NCBI GenBank assembly: GCA_020510985.1
Contig: CM035846.1
Location: 202,715,081 to 202,779,080, forward strand
Source of the DNA: Pholidichthys leucotaenia
Taxonomy: Eukaryota
Length of the DNA stretch: 64,000 nucleotides
Direction of reading: 5' to 3'
The notes under the pieces were generated by a model that was given only the letters and a program-made list of their open reading frames with translations, did no database searches and was not told the DNA's origin. The position numbers were made by a program, and so were the translations under genes. This document shows, piece by piece, positions 1 through 64,000 of this stretch; the first letter of the stretch is position 1, and each line of letters starts with the position of its first letter.

Positions 1-299
1 GATGGCTTTTGTATGCAGCAAAACATTAAAATCACACAAAATATGCCCTGCCATCATCTGGGGCTGTTTGCCCCTGCTTGTTACTTCTTCTCCTGTCTGT
101 CACTGTTCTGTGTTATGTTGCTTACCTGTGTCTATATACTGTACAGTACAGTATACGTATGTCTTGTAGGGAGTCATGTGCTCTGTGTGCCGTCATATAG
201 ACATCATCTGGTGGGTCTTCTTCTTCTTTGTTCAGACCACTTAACCCCAGAACACTTTTGCTTTAAAAAGTAACACCATCACCATCACCATCACCAACA

Positions 300-390
300 C
301 CATATATCAAAATATGACAACACGTGATAAATTAGAGTGGTTTTCTAACCACTCTAATTTATCATGTGTTGTCATATTTTGATCTATTTT
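300..390. repeat. Near-perfect hairpin: inverted repeat with ~38-bp arms and a 3-nt loop (atcaaaatatgacaacacgtgataaattagagtggtt / aaccactctaatttatcatgtgttgtcatattttgat)
   Basis: Read directly. The two arms are reverse complements around a central ttc. Confidence 0.8.
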
Positions 391-745
391 TTATGACAAG
401 TACTTTTTGTTGGATATATAATATCGGGTAAAAATTACCCAGCGAAAGTGTTCTGATTTTATACACTAACACTATCACCGGGTGAAATCCACCCAAAACG
501 TACTTTACCCTCTTTCACTATTGCCAGGTGAAAATCACCCAAAAGCATGCCTGTAGGAAAAAGTGGGCTTTGGGGTAGGGAAACACCCACACCTTCAAGA
601 TGTCAGAAACAATGGTGAAGCTACCCAGGGACCCATGACACTCAGAAAAATGCAACATATTGAAAATCATGTAAATACATTTGCTCGGGTGAAAATCACC
701 CGGCAATAGTGCTCTAGGGTTAAGGGTCTCCTGTGTCAGACGGCT

Positions 746-2100
746 GTGTTGTTCGCAGTCATGCCTGTGGCGTACTGGTGGAACTTGAGGTGTTTCATGT
801 TCACGTCATCCTTTCTGACGTGCAGCAGTTCTCCTCATTCTATTGCTCTCCATCTGGTGGGTCTTCTTCGTTCAGACCACTGGTTGAGGGATAGGTTCAG
901 GTACGTTATAATTCCAGTTCATGGGCACGATCCTGAAAAAGTGGCTTTTGACTCTCTACACTGTAGAGGGTCCTGTAGAGTCTACAGGAAGGCCCGTGCA
1001 TGCCCGTAGAAACCAAGAAACCGGAGCACCCAGAGAAAATCAGTGCTTTGCTTGGCATTTTACACATTTGTAGTGTAGACTGGCATTCGTCAAGGTTACA
1101 CATTTGCTGTCATGTAGGCATGGCGAGTCGTCCTATGATGCCTGAGTTCATAGGACGCACTATGATGATGAGGCGGAGATCATAGGCCGTCCTATGATGT
1201 CCTAGAAATGTACTTTAAAGTCTGTCATACCCTATGCTGGTGAAGGGTGTCCTCCTGTCTCAGAATGGTGCGATGTACTGCTGGAACCTCAGGTGTTTCA
1301 TCTTCATGGCATCTTTTCTGACGTGCAGCAGTTGTCGTCATTCTATTGCGCTCCATCTGGTGGGTCTTCTTTGTTGAGACCAGTGGTTGAGGGATAGGTG
1401 CATTGTAATTCCAGTTCATGGACAGGATCATGAAAATAGATCTGAGCCAAAAGAGTTCATAGGCCGTCCTATGAATGTGACAAACACAAACACAGACACA
1501 CACACACAGAGCTTTCTTGCTTTTATAGAGTGTGACATCATAAATATGATACCGGGAGTTCATAGGACATCCTGTGATGTCCTATGAAGCGTGACACACA
1601 GAGATTTCTTGCTTTTATAGAGTTCAGGTGTTTCATCTTCATGGCATCTTTTCTGACGTGCAGCAGTTGTCGTCATTCTGTTATCTGGTGGGTCTTCTTC
1701 TTCTTCTTCATTGAGACCACTGGTTGAGGGATAGGTGTGTCGTAATTCCAGTTCATGGACAGGATCATGAAAATAGATCTGAGCCAAAAGAGTCCATAGG
1801 ACATCCTATGATGTTCAGTTAGAGATCATAGGCCATCCTATGATGTCCTTTGAATGTGACACACACACACACACACAGCTTTTATAGAGTGTGAATCATA
1901 AAGACAGAGTGTGACATCATAAAGACACATTTGTCTGTGTGTCCTTTGATGCCTGAGTTCAAAGACACATGGTCTATATGACGACAGACACATTTGTCTG
2001 TGTCCTATGATGCCTGAGTTCATAGGATGTCCTATGATGTTCAGGCAGAGATCATAGGCCGTCCTATGATGTCCTATATAGCGTGACACAGATTTCTTGC
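746..2100. repeat. Tandem or composite repeat array. Units of ~350-450 bp share the core gacgtgcagcagttNtcNtcattct...ccatctggtgggtcttctt...gagaccactggttgagggataggt and the palindromic cctatgatg / cataggacNtcctatgatgtcc motifs.
   Basis: The same ~170-bp core recurs at ~790-910, ~1300-1440 and ~1650-1790, with a remnant at ~200-260. (CA)n and (GT)n runs lie at 1490-1510 and 1860-1875. Confidence 0.7.
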
Positions 2101-3355
2101 TTTTATAGAGTGATAGTGATGTATGCATCTGCAGAGATGTGGATGTCACGTTTGTATGTAATGGTGAACATGAAGACAAAGCTATTGATTTACTGGTGTA
2201 CATCTCTGGGTAAAAAAAACAAACAGGAGACCACTGCAAATTTTTTCTTAAATTAGTGTCTTTACATACATAGCATCCATTTAGTTTGATTATCTGATGA
2301 ATTCCAACACAAGAACACCTCAGTCTACTTAAGGAGGTACTGATTAGGTGATCATCTAAGCATGGTGAGACACATGAAAACTGTGAATAAAAATCAATTA
2401 TTCCACAAAGCATATTTCTGAGTTCTTCCTAAGTTAAAACTTAACTATTGTAGTATTGTTTTCTGTAAATGCTCTAAATAACAATATTTTGACTTGGAAT
2501 GTAGGTGAGTTGTTTCTAGTAGGTTAGAGAGTAAAACAAAACTGTTCATTTTACTTAAACACACATGTATAAATAGTAAAACCAGATCGTGATAATTTTG
2601 CAGTGGTTTCTTTCTCTTAATTTTTTCTGGAGCTGTATGTTTTTACCCTTGAATATTGTTAGAAACTGCTGGTAGAGACCAAAAGAATGCAGTTAAAGTG
2701 AAGTGAAGTTTTTACACAGTGGCTGGAATTTTCTTTAGAGATGGGCTAAGGAGATCAGGGATCTGGCAAAAGATTAAAGTTGAGTCAGATTAGGAGTTTT
2801 GGGGAATGTCCGACTGGGAGGAGACCCAGGACTCGGTGTGGAGCCTGACTTTGAGCTGGCTTGGGGAGTCCAGACAAACTGAAAATGGGACTTTGGAGGG
2901 AACAATATGAAAATGATCTAAATATCTTTTAGATCTTCTGATTTTACGCAATTTCACACACACTTCCTGTATGAGTACACATCATACAGGAAGTTGTCTT
3001 AAAAAAAGTCCTTTCTTTCAGATTGGGCTTTCCAAGATGCTGACAGAAGCTGCTGTTATGTGATTATTATTAAATAGTTGATTTTGGACACATTTGTCTT
3101 CAATAATACTTTTTTTTTTTTTTTTATTGTGTAATCACAGCAGAGTGGTGGCCTAAAGGTAGAGCATCCACCCCACAACCGGGAGGTCATGGGTTCAAGT
3201 CTCATCATATATGCATATAAAAAACAAACCCCTACTTTTGGAAGTATACATGTCACAGTATTTACTATATAAAGTTATCATATAAAAGTGATTTATCAGG
3301 TTCATTTTTAGCTTATTCTGGCAAAGCTAATGTGATGATGTGGCGTCTGTCCCTT

Positions 3356-3915
3356 CACATTTCACAGAAATTGCTACTCCTCTTAGGCATTTTCCCCGAT
3401 GTTCACCAAGCTCTATCACAAAGATCCTCAGGATGGTCTTCATCCAAGTTGTGTTCAAGGTCAAAGGTCTGGAGATCTGGGCACTTGTGATTTCAGAAAA
3501 ATTGCTGCTCAAGAAATTTCCTCAATATTTGCCAAACTTACTCATAGTGACCTCAGGTGGGCCTGCATCCAAGTTGTGCTCAAGGTCAAAGGTCAGGAAA
3601 TTTGGGCACTTAATGTAATTTCCAAAAAATCACTCCTCCTAGGTAATTACCTCGATTCTCATGAAACTCACTCACAATGACCCTCAGGTGGTTCTGAATC
3701 TAGGTTGAGGTCAAGGTCATTGTCGAAGGTCAGAAGATCTGGACAATCGTGATTTCATGAAAAACGATAATCCTCCTGTGCCACTGACCTTGACTTGAAG
3801 CACATCCTCGATGGCTCTGTATCTAGGCTGTACTTAAGGTCAAGGTCAATGGTCAGGAGAGCTGAGCACTCCCTGGATGATTTCGTCAGGCCAGAATGAG
3901 TTACTCCGTCATTGA
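3356..3915 (+). repeat. About 4.5 tandem copies of a ~125-bp unit (attgctactcctc...caaggtcaaaggtc...), preceded by a conserved head (agctaatgtgatgatgtggc...cacatttcacag). This is an unclassified dispersed repeat family.
   Basis: Unit boundaries lie at ~3356, 3483, 3609, 3736 and 3871. Single units with the same head recur at 27720-27870, 38090-38215, 57800-57975 and 62750-62900. Confidence 0.7.
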
Positions 3916-4179
3916 TGGCTTGGTTATACAAGGGGGGGCTGAAAAATTCATGGTCAGATTTGGCCAAATGTGGTTTATTTTTCAACATAGTTTACCCTTT
4001 GGTCCACCCACTTCTTCCATCGGTGTTGCAGTGCTTGGATCCCTGCATTTGAAAAACTAGTGCATGCCCATGCATGTCCATAGAAAGCAAGTGCAAGCAA
4101 GCATTTCTGCATGCCCGTAGAAAGTTACTGTTACCATGGCAACAGTAATCATGGTGAAACCTGCCTTTGATCTTTGATG

Positions 4180-4505
4180 TCACCACTCCTTTAGTGCTTG
4201 ACTGCCTTTGATCTGTGATGGGTGCCTTCGATCTCTGATGGTGTCATAGCGAGTCCTATGATCATGAGTGACGCCTGCCATTGGTCTTTGAAGATGTCAG
4301 TGAGTCCTGTGATCATGAGTGATGCCTGCCTGCGATCTTTGATGTCATAGCAAGTCCTATGATCTTTTAGCGAGTCCTATGATAGTGAGTGATGCCTGTC
4401 TTTGATCTCATAGCAAGTCTTATGATCTTTTAGCGAGTCCTATAATCTTTTTGACGTCATATAGACGTCATGCAGAGATCATAGGAACATCATAGGCGAT
4501 CCTAT

Positions 4506-4536
<31 letters not shown>

Positions 4537-4900
4537 AGCAAGTCCTATGGTTGTGACGGACACTCAGAAAACCCCAGTGCACTGTAAAGACTGACCCTGT
4601 GACTTATTCACCTTGGCAATTTTGAGCCATATGACAAAGACACATTAGTGTAGGCATCATGAGTGATGGTCTATATGACATCATATAGACATCATGCAGA
4701 CATCATATGGCGTCCTATGAAGTGATATGTGTATGATGTCATATAGACATATCTTTCTGATGGCATCGCGAGTCCTATGATGCCTGAGATCATAGGATCA
4801 TCATAGGACATCAGGCAGACATCCAAGGCCGTCCTGTGATCGTGACACACAGATTTCTTGAATTTATAGAATGAAGAATGATGGTGATAAACCACATTTG
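4180..4900. repeat. Minisatellite-like array of (t)cat(a)gcgagtcctatgatc units with a 35-nt poly-T run, related to the 746-2100 repeat family
   Basis: The agcgagtcctatgat / gcaagtcctatgat motif recurs many times. The tail gtgacacacagatttcttgaatttatagaatg matches the ends of the 1590 and 2080 units. Confidence 0.6.
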
Positions 4901-4959
4901 GTAAAATTTGACCACTAGGAACTTTGCAGCGCCCCCCCCCCCCCGTACTTATCATACAT

Positions 4960-5646
4960 TCTTGTTACCTCCGCCAGGCCAAAAGGCCAGGAGGAGGTAA
5001 TGTTTTTGCCGGGGTTTGTCTGTGTGTTTGTCTGTGTGTTTGTCTGGGGTTTGTCTGTCTGTCTGTTTGTCTGTTGGTTAGCAAGTTAGTTTTTCCACAC
5101 TGACATACGGCCATTTTCAACATGTGCGCAGGCTCAATGGAGGGCGCTGGGCGTCGTGTCTGACCAACACAAACTCCACCTTCTTCAACGTTTTAGCCAC
5201 AAAAGCATGCGGAAAACACTGGTGGCCTGGGCCCGCCAGCGTGCCTGTGCCAGCCATAGGCGCTGCGCACATTGTGCTGGTCGTCGTGTCTGACCAACAC
5301 AAACTCCGCGTTCTTCAACGTTTTAGGCACAAAAGCACGCGGAAAGCACTGCTGGCCTGGGCCCGCCAGCGTGCCTGTTTTTGCGCCACGCTGCAAAACC
5401 TGACACGGCCACCTGTCCGCCGCCCGATTATTTGCCACAAATTCCCCGCCCAGCTATAGGCGCTGCGTAAAAACGACCTCTCTGCCGGGGAAGATTCTAA
5501 ATTCTGTTTTGCCGCGGAGCACAACCCCAATATAATATAAAACCCACGGCAACCTGTCTAACCAATCTGCATCCGTCAGTGGAGGAGATGGACACACCAA
5601 CACTTCAGTTTATTACCTCCACCAAGGAGGCAATGCTTTTACAACC
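4960..5646. repeat. Unclassified element with hairpin-like termini (ttacctccgccaggccaaaaggccaggaggaggtaa at 4967-5002 and ttacctccaccaaggaggcaatg at 5612-5636) and an internal ~130-bp tandem duplication (5148-5277 and 5278-5407)
   Basis: Read directly. Two near-identical units begin gtcgtgtctgaccaacacaaactcc...ggcctgggcccgccagcgtgcctg. A (gtttgtct)n microsatellite lies at 5020-5085. Confidence 0.5.
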
Positions 5647-5987
5647 GTAAAACGGGGCTATAAGGGACGGCGGGGTAATATGGGACACTTTTCTAAATGT
5701 AATTCTGCTTTTTTAATTTTGCTTCCGCCTAGATTTGATGAAGGATTCATGAATATTTTTTTTTCCACAATATCTTTATTGAACCTTTTTTTTTTTTTAA
5801 CAAACATGATACAAACAATCAAACACTAACGCTAAAGTACTACAAAAAAAAAAAAATGCACTAAAAACACCAACAACCACCAACAAAATCAAGTCTTCAA
5901 CAATGCTCCTCTGTTTAGTCTAGACAATCCAATACATAAGTATACATATTATGTTCACCAGTTTGGAATTTACAAGGTCCACACACA

Positions 5988-8900
5988 TCATTCACCTTCT
6001 TCTTCAAGAGTTATGTTTAAATTTTGTACATAATCAATAAAAGGTCTCCATATATTCTCAAACACAATTTCCTTTGATTTCAGTATATATGTTATTCTTT
6101 CTAATGGAAGGTTTGTTAACATCTGTCTTAACCACTGAGTCACATCTGGTCTATGAGTCTTTTTCCATAATAGTGCAATACATTTTTTGGCATTAAGCAA
6201 ACTGAGGTCTATGAATGTTCTTTCACTTTTATTAAAATTATGCTTTTCTGGGTACAGACCCAACAAAAACAGTTTAGGATTCAGTATGATTTGTTTTGAG
6301 ATTATTTTTTCAATTGTTACCCTCACCTCTTCCCAAAACATTCTTATTAATCTACATTCCCATAAACAATGAAATAGGGTTCCTTTACTTTCCATGCATT
6401 TTGTGCATGTATCTGGTATATTTTTGTTATATCTATTTAACTCCTCCGGTGTAACATACATCCGCATTAACCATTTGAAATGTATCAATTTAAGGCGTGC
6501 ATTTATTGATTTGGTTTGAGCTTCTGTACAAGCCAATTCCCATTGTTCCTCAGAAATTTCAATTTGCAGATCTTCTTTCCAGTAGTTTAATCTTTTCAGT
6601 GAATTTTCACTTGAAGATAGTGTCAATGAGTTATAAAACTCTGAAATAATACCCTTTCTTTTACTATCTTTCATCATCATTTTTTCCAAGGATGAATAAA
6701 TAGGTCGAGTGAGAGCTTTATTTTGATTTGATGGAATAAAGTTTCTAAGTTGAAGATATTTAAAAAAATGTGTTCTATTGAGATTAAATTTGATCCTCAG
6801 CTCTTCAAAAGACATTATGTTGTCTGCACATGGCAAATCTAAATCCTGAATCTTTTGTATCCCTTTTAAATTCCATACTTTAAATACAGCGTCCGCTCTC
6901 CCTGGTTTAAAATATTGATTACCCCATATTGGACTAAATTGTGACAATAACTGTGGTTCTTTTAAATAGTTTTTAGCTTCACACCATATTTTGATCATAT
7001 GCTTTACAAATGGATTTTTAACTTGTTTTTGTAATTTTTTTGCCGAATCTGAGTATATGAATATGGGAAGAGGTAAAGGTAAATTGTATGATTCCATTTC
7101 AGTCCAGTGAGGGAGATCATTTGATGAAAAATAATATGTCATAGACCTCAGTTGTGCCGACCAATAATACAACATAAAATTTGGACATTTCAGACCTCCA
7201 CGATCAAATGGTAAATATAATAAAGACAGACGTAATCTAGCCCTCCTGTTGTTCCATATAAATTCCACTAACTTTTTTTTTATTCTTGAGAATAGATCTA
7301 AAGGTGGTGATAAGGGAATGTATTGAAATAAATAAAGTATTTTAGGTAAAATATTACTTTTAAGTATATTGATTCTCCCGATCATCGACATTGGTAGTGA
7401 CATCCATCTCTGAGTTAACTCATTGATATCTGACATTAAGGCTTCATAGTTGACGCTGGCGACTGATTCTAGCTTAGGCATAATTTGGATTCCTAAATAT
7501 TTAAACTGATTTACAACATTGAATTGATTTGCCTCAGGGGCTGGGTAATTTCTCTGGGTCTCATTTAGCATTAATATTGAAGATTTAGTTTTATTTATTT
7601 TATATCCTGATATTTCCCCAAAATTCTTTATTAAATTCAACAAGGTTGGAATTGATTTTTTTAGATTCGACATAAACAAAATTATATCATCGGCGTACAG
7701 GGAGATTTTATGTTCTGTTGGTCCAACTTTAATTCCATATATTTGTGAATGTAAACGTATCGCTATCGCTAAAGGTTCAATTGCCATAGTGAACAGTAAA
7801 GGTGAAAGTGGACAGCCTTGTCGACATCCTCTATTGATTTTTATTGGTTTTGAAATATTGTTATTTGTTAGGATTTCTGCTGTAGCATTATTGTATATTA
7901 TTTGAACCCATTTTATGAAATTATTTCCAAGTCCAAACCTTTGTAGGACTTCAAAAAGAAAGGGCCATTCAACTCTATCAAAGGCCTTTTCGGCGTCCAA
8001 TGATAGGAGAGCTGTATCCGGTGCTTCTTTATTAAAATAAATAATATTAAATAGTCTTCTTACATTATGGAAGCCTTGTCTACCCTTTATAAAGCCATTC
8101 TGATCTCGATTAATAATATTTGGTAAAATTTCTTGTATTCGTCTTGCTAAAATTTTATAGATTATCTTAAGGTCGGCGTTTAATAGGCTTATTGGTCTCA
8201 TATTTTCACATTTATTAGAGGGCTTACCTGGTTTTGGCAGCAGTATAATTAAGGCATTATTTATGTATGATGGTAAATTATTATTTTGAAATGCTTCTAA
8301 AACCATTTCCAAAAAAGGTTTTATTAATTTATTCTTAAATTTTTTATAAAGGTCAACTGGAAGACCATCTGGTCCTGCACTTTTTCCTGATTTCATATTA
8401 TCAATGGCTAGCCCAACTTCTTCTTGACTAATTTTAGACTCCAATATCTCCCTGTTTTCATTTGGTATACACGGTGTAGATAGTTCGTTCAAAAACCCAT
8501 TTAGTTTTGTTAAATCAGGTTCATTTTTGGTATCATATAATTTTTCATAGTAATCTCTAAAGGCTCTATTAATTTCTAAAGGATCTATAACTACCTGTCC
8601 GTTACTTATAATACTGGTAATTGGTGTTTTAATTTCCAATTGTTTAATCTGCCATGCTAATAATTTTCCTGATTTTTCACCTTGTTCATAAAAAGATTGT
8701 TTCAATCTTAGAAGACTCGAGGCAGCTCTATTCGCTGATTTTTTTGTCGTATTCAGCTCTCAAAATCAGTAATTCATTCTCCAACCTTGGGTCACTTCCT
8801 GCATACACTTTTTCCTGAAGACTTTTTATTTTATGTTCCAATTTAGCTCTCTCCTCTCGAGTCTTCTTAGATTTTGATCCTGTATAACTAATATGTCCCC

Positions 8901-9789
8901 TAATAAAAGCTTTGAAAGCCTCCCACTTTACACATGCTGATGTTTGTGTAGTATTGATGTCAAAGAACTCGTCTATCTGTTTTTCTGTATACTTGACAAA
9001 TTCCTCATCCTGAAGCCATTTATGCTGAAATTGCCATCTACCTGATTCCTTTGTCAATTTTTTATCTACATATATTAGACAACAGGGTGCATGATCAGAG
9101 ATCACGATGTTATCATAAAAGCAGTTTTGAATCTTGGACCTTAATTCTGTGGAAATCAAAAAATAATCAATACGTGAGAATGTCTTGTAGGTACTGGAAT
9201 AACAAGAATAGGCTTTAACTTGTGGTTTCATTTCTCTCCATATATCTAACAATCTCAATTCTTTCATAAAATGATTAATAGTCATCCTACATCCAATGTG
9301 CGTACAATCCAGTCCTGTTGATCTATCCACACCTGGATTCAATGTACAATTAAAATCCCCTGCTATTATATGTTGCCCTGTAAGTGATGATAAGATGAGA
9401 AATAAATTAGCAAAGAACTTCTGATCATCTATATTGGGACCATATAAGTTCACAAGATTTATATTTTCTAATAGCAAAGAACCTTGAATGATTACATATC
9501 TTCCAAATTTGTCTCCAATTACATTTTTCACTTGAAAAGGAACTGATTTATGTATGAGAGTCATAACTCCCCTGGCTCGGGATGAAAATGAAGAGGTGAA
9601 TACACTTCCCTGCCATCTACTCCTAATTCTTTTAACATCCTCCTCTATCAGATGAGTTTCTTGTAAAAACACAATTCTTGAACCCATGTCCTTTATTTTA
9701 TTCATAACTTGTTTAAGTTTTTTTAAATTTTGTAGACCTCTGCAATTCCATGAAGTTAAATTAAGATTAACACTTTGGTCCATGATCAA
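5988..9789 (-). pseudogene. L1 ORF2 (APE endonuclease, reverse transcriptase and C-terminal Cys-rich domain) disrupted by a single +1 frameshift in an A7 run (6 A in copy B) near 8705-8740, plus a 3-bp deletion
   Basis: Two ORFs, 8728..9789 (endonuclease, begins [20 protein letters not shown]) and 5988..8705 (RT with FADD motif; C-terminus [18 protein letters not shown]), align collinearly to the intact 1267-aa ORF2 of copy B. Confidence 0.9.
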
Positions 9790-10254
9790 TAGAGAGTTTG
9801 GGATTACCTTGCAGTGTAAACATGCTCATACAGAGAAGCAAAAACATGAGTGGTTGAACATTCATCCTACAAACTACACACAAACAAATTTCCCCTTCCC
9901 ACACTTGTGGCAAACCCCCCAAAATCAAAAGAAAAATTCTGTCTCCCGATATAGCCATCGACCGTTCCACACCCACGGGGAACAGCCTAAGCCACTCCTT
10001 CTTCATCCTCCCAATCACCCTAACTCTACTGCTTTTAATGACGTAACATTAACTCTCCTCTGTAGTTTTCCAACTTAACTCCAAAATTTTTAACAACTTT
10101 GTACATCATAGTTTTTTTTTTTTTGTTTGTTTTGTTTTTGTTTTGTTTTTTTAATATATAATACAATCTATATTTTGTAAACTTACTATTTACTTCAAGT
10201 CAGTCAGATGCCTGTGCAAATGCTTAATTATTCTACCTTATATTTTGTTCATGC

Positions 10255-11184
10255 TTAGCTCCCACCAGTCTCTTCTTCTTCTTTGATCTTCTTGATGAAC
10301 TCCTGCGCCTCCTCTGGGGTCTTGAAGATGTGGGTTCTGCCCTCATACGTGGTCAGCAGTCTCGCAGGATAGATTACACCATGACGAATCCCAAGGTTGC
10401 GCAGCTCCTTATGTACGGGATCAAACTGCTTCCTCAATTGCTGGATTCCTGTGGCCAAATCTGGGTAGAACCGCACCTGCTGGTCCTGGTGTTTAATCTC
10501 TCCTTTTTTAGCTCGTGCAGCGTTGAAGATCTTCATCCTGTCTCTGTTGCTAAGAAACTTCATAATTAAGGTCCTCGGCGGTCCCTTATCTCTCCGTGGG
10601 CCAATACGATGTGCTTTTTCCAGAACCACTGCTGATTGCAACTCCTCGCTGCCCAGCACCTCCGGAATCCACTTTTCCAGAAAGGAACATATGTCCCGAC
10701 CTTCTGATTCCTCTGGAAGACCCACCAGCCTCAAATTATTCTGTCTCGACCGAGATTCCAAATCCAAAATATTATCTTCCAGAGATTTATTTTTTTTTTC
10801 CAAAGTGCGCACCTTTAATTGAAGACGGGTGACGTCATCTTCAGCACTAGCGAGACGGAGCTCCATCTGCGCCGTTCGTTCTACACAGTCACCCAATTCC
10901 TTTCTTATTCCTTCCAACGCTGTCATAATCCCATCAAATCTAGAGGAAAAGTCCGCTCTCATTGAACTCATGGCAGCCATCAGCGCATCTGCGCCATTCC
11001 CCGCAGATATCGCAGCGTTGCCAGCCTCCTCCGCCATATATGGAGTTTTGTTTACTGCGTCACAGACCTGAAAGTCCGTTAATTTGGACTGTTTCGGCGG
11101 CTCGCTTTTTCCTTTTCCTGGTTTTCCAGCCTTAGGCTTCGCTGACATATCTTCGCCCAAATGCTGGGATACGTTCTGTCCCAA
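10255..11184 (-). CDS. L1 ORF1 protein (309 aa): coiled-coil plus Transposase_22/RRM-like domain containing NNLRLVGLPE
   Basis: ORF is 99% identical to copy B ORF1. The conserved L1 ORF1p motif RLVGLPEESEG is present. Confidence 0.85.
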   Translation of the reverse strand: MGQNVSQHLGEDMSAKPKAGKPGKGKSEPPKQSKLTDFQVCDAVNKTPYMAEEAGNAAISAGNGADALMAAMSSMRADFSSRFDGIMTALEGIRKELGDCVERTAQMELRLASAEDDVTRLQLKVRTLEKKNKSLEDNILDLESRSRQNNLRLVGLPEESEGRDICSFLEKWIPEVLGSEELQSAVVLEKAHRIGPRRDKGPPRTLIMKFLSNRDRMKIFNAARAKKGEIKHQDQQVRFYPDLATGIQQLRKQFDPVHKELRNLGIRHGVIYPARLLTTYEGRTHIFKTPEEAQEFIKKIKEEEETGGS

Positions 11185-12383
11185 ATGAGAGAGTTATTTG
11201 CCGAATTTTTTTTTTTCCAGGAGCAGAGCAGAGCGAGACACGTCCGTCCTACGTGGCAGCCATAACCGGAAGTCGGATTCATGGATATTTGACAATAACA
11301 ACACAACTCGGCGTCCTGCTCAAAATAAAAAAAGCAGAATTACATTTAAAACATTTCCCAGAAAAGTGTCCCTTATTAACCCGCCGTCCCTTATAGCCCC
11401 GTTTTACACTACTGAACCACTAATCCTATCACTATCACATTGATTGTCATTCATTAATTGTCTGTTTATTGCACTGTCCATGTCAAATAAACAAATAATC
11501 ATTGTGAATCCAATTGCTAGTCATATCTCTTCATGTTCAGGGAATCTGAAAACGTACACACAAACACTGTATGGGGGGAACTGTGCCGCTTGGCGGAGGT
11601 CTGCGCTCTCCGAGTGCTTTTCTAGTTTATAATAAAATAAGTTGCGTTAGAGTGTGTTCAGTCTAAATGTGAAAACAGATTTTTCAGGTGGCAAAAATGT
11701 CACTGCCTGCTCCAAAACTGGATGACAATTGTTTACACTGCTATCCTGCTAGGCCTCATTGGCACATCTGCAGCAGGAGTATGTGGGTGGTTAAACAAGT
11801 CTGTTTCAGCTCCAGAGCTTCCAGTCCATCTGTCTGCAGATGAGTGTCTCATTTTCAAACTAGTTACTCTCCAGTGTTGATACTTTTACTCTGGGGATGG
11901 TACAATCTCATGGCTGATTGCTACCATGTCCCTCAGATGCAAATGTGCTACATTGAGTTAAAATGTACTCACACTGTGCAAAAAATTAGCTTCGCGTGTG
12001 AATGCATCTTTAGGGTTCTGCTTCCTTGTTTTCTTTTTATTTGGTGTTGCTTTGCATCAATCTACTGTGTGGGATTATCAGCTATTTTTTTCCACATTTC
12101 AATCCTAATGTTGAATATTGTTTATAAATAAAAGTTCATTGCTCTTAGAAAGGATGTACATGGATTATCATTATATCAGTGGCATTAAATGCTCTTCATG
12201 ACATCAGCAATATTGCTTATCATTCCATTTCTGGGAGTATTTATCATCCATCAAAATTTGTTGTTATTACAGGCCTAGCTGGAAGCGATAATTTATTTTG
12301 TGGTCTGTTTCTGAGGCCAGTATTGTTCTTCAAACTACTCTTAAAAAAATAACCTACAGTGTTGTTCATCTTTGTTCCTTCAG

Positions 12384-12576
12384 CCACTGCATCACAGGAG
12401 GCCATCCCTCATCCTAAAGAGATCATGATAAGCGTCCTAAAGAAGATTCCCAAGAGCAGGAAATTCCAACGTTTGGAGTGGGAGAATGCTAGCTACCAAA
12501 GGCTGAAATTGACACGCAGTGTGCCGTTCTTCGATCGACTGTACCATAACAAAAAGGCACAGCTCATAAAGGCCAA
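12384..12576 (+). CDS. Exon of the TEP1/NWD-family NACHT gene (...ATASQEAIPHPKEIMISVLKKIPKSRKFQRLEWENASYQRLKLTRSVPFFDRLYHNKKAQLIKA); first exon recognised in this window
   Basis: Acceptor ttccttcag at 12375-12383 and donor gtaagg at 12577. Phase is consistent with the next exon. Confidence 0.45.
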
Positions 12577-12661
12577 GTAAGGAATTATTGGCTTGATGTG
12601 CAGGTGTTAAATTTGAGAAACGTGTATGGGTTCTGACAATCTTGTCTGTGTGTGCATCCAG

Positions 12662-12965
12662 TAAGCGGGAGTACACAGTCGCTTTGTTGGACCGTTACTG
12701 TAAAGCTCTGGAGACAGCAGTCCAGATCTCCTGCCGTTACAATGTTCCTCCACTTCCTGGGCGAACAGTCATCCTGCTTCCCCAGTACATGAACAATGAT
12801 GCATCTTGGAGCAGGAAACTTGATTTCTGCCTCCCACCAGACCCCAAGCAAAAGGACAAAGAGGAGGAGGAGGAGGAGGAGGAGGAGGAGGAGGAGGATG
12901 AGGAAGAAGAAAACAGAAGACGGAGGAGAAGGAATGCAGATGAACTTGACAAACTCAGTCCCTCT
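12662..12965 (+). CDS. Exon: ...KREYTVALLDRYCKALETAVQISCRYNVPPLPGRTVILLPQYMNNDASWSRKLDFCLPPDPKQKDK(E)n...(R)6NADELDKLSPS
   Basis: Acceptor tgcatccag and donor gtaagc at 12966. It contains an in-frame (GAG)n microsatellite encoding poly-Glu. Confidence 0.5.
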
Positions 12966-13053
12966 GTAAGCATCTGTATTGTTTAGACAAAAATGCTTGC
13001 ATATTCAGCGCAGGTGAATCAGCTAAACCTTCTATCATTGTATGTGCTCACAG

Positions 13054-13206
13054 AAAATGGAGGTGGCGTGTTTGCTCTCACTGATGATCTGCAACAGCTC
13101 AGAGGATTGCCGGATTTGTCTTAGCAGTTACAATCACTGCGAAGAAGTCAAGCTAAAGTCTGACGTCCTTTTGGAAAATGTCAGAAGTGTGCTTAAGCAA
13201 GCTAAG
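13054..13206 (+). CDS. Exon: KMEVACLLSLMICNSSEDCRICLSSYNHCEEVKLKSDVLLENVRSVLKQAK
   Basis: Acceptor tgctcacag and donor gtcaga. Phase 0 to phase 0. Confidence 0.4.
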
Positions 13207-13398
13207 GTCAGAAGCCTTTCTTTGAAGCATTCTGATCGTTTATGATGTGAAGGGATTTAAATCTGTTTATGTGCAACAATGAACAATCAGAATTTGAATT
13301 TATGTGGATGTAGTTGAATCCTATACAGTAAGTTACACTTGGAAAAGTTATGAAAGTATTTCTGAATATTCTGAATTAAAAAATATTGTCCTTTACAG

Positions 13399-13470
13399 AA
13401 TATAGGTGACATGTCTTATGATGACCATGATGAGAGCTACTTTTACAGACAGTTCACCAAGAAAAACAAG
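13399..13470 (+). CDS. Exon: NIGDMSYDDHDESYFYRQFTKKNK
   Basis: Acceptor tcctttacag and donor gtgagt. Confidence 0.5.
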
Positions 13471-13919
13471 GTGAGTCATTTTGTCCTATGTTGATATAAT
13501 TTTGCCTCCTTCATGTTTAGTTCCAACTAGACTTTTTTTTTTCTTTTTAAACAGAAGTAGTCATTACCAAAATGATGAAATCTGGAAAAAAAAATACATT
13601 TAGACACTTAAGAAAATCGTGTTTTTGGCATCATACACAGGACTTAGTTTCCTAAATCATTTTCAGCGGTTATGCTCAGAGATCAGATAAATCCAGAAGC
13701 ACTAAATGCTTGATCTAGTTTTTTATTATACGCCTGTCAAAATACGGGACATATTGTGGCATAATGATGTTTGCCTGTCTGTCTGTATGACTTGTCTGGT
13801 GAACAACTCCTAAAGTTTTCTAGCTAGGACTTTGTTTTTAAATTTCACACAGTGCTTGTACACGTATTGAAGATGTATATATTGTAGGGGTTAAAAGATT
13901 TTCTGATATTTTCCTTAAA

Positions 13920-14330
13920 ATTTGATTAAGAAGGAAGAAACCTCAAGCAGAACCAGGGTCAGGGAGGGACAGTCATCTATTGGGATTGGCTGGGGGGTGA
14001 GGGGATAGAAGAGAAGAAGAAAAGAACAGACATGTAGAGAACAAATGGCACGATGGGGATTCAATCTATGGGAGAGAACAAACTGAGGTTAATGACCAGC
14101 AAAAATATTATGTTGAGTGAAGAAAGAAGTGAAACCCAGTGCATCATGACAGGTCCCCCGGCTGTCTAAACCTATTGGCAGCAAAAAGGAAAGCTTTAAC
14201 CCTTTTCTTAAAAAACAGAGATTGAGTCTGCCTCCCTAATTGGCAGATTGGCAGCTGGTTCCATAGGAAAGGAGCCTGATTTCTACGCCACCCCCCCCAC
14301 CCCCCGGTCTTAAGATTTTGATCCGGAGTG
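13920..14330 (+). repeat. Copy of a ~400-bp dispersed repeat (...gaaacctcaagcagaaccagggtcagggagggacagtcatc...gggattggctggggggtgaggggataga...); a second copy lies at 47570-47990
   Basis: The two stretches align over ~380 bp at about 85% identity. Confidence 0.6.
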
Positions 14331-14629
14331 TATATCAAAGCTGTCACACTATTGCTTATAGACTTCAGGCTGCTTTTCTGTCTGCATGTTTCAGCATCTG
14401 TGGGAAAGCATCCTTATGGTATTGTCAGTTCCCAGATCAGATTCACTTTTTATGTTCAGTCCATTTTTCAGCTGGTCAGGGGCAGAGTATGGACTTTGCA
14501 ATCCCAAAAAGGTGCCTGTGGGGGAAAAAAAAAGTGGTTCTTGCTGACATGTAGGTTTCATAGAAATGCAGAGGTTGTTGTGAGTATACATTTGTTTTAT
14601 CAAGACTTTGAAATACTTTTGTCTCTCAG

Positions 14630-14751
14630 GTGAACAACATCATATTGTTCTGCGATTACTACGCCAGTGGTGAGATGGAGTGTGCTGTCAAGAGCTACAG
14701 GAGCAAAATAAACAGCAAAGTCCTGGAGGTGAAAATCTTCCTATCAGAGAA
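14630..14751 (+). CDS. Exon: VNNIILFCDYYASGEMECAVKSYRSKINSKVLEVKIFLSE
   Basis: Acceptor ttgtctctcag and donor gtaagt. Confidence 0.5.
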
Positions 14752-14831
14752 GTAAGTTTTAGTTCGGTAGAAATTTATTGACCTGGTTCTCTCTCTGTAT
14801 ATTTGTTTATAATTTCTGCTATTGCATCTAG

Positions 14832-14897
14832 TCACTCGAAAGACGCACCTGACGCCAACTGCGTGAATCTGACAGGCTTCAGTGAGCAACTGCTCAG
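14832..14897 (+). CDS. Exon: (N)HSKDAPDANCVNLTGFSEQLL
   Basis: Acceptor attgcatctag and donor gtaaaa. Phase is consistent with its neighbours. Confidence 0.4.
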
Positions 14898-16819
14898 GTA
14901 AAATACAGAGCTTTTACTTTTGATTCCAGTGTTAATGGCCATGTTGAATAAATTAAAGCTGCAGGATGTTCAAATCCTGTCTTAAGTGTTGGATCAAGGA
15001 CCTGATCAAGGCTTTTTTTTTTTTTTTTTTTTAAAAATGCGATCAGTACTGGGGTCACTGGGTCCACTTGAGTTCAGATCTACAAATGTGGACAAATTTG
15101 TTTGTTAATAAATTAATGAATTAATTATCTCTGAAATAACTTGAAACTAATACAAGTTTAATGATATCCCTTATTGTTTATATCATACTAGCAGCAATAC
15201 CTGGTGAATGTGGCATACGTATTCACCCGGTGATGATACTACAACAGCAATGTGAAGGAGCTGCTGACCAATCGCTGCCCCTCCCAGAGTTCATCTGGGC
15301 TGCAATGAATATACAGTATAGCTTATATTGACCTGACATGCATCTCTCCAGAAATGTAACTACACATCATGGCAACGTCCTTTCCTAGACAGCACTTTAC
15401 GCACAACAATGTCAGCATTACATTATTATTTACTTAAAAAGTTGATGTTTTCAAATGTCAATAATGCATTGTTTTTATGTAGCATTCAAGGAGGGTTATT
15501 GCTCCAGTATTACTACATTCTCAAGGGTTTGTAAAGCATTAAACATGTATTAATTTTTTCATACTTTTTTATTGCACAAAGTAAAATGCACCACTGACAA
15601 TAGCATGTAGGCTTTAAACATGTAATTGACATTTATTTACCTCATTTACTGAATGCATTACTTTATTCTTCAGTCATGATAGTGTTTTACTCTTATACTG
15701 TATGTCTTTTGATTTTTACAGCTGTTTTACTTGAATGAAATTTATGTTCTGAAATTTGTTGCTTGTCACTTTGCTGCTTTTGTCTGAAGCTTTCATGTTT
15801 TTCCCACTTAAATTTGTCTCATAAATTTATAACATTTTTTTTCTCAAATTTTACATTTTCTTGTAAATTTGCAACTTTTCTTAGAGCTGACATTTTTCTC
15901 AAACTTCCTTTTTTTTCCTCAAATCAGCTTTTTTCTTTGTAAGACTTTCTGATACTTAGGTTTTTTTCCCTCAGAAATTTGCTACTTCTTGTAAATCTGC
16001 AATGTTGATATGGATAATGGTTAAATTTTGTTGCATGTTCAGCAGTGCAGGTTTATTTTTTCTGCTGATCTGGACAATGATCCAATTTTATTTTTAGTGT
16101 TTTTGTTGGGAGGGAAGTTTTTTTTGGTCAGTTTTAAAGGCTTTGGTGGATAGATGGATGGATCTTCATAAAAAGACATCTTCCTGGGTCTGCTTACAAA
16201 CATTTTAAATCCACAATAATTCACGCTTTTCTATCAGTATACTAATATTGTTTTTAATAGACAATTCAGTCCAAATTTAAAAGAATGTTGAGGATGTTGG
16301 CAGACACAGAACATTGTATGAGTCAATCTAACTACCGTATTTTTTGGACTATAAGGCGCACTTAAAATCCTTTAATTTTCTCAAAAATCGACAGTGCGCT
16401 TTATAATCCGGTGCGCCTTATGTATTAATTCTGGTTGTGCTTACTGACCTCGAACCGATTTTATGTGGTACACGGCGCTCAAAAATCTGTCAAAAATGTT
16501 TTAGTACGACTTTGGTAAGCTACAAAGCCGAACCGCTTGATGGATTGTCGGAGCATTACGGTAGTCAGGAGCCTCGCGGAGTAATATGTGCTTCAACATA
16601 ATGGCCGGATGGCTTTTTCCACAAATTTCCATCCCTATTGATCTGCCACTCCATGCGCGCCCATCTCACCGATACTGTCAAAACCCAAGTGAAGCAAACT
16701 AATTCGGAGCTTGCCATCATTCTGGGTGGATTAACCAAAGAACTCCAGCTGCTATATTGGTGTCAACAGGTCGTTCAAAGTTAAATTGCTAGCGAGTTAC
16801 GCCACTATCTGCCAATGGA

Positions 16820-17419
16820 TCGTGGATCGAAACTGCTCCTGTTTAGCTGTAATTAATATTCAAAAATGATATTTTCGGGACGAAAGAATTCAAGCGTCCC
16901 GGCATTTGTTTGCATTGTTTACTTCTCGGGGCTGCCGCCGGAGAGCGAGCCGTATCGAGTACCAAGCGAGTATCCTGGCCACTATGGCGATGTAAACAGC
17001 CACGGACCAAAAAACGTACATTTGCTCGTGGAACAGGTCATTCACACTCGCAGACAATCGCGCTATATGTGTCTATAATGACTATAGATAGGATTTTCTT
17101 TCCATGCACGCAAAAAAAAAAAAAAATTCCCAGATCAGACTACCTCGCGAGGTAGTCGATACCCAAAAGCCGATGGTGTATAGAACACGTATATTAAGAT
17201 TTGTATGTGAAATTTCGGCATCGAAACTGCTCCCGTTTAGCTGTAATTAAATATTCAAAAATGATATTTTTGGGACGAAAGAATTCAGGCGTCCCGGCAT
17301 ATGTTTACTTATCAGGGCCACCGCCGGAGAGTGAGCCGTATCGAGTACCGAGCGAGTACCCAGCGAGTATCCTGGCCAATATGGCGATGAACAGCCACGG
17401 ACTAAAAACGTTCCGCCTG
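16820..17419 (+). promoter_or_regulatory. Two ~200-bp tandem monomers (16820-17014 and 17216-17419) upstream of L1 ORF1, separated by a ~200-bp spacer (17015-17215). Part of the spacer (17022-17110) is duplicated immediately 3' of the L1 poly-A (22959-23046). Possible monomeric 5' UTR or promoter.
   Basis: cgaaactgctcc(t/c)gtttagctgtaattaa...ccggagag(c/t)gagccgtatcgagtacc...cacggac(c/t)aaaaacg is repeated. Monomer 2 is contiguous with the 5' UTR shared with copy A. Confidence 0.5.
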
Positions 17420-17506
17420 ACTTCCGGTTATGGCTGCCACGTAGGACGGACGTGTCTCGCTCTGCTCTGCTCCTGGAAAAAAAAAATCGGCAAATAACTC
17501 TCTCAT

Positions 17507-18433
17507 TTGGGACAGAACGTATCCCAGCATTTGGGCGAGGATATGTCGGCGAAGCCTAAGGCTGGAAAACCAGGAAAAGGAAAAAGCGAGCCGCCGAAAC
17601 AGTCCAAATTAACGGACTTTCAGGTCTGTGACGCAGCAAACAAAACTCCATATATGGCGGAGGAGGCTGGCAACGCTGCGATTTCTGCGGGGAATGGCGC
17701 AGATGCGCTGATGGCAGCCATGAGTTCAATGAGAGCGGACTTTTCCTCTAGATTTGATGGGATTATGACAGCGTTGGAAGGAATAAGAAAGGAATTGGGT
17801 GACTGTGTAGAACGAACGGCGCAGATGGAGCTCCGTCTCGCTAGTGCTGAAGATGACGTCACCCGTCTTCAATTAAAGGTGCGCACTTTGGAAAAAAAAA
17901 ATAAATCTCTGGAAGATAATATTTTGGATTTGGAATCTCGGTCGAGACAGAATAATTTGAGGCTGGTGGGTCTTCCAGAGGAATCAGAAGGTCGGGACGT
18001 ATGTTCCTTTCTGGAAAAGTGGATTCCGGAGGTGCTGGGCAGCGAGGAGTTGCAATCAGCAGTGGTTCTGGAAAAAGCACATCGTATTGGCCCACGGAGA
18101 GATAAGGGACCGCCGAGGACCTTAATTATGAAGTTTCTTAGCAACAGAGACAGGATGAAGATCTTCAACGCTGCACGAGCTAAAAAAGGAGAGATTAAAC
18201 ACCAGGACCAGCAGGTGCGGTTCTACCCAGATTTGGCCACAGGAATCCAGCAATTGAGGAAGCAGTTTGATCCCGTACGTAAGGAGCTGCGCAACCTTGG
18301 GATTCGTTATGGTGTAATCTATCCTGCGAGACTGCTGACCACGTATGAGGGCAGAACCCACATCTTCAAGACCCCAGAGGAGGCGCAGGAGTTCATCAAG
18401 AAGATCAAAGAAGAAGAGACTGGTGGGAGCTAA
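17507..18433 (+). CDS. L1 ORF1p (308 aa): coiled-coil plus RRM/Transposase_22-like domain
   Basis: Intact ORF with the motifs NNLRLVGLPEESEG and LIMKFLSNRDR, typical of L1 ORF1p. Confidence 0.9.
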   Translation: MGQNVSQHLGEDMSAKPKAGKPGKGKSEPPKQSKLTDFQVCDAANKTPYMAEEAGNAAISAGNGADALMAAMSSMRADFSSRFDGIMTALEGIRKELGDCVERTAQMELRLASAEDDVTRLQLKVRTLEKKNKSLEDNILDLESRSRQNNLRLVGLPEESEGRDVCSFLEKWIPEVLGSEELQSAVVLEKAHRIGPRRDKGPPRTLIMKFLSNRDRMKIFNAARAKKGEIKHQDQQVRFYPDLATGIQQLRKQFDPVRKELRNLGIRYGVIYPARLLTTYEGRTHIFKTPEEAQEFIKKIKEEETGGS

Positions 18434-18901
18434 GCATGAACAAAATATAAGGTAGAATAATTAAGCATTTGCACAGGCATCTGACTGACTTGAAGTAAAT
18501 AGTAAGTTTACAAAATATAGATTGTATTATATATTAAAAAAACAAAACAAAAACAAAACAAACAAACAAAAAAAACAAACTATGATGTACAAAGTTGTTA
18601 AAAATTTTGGAGTTAAGTTGGAAAACTACAGAGGAGAGTTAATGTTACGTCATTAAAAGCAGTAGAGTTAGGGTGATTGGGAGGATGAAGAAGGAGTGGC
18701 TTAGGCTGTTCCCCGTGGGTGTGGAACGGTCGATGGCTATATCGGGAGACAGAATTTTTCTTTTGATTTTGGGGGGTTTGCCACAAGTGTGGGAAGGGGA
18801 AATTTGTTTGTGTGTAGTTTGTAGGATGAATGTTCAACCACTCATGTTTTTGCTTCTCTGTATGAGCATGTTTACACTGCAAGGTAATCCCAAACTCTCT
18901 A

Positions 18902-21900
18902 TTGATCATGGACCAAAGTGTTAACCTTAATTTAACTTCATGGAATTGCAGAGGTCTACAAAATTTAAAAAAGCTTAAACAAGTTATGAATAAAATAAAG
19001 GACATGGGTTCAAGAATTGTGTTTTTACAAGAAACTCATCTGATAGAGGAGGATGTTAAAAGAATTAGGAGTAGATGGCAGGGAAGTGTATTCACCTCTT
19101 CATTTTCATCCCGAGCCAGGGGAGTTATGACTCTCATACATAAATCAGTTCCTTTTCAAGTGAAAAATGTAATTGGAGACAAATTTGGAAGATATGTAAT
19201 CATTCAAGGTTCTTTGCTATTAGAAAATATAAATCTTGTGAACTTATATGGTCCCAATATAGATGATCAGAAGTTCTTTGCTAATTTATTTCTCATCTTA
19301 TCATCACTTACAGGGCAACATATAATAGCAGGGGATTTTAATTGTACATTGAATCCAGGTGTGGATAGATCAACAGGACTGGATTGTACGCACATTGGAT
19401 GTAGGATGACTATTAATCATTTTATGAAAGAATTGAGATTGTTAGATATATGGAGAGAAATGAAACCACAAGTTAAAGCCTATTCTTGTTATTCCAGTAC
19501 CTACAAGACATTCTCACGTATTGATTATTTTTTGATTTCCACAGAATTAAGGTCCAAGATTCAAAACTGCTTTTATGATAACATCGTGATCTCTGATCAT
19601 GCACCCTGTTGTCTAATATATGTAGATAAAAAATTGACAAAGGAATCAGGTAGATGGCAATTTCAGCATAAATGGCTTCAGGATGAGGAATTTGTCAAGT
19701 ATACAGAAAAACAGATAGACGAGTTCTTTGACATCAATACTACACAAACATCAGCATGTGTAAAGTGGGAGGCTTTCAAAGCTTTTATTAGGGGACATAT
19801 TATTAGTTATACAGGATCAAAATCTAAGAAGACTCGAGAGGAGAGAGCTAAATTGGAACATAAAATAAAAAATCTTCAGGAAAAAGTGTATGCAGGAAGT
19901 GACCCAAGGTTGGAGAATGAATTACTGATTTTGAGAGCTGAATACGACAAAAAATCAGCGAATAGAGCTGCCTCGAGTCTTCTAAGATTGAAACAATCTT
20001 TTTATGAACAAGGTGAAAAATCAGGAAAATTATTAGCATGGCAGATTAAACAATTGGAAATTAAAACACCAATTACCAGTATTATAAGTAATGGACAGGT
20101 AGTTATAGATCCTTTAGAAATTAATAGAGCCTTTAGAGATTACTATGAAAAATTATATGATACCAAAAATGAACCTGATTTAACAAAACTAAATGGGTTT
20201 TTGAACGAACTATCTATACCGTGTATACCAAATGAAAACAGGGAGATATTGGAGTCTAAAATTAGTCAAGAAGAAGTTGGGCTAGCCATTGATAATATGA
20301 AATCAGGAAAAAGTGCAGGACCAGATGGTCTTCCAGTTGACCTTTATAAAAAATTTAAGAATAAATTAATAAAACCTTTTTTGGAAATGGTTTTAGAAGC
20401 ATTTCAAAATAATAATTTACCATCATACATAAATAATGCCTTAATTATACTGCTGCCAAAACCAGGTAAGCCCTCTAATAAATGTGAAAATATGAGACCA
20501 ATAAGCCTATTAAACGCCGACCTTAAGATAATCTGTAAAATTTTAGCAAGACGAATACAAGAAATTTTACCAAATATTATTAATCGAGATCAGAATGGCT
20601 TTATAAAGGGTAGACAAGGCTTCCATAATGTAAGAAGACTATTTAATATTATTTATTTTAATAAAGAAGCACCGGATACAGCTCTCCTATCATTGGACGC
20701 CGAAAAGGCCTTTGATAGAGTTGAATGGCCCTTTCTTTTTGAAGTCCTACAAAGGTTTGGACTTGGAAATAATTTCATAAAATGGGTTCAAATAATATAC
20801 AATAATGCTACAGCAGAAATCCTAACAAATAACAATATTTCAAAACCAATAAAAATCAATAGAGGATGTCGACAAGGCTGTCCACTTTCACCTTTACTGT
20901 TTACTATGGCAATTGAACCTTTAGCGATAGCGATACGTTTACATTCACAAATATATGGAATTAAAGTTGGACCAACAGAACATAAAATCTCCCTGTACGC
21001 CGATGATATAATTTTGTTTATGTCGAATCTAAAAAAATCAATTCCAACCTTGTTGAATTTAATAAAGAATTTTGGGGAAATATCAGGATATAAAATAAAT
21101 AAAACTAAATCTTCAATATTAATGCTAAATGAGACCCAGAGAAATTACCCAGCCCCTGAGGTAAATCAATTCAATGTTGTAAATCAGTTTAAATATTTAG
21201 GAATCCAAATTATGCCTAAGCTAGAATCAGTCGCCAGTGTCAACTATGAAGCCTTAATGTCAGATATCAGTGAGTTAACTCAGAGATGGATGTCACTACC
21301 AATGTCGATGATCGGGAGAATCAATATACTTAAAAGTAATATTTTACCTAAAATACTTTATTTATTTCAATACATTCCCTTATCACCACCTTTAGATCTA
21401 TTCTCAAGAATAAAAAAAAAGTTAGTGGAATTTATATGGAACAACAGGAGGGCTAGATTACGTTTGTCTTTATTATATTTACCATTTGATCGTGGAGGTC
21501 TGAAATGTCCAAATTTTATGTTGTATTATTGGTCGGCACAACTGAGGTCTATGACATATTATTTTTCATCAAATGATCTCCCTCACTGGACTGAAATGGA
21601 ATCATACAATTTACCTTTACCTCTTCCCATATTCATATACTCAGATTCGGCAAAAAAATTACAAAAACAAGTTAAAAATCCATTTGTAAAGCATATGATC
21701 AAAATATGGTGTGAAGCTAAAAACTATTTAAAAGAACCACAGTTATTGTCACAATTTAGTCCAATATGGGGTAATCAGTATTTTAAACCAGGGAGAGCGG
21801 ACGCTGTATTTAAAGTATGGAATTTAAAAGGGATACAAAAGATTCAGGATTTATATTTGCCATGTGCAGACAACATAATGTCTTTTGAAGAGCTGAGGAC

Positions 21901-22705
21901 CAAATTTAATCTCAATAGAACACATTTTTTTAAATATCTTCAACTTAGAAACTTTATTCGATCAAATCAAAATAAAGCTCTCACTCGACCTATTTATTCA
22001 TCCTTGGAAAAAATGATGATGAAAGATAGTAAAAGAAAGGGTATTATTTCAGAGTTTTATAACTCATTGACACTATCTTCAAGTGAAAATTCACTGAAAA
22101 GATTAAACTACTGGAAAGAAGATCTGCAAATTGAAATTTCAGAGGAACAATGGGAATTGGCTTGTACAGAAGCTCAAACCAAATCAATAAATGCACGCCT
22201 TAAATTGATACATTTCAAATGGTTAATGCGGATGTATGTTACACCGGAGGAGTTAAATAGATATAACAAAAATATACCAGATACATGCACAAAATGCATG
22301 GAAAGTAAAGGAACCCTATTTCATTGTTTATGGGAATGTAGATTAATAAGAATGTTTTGGGAAGAGGTGAGGGTAACAATTGAAAAAATAATCTCAAAAC
22401 AAATCATATTGAATCCTAAACTGTTTTTGTTGGGTCTGTACCCAGAAAAGCATAATTTTAATAAAAGTGAAAGAACATTCATAGACCTCAGTTTGCTTAA
22501 TGCCAAAAAATGTATTGCACTATTATGGAAAAAGACTCATAGACCAGATGTGACTCAGTGGTTAAGACAGATGTTAACAAACCTTCCATTAGAAAGAATA
22601 ACATATATACTAAAATCAAAGGAAATTGTGTTTGAGAATATATGGAGACCTTTTATTGATTATGTAAAAAATTTAAACATAACTCTTGAAGAAGAAGGTG
22701 AATGA
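18902..22705 (+). CDS. L1 ORF2p (1267 aa): APE-type endonuclease, reverse transcriptase (FADD box) and C-terminal CX3C...HC zinc-knuckle-like domain. It is apparently intact.
   Basis: Single uninterrupted ORF with an N-terminal endonuclease (QETHL...), RT motifs ([18 protein letters not shown]) and the C-terminal [18 protein letters not shown]. Confidence 0.9.
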
Positions 22706-23403
22706 TGTGTGTGGACCTTGTAAATTCCAAACTGGTGAACATAATATGTATACTTATGTATTGGATTGTCTAGACTAAACAGAGGAGCATTGTTGAAGAT
22801 TTGATTTTGTTGGTGGTTGTTGGTGTTTTTAGTGCATTTTTTTTTTTTTTGTAGTACTTTAGTGTTAGTGTTTGATTGTTTGTATCATGTTTGTTAAAAA
22901 AAAAAAAAAAAAGGTTCAATAAAGATATTGTGGAAAAAAAAAAAAAACGTTCCGCCTGCTCGTGGAACAGGTCATTCACACTCGCAATCGCGCTATATGT
23001 GTCTATAATGACTATAGATAGGATTTTCTTTCCATGCACGCAAAAAAATTTTTTTTCCCGGCTCCGACTACCTTGCTTTAATGCGCCTTATAATCCGGTG
23101 CGCCTTATGTATGAAAATAGACCATCAAACAGACCGTTCATTGATAGTGCGCCTTATAATCTGGTGCGCCTTATAGTCCCAAAAATACGGTAATAATTTG
23201 CTATAAAAACTTAGTCGACAGCAGTGGCAGTGGGTCTGCATACTGTTTTCTTTTTTCTCTGTTGGCACCGATCATGTGAGAAGTTGTTCTCCGCTCTTGT
23301 CCATTGCTATTTAATAAATAAAAAGACACAATTTGAACACAAATCACTGGACACAGCAGAAACCCTTTTTGACAATGCAAGAATGCATTCAGAGCAATGC
23401 AGA

Positions 23404-23798
23404 AATGTGACCCGTGCTGGCAAAATGAGTTGGACTGTGCACCGTGTCATTATGAGCTACAGGCACAAGAAGTCATAAATCATGACCCTTTCTTTGTTTG
23501 CTAGTGGCAAGTCCCGGGAAAACTCCCGTGAGTGCCTGGTATCATTGTAAAGCTTAGAAATCGTACTTTCTAAAAATACATATGTTTTGGCAGAAGACGT
23601 AACTCCTGACCAGTCAAATGCGAGTTTTAAACCTAGCCAAAATATAAACAAATTGGCTCCTTCCGGATCCATTTTTGCGCACTTCCTACAAATTAAATAT
23701 CATTTTGAAGGTCTTTCAATACAGAATATAGAAAAAATGTTACCTCAGTTTTGATAATTTCCTCAAAGTGACTCATTTTGCCTGCACGGGTCACAAAT
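23404..23798. mobile_element. MITE (~390 bp) with ~25-bp TIRs: (a)tgtgacccgtgctggcaaaatgagt ... actcattttgcctgcacgggtcaca. A second copy lies at 61521-61914.
   Basis: TIRs read directly. The two copies align along their whole length at about 85% identity. Confidence 0.7.
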
Positions 23799-24323
23799 AG
23801 ATATGAGTGGATTAAATGTCGGTCAGCTTCCAGCCTCCCACCTCCCCGTCACACCCCAACACGAACGGTCAGGATGCACTTGATTCCATCACTGGCGTAC
23901 AGCTCGAAAGGGATTATATGAGCAGATTAAAGTAAATAATTGTGAATATAGTTAAATGTTATTATAGTTTTGGTGTCCCAGCACCCAGCAGTAACCTGTA
24001 CCTCTGTGTTCCCATCAGTCCACTGTATTGTGGAGAGAGACCGGCGAATCCTAAACTACGCCAACCGTGTTGGCTGCGCTCGATTCCTTTCTAGGCATAC
24101 ACCTCCACTGGTAAAAGTCGGTTAGAAAAAGGTCACCTTTGACCTCGTTTATGGTCAAGCGATCAGTGAAACCATGTCAGGCGCACTCTTCAGGTATTGT
24201 GGCAGAGATGAGAGCCTGCAGTCAAGTGGCCTCTGAGTTAGCAGGGGGACAAAGTTTCTGCCACATACATACCCATACTGCAGAATACCTTTTTTATATG
24301 TATCCTTAACACAGATCAGATTT

Positions 24324-25367
24324 TTGATTGAGTCAGTTGAATATTTTATATAATTAAAGTAAAATGGCATGGACAAAAAAAGATGGTACCCTTTAATATT
24401 TTGTGGCACCATCTTTTGCAACAATCACTGCCAGCAAGCAATCTCTGTACTTCACAATGAGATGTCTGCATTTTCCAACAGCCATTCAGCCTATTACGGG
24501 AAAAAAATACTACTGTGTAGTTTGATATCATTTTGTGCACCACTCTGAACATGGACCAGAGAAAGCAAAGAAGAGAGCTGTCTGAACTCAGAAGATTATA
24601 GATAAACATGTTAAAAGTAAAGGCTGTAAGCACACCTCCAAGCAGCTTCATGTTCCTGTGATCACAGTTGCCAATATTGTTAAAAAGAATCGGGTTCATG
24701 GGACTGTACCCAACCTCCCAGTATATGTACACAAGAAGGAATTCAACCCCAGGTTGATCAGAAGGATGGTGTGTATTGCAGAAAAAGATCCTAGGAAACC
24801 ATCCAAAATCATTCAAGTGGAAATTCAAGGTATATTACTTTCTGATCGCACCATCTGTCACATTATAAGCAATACTGGGCTCCATGGAAGAAGCCCAGGA
24901 GTTCTTTACTATTGACAGAAAAAGCATAAAAAAGTCAGCCGAAAGACAACCAAGGCATCCAGTGTGAAACGTACTGCCCAGTGTCGGAAAGCTCAGCCTC
25001 AGTCACAGGTCCTCCCAACAGGATAATGACCAAAAACATACAGCTAAAGGCACTCAAGAACGGGTGAGGAAAAAAACCCAAAACATTGGTCTATTCTTAA
25101 ATGGACCTCCATCAGCCCAGAACTTAATCTAACTGAACATCTATTGAAAGATCTGAAAATTGCAGTGTGGAGATGCCACGCCTCAAACTGGAGACAGTTT
25201 AATCAGCTTGCACAGGAAGAGTGGGCCACACTACCTGCTGGCAAATGGAGATGTCTCATTGTGAATCTGTTGGCAGTGGTTGCTGCAAGAAAAGATGTCA
25301 CAAAATACTAAATGTAAGGGTACCATCTTTTTTGTTTGCCATTTTACTTACATAAATTATTCAACTG
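24324..25367 (+). mobile_element. Degraded Tc1-like element (~1 kb) with TIRs cagttgaata(t/a)tttat...aagtaaaatggca and frameshifted transposase fragments
   Basis: ORF 24658..24915 is a Tc1 HTH region (...ISNTGLHGRSPG). DDE C-terminal pieces lie at 25020-25310 (QDNDQKHTAK... and ...WATLPAGKWRCLIVNLLAVVAARKDVTKY). Confidence 0.75.
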
Positions 25368-26062
25368 AATAATCAAAAGCAAAGTCTGATTTATAAAATA
25401 ATACATAAACAATAAGGTATACCATTAAACTTTCATCTGTTTCAAGTTATTTCAGAGATGATTTTTTTTGTAGGAGGCTATCTACAAATTTGTCCATGTC
25501 TGGATGCTTTCCATCTTTTGACTTGTTTTACGTCAGCAATATGGCAGCTCTAAGGAGTTGCAGCAGAGAGTGTGTTGCCATCACGTCTGCTTTAGGGTAT
25601 ACTCTTGACTGTTAAGATGTGACAGATTTTTTTTAATAGCTTTAATGTACTTAATGGGTCAGAAAATCTAAGTATTGGATTGTTGCTCTGCATCAGGTGA
25701 GCCTCAATTTTAAGAGTCTGAGCAGTTTCGGGGACAAAAAAAAATCTTGATTGGGACATCCCTATGCAGTAGGTAGGTAATACATTCTCAAAGCAAAGAA
25801 ATCTAGCCAACCTCGTTTATCTTCTTCATGCTACTTCAGTTATGGACAGCTGATGTGAAGAGAGTATAAACATGTTTGACAAAAAATGCATCTAGAATGA
25901 TTACCAACTGGAGCTTTAAAGAGAGATATGTAATGAAAATTTGTGGGGTGTTTATTGGATTTTCTGACTGCATATAATTATCTTCCAGATATTAAAATAG
26001 TCTTGACAACACAGTGATTAACATATATCCATGATTATGTAAGCCTTTGTCTGTGCGACCAG

Positions 26063-26206
26063 GTTTGTGGCAGAGCGAGGATCTTCCAGGCTCCTGGATC
26101 ATGTAGAGCATTTAGACAAAGTGTACAACATCCCGCCTCCGAAGGGAAATAAATTACCTCAGATCATGAACAATGATGTGTCATTACCAGTCAGCCCAAA
26201 ATTCAG
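26063..26206 (+). CDS. Exon: (R)FVAERGSSRLLDHVEHLDKVYNIPPPKGNKLPQIMNNDVSLPVSPKF
   Basis: Acceptor gcgaccag and donor gtaaga. A second cag 9 nt downstream makes the 5' boundary ambiguous. Confidence 0.45.
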
Positions 26207-27190
26207 GTAAGATGGACGTGAAACATGCACTGAAATGAATAATTCTAATGAAGCTAGCCAAAACATGTTGAAAATGGTGCTGAAATGATAAAATGCCGAT
26301 GAATTTTGACCAAAGCATGTTACAGACATTTCATTAAGACCTCCAGCGATGGTATCAACTTGTGGAAAAAGTACATTCTATGTCCCCTTGAAAGAAATTG
26401 TTGTCCTAGTTAGTGATCAACTTATAGGAGTTTAGATTGCCTCGTTTTTTTTCTGTCAAATCTGAAGTACTTGGCTCAAGCCGGTAGTTTTCATTTTCAC
26501 TTTTCTGCTTATGTATGCTAACTGGTTGGTTGGATTTATGGCTTAACATCCCCTTAATGGCGTTGGTTTTCAAGCGACGACTAAAATTTATCTCAAGCAT
26601 AGTTAAATCATAACAGAAATATGCATGTACTGTACACCTAGTAAGTTTGGAAGTATCACTGAAAATACATGCAGTTATGTGCCTCATGGAGGTGTTTGGT
26701 GCAAACAGGAAGGTACTGGTCTGTGATGCATATAAAACTGTTGCTATTACAAACATAAAAGCTCAAGTATAAAAATAATTATTACACAAGTCTAATTTGA
26801 CTACACTGTAGAGCCCATGACATTCCTAATAAAATGTGATATGAATTCTTGAAATGTTTAGACTGATGTTAAAGATCAACCTTTAAAAATTATAAAAAAA
26901 AAATAAATAAATAAAGGAAACATATTTAATTGTAAGAGATTTGTTGAGGTTAAGAATCTCTTGCAAGTGTCTTGGGCCTGGAGAGGCATTAGCCTTACTG
27001 GCATTTCCCACCATGAAAATCCTGAGCTCCCAGAGGAAAATGCACAAACATGGTTAGAACATACAGCTTTCACACACAACTCCCATACTTCAGTTTGAGC
27101 CCATGACCTTTTTGCTGTAAGACAACAGCACTACATGCTGATCCACCACATTATCACTAGTTTAACCCAAGCTCCTTCCTCTGTTCTCAG

Positions 27191-27482
27191 TTGGCGACGA
27201 GTGCGGGTGTTTGTCTCCTCCACCTTCAGAGACATGCACGCCGAGCGTGACATCCTGGTACAGAGCGTCTTCCCAGAGCTCCGCCGGCGTGCTGCACCAC
27301 ACTGCCTCCACCTGCAGGAGGTGGAACTGCGTTGGGGTGTGACGGAGGAAGAGTCGGCACGAGCCACTGAGCTGTGCCTGTCGGAGGTTTGTCGGTGTGA
27401 CATGATGGTGGCAATCCTGGGGGAGAGGTACGGCCTGGTGACCCCCAAACCTGCCCTCCCTGACCTGGACCAGTACGAATGG
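27191..27482 (+). CDS. Exon encoding the DUF4062 domain: WRRVRVFVSSTFRDMHAERDILVQSVFPELRRRAAPHCLHLQEVELRWGVTEEESARATELCLSEVCRCDMMVAILGERYGLVTPKPALPDLDQYEW
   Basis: Acceptor ctgttctcag and donor gtagga. VFVSSTFRDM...ER is the hallmark of DUF4062, which precedes NACHT in TEP1 and NWD proteins. Confidence 0.65.
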
Positions 27483-28004
27483 GTAGGACTGTTTATGCAT
27501 TTGGATAGAAAATAATTTGACCTTTTTGTTCACCCATCTCCTAGATGGCACATATCATAGTATGATGACGTTCATCTGTTCATCCGTATGAGTTGCGTAA
27601 CGAACTCCTCCCTCAGTTTAAGCTATAGCTTCCCCCCCACACACACACACAGTGTTAGTACATGTGTTGAAGATGTTTGTATTATCAGGGTTAAATTAAT
27701 TCTTTTAGCTAATGCGATGATGTGGCATTTGTCTGTCAATCCATCCACATTTCACAGGAATCGCTACTCCTCCTAGGCATTTGCCTCGATGCTTACCAAC
27801 CTTGCTCAGTTATCCTCAGGTGGGTCTGCATCCAGGTTGCGGTCAAGGTCAAACTACAGCTGTGAAAGACTTTTGATGACTGTCACTTCCTGCAACCCAG
27901 GAAAGTTAGAATATTTACAGAATGTAAAGTCACATTAAAGCTGTTCTGCAACTCTTTACATTTAAAAGTAATGCATAACTTTTTTTCTGGTTTTGTGCAT
28001 TTAA

Positions 28005-29421
28005 CCTCTTGCACTTCGGTGTACCGCGGGCGGACACGTCTCTGCGTCCTAGGGCGCACACTGTGCGTCCTAGGAGGCACTGAAAAAAAAAAAAACCCAC
28101 CTGCATTTCCGTTCTTTCACTAGACACAGCCGCGAACAGAAAGCCAAAGGAGTGCTTTGATTGGTTTAGATGTGATTGACCTCTCATTCGACTAATAAGA
28201 GCCTTGAATTGAGTTTCTGAAACCTTGAAGAACGAATGACTGAAAAACTAGCAAGAAGGACCCGCCTACCAACGGCTGTGAATACAGCGAGCCAATTGAA
28301 GCACAGTAGTTTGAAAGCGTGCCTCCCTTGCAAAATCTGTTTTGTTTTAGCCGCTGGGTGACACACACGCGTTCGCCAGTCTTTTTTTCTTACTACTGTT
28401 CTTATTTGTTTTGAAAAATCGTTCGCCAAAACCGCAATCATGGAAGCGCAAAACCGCAATAATGGAATGATGGTTTGACCGGGTCGCGTGACCAGAACCA
28501 CGAGTCCGTAACAAGCGGACCAGCGTCATGTTCGTCTGACAATGAGGAAGAGAAGTTCGCCAGCGACACTGCTGTTGTGGACAGGTAAGTGTTATAAGCT
28601 AAATTATTCTTTATCCCTGAAAATTGTAATCAAAAAGGACTTTTGACCGATCAGTAAATTACAACTGTGCGTAGTAGACCGCGGCGCACCGGGCGATGTC
28701 CATCCTCTGTAGCGGGGGTGGGGGTGGGTGGGAGTTGTGATCTTCTACATTATATTTTAGTATAATTTTTAGTGCACTGTAGGTTATTTTTTCTTGTAAA
28801 AAAAAAGCCACACATTTTTTACGTGGCATGCTTCTTTGTGTGTGGGGGCTTGTTTGTTCATTCATGAATGAATGAATTAACAACCCCCCTCCCCACACAC
28901 ACACACAGCCCTGAGTGTCACCTTTCATTAGAGCCCAACATCAAGCTTCTATATTGAATCATTCAAAAGTTATAGACGTTTTTCCAAACTGTGCCATTTG
29001 GCACAATTTGGCACAGTTCAAAAACGCCTGAGAACTACCTGAGTAAAAAGCTGTGTAATATATTGATTTTTTGTGGTATTGTTACAAAATTTTGACCTCA
29101 GCTGGATAACACTTGGTTCTACATTTCTGTTGCGTTTTCCAGCCCGGATCTGACAGCTGTGTGTTATTTGCAAGCATTTGTATCCAAAAAAACACCCAGG
29201 CGAAATTTATTTTCTTCAAGTTCAGTATGTTTAGATGACTGTTACTCAGTGGCCGGAGCACTTAAAGAGATTGACTGTTTTGGCAAAAAAATTCAAAGTG
29301 TTTTCTTTTAAATGAGACCAACCCCATGAAGATGCTGCAAAGCATTGAAGAACAGCTTTTGATTTACTTTGGGTACGTTATTTTTTGGCGTTTTTAGGGA
29401 AATTGACCAGAGTGCAAGGGG
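28005..29421. mobile_element. piggyBac-like non-autonomous element, copy 1 (~1.4 kb), flanked by TTAA at 28001-28004 and 29422-29425. TIR is cc(t/c)cttgcact ... agtgcaagggg. It fills most of the intron between the DUF4062 exons.
   Basis: TTAA flanks and short TIRs read directly. It is roughly 85-95% identical (visual estimate) to inverted copy 2 at 58431-59982. Confidence 0.6.
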
Positions 29422-29508
29422 TTAAATTGGTTCATAAAGAGCTCAAAACTTATCTTGCTTTTTTGTTTGAATTTAAATGGAAGTAAATGATAAATGCTCT
29501 GTGTGCAG

Positions 29509-29627
29509 TTGGCCTCAGCTCCTACAGGGCTGTCCATGACGGAGATGGAGATCCGTCAGTTCCAACATATATGCTCAAAACCCCAAGAGAGAATGTTTTG
29601 CTACTTCAGAGACCCAGACATTGTCAA
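29509..29627 (+). CDS. Exon: LASAPTGLSMTEMEIRQFQHICSKPQERMFCYFRDPDIV
   Basis: Acceptor tgtgtgcag and donor gtatgc. Confidence 0.5.
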
Positions 29628-29741
29628 GTATGCAGTTGGACTGTCTATTTTTGTTTCGTTTGATTTTGTCTCTTTTATTTTCATGTTTTTTTCTTAATGA
29701 GAGAAATCATTACCATTTTTCGCTCAATTTTCTTTGTTCAG

Positions 29742-29855
29742 ATCAGTTCCTGTGGCCTGGATGTCACATTTTGCTCCTGAATCAAAGGATGCCCAGACTA
29801 AAATGGCCGACCTGAAGAAAAGTCTGTTGTGCGGTGGCATCAAGGTCACTGAAAA
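29742..29855 (+). CDS. Exon: (K)SVPVAWMSHFAPESKDAQTKMADLKKSLLCGGIKVTE
   Basis: Acceptor tctttgttcag and donor gtaagt. Confidence 0.5.
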
Positions 29856-31832
29856 GTAAGTAATCTCAAAACATTATCATATTAAAGACAATAATATATA
29901 TTAATATAAATAAATAATGTACAGTTAATTTTTGAGCGACCAAGATATGTCCTGTTTGAGAGAAACACATAATTAAAAGTGACTTAGTAGTTCTTTAATG
30001 TTCTATCTTATCTGTATGAGCTGTCTTGAAAGACAACTTTTATGCTAATGCTCGTTTTAAATGCCCTACAGACTTGCACTTTTAAGGCCTTTTTTTTTTC
30101 TGAGAACTTGTTGATGAATGCGCTTTTCAAACTGCTGTTATAGAATGCCTGTGCCAAGTTCTAACAGCCATTAAGTCAGCCCTAATAAGATATACAGGCA
30201 ACTTTCAATGCCACAAGAGTGAAATGTATAAGGGTAGATTTTCTCTATATTATGACATGATCTGCTGCAGTTTTTTAAAAATTATTTCCAGCATAGTGAT
30301 GTATGTAGTGTCCTCCAAAATAGCTGCATTCACACCGCAAAAACTTTTTAAATACCAGAGACTAGGGGAAATGTGTAAATTTGCACATTCCCACTTATAA
30401 AGGACCATTTATTCCCTTTCCTAAGCCCCAGCATCTGGCTTTTAATGGCAGCGGGGATTCATTAACTTGGTATTCACTAATATATCTCTCCAATGAACAC
30501 AAGTTTTTATCACCAGTTTACAACAATGTGAACATCAAACCTGGGTGAACGTGATGACAGATATCAGCATCACACAAAATCAGCATTGTGCCTGTAGCTG
30601 ATGACCGAATCAAGCCAAAGACTGGGGGGAAAACAATGTTTGTTCAATGTGGAACAATGATTTCATAGTTCAGATATGTAAGCAACATAAAATGTTGATT
30701 ACCGTCTCACTGGCTTCCGTGCTGTTTTCTGTTGTTGTCATCAAAGATGAAATTCTTCGCCCTGTTGGAAGATGAGTAGTTTGTATACGGTCTGTGGTGT
30801 TTATGCAGAACATTACAAATATTGTGTAAATCCATTTGCAAAATGGCCAGTTTGTGTACAGCGGTTCATAGAATAAAAAAAATGAGGATTGTCTCACTAA
30901 ATTTCTTCATTAATAAGTTTTATTTGAGAAGACTGAGTTTAACACTTCTGAAAGAAATGTAGTAATAATAATAGTCATTCATTCATTCATTCATTCATCT
31001 TCTACCACTTTACATTTTTGATGATTTTAGTAAATTGGCATAAACAGATCGAATCTATGCCAGATTGCAATAATACAACCAGACCACACTGCCAAGCCAG
31101 CCTCCCCTCTGGATTTTTAAATACTGGCCAAGCCCCGCCTTCCCCGAGTCCTTGTACTAAAGGTCTCAAAATGATGACGGGCATTTTTACGAGTCCGTTT
31201 AACATTTGTGGGTTTTTTCACCCCGGAGGAGTTGTATTGACCCCTGTTTGTGTGCTTTAATGTTAAGTGGTGGAAGATAATAACAATAATTTCAATATTT
31301 CTTCCATTCTTTTTGAAGTTCTTTCTTTAGTATGGGATGCAGAAGAGTAAAGGGAACTTTAGAGGGGAAAACTAAACAACAGAGAAATGCGTGTAAGGAA
31401 CCACCTTAAAATGACAGACAAGGTTGAACTTAACTGGAAAAATGCAACAAAATGGACAGCTACTCGTATATCTACAATTGTCTTTCTGATGGCCTCAAAG
31501 AGCTCTTTGAATTCCCCATAGTGATACCACAATGAAGACCAACTCCCCAATGGATACACATTCCAACCCTCATAAATGTGGTTGCACCACAAGTTTCCTT
31601 CTCACTTTCTCTAGTTTGTTTGAAATAAAGAAATAAAAGAAATAAAACTGAGAATAAGTCAAAGAGGAGCATTGATAATGATACAAATCGATGAACTTTG
31701 ACCAAAATGTCAATGTAAAAATGTTGGGTATTTCATATCAGAAAAAAAGCTTGAGGTCATTTTTGTTGTAAGATTGATGAAGTGGTATTTGGCAGTCAGC
31801 AAAGGAGCCACTCCATAATTCTGTCATCATAG

Positions 31833-31950
31833 GTACTCGTGTGAGTGGGGAGGTGTCATTGACGGGAAACCATATCTGAAAAACCTTGATGAGTTTGCCA
31901 AGGCTGTGCTGGAGGACCTCTGGGAGGCTGTTGTGAAGCTGTTTGTGGAA
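31833..31950 (+). CDS. Exon: (K)YSCEWGGVIDGKPYLKNLDEFAKAVLEDLWEAVVKLFVE
   Basis: Acceptor ctgtcatcatag and donor gtgagt. Confidence 0.5.
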
Positions 31951-31984
31951 GTGAGTGACTTTTCATCCTCTGTAAAAGACACCA

Positions 31985-34702
31985 TACAGTGGCAATCAAA
32001 ATTATTCAACCCCCATTGCATTTTAGGCTTATAGACGAAATGTAAACATTTTCAGGTGTTTGCAATAAACAAATTACACAAGAACAGTTTATATGTTAAA
32101 TGAAATTAATATTGCAAGGATTTTATCCAAATTCATCACTAAATCCAACTTTAATGCCTACTGCAGTCTCAAAATTATTCAACCCCTGAATAGAAATCTG
32201 CATAAGAGCACACATTTGACAATCAGATGTGGTCTCAAGCACACCTGAAAAAACAATCAAAGGCTTGATTAGTTGGATCAGGTGTGTTTGAGATGGAACA
32301 CTTCATATATCTGGGGCCTCATGTATAGATGGTGTGCACGCAGAAAAACACAGAAAAACACGGCGTGCTCATTTTTGTTTTTAACGCACATAGTGGGATG
32401 TATAAAAACAAATGTGACGTGAGAATCTGTGAGCCAAGCGGTAAAGTTTCCACCTGCTGTGAGAAATTGTGGCTTTTTGCAAAATTCTGTTTGGCTCTAT
32501 CAGGTGGTTCTGACAAACTACAAAACAATGAAACTCACAGAATATGTTAAAATAACATTTCTGCTTCAGTTAAAATGCTTTGTCTATGAATTAGTCATTG
32601 AAAAGCATGATTATGTGATTTAGCTCCATAACTCGGCTGACTGAGCACAGTAAAACCCTGATGAATACTAATTTCCCTTACATAACCTGCCTCACTCATG
32701 GACCAGTCAGTGCTACTGTAAACTGGATCCTGTTTCTGCAAATGTGACATTTAAGATAAAAACAATGACCAGAGACTATACAATTGACCCAACTTGATGC
32801 AACGCCCACAGATTCATCTCTTGTGGGAGAAATTCTGGTCAGCAAAATGCACTTTGGAATTTATTAATCCCTGGCTCCAGCGCAATATGTACTCTGTAGC
32901 AGAGGACAGGCAGATCCCTGCAGGTGAGCCCTGGTAGCTGCAGTGGACAAATTTGCATACATGCAGCTGTCTGAGTGAGGAGATGTTTCCATGGCCTAAA
33001 ATATCTCAGTTTGGAGATTATCAATCAATCAATCAATAATCTGGAAATAAAAGGCTTTAATATTGTGCAGCTCCATGTGTTCCGCCTGGTTATTGCATGC
33101 AATTTGGATTCTGACAGTGACTGATTTGGTTGTAACTCGTATAAATTCAGCTATAAGATTAGAGTGGAATTCAAGGGTGTTTATTTCCTTTATTTACTTA
33201 CTAGTGCATACCCGTGCATGCCCGTAGAAACCAAGTATAAGCAAGTATTTCTGCATGCCCGTAGAAAGCAAGTGTAAGCAAGCATTTCTGCATGCGCTTC
33301 AGCTTGAGGTCATGAACAGAACATTCTCCTTCAGGATTTTTTGGTAGACAGCAGAATTCAAGGTTCCATTTACCACAGCAAGTCTTCCAGGTCCTGAAGC
33401 AGCAAAACAGCCTCAGACCATCACACTACCACCACCATATTTTACTGTTGGTATGATGTTCATTTTCTGAAATGCTGTTACTTTTACACCAGATGTAATG
33501 GGACACACACCTTCCAAAAAGTTGAACTTTTGTCTCATCAGTCTACAGGGTATTTTCCCAAAAGTCTTGGGGATCTTGTGCTGGATACAAAGCTCTTACA
33601 GAACTCCCCGAATTCCTCTGATGAATACTGTGGACTATTATCCGTCGTAAGGATGGCAGGAATGCCATGTCTACTGAATTGAGCTTTCAGAGTCTCTATT
33701 GCAGTGCGGCTCTGCTCATCTCTCAGTTCATCCACTTCAGTGTATTTCGAGTAAAGTCTTGGGGATCATCAAGATGTTTTCTGGCAAAACTGAGATGAGC
33801 TTTTATGTTCTTTTTGCTCAGCAGTGGTTTTTGTCTTGAAACTCTGCCATGCAGGCCATTTTTGCCCAATCTCTTTCTTATGGTGGAGTCTGGAGTGAGG
33901 CCTGCAGTTCTTTGGATGTTGTTGTGGCGTCTTTTGTGACCTCTTGGATGAGTCGTCGCTGCACTCTTAGGGTAATTTTGGTCGGCCGGCCACTCCTGGG
34001 AATGCAACATGCGCTGAAAAGAACACCTTGCCTACAGTTAAGCATAGCAGTGACTCAGTGATGTTCTGTGGCTATTTTGCTTCCTCTGGTACTGGAAACC
34101 TGCAGCGTGTGGAGAGTAAGATGGATTCACTATAAGAAAATCCAGGGAGAAAATGTCATGCCATCTATGAGGAAGCTGAAGCTTGGGTGTCATTGGTCCT
34201 TCCAAGAGAACATTGATCCCAAAGCAAAGTCCACCAAGGTTTGATTTCAGAAGAACTCCTAGAACATACTAGAGTGGCCGTCACAGTTACCTGACTTGAA
34301 CCCCATTGAAAATCTCTGGTGGGATTTGAAAAACGTGGTTGTAGCGTGCAAACCAAAGAATATTAGTGAACTGGAGGCCTTTGTCCATGAGGAATGGACT
34401 AAAATTCCTCAGGAATGCTGCCAGAAGCTGATGTCTGGTGATACATCATGTTTGTATCACATCATAAGAGCAAAAGGGTGCTCTACCAAGTACTAAAGAT
34501 GCTTGTCATGAATGGGTTGAACAATTTTGAGACTGCAGTAGTCATTAAGTGGCATTTTGTGCTAAATTTGGAAAAAAACACTTGTAATATTAGTTGTGTT
34601 GAGCAATTTAAATTGTTCTTGCTTGGAAGCAGCTGCTAGTTTATACATTTTACCAATAAACCTAATTTGCAGTGGGGCTGAATAACTTTGATTGCAACTG
34701 TA
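31985..34702. mobile_element. Rearranged Tc1-like element (~2.7 kb) with TIRs tacagtggcaatcaaaattattcaaccccc / rc ...ggggctgaataactttgattgcaactgta. It contains inverted Tc1 transposase fragments and a retroviral-type integrase fragment (33538-33735).
   Basis: Tc1 N-terminal fragment on the minus strand at 33723-34010 (KPLLSKKNIKAHLSFARKHLDDPQDF). Tc1 C-terminal fragment on the plus strand at 34030-34500 (...PDLNPIENLWWDLK...). The integrase-like fragment reads HGIPAILTTDNSPQYSSEEF. Confidence 0.7.
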
Positions 34703-34750
34703 CACATTGTACATCAAAAGTAAACACTGTGATTATATTCAATATATCAG

Positions 34751-34930
34751 AAGAAATGTGAGGAAAAAGTCCCTGAAGTTGTGGAGCAGAGTCTTCATGT
34801 GGAAGAGCTACGGAGGCAATTCTTCGGCAGGTCGAAGCTGCTAGCTGCTGCAGTGGAGGTGGTGGAGCGGAACAAGGGGGGAATGATGGTGGTGGAGGGA
34901 GGACGTGGAGAGGGCAAAACTGTCTTCATG
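34751..34930 (+). CDS. Exon with the NACHT P-loop (Walker A): ...RRQFFGRSKLLAAAVEVVERNKGGMMVVEGGRGEGKTVFM
   Basis: GxxGxGKT motif. Acceptor tatatcag and donor gtaaat. Confidence 0.6.
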
Positions 34931-36172
34931 GTAAATATTTGGTTTTCATCCTGTCTTCCATAATTTATAGAGCTAAAGAGTCTCTAATATAAACTTGTAA
35001 TGAGTGGAGAAAGCAGCATGTCTTCACATTATTGCATCTCAAACTGAAGCCCTTTTGCTTTTCCAGTTTTTGTGTCCAAGTTGTGACCATAACATGTTAG
35101 TTTTTTTTTTGCACTACTTAGAAGAAGCTGTTCCACAGTGACTGCTTGAACTTGAGTTAAAATAAAAATACTGATGTCCTTGTTTGAAATTTTAGCTAAA
35201 CTTGCTTCAAGCCAAAGACTGAGACGCTCGAGTAAAACTGATGTGTTGAGTAGTCAACAAAAGTTAAAAGTATCGAGGGCAATTTTTCTTGATCCTGCCA
35301 TCTAGCCTTTAGAGTGGTGCTGAAGCATGGTATTTGTTTTCCCGTTGCCTACCAACAATGATCAATGCACAGCTAGTATTCCTCTGAGACTGCGTCGTTA
35401 ACAGTAAGGCATGAATACAGTTTGTCAGGCCGATGTGTGATTAAAATTGGATGAAAACATTAACAAATATTTAATCAGAATGCTGACTTGTCATGCATTT
35501 ATAAAAAAAGGCTATAAAATCTTATAGGTTTCAAAATATTAATTTAAAAACATTATAGTTTGAAGAAGACATTTAAGCAAAAATTTTAAATTCTTATACA
35601 TTGCAAATTTTAGATGGGAATAAATGAGCTGCTTCTGTTCATATGATTATAACTGTGCTGTCTCTATAGTTGGTTAGTAAGTTGAAGTTATACAGTTATT
35701 TCCTTAAAGTGCGGTCTCAGAGGATTAATATGAAAATATTAATATGTTAATTAATAGAATACTTTATGAAGTCTATTCAGTAATATACAGCCACATCCAA
35801 AGGTAATCAGATTATTAACACCAAAGTTATTTTGTTTCCGTTCTTTCTCCATTAAGGTCAACTGCTGGATCAGTCAGGTGATCTTGATTGGGTCTAGTTG
35901 TGTTACAGTTATTAAAGACAAGACTAAAAGCAGAACACACACTTAACAGTAAAGGTCTAGCAAAGTAGCATAAAGGCAGAAAAAGCATTTTTAGTTAGGA
36001 GATTGAGACTTAAGTTGTGGCCTTCAAAGGATTCACGATGAAGTGTTGCAGATTTTTGGCTATTATGTTCAGGCCCTTGAGGAGGATGTACAGTATATAA
36101 AATGGGAAGGGATTCCTTCTTTTTTTATCGTGATGTACACTAACAATTATAATTGTGTCACGGTCCACACAG

Positions 36173-36360
36173 GCTGCTCTTCAAGATGTACTCTCCACTA
36201 AACTTAAGTCCATCAAAGCCCTCCAGTGGGAGGTTGTCTTTTACTCTACTGCTGCCAGCCAATCAGCATGCTCTGTGGAAAACTTTCTTCGGTGCCTTGT
36301 TCAGATGTTGAGAGAGTTGAAACACACCGAGGGGAACTCTCCTATTCCCCCTTCCTACAA
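36173..36360 (+). CDS. Exon: AALQDVLSTKLKSIKALQWEVVFYSTAASQSACSVENFLRCLVQMLRELKHTEGNSPIPPSY
   Basis: Acceptor gtccacacag and donor gtaacc. Confidence 0.55.
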
Positions 36361-36437
36361 GTAACCAAAACTTGCATCATTTTGTCTGCAATCTTCATTA
36401 GTTCTCATTTAATTTATGTATTTTTTTCTTATTTCAG

Positions 36438-36573
36438 AGATCTGCTGTCAGAATTTAACTCCATACTGGGCAGCATAGACAGCCCTTTGGTGCTGCTAGT
36501 TGATGGTGTGGACCTGCTCAAAGATGGCAGAGGTCAACTGATCTCTGATTGGATCCCAAAGCAACTTCCAAAG
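36438..36573 (+). CDS. Exon with the NACHT Walker B: (K)DLLSEFNSILGSIDSPLVLLVDGVDLLKDGRGQLISDWIPKQLPK
   Basis: Hydrophobic LLVDGVD motif. Acceptor cttatttcag and donor gtcagt. Confidence 0.6.
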
Positions 36574-37542
36574 GTCAGTGACTTGGGTCAGGAGAACTGA
36601 GTGCTACCCAGTGGCTCTTTATGCTTTCTATAGGTTATTGCCTAAACACAGGCGGCGGCAACGTAATTAAATGCCTTTGCTGATGATGCCTTCCAAAAAC
36701 TATAGTTTTAAAATTTGTACTAGTCCAACTTCAGATTAGTTGAGAGGGTTGTCCCTCCTTCTCCTCTGATGACTGGAGTCACGCAGGTTGTAAAGTTATG
36801 GATAAAACTGAGAATGCAAACACTGGGACCCATCAATGACTCCTACACAGGTAGTTGTTCTTTTTAGCTTGGGTGGAAATGATCTTTGGTCCCGTTCTCT
36901 TGCTTGTCTCCATCACTGCAGTGGACTGTTTTCTCCCACAGAAATATGCCCATTTGTTGTCTGGCATCGCTGGGGGGGTTGAAACTCGCTTGGCTCTGGT
37001 TCTAGGAATTAGTCTAGTCAATACAAAACTAAAGCATAGCTCTTCAAGATGGATCATGTTCTTCTCAAGTGGGAATGTTTGGGCTGTAATGTTGTTTCAG
37101 TTTAAGTCTCTGGGGAGACCTAGTGTTTTTTTTGTTTTGTTTTGGTTTTTATGGGCTAATGCAACATTTTCTCTTACAGATAGTTCTATTAAATAAAAGG
37201 ATTATATAACTGTTAGAAAAAGTTCACATCTGGAGTGGTCGTGCACCATCTATTGTCCTGATTTGGATTTGCAGAGTTCGTGGTTTTGCAACTGACATAT
37301 GAAAGACTTTTTCAGTTAGTCTTAGATATGATCATTTTGAAATAGACATTTTAAACTACTAGAAAACTCCCATCCATTTCTGACAGTAACAGGAATGATT
37401 TTTCAACTTTATGCAGATTACTTAACCTGAATTTCTTTATAAATCTACACATCTAACTAGAAAAAAAATCTCACTTCCTTCTTGTATATTCAATTTAATT
37501 ACTTGGAATATTTTAAGTTTACAATCATGCCTGTCCTGCTAG

Positions 37543-37722
37543 GATGTCTGCTTGGTGGTCAGTATGGCATCCAAAGCACCTCTGTTGCAAACACTGGCCA
37601 AGCGAGGGAAGACAGCCGTGTTTACGCTGGGGCAACTTACCATGCCAGACCGAAAGGAGATAGTTCAGAAGAAACTTTACTCCTTCGGGAAGAAACTCAG
37701 TGAATCTGCATTCAACAACCAG
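37543..37722 (+). CDS. Exon: DVCLVVSMASKAPLLQTLAKRGKTAVFTLGQLTMPDRKEIVQKKLYSFGKKLSESAFNNQ
   Basis: Acceptor gtcctgctag and donor gtttac. An alternative in-frame acceptor lies 18 nt downstream. Confidence 0.5.
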
Positions 37723-37813
37723 GTTTACTTTGCCTTTGCCTTTTCCACTGGAATTCTTCAACTCTAAGCATCTTTTGACTTTTACCCTAAAACTGTGCTG
37801 TGTGTTTGTGCAG

Positions 37814-37906
37814 CTTCAGTCATTGATAATGAAGAATGGAGCAGTAAGTCCTTTCTACCTGCACCTGGCCTGTGAAGACCTGAGGAACTTTGCCTCTTTT
37901 GATACG
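37814..37906 (+). CDS. Exon: LQSLIMKNGAVSPFYLHLACEDLRNFASFDT
   Basis: Acceptor tgtttgtgcag and donor gtgagt. Confidence 0.55.
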
Positions 37907-38284
37907 GTGAGTTGACTTTTTTAGCCACTCCTGCAATGGTTGTTTTTCCAATGTTGGCCTTGAGATATGTGTGTGAAAGTTACGTATGTAGTCTGTATCC
38001 TAATAAAGAAACAGACAACAGGAAAGGTGATCAGTTTTGAAGAAATAAGATTACGTCGAGCAGAAATAAGCCTTTAGGAAAAATATAGCATGGCACTCCA
38101 TCTGTTAGTTCCTCCACATTTCACACCAATGGCTACTCTTTGAAGGGAATTACATGGATGCTTACCAAATTGTGCTCAAGGAAATGGTCAAAAGTCACAA
38201 GATATGATTGTGTCATCTTTCATCAAGTCTAGACTATATTATGTATGTATATCTGTAGAGAGTTAAGTGAAAGGCTTTTGGTGA

Positions 38285-38620
38285 CTTTGCTGGGTTCATC
38301 AGGCTGGAGCTCCTCTGCCATTGTGTGGTTCCTTTGTTCTCTGGGGCAGTAGTGACTCAGGAGGTGGAGCAGGTTGTCCAATAACCTGGGGGCTGGTGGT
38401 TCAAATCCCATTCTCCCCACCCTGCCGTTTTGTCCTTGGGCACTACACTTTACCTTGCCTCCAGTGTTCATTACACTGGTGTGTGAATGTGAATAAATGT
38501 TCTGTGGTGGTTGTAGAGGCCGATGGCAGATTGCCAGCTACATTTCCATCTGTCTGCCCCAGGGCAGCTGTGGCTACAGAAGTAGCTTACCATTACTATT
38601 GTCTGTGGAGTGAATGAAAA
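38285..38620 (+). mobile_element. tRNA-derived SINE copy
   Basis: Box-B-like tggtggttcaaatccc in a tRNA-like head. Confidence 0.5.
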
Positions 38621-40559
38621 ATGGACTCATTGTAAAGGCCCTGTCATACCTTGATGATTTAGGCAGCATTTGTCAACGCATCAAAATTGCCCTAAAATGC
38701 TGGCATACAGCCAAAATTTTCAATTTTGGGTGTATGCCAGCATTATATATATCACGATGGACATTTTCTGTAAATTCTATAGTTTATATATGATAACCAA
38801 CAAAAAGGACCATCTCTTTTTATACTTTTTAAATTATATACTGAAAAAATCAATTTTACAAATTCATCTGTCATTAATTTTATGTACTTTCCCCTCTTAA
38901 TTTTACGGTGTTATAAAACTGTTTTTAATGTGCGTTTGAGATGACTTCAACTTTATTCATTATTGCTACTTGACTAATTAAAAATTATTAGAAATCAAGT
39001 TACTGGAAAAGTGGATTCTAGAAGCGCTGAATAACGCGGATCTGCAGTCATCGGTCGTTTTAGAGAGAACTCACCGAATCGGCCCCCCGAGAGATAATAA
39101 GACACCACCGAGGACACTGATTATGAAGTTCCTCAACTACAGAGACAAGATGACAGTCACCAATGCGGTGCGAGCTAAAGGGGAAATTAAATACCAGGAC
39201 CAACAGGTGCGGTTCTACCCGGACTTGGCTACAGGAATACAACAATTGAGGAAACAGTTCGACCCGGCCCGCAAAGAGTTGCGCAACCTAGGGATTCGTC
39301 ACGGAGTAATTCATCCAACAAGACTGCTGGTCACATATAAGGGGAGAACCCACACCTTCAAGACCCCTCAAGAGGCACAGGAGCTCATCAACCAGATCCA
39401 AAAGGAAACTGGTGGGAGCTAAGCATAAACATGACAAAGGTAGAACATTTAAGCATTTGTACAGACATCTGATTGATCTGAAACATAAACATGTCTACAA
39501 AATACAGACTGTATTAAAAAAAAAAGTTATGATGTACAACGTTGATATAAAACTTTGAAGTGATGTTGAAAAAACTACAGAAGAGAGTTAATGTCATAAG
39601 AGTAGTAGTAGTGTCAGGGTGATTGAGAGGAGAAAGAGAGTGGTTTGACTGATCCTTGCAGGTGTGGAACAGTCACTAGCTATAACGGGAGACAGAATTT
39701 TTTGATTTTGGGGGGATTACCACGAATGTGGGGAAAGGGAATCTGTTTTTGTTTAGTTTGTAGGATGAATGTTCTATCATCCATGTTTTTGCTTCTCTGT
39801 AAAAGTATGTTCATATTGCAAGGTAATCTCAAACTCCTTATTGATCATAGATCAAAGCGTTAATCTTAATTTAACTTCATGGAATTGCAGAGGTCTACAA
39901 AATCTTAAACTTAAACAAGTCATGAATAAAATAAGACAGACTCAAAAATTGTATTTTTACAAGAAACTCATCTATTAGAGGAGGATGTAAAAAGAATTAG
40001 GAGAAGATGACAAGGTAACGTGTTCACCTCATCATTTTCATCCCGAGCTAGGGGAGTTATGATTCTTATACATAAAACAGTCCCATTTCAAACAAAAAGT
40101 GTAATTAGAGACAAATTTGGAAGATATCTAATTATCCAAGGATCTTTGTTATTAGAAAATATAAATCTGGTGAACTTATACGGCCCCAATATTGATGATC
40201 AAAACTTCTTTAATTTATTCCTCACTTTATCATCACTTACAGGGCAACATATAATAGCAGGGGGTTTTAATTGTCCATTGAATCCCAGTATAGATAGATC
40301 AACAGGACTGGACTGTATGCACAATGGATGTAGGATGACCATTAATCATTTTATGAAAGAATTGAGATTGCTAGATATATGGAGAGAAATGAAACCACAA
40401 GTCAAAGCCTATTCTTGTTATTCTAATACCTATAAGACATTCTCACGTATTGACTACTTTTTGATCTCTACAGAATTAAGGTCCAAGATTCAAAACTGTT
40501 TCTATGATAACATTGTGATCTCTGATCATGCACCCTGCTGTCTAGTATATGTAGATATA

Positions 40560-42677
40560 CAGGGATGGCAATTTTCCGCTGATCCGCAGATTTCCGCCGA
40601 TTTATTTTCAAATTGATCATTTCTGTGAATTGTCTAAATCCGTTGAGAAAATTTTAGGGGGGGTAAGGTACCTTATTGTTACCAATTTTAGCGAAAATCA
40701 ACACGATTACATAAGCGCTCGGCGCTTCCCCGGGTCAAGTCTCCCGCGATAACCCGGATGTTATGTACTCAAGCTACTGCTGTATTGTAAACAGCCCTGC
40801 AATTGGATAGTTGCAAACGATTGGACCAATCAAATGGCTTGTTGTATGCTTTGTCAAAAATTCATGGCGGCGTGTTTTCAGGGATGTGATTTTTCCGCTA
40901 ATTCGCCGAATTTTGCTTTTTTTTATCTTCCAGGAAGATAAAGTATGTTAAGTACGTTAGCGGCTTGTGGTCCACGAATGCAGTGAAGGTGTGCCCTTTC
41001 AGCCAGAACTGGAAGTGACGTATGGCCAGGTGGAGAGCCATTAACTCTGTTACTGGTGGCGTACAACGGCCGCATGAGCTGGGCTGCGCGGGGGAGGAAA
41101 CGGTTATAAAAGTTAACCATCCCTCAAAACTCCTGCAGCGCCCTGACATTGATGTTGAGGAGAAAAAAATAGCAAAACAATTTAGTTAGATTACTTTTAT
41201 GATTCCAAACAGTTTGAAATTGACAGTGCACAGTGGACATTGACTCATAACTTTTGAATATTTCTAAGACTTGGCTGCATCAGTGATTGTGCAAAATGAA
41301 CCGCTCAAGACTCAATGGAGATTGAAACTGGTGATCTGAAATGAATGCTGAAATTATAAAAAAATAATGGTATGAATGAATTTTATTTCTATTATGGAAT
41401 AGATAAAATTAACTGATTTTGATTTGATCAAGTTTTAAAGCATGTGATGGATAATACTTGTTGGAATATTTTAGGAATGCTATCTTCTTGGAACATAAGT
41501 CAATATTATACATTAATAAGTGGCATTCAGCTGTTTGTTTTATGTCATTTAAGCACAGTTCTGGTACTTAAAAATCATAAAAACCCAGGAGCTTCGGGGG
41601 GCAAAGCCCCCCTTGCCCCCCCCCACCCCCAGGGCTCTGCCCCAGACCCCGCTGGGGGATTGTGTCCCCCAGACCCCCTGCTGAATTTTCAGATAATTTC
41701 CCCAACCCCAAATCACATCCCTGGTTCGTGTTGGAATTCTGACCTTTCAGTATTGTTTTCAGTGAAATTATGAGATTTTTATCGAAGGATCAGGAGTCAT
41801 CAGTGCTAGAAATAGACAAAAGTGTCAAAAATAAGTTCCGATGGAATTGGCTTGAGAGAAAAGTGACGGTAAAGGTGAAAATTGGCTCAAAGTTCGACGA
41901 GGTAACAAACACTCAGTTTCTGAAGAAAACAGAAAAGGAGATGAAGTTCAAAGTTCAGAGACTGACACAGCTTGCTGCCAAAAGGAAGAAAGTTTCACAT
42001 TAGAAGTGACTTGGTGACCAGTGTAAACAGTGTAATAAACTCTTATAGAACTGTTAAATATGTTGGACTAAAGACAGTGAGACATCATTGAAGAAAAAGT
42101 AAATTAACTTTTCATTAAATTTAATGATTTATCTAAGTCTGCACGGTGGCGCAGTGGTTAGCACTGCGCCAGCACAGTTTACCCTTGGCCAGGGGATCGT
42201 GGGAATCGTGGGATCGTGGGTTCGATCCCAGCCCCCGACCAACAGTGATCTGTGTGGAGTTTGCATGTTCTCCCCGTGTATGCGTGGGTTTACCCCGGGA
42301 TTTCTCCGGTTTCCTCCCACATGCCAAAAACATGCAGTTTAGGTTAATTGGAGACTCTAAAGTGGCCCTAGGTGTGAATGTGTGTGTGAATGGTTAAGGG
42401 ATAGCGCCGTATCGTGGCTGCTTCATCCATCCAGGTGGTGGATGACCCTCAATTTCCCCTCTGGGGATCAATAAAGTATACTAAATCTAAAAAAAAAAAA
42501 AAAAAGTCTAGTATTTCATTTTTTTTAATCATTTTTTTTTTTTCAGTCTAAATTACTTCTGTTTTACTGAAAACCTCTCAGCTTCAGGGGGGCTGCGCCC
42601 CCCCCCCCAGCCCCCCCATAAGTCAATCGACCAAATTAGATTTCAGCTGAAATCAGAATTTCCTGTTGGCATCCCTG
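40560..42677. mobile_element. Unclassified 2.1-kb non-autonomous TIR element inserted in the endonuclease region of L1 copy C. Termini are cagggatggcaa... / ...ttggcatccctg. It carries a SINE and G/C-rich low-complexity tracts.
   Basis: The L1 ORF2 sequence is interrupted precisely here. The flanks gtagatata and agataagaaattgac correspond to contiguous sequence in copy B. Terminal ~12 bp are inverted-complementary. Confidence 0.55.
42124..42500 (+). mobile_element. tRNA-derived SINE of the widespread teleost family with the conserved core gtgatctgtgtggagtttgcatgttctccc...ggtttcctcccaca, ending in poly-A
   Basis: tRNA-like head ggtggcgcagtggttagcactg...gggttcgatccc. Near-identical copy at 53128-53530. 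Confidence 0.75.
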
Positions 42678-45600
42678 AGATAAGAAATTGACGAAGGGCC
42701 CAGTTAGGTGGCATTTTCAACATAAATGGCTTCAGGATGAGGAATTTGTTAAGTACATAGAAAAACAGATGAGTTCTTTGATACCAATACTACACAAACA
42801 GCGGCATGTATAAAGTGGGAGGCTTTCAAAGCTTTTATTAGGGGACATATTAGTTATACAGGTTCAAAATCTAAGAAGACCCAAGAGGAGAGAGTCCAGT
42901 TGGAACGTAAAATAAAAATTCTTCAAGAAAAGGTGTATGCAGGAAGTAACCCACAGTTAGAGAAAGAATTACTGATTCTGAGAGCTGAATATGACAAAAA
43001 ATCAGCGAATAGAGCTGCCTCGAGTCTTCTAAGATTGAAGCAAACTTTTTATGAACAAAAATCTGGCATGGCAGATTAAACAATTAGAATCTAAAACACC
43101 AATTACCAGTATTATAAGTAACGGACAGGTAGTTATAGATCCTTTAGAAATTAATAGAGCCTTTAGAGATTATGAAAAACTATGATACAAAAAAATGAAA
43201 CTGACTTAACAAAACTAAATGGGTTTTTGGGGGGATTATCCATACCAGGTATTCCAAATGAAAACAGGGAGATACTGGAGTCTAAAATTAGTCAAGAAGA
43301 AGTTGGGCAAGCCATTGATAATATGAAATCAGGAAAAAGAGCAGGACCAGATGGTCTTCCAGTTGACCTCTATAAAAAATTTAAGAATAAATTAATAAAA
43401 CCACTTTTGGAAATGGTTTTAGAAGCATTTCAAAATAGTAATTTACCACCATACATGAATAATGCCTTAATTATACTGTTGCCAAAACCAGGTAAACCCT
43501 CTAATAAATGTGAAAACATGAGACTACAAGAAATATTACCAAATATTATTAACCGAGATCAGAATGGCTTTATAATGGGAAGACAAGGCTTCCATAATGT
43601 AAGAAGACTATTTAATATTATTTATTCCAATAAAGAAGCACCGGATACAGCTCTCTTATCATTGGACGCCAAAAAGGCCTTTGATAGGGTCGAATGGCCC
43701 TTTCTTTTTGAAGTCCTACAAAGGTTTGGACTTGGAAATAATTTCATAAAATGGGTCCAGATAATATACAATAATGCTACAGCAGAAATCCTAACAAACA
43801 GCAATATCTCAAAATCAATAAAAATCAATAGAGAATGTCAACAAGGCTGTGCACTTTCACCTTTATTGTTTACTATGGCAGTTGAACCTTTAGCGATGGC
43901 AGTACGTTTACATCCACAAATATATGGAATTAAAGTAGGACCAACAGAACATAAAATCTCCCTGTATGCCGATGACATAATTGTTTGTCGAATTTTAAAA
44001 AAATCAATTCCGACCTTGTTAAATTTAATAAAGAACTTTGGGGATATATCAGGATATAAAATAAACAAAACAAAATCTTCAATATTAATGTTAAATGAGA
44101 CCCAGAGAAATCATCCATCTCCTGAGGTAAACCAATTAAATGTTGTAGATCAGTTTAAATATTTAGGAATTCAAATTTTTCCTAAGCTAGAATCAGTCAC
44201 CAATGCCAACTATGAAGCCTTAATGACAGATATTGAGTTGCTTCAGAGATGGATGTCACTACCAATGTCGATGATCGGGAGAATTAATATGCTTAAAAGT
44301 AATATCTTACCAAAAATACTTTATTTATTTCAAAACATTCCTTTACCACCACCTTCAGATCTATTCTCAAGAATTAAAAAAAGTTAGTGTAATTTATATG
44401 GAACAATAAGAAGGCTAGATTACGTTTGTCCTTACTATATTTACCATTTGATCGTGGAGGTCTGAAATGTCCAAACTTTATGTTGTATTACTGGTCAGCA
44501 CAGCTGAGGTCTGACATATTATTTTTCATCAAATGATCCTCCTCACTGGACTGAAATGGAATCATACAATTTACCTTTACCTCTTCCCTTATTCATATAC
44601 TCAGACTCGGCTAAAAAATTACAGAAACAAGTTAAAAATCCAATTGTAAAGCACATGATCAAAATGTGGTGTGAAACTAAAAAATATTTAAAAGAACCAC
44701 ACTCACTGTCACAATTTAGCCCAATATGGGGTAATCAATATTTTACACCAGGGAGAGCAGATACTGTATTTAAAGTATGGAATTTAAAAGGGATTCAAAA
44801 GATTCAAGACATATTTGTCACGCTCGGATAACATAATGTCTTTTGAAGAACTGAGGATTAAATTCAATCTTAATAGAACACACTTTATTAAATATCTTCA
44901 GCTTAGAAATTTTATTCGTTCAAATCAAAATAATGCTCTCACCCGACCTACTTATTCATCTTTGGAAAAAATTTTGATGAAAAATAGTAAGAGAAAGGGT
45001 ATTATTTCAGAGTTTTATAACTCATTGACACTATTCTCAAGTGAAAACTCACAGAAAAGACTGAATGACTGGAAAGAAGACCTGCAAATTGAAATTTCAG
45101 AGGAACAATGGGAAATGGCTTGTGCAGGAGCTCATACCAAATCAATAAATGTACATCTTAAACTGAAACATTTTAAATGGTTAATGCAGATGTATGTTAC
45201 ACCAGTGGAATTAAATAGATATAACAAAAACATACCAGATACACGCACAAAATGTATGGAAAGTAAAGGAACCCTATTTCACTGTTTATGGGAATGTAGA
45301 AAAATCCGAATGTTTTGGGAAGAGGTGAGGGTAACAATTGAAAAAATAATTTCAAAACAATTCACATTGAACCCTAAACTGTTTTTGTTGGGTCTGTATC
45401 CAAAAAAACACAACTTTAATAAGAGTGAAAGAGCATTCATAGACCTCGGTTTGCTTAATGCCAAAAAATGTATTGCACTACTGTGGAAAAAGACTCATAG
45501 ACCAGATGTGACTCAGTGGTTAAGACAGATGCTAACAAACCTTCCACTAGAAAGAATAACATATATACTGAAATCAAAGGAAAATGTGTTTGAGAATATA

Positions 45601-45706
45601 TGGAGACCTTTCATTGATTATGTAAAGAAATTAAACATAACTTCTGAAGAAGAAGGTGAATGATATGTGTGGACCTTGCAAATTCCAAGCTGGTGAATGT
45701 ATATTA

Positions 45707-46931
45707 TACACTCACCGGCCACTTTATTAGGTACACCTGTCCAACTGCTCGTTAACACTTAATTTCTAATCAGCCAATCACATGGTGGCAACTCAGTGCA
45801 TTTAGGCATGTAGACATGGTCAAGACAATCTCCTGCAGTTCAAACCGAGCATCAGTATGGGGAAGAAAGGTGATTTGAGTGACTTTGAACGTGGCATGGT
45901 TGTTGGTGCCAGAAGGGCTGGTCTGAGTATTTCAGAAACTGCTGATCTACTGGGATTTTCACGCACAACCATCTCTAGGGTTTACAGAGAATGGTCCGAA
46001 AAAGAAAAAATATCCAGTGAGCGGCAGTTCTGTGGGCGGAAATGCCTTGTTGATGCCAGAGGTCAGAGGAGAATGGCCAGACTGGTTCGAGCTGATAGAA
46101 AGGCAACAGTGACTCAAATAACCACCCGTTACAACCAAGGTAGGCAGAAGAGCATCTCTGAACGCACAGTACGTCGAACTTTGAGGCAGATGGGCTACAG
46201 CAGCAGAAGACCACGCCGGGTGCCACTCCTTTCAGCTAAGAACAGGAAACTGAGGCTACAATTTGCACAAGCTCATCGAAATTGGACAATAGAAGATTGG
46301 AAAAACGTTGCCTGGTCTGATGAGTCTCGATTTCTGCTGCGACATTCGGATGGTAGGGTCAGAATTTGGCGTCAACAACATGAAAGCATGGATCCATCCT
46401 GCCTTGTATCAATGGTTCAGGCTGGTGGTGGTGGTGTAATGGTGTGGGGAATATTTTCTTGGCACTCTTTGGGCCCCTTGGTACCAATTGAGCATCGTTG
46501 CAACGCTACAGCCTACCTGAGTATTGTTGCTGACCATGTCCATCCCTTTATGACCACAATGTACCCAACTTCTGATGGCTACTTTCAGCAGGATAATGCG
46601 CCATGTCATAAAGCTGGAATCATCTCAGACTGGTTTCTTGAACATGACAATGAGTTCACTGTACTCAAATGGCCTCCACAGTCACCAGATCTCAATCCAA
46701 TAGAGCATCTTTGGGATGTGGTGGAACGGGAGATTCGCATCATGGATGTGCAGCCGACAAATCAGCGCCAACTGTGTGATGCCATCATGTCAATATGGAC
46801 CAAACTCTCTGAGGAATGCTTCCAGCACCTTGTTGCATCTATGCCACGAAGAATTGAGGCAGTTCTGAAGGCAAAAGGGGGTCCAACCCGTTACTAGCAT
46901 GGTGTACCTAATAAAGTGGCCGGTGAGTGTA
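45707..46931 (+). mobile_element. Tc1-like DNA transposon (~1.2 kb) with ~30-bp TIRs tacactcaccggccactttattaggtacacc and an intact transposase ORF. It is inserted at a TA in the 3' UTR of L1 copy C.
   Basis: TIRs read at both ends. The L1 3' UTR sequence continues on either side. The internal 346-aa ORF is complete. Confidence 0.85.
45857..46897 (+). CDS. Tc1/mariner-family DDE transposase (346 aa), apparently intact, with N-terminal paired-like HTH and a D,D,E triad (SDESRF / QQDNAPCH / NPIEHLWD)
   Basis: Uninterrupted ORF with canonical Tc1 motifs, bounded by the element TIRs. Confidence 0.85.
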
Positions 46932-47249
46932 TATTCTTATGTAATAGATTACCTAGACTAAACAGAGGAGCATTGTTGTTGACTTGTGTTTGTTAATGGC
47001 TGTTGTTTTTATTACACTTTTTTTTGTTATTGTTCTTTTTAATTTTTAAATTACTTTTGTGTTCGTGTCTGACTGTGTGCTTTGTTTGTAAAAAAAAAAA
47101 AAAAAGTTCAATAAAAAATTGTGGGAAAAAAAAAGAAATCAAGTTACACTAAGAGCCAGTTCTCCAACACGTTTTAATTAATTTATTTATTTAGTGTGTA
47201 TATGGCCACTGTCATGCACTTATGCAGCTTTAGTAATATTTTTTATTCA

Positions 47250-47990
47250 GTGATTTAGATGGTATGAATGTGACTTACCTCCAGTTAAAATGAGATTAGA
47301 GGACTGTCCTCTCTGATGCAGCATGGTGGGGAAAAAGTCCCACATCCCTGGCACAGAAGTAGGGGTTCCACAGAAGTAGTGGCAAAACATTAGCTTGCTG
47401 TTAGCAGCTGTGGCACTAACCACCAGAACCCACCTGGTACACTGCGGGGGAGAGGTAGAATTCAATTCAACTTTGAATCTCATAGCACTATCAACTGTAG
47501 GGGGAACCCCCACAGTTGCAGAAAGACCCCAGCAATCAGGCGATCCCCTGTGAGCAAGCACTTGGCGACGGTGGAGAGGAAAAACTCCCTTTTAACAGGA
47601 AGAAACCTCCAGCAGAACCAGGCTCAGGGAGGGGCAGTCATCTGCTGTGACTGGCTGGGGGGTGAGGGGATAGAGAAGAAGAAAAGAACAGACATGTAGA
47701 GAGCAAACAGCACGATGGGGACTCAATTTATGGGAGAGAACAAACAAATGTTAATGACCAGCAAAAAAATATTTCATTGAGAGTGAGAAAAGGAGTGAGG
47801 CCCAGTGCATTACTGGAGGTCCCCCGGCTGACTAAACCTATTAGCAGCATAACTAAGGGAGGGTTCAGAAACACATGATCCCTCCCTAATTGTAGGCTAT
47901 ATCAAAAAGGTAGGTTTTAGCCCTATTCTTAAAAACAGAGATCAAGTCTGACTCCCGAATCCAGATTGGATTAGAAACGGGGTCTGTGTC
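47250..47990 (+). repeat. Unclassified dispersed repeat; its 3' ~400 bp match 13920-14330
   Basis: Direct alignment of ggaagaaacctccagcagaaccaggctcagggaggggcagtcatctgctgtgactggctggggggtgaggggatagag... with the 13.9-kb copy. Confidence 0.55.
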
Positions 47991-48289
47991 CCGATATAAA
48001 CGATGGTTTTGTCAAACAATAGACTCTTTTTTTTAATTGCATCACTGATACACACTACTCAAAAAAGTTAGGGATATTCGACTTTTAGGTAAAATTTCAG
48101 GATGAACCTAAAATGCACTATGACCTTTGCAGATTAACTTAATTTGACCTTCTCTAACCTTTTGAATGCGCATGTCCAAATGTTCAATGCTTCAGTGCTT
48201 TTTGCATAACTTGCTGTTTTCTAACAAAGTGCTTAACAGCAAAATTCACAACAGGTGTTTGATCCATGAATTGACCAATAAATTTTCTG

Positions 48290-49330
48290 GTTCAGTTAGA
48301 CCAATCTCTATACGACTGCTGTGAGAGTTTGGTTCGTATTGCAAACACTTGATCGGATTCACTCCTAGTGAGAGTTGGACTCCGCCAGGGCTGCCCTTTG
48401 TCACCAGTCCTATTCATAATTTTTATGGACAGGATTTCTAGGCGCAGTCGAGGGACGGAGGGTGTCATGCTTGGTGACCACAGGATCTCATCTCTGCTGT
48501 TTGCAGATGATGTTGTCCTATTACCTTCATCCATCAATGACCTACAGGTCTTACTGGGATGGTTTGCTGCTGAGTGTGAAGCGGCTGGGATGAGAATCTG
48601 CACCGCCGAGTCCATGGTCATCAGCCGGAAAAAGGTGGATTGTCCTCTCTGGGTTGGGGACAGGCTCCTGCCCCAAGTGGAGGAGTTTAAGTATCTCGGG
48701 GTCTTATTCATGAGTGAGGGGAGAATGGAGTGAGAGATTGACAGACGGATCGGAGCAGCATCTGCAGTGATGAGGATGTTGTACCGGTCTGTTGTGGTGA
48801 AGAGGGAGCTGAGCTTTAAGGCAAAGCTGTCAATTTTTATCGGTCAATCACGTTCCTACTCTCACCTATGGTCATGAGCTTAGAATAATTACTGAAATAA
48901 TGAGATTGTGGATACAAGCGGCTGAAATGAGCTTTCTCTGTAAGATTGCTGGACTCACCCTTAGAGATAGGGTGAGGAGCTCAGTTATCCGGGAGAGGCT
49001 TAGAGTAGAACCACTGCTCATCCACATTGAAGGGAGCCAGTCGAGGTGGTTCGGTCATCTGATGAGGATGCCTCCTGTACGCCTCCCACTTGAGGTGTTT
49101 CGAGCACGTCCCACTGGGAGGAGATCCCAGGGCAGACCCAGGACTCGCTGGAGAGACTACGCCTCCCAGCTGGTCTGGGAATGCCTTAGTATCCTCTCTG
49201 AAGAGCTGGAACAGGTGGTTGGGGAGAAGGAAATCAGGGCTTCTCTGCTTGAACTGCTGCCTCCGTGACTCGGACCTCCAGAAAAGTGGTAGAAGATGGA
49301 TGGATGGAATTAGAATTGGTATTTAAACAT
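48290..49330 (+). mobile_element. 5'-truncated non-LTR retrotransposon fragment (CR1/L2/Rex-like), comprising RT C-terminal motifs and the 3' domain
   Basis: Frameshifted ORFs 48368..48733 ([19 protein letters not shown]...FADDVVLL) and 48900..49268 (...RWFGHLMRMP...GRPRTRWRDY). Confidence 0.7.
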
Positions 49331-49374
49331 TCTTCTTCATCATGCTGTTCACATTTTGACGTCATGAGACCAAG

Positions 49375-49640
49375 ACAATTGATCAAAAGTTGGGGTGGCT
49401 GTGGCGCAGGTATAGTGTGGCCGACTACTGATCGGAGGGTCAGGGGTTCGATTCCCGCTCTGTCTGCAGTCTGCATGTCAAAGTGTCCTTTAGCAAGACA
49501 CTGAACCCCCAGTTGCTCCTGGTGGTCAGGCTAACGCCTCTGTGTGTATGACAGTCCTGCTGCCATCAGTGTGTGAATGTGTTCATGAATGGGTGGATAG
49601 CAGGATCTGTAAAGTGCTTTGGTCATCCAGAGTTGAGAAA
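49375..49640 (+). mobile_element. tRNA-derived SINE copy
   Basis: ggggtggctgtggcgcaggtatagtg...gtcaggggttcgattcc tRNA-like head. Confidence 0.55.
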
Positions 49641-49749
49641 AAGCATTATATAAGTGAACGCCATCAACAGTACCTCACCACTGCGAGGCTTCAAACATGA
49701 TGTTCTCAGAGGGGAGTGACCACTGAGTTTAGAGTGTCGGAGTGTCATC

Positions 49750-50925
49750 AGCAGGTTGCAACAGAGAGAGAGAGAGACTAAAAAAGTCACAGAAAGGCAT
49801 AGAAGTGGATGTCCTTTGGCCACATCCTACGCTGATGACTGCTTCATTGTGAAGAGTGCCCTATGGAGCCGGATGATGAATGCCACTCAACTCCAGGCAC
49901 ATTTAAGGGAGGTGAGAGGCACCCAAGTATCACGTCAGACCATTCAAAACTGTTTACATCAGTGTGGTCTGCGTGCTAGATGACCTGCAAGGGTACCTGA
50001 CAACACCACCAGGCACAGGCGTCATCATCTTGCATGGGCCAGGGAGCATTTGGCGGGCAGTGGTGGCCTAATGGTTAGGGATGTGGACTGGTGAGTGGAG
50101 GGTCACGGGCTCAATCCCTGGGCTGGCAGAATTAGATTGGGTGGGACAGAGAGCATAGGAGTGTTTTCCCCACCCTCCTTAATCCCACTGTGGTGCCCTT
50201 GAGCAAGGCCCTTAACTCCAGCTGCTCCAGTAGAGTTGCTCAGTGGCCACAGGCCAGCCTGTGGTTATACTGTGCAGCTTCCTGTTGTGAATGTGTAACT
50301 GTGTGAGTGTGAACAGGGCATCCTTGAAAAAGAGAGGTTTCCTCTCAATGGAACTACCCTGTATAAATAAAGATTACATAAAAAATGTTAAAAAAAAATT
50401 ATCCTGGACAAGGGACCAGTGGGCTTCAATGCTGCTCTCTGATAAGTTGATTCATGTTGAGCAGAAATGATGTTGGAGACGTCATGGAGAGCGCTATGTA
50501 TCAGCCACTGTTGTCACCAGATGAGCCTTTGGTGGTGGTGGTGGTGTTACAGTCTGGGCAGGTGTGTCTAGTCAATACAGAACTGCCCTACACGTTGTGA
50601 ATGGTTGCGTGACAAGCCATTACTACCTGAATAAAATCATTAATCCAGTCATTGTGCCCCTGCGTGAGCATCATTAGGGAACGGCTGCTGGAAGCTGGGG
50701 TACCTCAAATGGAGTGGCCTGCACTTTCTCCATACCTGAATCCCATAGAAAACCTATGGGATCAATTGATTCGCCGTGTAGAGGCTCAATGACATAAGGG
50801 CTGCCCTTCAAGAAGAGTGTAATGCCATGCCTTGGCAGACAATAAGTTGAATTGTGAACAGTATGAAGCATCGTTGTTGAGCTGTAATTGATGCTTATGG
50901 GCAACATGACAAGTTATTGAGACTG
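49750..50925 (+). mobile_element. Tc1-like transposase remnant (frameshifted) carrying a nested SINE at 50045-50345. It is truncated by the LTR element that follows.
   Basis: HTH fragment at 49756..49983 (RQTIQNCLHQCGLRAR). DDE C-terminal fragment at 50640-50800 (PYLNPIENLWDQL). The SINE head reads ggcgggcagtggtggcctaatggttagg...gggctcaatccc. Confidence 0.6.
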
Positions 50926-51131
50926 TAATGTATTGTTGTGAGTTTGCATTTTTGGTCCGGGCTTCCGTAGCTGCCGATTCCTACATGTTTGTCCCTGACT
51001 GCACCTTGTACCTGCTCTGCGCGGTTGCAATAAAAAAGGCTATTGCTAGTATGCTAGTCTCGTTGCTGTAGCTCAACTACATTAAATACTAAATAAGTAC
51101 ATTACCTGGTGTCAGAAGTCTGTCAAGAACG

Positions 51132-51737
51132 GTGCATGCAACCATGAACACACAGTTTGACCACCCGAGGTTCGACGAGGATGCAGCCAATTTGTATCAG
51201 GAATTCGAGAGGTTCTGCAGCCACATTAATTTTGTTTTTGACTGTCCGCTTTCAGTGCTAGAAGCGAAACAGAAAGCCAGCAGGCTTAGAATGTGGATCG
51301 GCACGCAAGGCAGCGACATCTACAAGATGCTGAACTGGGCTGACTGTGAGAGGGAGGATCCGTCTAAAATACTGGATAAGTTTACGAGTTACATACAGCC
51401 AATAAAGAGAAAAAGGATAGCCAGACACCATTTCAAGCAAAGAAAACAAGGTGTGATTGAGAGTTTTGACCATTTCGTGAAAGATTTGAGGCTTCTTCTG
51501 ATGGACTGTGAGTACGCTGACTCAGACGACATGTTGATTAATGCTATAATAGCGGGGGTTAGAGAAAAACGAGTTCAGGAGGGACTGTTGGATAAAGGTG
51601 AAGAGCCAACACTGGCTAAAGCCATAGAAATTCCCCAGCAATTTGAAATGTTGCAAAAACAAATTAAAATAGTCAGAGGAAGATTTGCAAGTGTCAACAG
51701 TGTCCACAAGAGCAAAGCACACAGCCCATGTCAATAA
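51132..51737 (+). CDS. Gag-like protein (201 aa) of the LTR retrotransposon. A CCHC zinc knuckle (CSKCGKHPQHAY) follows in another frame at 51790-51850.
   Basis: ORF directly downstream of the 5' LTR, with a zinc knuckle just 3' of it. Confidence 0.55.
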   Translation: MHATMNTQFDHPRFDEDAANLYQEFERFCSHINFVFDCPLSVLEAKQKASRLRMWIGTQGSDIYKMLNWADCEREDPSKILDKFTSYIQPIKRKRIARHHFKQRKQGVIESFDHFVKDLRLLLMDCEYADSDDMLINAIIAGVREKRVQEGLLDKGEEPTLAKAIEIPQQFEMLQKQIKIVRGRFASVNSVHKSKAHSPCQ

Positions 51738-52120
51738 AAAGTCACATAACAACATGCAGGCAAAGCCCACCCAGCTGAAACAGGAAACTGGAATGAAACC
51801 CAAAAACTGCTCAAAGTGTGGAAAGCACCCACAGCATGCTTACTTATCAGTTACTGAGGCACACAGGTGAACCGAAACACTCTCAAAGGGTACTGCGCTC
51901 ACACCACAAACTGAAGCCAGTAGCTGCAGTTGACCTCCCACTGAAATATAAAGACCATGAAGCAGAAGCAGAACTGGAAATTGTGAACATTATTTAAGAG
52001 AATGTGCTCAGCGGTAAGACAGCTGAAGCCTTGGGCCTGATTGTCTGGTTGGACTCTTGGCAAGATGTTGCCTACAGAGACATGGTGGGCACTCCTACCC
52101 AAACCACCTCGAAACCTAAC

Positions 52121-54824
52121 TACAGTGGTGTGAAAAAATGTTTGCCCCCCTCTTGAGTTCTCATTTTTTGTATGTTTGTTCACACTTAAATATTTCAGAT
52201 GGTCAAATAGATTTAAATATTAGACAAAGACAGCACAAGTTAACACAAAATGCAGTTTTTAAATGAAAGTGTTTATTATTAAGGGTAAAAAAAAAAAAAA
52301 AAAATCCAAACCTACATGGCCCTGTGTGAAAAAGTGATTGTCCCCCTCCTGTTAAAACATAAATTAACTGTGGTCTGTAGTTTATCACATCTTTGGAAAG
52401 CTGAGTTCGATTTCTGTAGCCACACCCTGGCCTGATTACTGACACACCTGTTCTCAATCAAGGAATCACTTCAATAGGACCTGCCTGACAAAGTGAAGTA
52501 GACAAAAGATCCTCAAAAGTTAGATATCGTGCTGCAATCCAAAGAAATCCAGGAACAAATGAGAAACAAAGTAATTGAGATCTGCCAGTCTGGAAAAAGT
52601 TTTAAAGCCATTTCGCTTTGGGACTCCAGCAAACCACAGTGAGAGCCATTGTCCACAAATGGTGAACACATGGAACAGTGGTGAACCTTCCCAGGAGTGA
52701 CCGGCCAACCAAAATTACCCCAAGAGCGCAGCGATGACTCATCCAAGAGGTGACAAAAGACCCCACAACAACCTCCAAAGAGCTGCAGGCCTCACTTGCC
52801 TCAGTTAAGGTCAGTGTTCATGACTCCACCATTAGAAAGAGACTGGGAAAAAATGGCCTTCATGGCAGAGTTCCAAGACGAAAACCACTGGTGAGCAAAA
52901 AGAACATAAAGGCTCATCTCAGTTTTGCCAGAAAACATCTTGGTGATCCCCAAGACTTTTGGGAAAATACTCTGTGGACTGACGAGACAAAAGTTCAACT
53001 TTTTGGAAAGTGCGTGTCCCATTACATCCGTCGTAAAAGTAACACAGCATTTCAGAAAATGAACATTATACAAACAGTAAAATGTGGTGGTGATAGTGTG
53101 ATGGTATTAGAATAATTTTGAGCTTAAATTAGGTGGCGGAGTGGTTAGCACTGTGGCAGCACAGCAACTCACCCTTGGCCGGGGGATCCTGGGTTTGATC
53201 CCAGCCCCCGACCAACAGTGATCTGTGTGGAGTTTGCATGTTCTCCCGGTGTCTGCGTGGGTTTACTCCGGGATTTCTCTGGTTTCCTCCCACATTCCAA
53301 AAACATGCAGGTTAGGTTAATTGGCATCAAACTGGGGATTCTAAATTGTCCTTAGGTATGACTGTGAGAGTGAATGGTTGTCTGTCTCTGTGTTGGCCCT
53401 GTGATGGACTAGCGATCTGTCCAGGGTGTACCCTGCCTCTCGCTCAAAAGATGCTGGGATAGGCTCCAGCCCCCCTGCGACCCGAAAAAGGATTAAGTGG
53501 AAGAAGATGAATGAATGAATGAATGAATGAATGAAAAATTATTCAAAGTCAAAAATCAGGCGGAAAGTTGGACTTAGGTACATCTATTACAAAAATATAA
53601 GGAGTCACCCCAATGGCCACCTTGGGGGAGAGATTACAAAGCATGACATTCAGACACACCTAGAATCTTTAAAGGATCCATTCTTCTAAGTCTGATATAT
53701 ACATATATATAGGTAGGGGAGGATGGGATGAGAGGAGGAAAGGAGAAGGACAGACAGAAAGTCCTGATAACTGGGCTTATCCAGGCGGACGTCACAGACA
53801 CTCTGGAGACATGGGGTCATGAAGACATGAGATCCATAAAACTAACAGAATGTTCATAAAACACTAATCTATGTAAGCTGAGGAGTTTCTGTGCATTCTT
53901 GTGACCCAAAACAGGACATGTCAGAGAGATTATAAAAGTGGCTTAGATCATTCCTTACGCATGTAATGACCCTGTACTGATCTCCAGTCTGAACTCTCTG
54001 AAATTGCTCACAGAAACATGCCAAGAATATATGAACTTATCTTATATGGAATGCACATATAAACATTAAACATGGCGTATGAAAGGTATGATACTTCTCT
54101 AATTTAATATATTATTAATATCAATTATAATGTAGCTAATATGGAATTTTTCTATCAGATGGTCTGAGGCTGTTTTGCTGCTTCAGGACCTGGAAGACTT
54201 GCTGTGGTAAATGGAACCATGAATTCTGCTGTCTACCAAAAAATCCTGAAGGAGAATGTCCGGCCATCTGTTCACGACCTCAGCTGAAGTGTACTTGGGT
54301 TCTGCAACAGGACAAAGATCCAAAACACACCAGCAAGTCCACCTCTGAATAGCTTAAAAAAACAAAATGAAGACTTTGGAGTGGCCTAGTCAAAGTCCTG
54401 ACCTGAATCTGATTAAGATACTGTGGCATGGTCTTAAAAAGGCGGTTCATGCTCGAAAAGCCTCCAGTGTGGCTGAATTACAACAATTCTGCAAAGATGA
54501 GTGGGCCAAAATTCCTCCACAGTGCTGTAAAAGACTCATTGCCAGTTATTGCAGATGCTTGATTGCAGTTGTTGCTGCTAAGGATGGCCCAACCAGTTAT
54601 TAGGTTTAGGGGGCAATCACTTTTTCACACAGGGCCATGTAGGTTTGGATTTTTTTTTCCCCTTAATAATGAACACCTTCATATAAAAACTGCATTTTGT
54701 GTTTACTTGTGTTATCTTTGTCTAATATTTAAATTTGTTTAATGATCTGAAACATTTAAGTGTGACAAACATACAAAAAAATGAGAAATCAGGAAGGGGG
54801 CAAACACTTTTTTATACCACTGTA
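52121..54824 (+). mobile_element. Tc1-like element (~2.7 kb; TIRs tacagtggtgtgaaaaaatgtttgcccc) nested in the LTR retrotransposon, with a frameshifted transposase and a SINE nested in turn at 53128-53530
   Basis: TIRs at both ends and TA flanks. Transposase fragments 52750..53115 (N-terminus), 54180-54360 and 54367..54603 (C-terminus, PDLNLIKILW). Confidence 0.8.
53128..53530 (+). mobile_element. tRNA-derived SINE with the teleost conserved core and a (tgaa)n tail
   Basis: Over 90% identical (visual estimate) to the SINE at 42124-42500. Confidence 0.75.
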
Positions 54825-57454
54825 TATGCACACTAGCTGGACTACAGGGTTTTCCTGAACTGACACGCACCACAGGAACCTTGCTAGGGAAATGCAGCAT
54901 AAAAATTGACCCAAATGCAAAGGGCGTCATGCATCCAGTGTGTCGTCAACCAGTTGCACTCCGAGCCAAAATAGCCAAGAAGCTCAAGCGAGATAGTAAA
55001 AGAAAGTTGCATTGTCAAAATAGACCACCCGACTGAATGGGTCAGTTCTTTGGTTGTTGTCACATGCAATGACAAAATTATAATCTGTATAGATCCAAGT
55101 GACCTGAACAAAGCGGTAACAAGGGAGCATTACCCCATACGCACCATAGAAGAGGTCATATCAGCCATGCGAGGTGGGAAAGTCTTTTCGGTCCTGGATG
55201 CAAAGTCGGGATTTCTTCAGATAGAGCGAGATGAAGCATCATCTCTCCTTACAACCTTCACCACACCAGTCGGCAGGTTTAGATGGTGAGGCTGCCTTTT
55301 GGCATAAAATGCACTCCTGAGATATTCCAGTGAATCATGGATCAAATGCTCGAAGGCATTAGTGGGGCTACAGGTGTGATGAATGATATTCTTAAAGCAG
55401 CGCCCTCCGTGGAGGAGCATGGTACAATACTCAGCAAAATAGTTGAGAGAGCCACAAGCTACAGTCTGAAGCTTAATTTCAACCAGTGTCACAGCCGATA
55501 ATCAGCAGTGCCATATTTAGGTCATCTGATTACAGCTGATGATCTGTGCCCTGACCCAGCAAAAACGGAGGCTGCCAGGAGCACGTCCCCACCAACAAAC
55601 TAGGAAGGTGTCCGCCTCTTCTTAGGGTTTGTAACATACCTTGAAAAGTTTATTCCAAACCTAAGTGAAGTAGACACTCCTCTGCGACAGTTCATGAAGG
55701 CTAATGTTGAGTTTTCATGGCAGCCAGCACAACAGCAAACCTTCAACAAGCTCAAGCAGCTTGCAACAACAACAAGCTCAAGCACTTCTAGACCCCAGGA
55801 CCACTCCACTTGAATCAGTAAGTCTGTCACCAGCTCAACTGCTCATGGACAGGAGGCCTCGCAACAAATTGCCTACTGCTACTTAGACCCATAGCCCACA
55901 ACCCTGCCAGAGTCAAGTGTCTGCTAGACAAGACCAAGCACACTCAGAAATTCTACTATGACAGCAAGAGAGCAACCAAGTCCCGTACTGCCCTGCAGTC
56001 TGGAGATGAAGTCAGGATGGAACCGTATCCTGGAAGCCACAGGTGGGCCCCTGGAGTCATAATTCAGTCGCACAGTGCGCCACGATCCTACATTGTGGAT
56101 AGTGGAGGTAAGATGTTCCGCTGCAACAGCAAACATCTCCCCACCAGCACTGCAGCTGCCAACAAATCACGCCACATGATGTGTGATGAAGCTTGATGAC
56201 CCCTGCAGTAGCCTCCTCCAGTCCCTCCAGAACCACATCCTTCGTCAGTCGAAGTACCCACACATTCCCCACAAGCACAACCAAATGAACTGTATACTAC
56301 CAGACGGGGCAGAGTAGTGAAACCCCCTGATACACTGAACTTGTGATAGCACTTGGAGCCTATAGGATGTTCGGGGACAGGTGTGGTAAAGACACCTGAA
56401 GGAAGTAATGTGCTAGTAACCTCTCCTTCCTAGTTAATAGCTTAAGTTCTGTTTTTCGTCATCCTGAGGACACAAAAACATTGGACTAGTTTGTTGCTCT
56501 TTAAAAAAAGAGAGAGAAAGATGGCAGTAGCAACAATATTCTTAACCAGGTATGGCAGCTGTTACTGTTTACAGCAATACAGATCACTGGGGCTGCATTA
56601 ATTTTCTTTCACTGAGGAAGGGAGATGTATTGTTATTGTGAGTTTGCGTTTTGGGTCTGGGCTTCCGTAGCTGCCTACTACATGTTTGTCCCTGACTGCA
56701 CCCTGTACCTGCTCTGCACGGTTGCAATAAATAAAAAGGTTGTTGCTAGCATGTTAGTCTCGGTGCTGTCTCTCAACTATGTTAAGTAAGTACATTGGAG
56801 ACATTGGCATGTTTTGTTCTGGTACATCAACCATTGTTGTTGACTTTTCTTTCAATAAGTTGTTTGAGATGAGGAAATCACCATTGCATGCATCTACTTA
56901 AATGCCCTACTTTGATGATATCACTGTAGCGTGAGCTTTTTTCATGTTCCATAAATTTCACCCAAAAGCCAAATATCACTAACATTTTGTGAGTAGTGTA
57001 TATCGTCATATTGCACAGCCCTATTTCAACATGGTCTCCCCTTTGGTCCACACATTTCTTTCATCGGTGTTGCAGCGCTTGGATCCCTGCGGTTGAAAAA
57101 TAACCATGTTTGGTCAAATTTAACCACTATGAACTTTTCAGCCCCCCCTCGTACTACGATGTATACCAGCGTGCTTCAGTGTGCTCTTAACATGTACAGA
57201 ACTTAGCCTCAACTTATTAGACATACACCAGCGTATTGGCCTTTCTTTTTTTTTTTTTAAACATTAGCATACACTGCCTAAATTGTCAAGAGGTGACAGG
57301 GGCTTAAAGCGTCTTTTGGTGTCATGAAAAGTAATATATATATAGTATTCTGCAAGTTCTACCAGTGCAGTACTCCTCACCCAAATTGAACTGAGCATTT
57401 ACTGCTGGATTGTGTGGGCATGTGAAATAAACTTATTCTGCTTTTGTATCTCAG

Positions 57455-57590
57455 TTGAAGGAGAGCCTGCATAGGCTGCCTGCATCTCTGAATCAGTTGG
57501 TGCAGTTCAGTCTGGAGAGACTCTGCTCCCAGTACAGTGCCATGCGGGGACTCCGCTGGGCTCTGGCAGTGCTTACTGTCAGCACCACTG
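57455..57590 (+). CDS. Exon: LKESLHRLPASLNQLVQFSLERLCSQYSAMRGLRWALAVLTVSTT
   Basis: Acceptor ttgtatctcag and donor gtaaga. It lies ~19.5 kb downstream of the previous recognised exon, so exons in between may have been missed. Confidence 0.45.
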
Positions 57591-58208
57591 GTAAGAAATC
57601 AGACATTTTCAACAGCATTTTTAATACATTTTGAGTTGAAAGATTTCTCCTTAACGAAAAAAAAAATTGAATTGTGGCAGTGAGCCGAGCTATAGCTTCA
57701 GTCATTTTTGACAGTTAATCGTACAGTCAGTATTTCTCCATATTCAATGAAAGTACTGTATTGGAAATCTTCTGATTTGTAGTTCATTTTGGTGAAGCCG
57801 AAATTAGCTAATGCGATGATGTAACATACGTCTTCCATCTGTCCTTCCACATTTCATGGGAATTACTACTCCTCTTTGATATTTTCCCCACTGCTCACCA
57901 AACTCAGTCACAATGATCCTCAGGTAGGTCTGCATCTAATTTGTGCTCCAGGACATGGTCAAAGGTTAAGAGATTCAAGATTCAAAGATTTTATTTGTCA
58001 ATACTACTATACGTACAGGACGTACAGAACTGAAATGCCATTTCTTTCTCTTCAGTGGTGTGCGCAATATAAAAAAAGGAATAAGGCTGGAAAAACAACA
58101 GCAGTCTTATGTACAGTAATGCTATCCATAGTGCAAATGGCGACAAAAGATAAAACCCAGACATCCCATAGGGCAAATAAAGATAAACGATAAAGCCCAG
58201 CAATCCTA

Positions 58209-61392
<3,184 letters not shown>

Positions 61393-61520
61393 ATATACAG
61401 AAAAAGGTAGAGCAGTAATACTTGGTAGTTGCAAGTTTGATGTGGTAGTGTAGGTGCAGACAGTGACAGATTGGACTTCACATGATCAATATTGCAATAA
61501 CAGACAGCAGCAGGTATGAC

Positions 61521-61914
61521 ATTTGTGACCGGTCCTGGCGAAATGAGTTGGAATGCGCACCACGTCATTACAAGCTACAGGCACAAGAAATCGTAAATCA
61601 GGACTCTTCTTTGTTTGCTAGCGGTAAGTCCTGGGAAAACTCCCATGAGTGCCTGGTATCATTGAAAAGCTTAGAAAACGTACTTTCTAAAAATGCAAAT
61701 GTTTTTGCGGAAGACGTAGCTTCGGACCGATCGAACTTGAGTTTTCAACGTAGCCAAAATATAAGTAGATCGTCTTTTTCCGGGTCCATTTTTGCACACT
61801 TCCTACAAATTAAATATCATTTTGAAGGTCTTTCAATACAGAATATGGAAAAAACATTAGCTTAGTTTTGATAATTTCCTCAGTGACTCATTTTCCCAGC
61901 ATGGGTCACATTTG
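61521..61914. mobile_element. Second copy of the MITE seen at 23404-23798
   Basis: TIRs atttgtgaccggtcctggcgaaatgagt ... actcattttcccagcatgggtcacatttg. Confidence 0.7.
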
Positions 61915-61989
61915 TGCAAATGGTTGCAGTAAGATGCAGAGATGCACAGCAGCAGATGTATTACTGTTGGTGTGCCAAATCTTTCTGTG

Positions 61990-62760
61990 CAAACAGCTGA
62001 GGTAGTGATTGTGCGGGTGAGTGTGTTGCGGTCCGGGTGGGGGGGGCGCAAGGAAGTGGACAGAGTTCAGGGTCCTGATGGCCTGGTGAACAAAGCTGTT
62101 TAACAATCTGGTGGAGCAGACCTGGAGGCTCCGGTACCTTTTCCCCGAGAGCAGGGGGCTGAAGAGGGAGTATAAGGAGTGGGAGATGTCACCTGCAATG
62201 TTGATGGCTCAGCGGATGAGGTAAATGTCCAAGAGGGGGGGCAGGGGGGCACTAGTGATCTTGCTGGCAGCTTTCACTGTGCATTGCAGTGTCTTCTGGC
62301 AGGAGGCGGTGCAGCTTCCATACCACACCGTGATGCAGCTGGTGAGGATGCTCTCAATGGTGCCCCGGTAGAATGAGCACATGAAGGGGCGTGGGACTTG
62401 TGCTTTCCTCAGTTTGCGGAGGAAGTGGAGGCGAGTTTGAGCCTCCTTGGCCAGTGATGTAGTGTTGTTGGACTCGGAGAGGTCCTCAGAGATGTGCACC
62501 TTCAGGAACTTGGTGCTGGTCACCCTCTCCACAGCTGCTCCATCAATGATCAGAGGGGAATGCTGTGTGTGTGTCCCCTGAAGTCGACCACAATCTCCTT
62601 GGTTTTTCCCACGTTCAGGAAGAGATCATTGTCTTTACACCGCTGGACCAGTTGGCGCACCTCATTTCTGTAGTTGGCCTCCTCATTGTTGGTGATGCCA
62701 ACTACAGAAATGAGGTGAGCCAACTTGGCAATTATGATTTCACGCAAAATGAAACTCCTT
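61990..62760 (-). mobile_element. 3' fragment of a non-LTR retrotransposon (CR1/L2/Rex-like RT C-terminus) on the minus strand, with a ~30-bp hairpin (inverted duplication) at 62655-62730
   Basis: ORFs 62550..62747 (...NYRNEVRQLVQRCKDNDLFLNVGKTKEIVVDF) and 62209..62532 (...TRLHFLRKLRKAQVP...ITVWYG). Confidence 0.6.
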
Positions 62761-64000
62761 CTAGGCCATTGACCTTGACTGTAAGCACATTTGAGCTAGT
62801 TCTACATCTAGGCTGTACTTAAGGTCAAGGTCAGCACTCAGGAGATTTGAGCTCACATGGGGTGATTTCATCAGGCCAGAATGAGCTACTCAGTTATTGA
62901 TGGTCTGCTTCTTAACCTCCATCCTCTATTGTGTTTAAATTTGTTTTTCACAAAAGTTATGTTTAAATTGTGTGCACCCTCCAAGTCTAGCAGACTGGTA
63001 GAATGTTGAATTTTCTTCATAGTAAAGGGGAAAGTAAAATATTTTTAAGTCTGTATGAGGGATGTCCTGATCCGATCTCAAATATCCAATCGGGGGCACG
63101 ATCAAGGCTTTTGTGACTCGATTAGTATTTGGGCCATTGGGTTCATTTCTGTTCAAGTCTCTGTTGTTTTCCACAGTTGTTTTACATCAGCCTTACCATA
63201 ACATGGCAACCATACAGAGTTGTGGAAGGGAAGGTGTTGCCATGTTTGCAACACTGTAATGCTGTGTGGCATACTTTGAGTATTAAGTTGTCAAGCAAAT
63301 ACATGGCATTGATTTACCCCCCCCCCCCTTTAATATACTTAATGGTGTGTAGTTTGCAAGAATGTGTTGTAGGAAAATGCAAGTATCGAATTGTGACTTG
63401 GTATCAGGCGATAATCAATCTTAAATAACTGATCAGTGTCTGGGACAAAAAATATTCATCAGGACATCATTCTTTTCTGTGCAATATTGCAGTCCTTTTT
63501 TATTGATGGCATTATTTAGCTGTTGCTGCTGTCAGCTCTCAAATACAGTGAAATGTGAGCCGTTTCATCCCTTGTGCTCAGCACACTCTCAAAACTTGGG
63601 TCAGTATTCAAAAGTTAATTACTGCATTTAAAGATGTACTCCAGTGGATATAAATCCCCTATAAAAACAAATCTACATTGTCTAAAATGGTATCTTCTGC
63701 CCTTTTTCTTCAAAAAAAAAAAAACCCCTTTAATTGTCTTACAGTTTCATGTCAATCTTTTCACTCCTCCCCCACCCACTTCAAATGCTTGAATCAGTGA
63801 TTACTAGACCCAACCATATACCACAAGGCTAATGTTGGCTAGCACTACATTATCAGAATAAATCCTTCAGAATAAATCCTGTGATTAAAAAAACTTCCTG
63901 GTCGAAGGACATGCCCAGTTACATGCACAATAGGGGTGGGTATCTTTAGGCACCTCACGATTCGAGCCATTTGCGATTCAGGGGGCTCCGAGTTGAGCCG

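Follow-up and report, generated by a model that had tools for sequence, protein, structure and literature searches.

The window analysed here is a stretch of 64,000 nucleotides of Pholidichthys leucotaenia DNA, whose main features are listed in Table 1. Two full-length L1 retrotransposons, copies A and B, lie in inverted orientation 6.1 kb apart. An older third L1 copy (copy C) and an intact-looking Tc1 element share the same 64 kb. Copy B is very probably an intact, full-length and young vertebrate L1, and not a Tx1 element, in a percomorph-type fish, with copy A being a separate insertion that carries a homopolymer frameshift.

Table 1. Positions of the L1 copies and associated features in the window
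Feature	Position	Strand	Remarks
Copy A, full-length sibling	5756..11274	-	5519 bp; end-to-end alignment with copy B
Copy A 5' TSD	11275..11290	-	AAATATCCATGAATCC; 16 bp
Copy A 3' TSD	5743..5758	-	AAATATTCATGAATCC; 15/16 positions match
Repeat of ~293 bp, A-tailed	16826..17118	+	Uninterrupted paralog of the host repeat of copy B; outside the L1
Copy B 5' TSD	17404..17419	+	AAAAACGTTCCGCCTG; sequence reading; 16/16 vs 22943-22958
Copy B, full-length L1	17419..22942	+	5524 bp; end-to-end homology with copy A
Copy B 5'UTR	17419..17542	+	124 bp; 51% GC; CpG o/e 1.0; begins GACTTCCGGTTATGGC; presumed internal promoter
Copy B ORF1	17543..18433	+	296 aa from ATG; Type II ORF1p
Copy B inter-ORF spacer	18434..18907	+	474 bp; (AAAAC)n microsatellite at 18536-18580
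Copy B ORF2	18908..22705	+	1265 aa from ATG; APE-type endonuclease, reverse transcriptase, Cys-rich C-terminal domain
Endonuclease domain, aa 7-233	18926..19606	+	N13, E42, D143, N145, D206, H231 present
Reverse-transcriptase domain, aa 517-768	20456..21211	+	Motif A LDAEKAFD; motif C YADD
Cys-rich motif CX2CX8HX4C	22286..22339	+	Form known in non-mammalian L1 (PMC5381506)
Copy B 3'UTR	22706..22942	+	28% GC; no CpG; AATAAA 22918-22923; poly(A) tail from 22934
Copy B 3' TSD	22943..22958	+	AAAAACGTTCCGCCTG; 16 bp
Copy C, older 5'-truncated relative	39000..47134	+	Same L1 lineage; 77-91% identical
2.1-kb insert in copy C	40557-42678
Tc1-like transposon in copy C	45705-46933

The 5' limit of copy B is set by its homology with copy A, which starts at 17419, so that the boundary of 16820 given in a preliminary description lies about 600 bp too far upstream. 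The interval 16826-17418 consists of the ~293-bp repeat, which is unrelated to L1, and copy B landed in such a repeat. Indeed, the reconstructed empty site aligns contiguously across the junction to the paralogous repeat. When this host repeat was examined as a possible SINE, Rfam and tRNA scans gave no matches. The flanking direct repeats were misread in the preliminary description: the true ones are 16-bp target-site duplications (TSDs), and the longer repeat that it probably took for them is the host repeat together with its neighbouring paralog. The G at 17419 is common to the TSD and to the first base of the element. The 5' terminus GACTTCCGGTTATGGC begins at the same nucleotide in copy A, copy B and the relative L003, and it matches the conserved terminus of non-mammalian L1, GACTTCCGGTT, whose consensus is GGACTTCCGGTT in zebrafish and GACTTCCGGTG-N8-ATGGCG in lizard (PMC5381506). 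The previously described 3'UTR and poly-A are indeed there, with AATAAA, and the A-run spans 22934-22947. Thus, copy B displays the poly(A) tail and the polyadenylation signal of L1 elements, and the TSDs are of variable sequence at T-rich nick sites.

Both frames of copy B are uninterrupted, as had been claimed: ORF1 is open from 17507 to 18433 with its first ATG at 17543, and ORF2 from 18902 to 22705 with its ATG at 18908. The lengths of 308 and 1267 aa first assigned to them had been counted from TTG and become 296 and 1265 aa from the first ATG. ORF1p is laid out as a coiled coil (~aa 70-135), an RRM (~137-227) and a C-terminal domain (CTD, ~228-285). Its type was assigned via solved structures, since the Pfam Transposase_22 match is sub-threshold (14.5 bits, where 22.4 would be required, although it covers positions 2-95 of the 98 of the model) and the rest of the Pfam output is generic coiled-coil noise. 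In particular, ORF1 matches the human ORF1p structure PDB 2ykp with E=7e-14, and a profile search of structures retrieves human and mouse ORF1p entries, namely 2ykp at 5.8e-19, 2ldy, 2w7a (RRM) and 2jrb (CTD). Pfam gave no match to zf-CCHC or RRM_1 in ORF1 even at E<=1, and the motif CX2CX4HX4C is absent from ORF1, which contains three Cys in all. ORF1p is thus a mammalian-type Type II protein without a zinc knuckle.

ORF2 carries the Pfam domains Exo_endo_phos and RVT_1 and aligns collinearly with human L1 ORF2p (8uw3) over residues 7-1248 (E=5.8e-177; 33.3% identity over 897 aa), the C-terminal domain included. The most distant fish L1 homologs among the matches listed are 36-37% identical, which is near the 33% of human ORF2p. 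All the endonuclease (EN), reverse transcriptase (RT) and Cys-motif residues agree with 94 homologs. Among 133 columns conserved at 95% or more, copy B departs at two, and the old copy C has the same two departures: copies A, B and C have S810, where 93 of the 94 homologs have M, and H1102, where all 94 homologs and human have Q. The closest homologs in the searched collection reach 68% identity at full length and 82% when partial, and the exact protein is not on record in the public collection and assemblies in which it was looked up. With at most 68% full-length identity to that collection, the family would therefore be undescribed or unsampled. An antisense ORF of 130 aa (18613-19005), present in copies A and B, was considered as an ORF0-like gene and rejected, as it is broken by stops in copy C and in the relatives L001 and L003.

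Copy A had been described as inverted and more than 98% identical to copy B, and this is borne out by an identity of 99.17% from end to end (11274-5756, minus strand), with 29 mismatches and 8 indel events; substitutions amount to 0.53%. Its ORF1 is intact (297 aa, 11148-10255), whereas an extra A at 8745, in an A6 run corresponding to 19943-19948 of copy B, divides its ORF2 into frames of 353 and 905 aa. This +1 frameshift is the sole disabling lesion, as had been recognized, but the in-frame 3-bp indels number two and not one (AAG in ORF1 at 18407 and TAT in ORF2 at 19798-19800, in copy B positions). Homopolymer or microsatellite runs host five of the eight indel events. Homology between the copies ends exactly at the element termini, beyond which the flanks are unrelated and the host repeats differ. 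Copies A and B are independent insertions, each with its own 16-bp TSD, and both TSDs begin in an A-run.

By using copy C as an outgroup, 12 derived changes are placed on the lineage of A and 7 on that of B. The frameshift of copy A is derived, and the private derived changes of copy B include H256Y in ORF1, I998T in ORF2 and the 3-bp TAT insertion. The coding differences between A and B, 26 substitutions in all, comprise 13 synonymous and 13 nonsynonymous changes against 7.8 synonymous ones expected without selection (P=0.025). From this synonymous excess, A and B would seem to be cousins that arose in a lineage which was active and evolving. In parallel, the CpG o/e is 0.57 in copy B, 0.40 in copy C and 0.44 in the window. 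The youth of copy B, proposed from the start as a very recent insertion, is supported by TSDs, CpG retention and the synonymous excess in agreement, and the indirect signs available within the window all point to recent insertion.

Promoter function, translation and present-day mobility are what we infer for copy B from knowledge of the L1 family, and its cycle would run as follows. The CpG-rich 5'UTR of 124 bp would act as an internal promoter, with transcription starting from the conserved GACTTCCGG terminus and yielding a bicistronic L1 RNA polyadenylated downstream of AATAAA. A coiled-coil trimer of ORF1p, with its RRM and CTD, would coat this RNA, and translation of ORF2p would come after the 474-bp spacer. 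The ORF2p endonuclease would then nick the T-rich bottom strand, at 5'-TTTTT/A in the case of the copy B site, and the freed 3'OH would prime on the poly(A), so that the RT could copy the RNA in place by target-primed reverse transcription, leaving the 16-bp TSD.

Judged by its sequence, retrotransposition competence of copy B is plausible. That it looks intact and is immobile, through subtle residue changes or host silencing, and would be a very recent fossil instead of a source element, is a possibility that we take seriously without favouring it. The derived nonsynonymous changes and the 3-bp insertion of copy B relative to A and C would fit with it, as would the off-consensus state of the family at two near-invariant ORF2 positions and the experience with human L1, of whose copies with intact ORFs only a fraction score active in assays. 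However, S810 and H1102 also occur in A and in the much older C; therefore, the lineage went on proliferating with both of them. Moreover, the catalytic residues are all intact, and the synonymous excess argues for selection on coding function until very recently.

The identity of A and B could also derive from gene conversion between them, in which case both insertions could be old. Nearby inverted copies are known to promote intrachromosomal conversion, A and B are inverted and just 6.1 kb apart, and the TSD of copy A has one mismatch in 16. This origin is nevertheless improbable, as the 37 difference events are evenly spread without long identical tracts (KS p=0.67; longest-gap P=0.09), the TSD of copy B has no mismatch and the poly(A) tails are free of other bases. 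Furthermore, CpG retention is well above that of the old copy C and of the genomic background, and conversion would result in no synonymous excess.

Copy B had been labelled Tx1-like, a label that is not upheld, and its assignment to a target-specific element of the Tx1 group is very improbable. Tx1 belongs to the L1 clade as a subgroup in which EN and RT are similarly organised (PMC5203782), and a fish 'F' L1 lineage joins Tx1 in some trees (PMC3747384). Indeed, copy B resembles the Tx1 group (Xenopus Tx1L and target-specific relatives in fish) in belonging to the broad L1 clade and in its APE-type EN and its RT. The separation of L1 from Tx1 made here relies on two tested features, namely target specificity and ORF1 type, and on the RT side the identity of 33% to human ORF2p is indirect evidence. 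Tx1 elements insert at specific target sequences (PMC3747384), whereas copies A and B and the relatives L002 and L003 occupy unrelated sequences with different TSDs (AAATATCCATGAATCC, AAAAACGTTCCGCCTG and AAAAAGACACCGAG among the A, B and L002/L003 insertions). Similarly, Tx1 ORF1p is Type I-like, with combinations of RRM and/or zf-CCHC (PMC5203782), unlike the Type II ORF1p of copy B, which has no CCHC knuckle. Collinearity with human L1 ORF2p extends through the whole of ORF2, up to and including the C-terminal domain. The EN domain scores 87.9 bits with human L1 EN and 73.5 bits with the chain named LTX (2v0r), which we take to be human L1 EN with a grafted Tx1L hairpin. Finally, the 5' terminus agrees with published L1 families (PMC5381506).

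Judging from these features, copy B represents an ordinary, known kind of element, the canonical non-mammalian vertebrate L1. As in the zebrafish and lizard families (Boissinot & Sookdeo 2016, PMC5381506), the 5'UTR is short (124 bp, the fish average being ~160) and the inter-ORF spacer is long (474 bp, in a range of 257-1032 bp); the GACTTCCGGTT terminus, the AT-rich 3'UTR, the CX2CX8HX4C motif, the Type II ORF1p and the poly(A) are also in common. Unlike these families, the lineage of copy B carries two residues of its own, S810 and H1102, at positions that hardly vary otherwise. For 'Swimmer 1', a teleost L1 described early on, the literature yielded no usable match. With human L1 (L1HS; 8uw3, 8sxt, 2ykp), copy B shares the two-ORF architecture, the order of EN, RT and Cys-rich domain over ~1240 residues, an ORF1p made of coiled coil, RRM and CTD, the poly(A) tail, TSDs and T-rich nick sites. 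Differences include a 5'UTR ~8x shorter, an ETS-like terminus (ACTTCCGG) where human L1 has a YY1 terminus, a Cys motif of the form CX2CX8HX4C instead of CX3CX7HX4C, and NxxFxxYY instead of QxxIxxYY in the PIP-box region. The human inter-ORF spacer is 63 bp, against 474 bp in copy B.

As for the pair itself, an inverted segmental duplication or an assembly artefact in place of two retrotranspositions is scarcely credible, since the nearly identical 5.5-kb inverted arms and the five of eight indel events in error-prone homopolymer or microsatellite runs are met by homology that stops exactly at the L1 termini, unrelated flanks, and TSDs and host repeats that differ per copy, by which it is effectively refuted. 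In stickleback, the L1/Tx1 families A and B likewise show low divergence (~1-3%) and few very similar full-length copies, which were read as possible active progenitors (Blass et al. 2012, PMC3381678). In teleosts, L1 families are typically young and low in copy number, with few full-length copies that are nearly identical, so our finding mostly confirms expectation. Still, copy B is an apparently intact fish L1 with precise boundaries, which lends itself directly to a retrotransposition assay, and its GACTTCCGG 5' terminus, which is deeply conserved, adds an example from a percomorph. Teleost genomes are reported to contain very few full-length copies, and in stickleback these are extremely scarce (PMC3381678), yet in the window two are separated by 6 kb and an older third copy follows 16 kb on; therefore, the locus may show where such elements persist. 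It may also bear on a role of inverted L1 pairs in local rearrangement.

It is conceivable, if unlikely, that chance does not explain why two near-identical full-length copies are clustered within 12 kb, and that their clustering reflects either a large young L1 population or a low-recombination refuge for transposable elements, with the inverted pair also being a recombination substrate. If so, the young full-length L1 population of this species could be unusually large for a teleost; alternatively, the window could lie in such a refuge, for example in pericentromeric or sex-linked DNA, from which full-length elements are not purged. In addition, recombination between the 5.5-kb arms of the inverted pair, which are 99% identical, could turn the 6.1-kb spacer (11275-17418) around and so give rise to a polymorphic inversion.

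The inverted L1 elements designated copies A and B align from end to end at 99.17% identity in an inverted-repeat search and BLASTN, with 29 mismatches (23 transitions) and 8 indel events between them. In copy B, a mechanical ORF list (TTG starts, bacterial table) gives long plus-strand ORFs at 17507-18433 and 18902-22705, which become 296 and 1265 aa when counted from the first ATG. ORF2 of copy A is broken into 353 and 905 aa by one extra A in an A6 run, a homopolymer frameshift that could be an assembly error. Two in-frame 3-bp indels also separate the copies: an AAG close to the ORF1 end, where the sequence is rich in GAA, and a TAT within ORF2. The ORF list, BLASTN and the alignment thus confirm what was originally described of the ORFs, of the sibling copy and of its lesions. 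Gene conversion would be a further source of such identity; however, the 37 difference events are evenly distributed (KS p=0.67; longest gap P=0.09), so that no signal of conversion tracts is seen in their distribution.

The homology ends abruptly at both termini of copy B, and the flanks of the two copies are unrelated. Each copy has its own target-site duplication (TSD). When the flanks of copy B are rejoined with a single TSD, the junction aligns without a break to the adjacent repeat unit at 86% identity, indicating that copy B inserted into one of two adjoining A-tailed, SINE-like repeats unrelated to L1, for neither of which tRNA and Rfam scans gave a match. This location explains the start at 16820 assigned in the preliminary description: the 600 bp before copy B are made up of these repeat copies and lie outside the L1. 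They are probably also what had been read as flanking direct repeats, the true TSDs being 16 bp. A further short repeat containing GCGCCTTATAATCCGGTGCGCC is found on either side of the host repeat, in direct and inverted orientation. Copy A, in turn, lies in the middle of a small palindromic element that looks like a MITE, whose arms comprise 28-nt and 48-nt inverted blocks at 96% identity. As targets, TSDs and flanks all differ, copies A and B represent two independent retrotransposition events, so that neither segmental duplication nor misassembly can account for the pair.

Features of the L1 copies and neighbouring elements (window coordinates)
Feature	Coordinates	Strand	Details
Copy A (L1)	11274-5756	minus
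TSD of copy A	11290-11275; 5758-5743		AAATAT(C/T)CATGAATCC; 15/16 positions match
Arms of MITE-like element around copy A	5647-5721; 11321-11407		75-87 nt per side
Copy B (L1)	17419-22942	plus
TSD of copy B	17404-17419; 22943-22958		AAAAACGTTCCGCCTG; perfect, 16 bp
ORF1 of copy B, from first ATG	17543-18433	plus
ORF2 of copy B, from first ATG	18908-22705	plus
A6 run in copy B	19943-19948		Extra A in copy A
S810 codon of copy B ORF2	21335-21337	plus
H1102 codon of copy B ORF2	22211-22213	plus
SINE-like repeat, ~293 bp, first copy	16826-17118		86% identical to second copy
SINE-like repeat, second copy	17220-17419 + 22959-23048		Split by copy B
Short repeat with GCGCCTTATAATCCGGTGCGCC	16333-16425; 23079-23174
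Copy C (older L1)	39000-47134		5'-truncated
Insert in copy C	40557-42678		2.1 kb
Tc1/mariner-like transposon	45705-46933		1229 bp
Its transposase ORF	45857-46897		346 aa
RT fragment of another LINE	48353-48730
ORF with DDE_3 match	60150-60635	minus	161 aa

Both insertions are truly full length, as indicated by a conserved 5' terminus. The start of L1 is extremely conserved, reading GGACTTCCGGTT in zebrafish and GACTTCCGGTG-N8-ATGGCG in lizard (PMC5381506). Copies A and B both start with GACTTCCGGTTATGGC, and L003, a relative from an unrelated public sample with an 82% identical ORF2, starts with GACTTCCGGTTATGGCGGCCACGTAG at the same nucleotide, its upstream sequence being unrelated. The remaining anatomy of copy B agrees with that of fish, frog and lizard L1 (PMC5381506): a 124-bp 5'UTR, a 474-bp inter-ORF spacer, the Cys motif CX2CX8HX4C, and an AT-rich 237-bp 3'UTR ending with AATAAA and a poly(A) tail. 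A more distant fish L1, L002 (Logan SRR19345917, 1-90 and 5560-5597; ORF2 about 59% identical), is a full-length insertion with the TSD AAAAAGACACCGAG; its terminus GGGCTCCAAGATGGCCGC resembles the mammalian YY1-site terminus, unlike the GACTTCCGG type.

The proposal of recent retrotransposition is supported by the perfect TSD of copy B, pure A tails, CpG retention and the low divergence of the pair. In particular, CpG o/e is 0.57 in copy B (1.0 in its 5'UTR), 0.40 in copy C and 0.44 in the window, and CpG sites hold 6 of the 29 substitutions, as expected from fresh methylation-driven decay. Copy C is an older relative of the same lineage (BLASTN and TBLASTN), whose identity to copy B ranges from 77% (ORF1) up to 91% (ORF2, 3' half); it is interrupted twice, by an insert and by a Tc1-like transposon. 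Used as an outgroup, it polarises 19 substitutions, 12 derived in A and 7 in B; the extra A of copy A is also derived, while the TAT of copy B is absent from A and C. Since both lineages carry derived changes, A and B are cousins rather than parent and daughter. Of the 26 differences in coding sequence, 13 are synonymous and 13 nonsynonymous, against 7.8 synonymous expected in a simulation keeping transition/transversion and CpG classes (P(13 or more)=0.025). This excess indicates that part of the divergence arose while source elements were functional, replicating and under purifying selection, which supports an actively evolving family and implies insertion ages below those suggested by the raw 0.5% divergence. 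Teleosts typically mutate at a few times 1e-9 per site per generation; at such a rate, the substitution divergence of 0.53% roughly dates the split of A and B to at most about one million generations ago, and neither insertion would be older than that.

The protein encoded by ORF2 of copy B appears complete. Residues 7-1248 match 8-1249 of the human L1 ORF2p structure 8uw3 (E=5.8e-177), whereas R2 proteins reach only about 1e-28; identity to human ORF2p is 33.3% across 897 residues, a separate alignment of the C-terminal domain gives E=1.8e-15, and Pfam recognizes Exo_endo_phos and RVT_1. For the endonuclease domain, the score is 87.9 bits with human L1 EN (1vyb) and 73.5 bits with 2v0r, a chain named LTX that we take to be human L1 EN bearing a Tx1L hairpin graft. 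Alignment to 94 full-length homologs shows that every catalytic or structural residue examined is kept, including N13, E42, D143, N145, D206 and H231 of the endonuclease, RT motifs A (LDAEKAFD) and C (YADD), and C1127, C1130, H1139 and C1144 of the Cys-rich motif. Only 2 of the 133 columns conserved in at least 95% of homologs deviate: S810 (Met in 93/94) and H1102 (Gln in 94/94 and in human L1). Both are common to A, B and the much older copy C; they are long-standing lineage traits with which the lineage could go on proliferating, not private lesions. The exact protein had no record in the public assembly collection searched; its closest homologs reach 68% identity at full length and 82% over a partial match, and the named matches are percomorph fishes, e.g., Oryzias, Poecilia, Nothobranchius, Xiphophorus, Kryptolebias and Oreochromis.

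ORF1 of copy B finds the trimer core of human ORF1p (2ykp) at E=7e-14, and a profile of four sequences, including ORF1s of relatives, improves this to 5.8e-19 and also retrieves mouse ORF1p (2ldy), the human RRM (2w7a) and the mouse CTD (2jrb). Pfam Transposase_22 covers nearly its whole model at 14.5 bits, below the 22.4 cutoff, and no zinc-knuckle family of Pfam appears even at E<=1. These results make the protein Type II in the scheme of PMC5203782. The earlier label "Tx1-like" is not supported: Tx1 elements are marked by target-specific insertion (PMC3747384) and ORF1 variants of the RRM/zf-CCHC type (PMC5203782), whereas the insertions of A, B, L002 and L003 all lie in unrelated sequences with differing readable TSDs. 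These sites and the Type II ORF1p speak against membership of the Tx1 group, as does the lower score of the endonuclease domain with 2v0r than with human L1 EN. The assignment is to fish L1 at large, above the 'M' and 'F' lineages that earlier authors distinguish.

Teleost L1 families are young and low in copy number, with few near-identical full-length copies (PMC3381678; PMC5381506), and the present element is thus of a known kind. Full-length copies are reported to be extremely scarce in teleosts, and two of them 6.1 kb apart in divergent orientation are mildly notable. Speculatively, their clustering may point to a region tolerant of TEs or to a young L1 family of unusual size, and the inverted pair could plausibly mediate an inversion of the spacer between the copies.

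Besides the older L1, the window carries a fragment of another LINE, two ORFs resembling DDE transposases and a number of short repeats. The compact Tc1/mariner-like transposon nested in copy C is bounded by perfect terminal inverted repeats of 33 bp (TATACACTCACCGGCCACTTTATTAGGTACACC) and encodes a transposase in an uninterrupted ORF (HTH_Tnp_Tc3_2 and DDE_3), and judging by these features may itself be young and intact. The LINE fragment matches RVT_1 (E=9e-13) with only 27% identity to the L1 ORF2, and the minus-strand ORF, with a weak DDE_3 match under the Pfam cutoff (E=4e-5), is probably a decayed Tc1-like element.

Follow-up and report, generated by a model that had tools for sequence, protein, structure and literature searches.

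Incomer (IC) is the DD36E family of Tc1/mariner-type transposons that Sang et al. (2019, Mob DNA 10:45; PMC6875036) described. Its members are ~1.2 kb long and encode a transposase of ~346 aa, with terminal inverted repeats (TIRs) of 22–32 bp and a TA target-site duplication (PMC6875036, Table 1). The family has been reported from ray-finned fish (132 species, 33 of them with intact copies), as well as from frogs, a hagfish, bats, and some arthropods; the cane toad carries 5475 copies, of which 2949 are intact (PMC6875036). The sibling families Traveler (DD35E), TRT (DD37E), and Intruder (DD38E) are also Tc1-related and were described recently, with a similar distribution in fish and frogs and inferred horizontal transfer (PMC7093834, PMC7731502).

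We analyzed a 64-kb stretch of DNA (hereafter, the window) in which positions 45707–46931 are occupied by a 1225-bp transposon; the coordinates given for it in the first-pass annotation were correct. We are confident that this is a young, full-length Incomer copy that was inserted into a decayed L1 and has been decaying neutrally. Judged by its sequence, the element belongs to a family that has already been named and characterized, not to a new one, which makes it an ordinary finding.

The element reads TA-CACTCACCGGCCACTTTATTAGGTACACC ... GGTGTACCTAATAAAGTGGCCGGTGAGTG-TA. A repeat finder returned a pair of 33-nt inverted arms at 45705–45737 and 46901–46933 that are 100% complementary and take in the TA plus one further TA-rich dinucleotide. 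The 29-nt core occurs exactly twice in the 64-kb window, in opposite orientations, and found no match in 100 dinucleotide-preserving shuffles with up to 3 mismatches allowed. This assigns a 29-bp left TIR to 45709–45737 (+ strand), identical at 29/29 positions to the published Rhinella marina Incomer TIR, and a 29-bp right TIR to 46901–46929 (− strand), the two forming a perfect inverted repeat. They are flanked by the TA duplication at 45707–45708 and 46930–46931, for which L1 paralogues with an empty site provide support, with a single TA-rich site at the position matching the left TA. The ~30-bp matching TIRs and the TA flanks that had been claimed for this element are thus both present, the core being a unique and fully complementary pair in the window.

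Between the left TIR and the coding sequence lies a 5′ untranslated leader of about 120 nt (45738–45856, + strand) that has a CCAAT motif at 45774–45778 and may act as an internal promoter. On the + strand, the right TIR contains an AATAAA at 46910–46915, 13 nt past the stop codon, which is likely a polyadenylation signal. Its closeness to the stop codon suggests, speculatively, a compact and self-contained transcription unit.

The transposase open reading frame (ORF) extends over 45857–46897 (+ strand) and encodes 346 aa plus a stop, beginning with ATG and containing no internal stop codon. Against 346-aa family members it aligns end to end, from residue 1 to 346, without a gap, so no frameshift is hidden in it; the intact ORF reported earlier was borne out, and the possibility of a missed frameshift raised at that time is excluded. 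Pfam recognized, all on the + strand, an HTH_23 domain (HTH1; aa 8–48, 45878–46000), an HTH_Tnp_Tc3_2 domain (HTH2; aa 70–142, 46064–46282), and a DDE_3 domain (aa 194–294). Alignments located the catalytic residues at D155 (46319–46321), D246 (46592–46594), and E283 (46703–46705), likewise on the + strand. The full D,D,E triad and the N-terminal HTH noted at first reading are therefore in place, the latter as two domains. By eye, we also noted a candidate GRPR-like motif at aa 59–72 and a basic stretch at aa 115–133 that is a candidate nuclear localization signal (NLS).

The first two catalytic residues are separated by 90 residues and the second and third by 36, which defines a DD36E transposase and not DD34E, or Tc1 proper. 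Among 88 aligned sequences, 70 keep the DDE triad, and the spacing is 36 in 67 of these; the remaining three comprise two sequences with a spacing of 34, one of them the Sleeping Beauty (SB) control, and one with 32. A comparison with the solved SB100X structure 5cr4 aligned the catalytic domains with an E-value of 2.3e-42 and paired all three catalytic residues, D155, D246, and E283 corresponding to D153, D244, and E279 of Sleeping Beauty. Relative to the latter, the window transposase carries two additional residues on the stretch from the second D to the E (FLEHDNE vs. L--KDNK), which account for the spacing of 36 as opposed to 34. The N-terminus (aa 5–139) matched the Tc3 DNA-binding domain 1u78 weakly, with an E-value of 0.006.

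Family membership was assessed against the full-length Incomer sequences in Text S4 of PMC6875036 and the R. marina consensus in its Table S1. Over the full length, the element is identical at 99.1% of nucleotides to IC_Hico from the seahorse Hippocampus comes, at 98.6% to both IC_Cyse from the tongue sole Cynoglossus semilaevis and IC_Taru from the fugu Takifugu rubripes, and at 98.3% to IC_Fuhe from the killifish Fundulus heteroclitus. In a direct comparison, 396 of its first 400 nt match the cane toad (Rhinella marina) consensus, TMIC01. Such 98–99% nucleotide identity to published Incomer sequences identifies a named family and not a new one, and the element belongs to the fish and frog lineage designated cluster B by Sang et al. 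(2019, PMC6875036).

The element had initially been called Tc1-like. This holds in the broad sense, since the TA duplication, the TIRs, and a single transposase with a bipartite HTH and an RNase-H-like DDE domain are those of a Tc1/mariner-type transposon, but not in the strict sense, as the spacing of 36, the length of 1225 bp, the 346-aa product, and the 29-bp TIR agree with the published values for the sibling family DD36E/Incomer, while the spacing of 34 that marks Tc1 sensu stricto (DD34E) is not found.

Elements of the Sleeping Beauty type are ~1.6 kb long and have long (~230 bp) IR/DR ends with two binding sites per end. A classical DD34E fish element of the Sleeping Beauty/Passport type would share its superfamily and domain order with the window element, and the best solved-structure match is indeed the SB100X catalytic domain, with 31% amino acid identity to Sleeping Beauty over the full length. 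Nevertheless, the measured D-to-E spacing is 36 and not 34, and the 29-bp TIRs and 1.2-kb length contrast with the ~1.6 kb and long IR/DR ends of SB-type elements. Above all, the 98.3–99.1% nucleotide identity to named IC elements, set against the 31% amino acid identity to SB, groups the element with the former and away from DD34E references. The spacing and the identity to the IC references refute a DD34E identity, which we regard as very improbable. The proper label is DD36E/Incomer and not generic Tc1, although the importance of this correction beyond annotation is slight.

The transposon sits in one of three copies of a single L1 family in the window. Copy A (17419–22942, + strand) retains an intact ORF1 of 308 aa (17507–18433) and an intact ORF2 of 1267 aa (18902–22705), while copy B (5756–11274, − strand) is 99.15% identical to A and has its ORF2 split in two. 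The host element, copy C, was traced by tblastn and blastn against the intact copy and by its ORFs: an ORF1 remnant, a broken ORF2, and the proximal 3′ untranslated region (3′UTR) occupy 38994–45706 (+ strand), and the rest of the 3′UTR with an A-rich tail follows at 46932–47130 (+ strand), aligning with the 3′UTR and poly(A) of A and B right after the right TA. Copy C is decayed: it shows 74–87% amino acid (tblastn) and 81–91% nucleotide (blastn) identity to copy A, and its ORF2 is left in three pieces of 198, 401, and 282 aa.

Incomer lies 43 nt past the stop codon that ends ORF2 in copy C. Copies A and B are continuous across the insertion point, and the 3′UTR of copy C restarts directly at the right TA; A and B thus serve as empty-site paralogues that confirm both the element boundaries and the nesting within the 3′UTR of an old L1, as originally proposed. 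The target was a TA-rich stretch in which alignment to A and B leaves the exact TA register ambiguous by ~2 bp.

The L1 copies themselves yielded several side observations. Copies A and B are 99.15% identical across 5530 bp, are separated by about 6 kb in opposite orientations, and look like members of an L1 lineage that is very young and may be active. We considered a segmental duplication as their origin and rejected it, because the similarity stops at the L1 poly(A), which points to independent insertions. In a homology search with the intact L1 ORF2, the best matches were 68–82% identical for anonymous contigs and 56–62% for named percomorphs, and an exact look-up of this ORF2 found no record of it. 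Relative to A and B, the ORF2 of copy C is broken by ~2.1 kb of foreign DNA at 40558–42677, which begins with CAGGGATGGCAATTTTCC and whose 42145–42395 part is 80% similar to 53132–53379.

Apparent exons of a TEP1-like gene (telomerase protein component 1) were also observed on the + strand, at ~12597–12983, 27099–27512, 34733–34960, 36208–36597, and 37664–37912. Pfam assigned a TROVE domain to the exon near 12.6 kb and a DUF4062 domain to the one at 27.1 kb, and a NACHT Walker-A-like motif, GGRGEGKT, was recognized by eye in the exon near 34.8 kb. The DUF4062 exon is 78–90% identical to sequences of percomorph teleosts and 60% identical to that of a frog, and it thereby assigns the host to the percomorph teleosts. 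An origin of the window from the cane toad, considered in view of the 99% match between the first 400 nt of the element and the toad consensus, was rejected on the strength of these identities. The stretches rich in transposable elements appear to be introns of this TEP1-like host gene, and L1 copy C with its Incomer insertion probably lies in one of them, on the sense strand.

We compared the element with six contigs (L001–L006) that encode proteins P0131 or P0001, drawn from ENA metagenomes (ERZ27267680, ERZ28655176 [TARA_SAMEA2657005], ERZ27289085, and ERZ27262229) and from Logan read-archive assemblies (SRR23636715 and SRR14277863). Over the full length, all six are 99.3–99.5% identical to the window element, although they may come from species other than the window's host, and consensus assemblies in which copies were collapsed may be among them. 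The flanks, on those contigs that include any, begin with TA and are different. The contigs, which include one from a TARA Oceans sample, measure 1.2–1.4 kb, contain little beyond the transposon, and end at or near the TIRs, as is typical of a high-copy repeat of animal DNA in environmental samples. The exact window transposase was not found in a collection of 15 billion proteins, where the closest protein, P0131, differs by 3 residues.

Relative to these six copies, the window element has five private substitutions, or 0.41% (Poisson 95% interval 0.13–0.95%): a C>T change at a CpG site in the 5′ leader (45786) and four changes in the coding sequence, namely T186M at a CpG site (46413), a synonymous change (46507), L303Q (46764), and E327A (46836). 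Two of the five are CpG transitions. At assumed rates of 1–5e-9 substitutions per site per year, this divergence places the age of the copy at roughly 0.8–4 My. The coding changes comprise three nonsynonymous and one synonymous, which equals the neutral expectation of 0.75. Among 86 relatives, the residues altered by the three missense changes are conserved in 67, 79, and 69, respectively, and all three are identical in Sleeping Beauty (T184, L297, and E321). A 3:1 ratio on conserved residues indicates no purifying selection on the window copy. On this sequence comparison, the copy is young, and its substitutions have accumulated in a neutral pattern.

These data bear on what an open ORF can tell. 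In a simulation with four random coding substitutions, the ORF stayed open 82% of the time, so that an intact frame is what chance alone would give at such an age; it shows youth, not selection or activity. An open ORF in a copy of 0.4% divergence should therefore not be counted as evidence of activity. As to the inference of a recently active family, which the first-pass annotation drew from the intact copy, the six independent 99.3–99.5% identical copies with different flanks, together with the intact copies known from 33 fish species (PMC6875036), support it, and the sequence evidence agrees here with what has already been published.

Whether the window copy itself is autonomous and currently active, its own functional transposase driving ongoing transposition in the host, is a separate question. 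An uninterrupted ORF that retains the DDE triad along with both HTH domains would fit such a copy, as would the perfect TIRs, the intact TA duplication, a private divergence of only 0.4%, and the persistence of intact family members in 33 fish species (PMC6875036). On the other hand, of the four private changes in the coding sequence, three are missense and affect positions that are conserved both within the family and in Sleeping Beauty; the overall pattern is neutral, with two CpG transitions among five changes as expected of a silenced, methylated copy; and about 82% of equally old copies would keep an open ORF by chance. We consider an autonomous, active copy unlikely. The private missense changes T186M, L303Q, and E327A, all at conserved positions, speak against full activity of its transposase, which may be impaired. 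Its perfect ends should still be mobilizable in trans by any member of the family that is functional. The literature searched contained no published transposition assay in cells for an Incomer element. An activity test would sensibly start from the family consensus and not from the window copy.

Remnants of other Tc1-like elements occur at six places in the window: a nearly full-length one with one frameshift at 59986–60989 (− strand), and others at 52535–53124 plus 54159–54600 (+), 34010–34493 (+), 33320–33575 (−), 50411–50789 (+), and 24589–25233 (+). As had been noticed before, such elements are broken, every one of the six being frameshifted or fragmentary. They are of the DD34E type, with 40–54% amino acid identity to Sleeping Beauty in the pieces that match (apart from one weak 24% piece) and 27–36% identity to the window Incomer ORF. 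By these identities they are members of other families, not decayed Incomer copies, so the contrast between them and the intact element is uninformative on the dynamics of Incomer.

An intact ORF amid a window in which all other Tc1-like sequences are broken could nevertheless be taken for a domesticated transposase gene, recruited by the host and held open by selection, and no longer a selfish element; public gene models even treat close relatives as portions of host genes, HECTD4, MAFG-like, and MRPL58 among them. We find this scarcely credible and reject it. A host gene of this kind is at odds with two perfect TIRs and a TA duplication, with a location inside an L1 3′UTR, with near-identical copies present at different sites and in many unrelated species, and with private changes that are neutral in pattern, three nonsynonymous to one synonymous, and strike conserved residues. 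The host-gene names, for their part, are typical of transposable element (TE) contamination in automatic gene models.

With regard to such labels, the relatives P0123, P0124, P0136–P0138, P0140, P0141, P0025, and P0107 carry public annotations that include ‘E3 ubiquitin-protein ligase HECTD4’, ‘triokinase/FMN cyclase’, ‘v-maf ... homolog Gb’, and ‘Mitochondrial ribosomal protein L58’. One relative, on an 874-bp contig, is labeled ‘transposase [Vibrio parahaemolyticus]’. TE contamination of gene models probably accounts for the records with host-gene names, and fish DNA that entered a bacterial assembly probably accounts for the Vibrio record.

Other repeats in the window were recorded in passing. 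Blocks beside or just inside the Tc1 remnant at ~60 kb (57–62 kb) are 74–95% similar to blocks at 23–29 kb. Retroelement fragments at 48353–48730 (+), 54975–55286 (+), and 62212–62625 (−) comprise two RVT_1 pieces and one ORF with an ALKBH8_N match (Pfam, E-value 3.5e-16), a match that presumably reflects the tail of a non-LTR retrotransposon ORF. At 772–1811, close to the window's left edge and adjoining a CA-type microsatellite, lie three diverged direct copies of ~165–195 bp each, 77–87% identical and spaced ~350–500 bp apart. An Rfam scan of the whole window returned no match.

Taken as a neutrally decaying Incomer copy, the element can be given a plausible history, whose enzymatic steps are modeled on the family and on Tc1/mariner biochemistry. 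The 346-aa transposase would bind the 29-bp TIRs through its bipartite paired-like HTH domain and then pair (synapse) both element ends; the RNase-H-like DDE site (D155, D246, and E283) would cleave and excise the element, which would be reinserted at a TA dinucleotide that is duplicated in the process. The window copy landed in a TA-rich stretch of the 3′UTR of an already decayed L1 and has gathered five substitutions in a neutral pattern since then; its ORF is open because the copy is young.

The 98–99% nucleotide identity across fish orders and the toad points to recent horizontal transfer, as has already been published, and the window copy adds one more data point to the published picture of near-identical Incomer elements across fishes and the toad. 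A search of IMG/VR viral contigs for the TIR or for an encoded relative, either of which might indicate a viral vector of transfer, found none. In JGI metagenomes, a 47-nt right-end pattern had no match, and a 28-nt TIR was found on 11 contigs, all of them older copies of 84–95% identity, none with a flank matching the window.

A more far-reaching interpretation holds that the host is a teleost as yet unsurveyed for Incomer, that the transposon arrived there very recently by horizontal transfer (1–4 My), that this lineage, the same as in seahorse, fugu, tongue sole, killifish, and cane toad, is still mobile in it, and that its consensus would be usable as a vector. We are inclined to doubt this combination. 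If true, a near-consensus element with M186T, Q303L, and A327E reverted could be a naturally active, compact 1.2-kb vector for vertebrate gene transfer, a candidate only.

Overall, the closest counterpart of the window element is published Incomer itself: the length of 1225 bp, the 346-aa product, the 29-bp TIR starting with CACTC, the TA duplication, and the DD36E signature are all equal, and the difference lies in five copy-specific substitutions, three of them missense. Traveler, TRT, and Intruder are set apart from DD36E by their described D-to-E spacings, and Intruder also by its length of 1.5–1.7 kb. Tc3 and Tc1 of Caenorhabditis elegans (DD34E) have in common with the window element a bipartite HTH, as seen in the weak 1u78 match, a TA target, and simple TIRs, but are distant in sequence and differ in length and DDE spacing. 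Sleeping Beauty, a salmonid-type Tc1 element (DD34E), is likewise a cut-and-paste, TA-targeting transposon with a paired-like bipartite HTH and an RNase-H-like DDE domain; however, its amino acid identity is only 31%, its spacing is 34 compared with 36 here, and its ends are long IR/DR structures, whereas the window element has single short TIRs.
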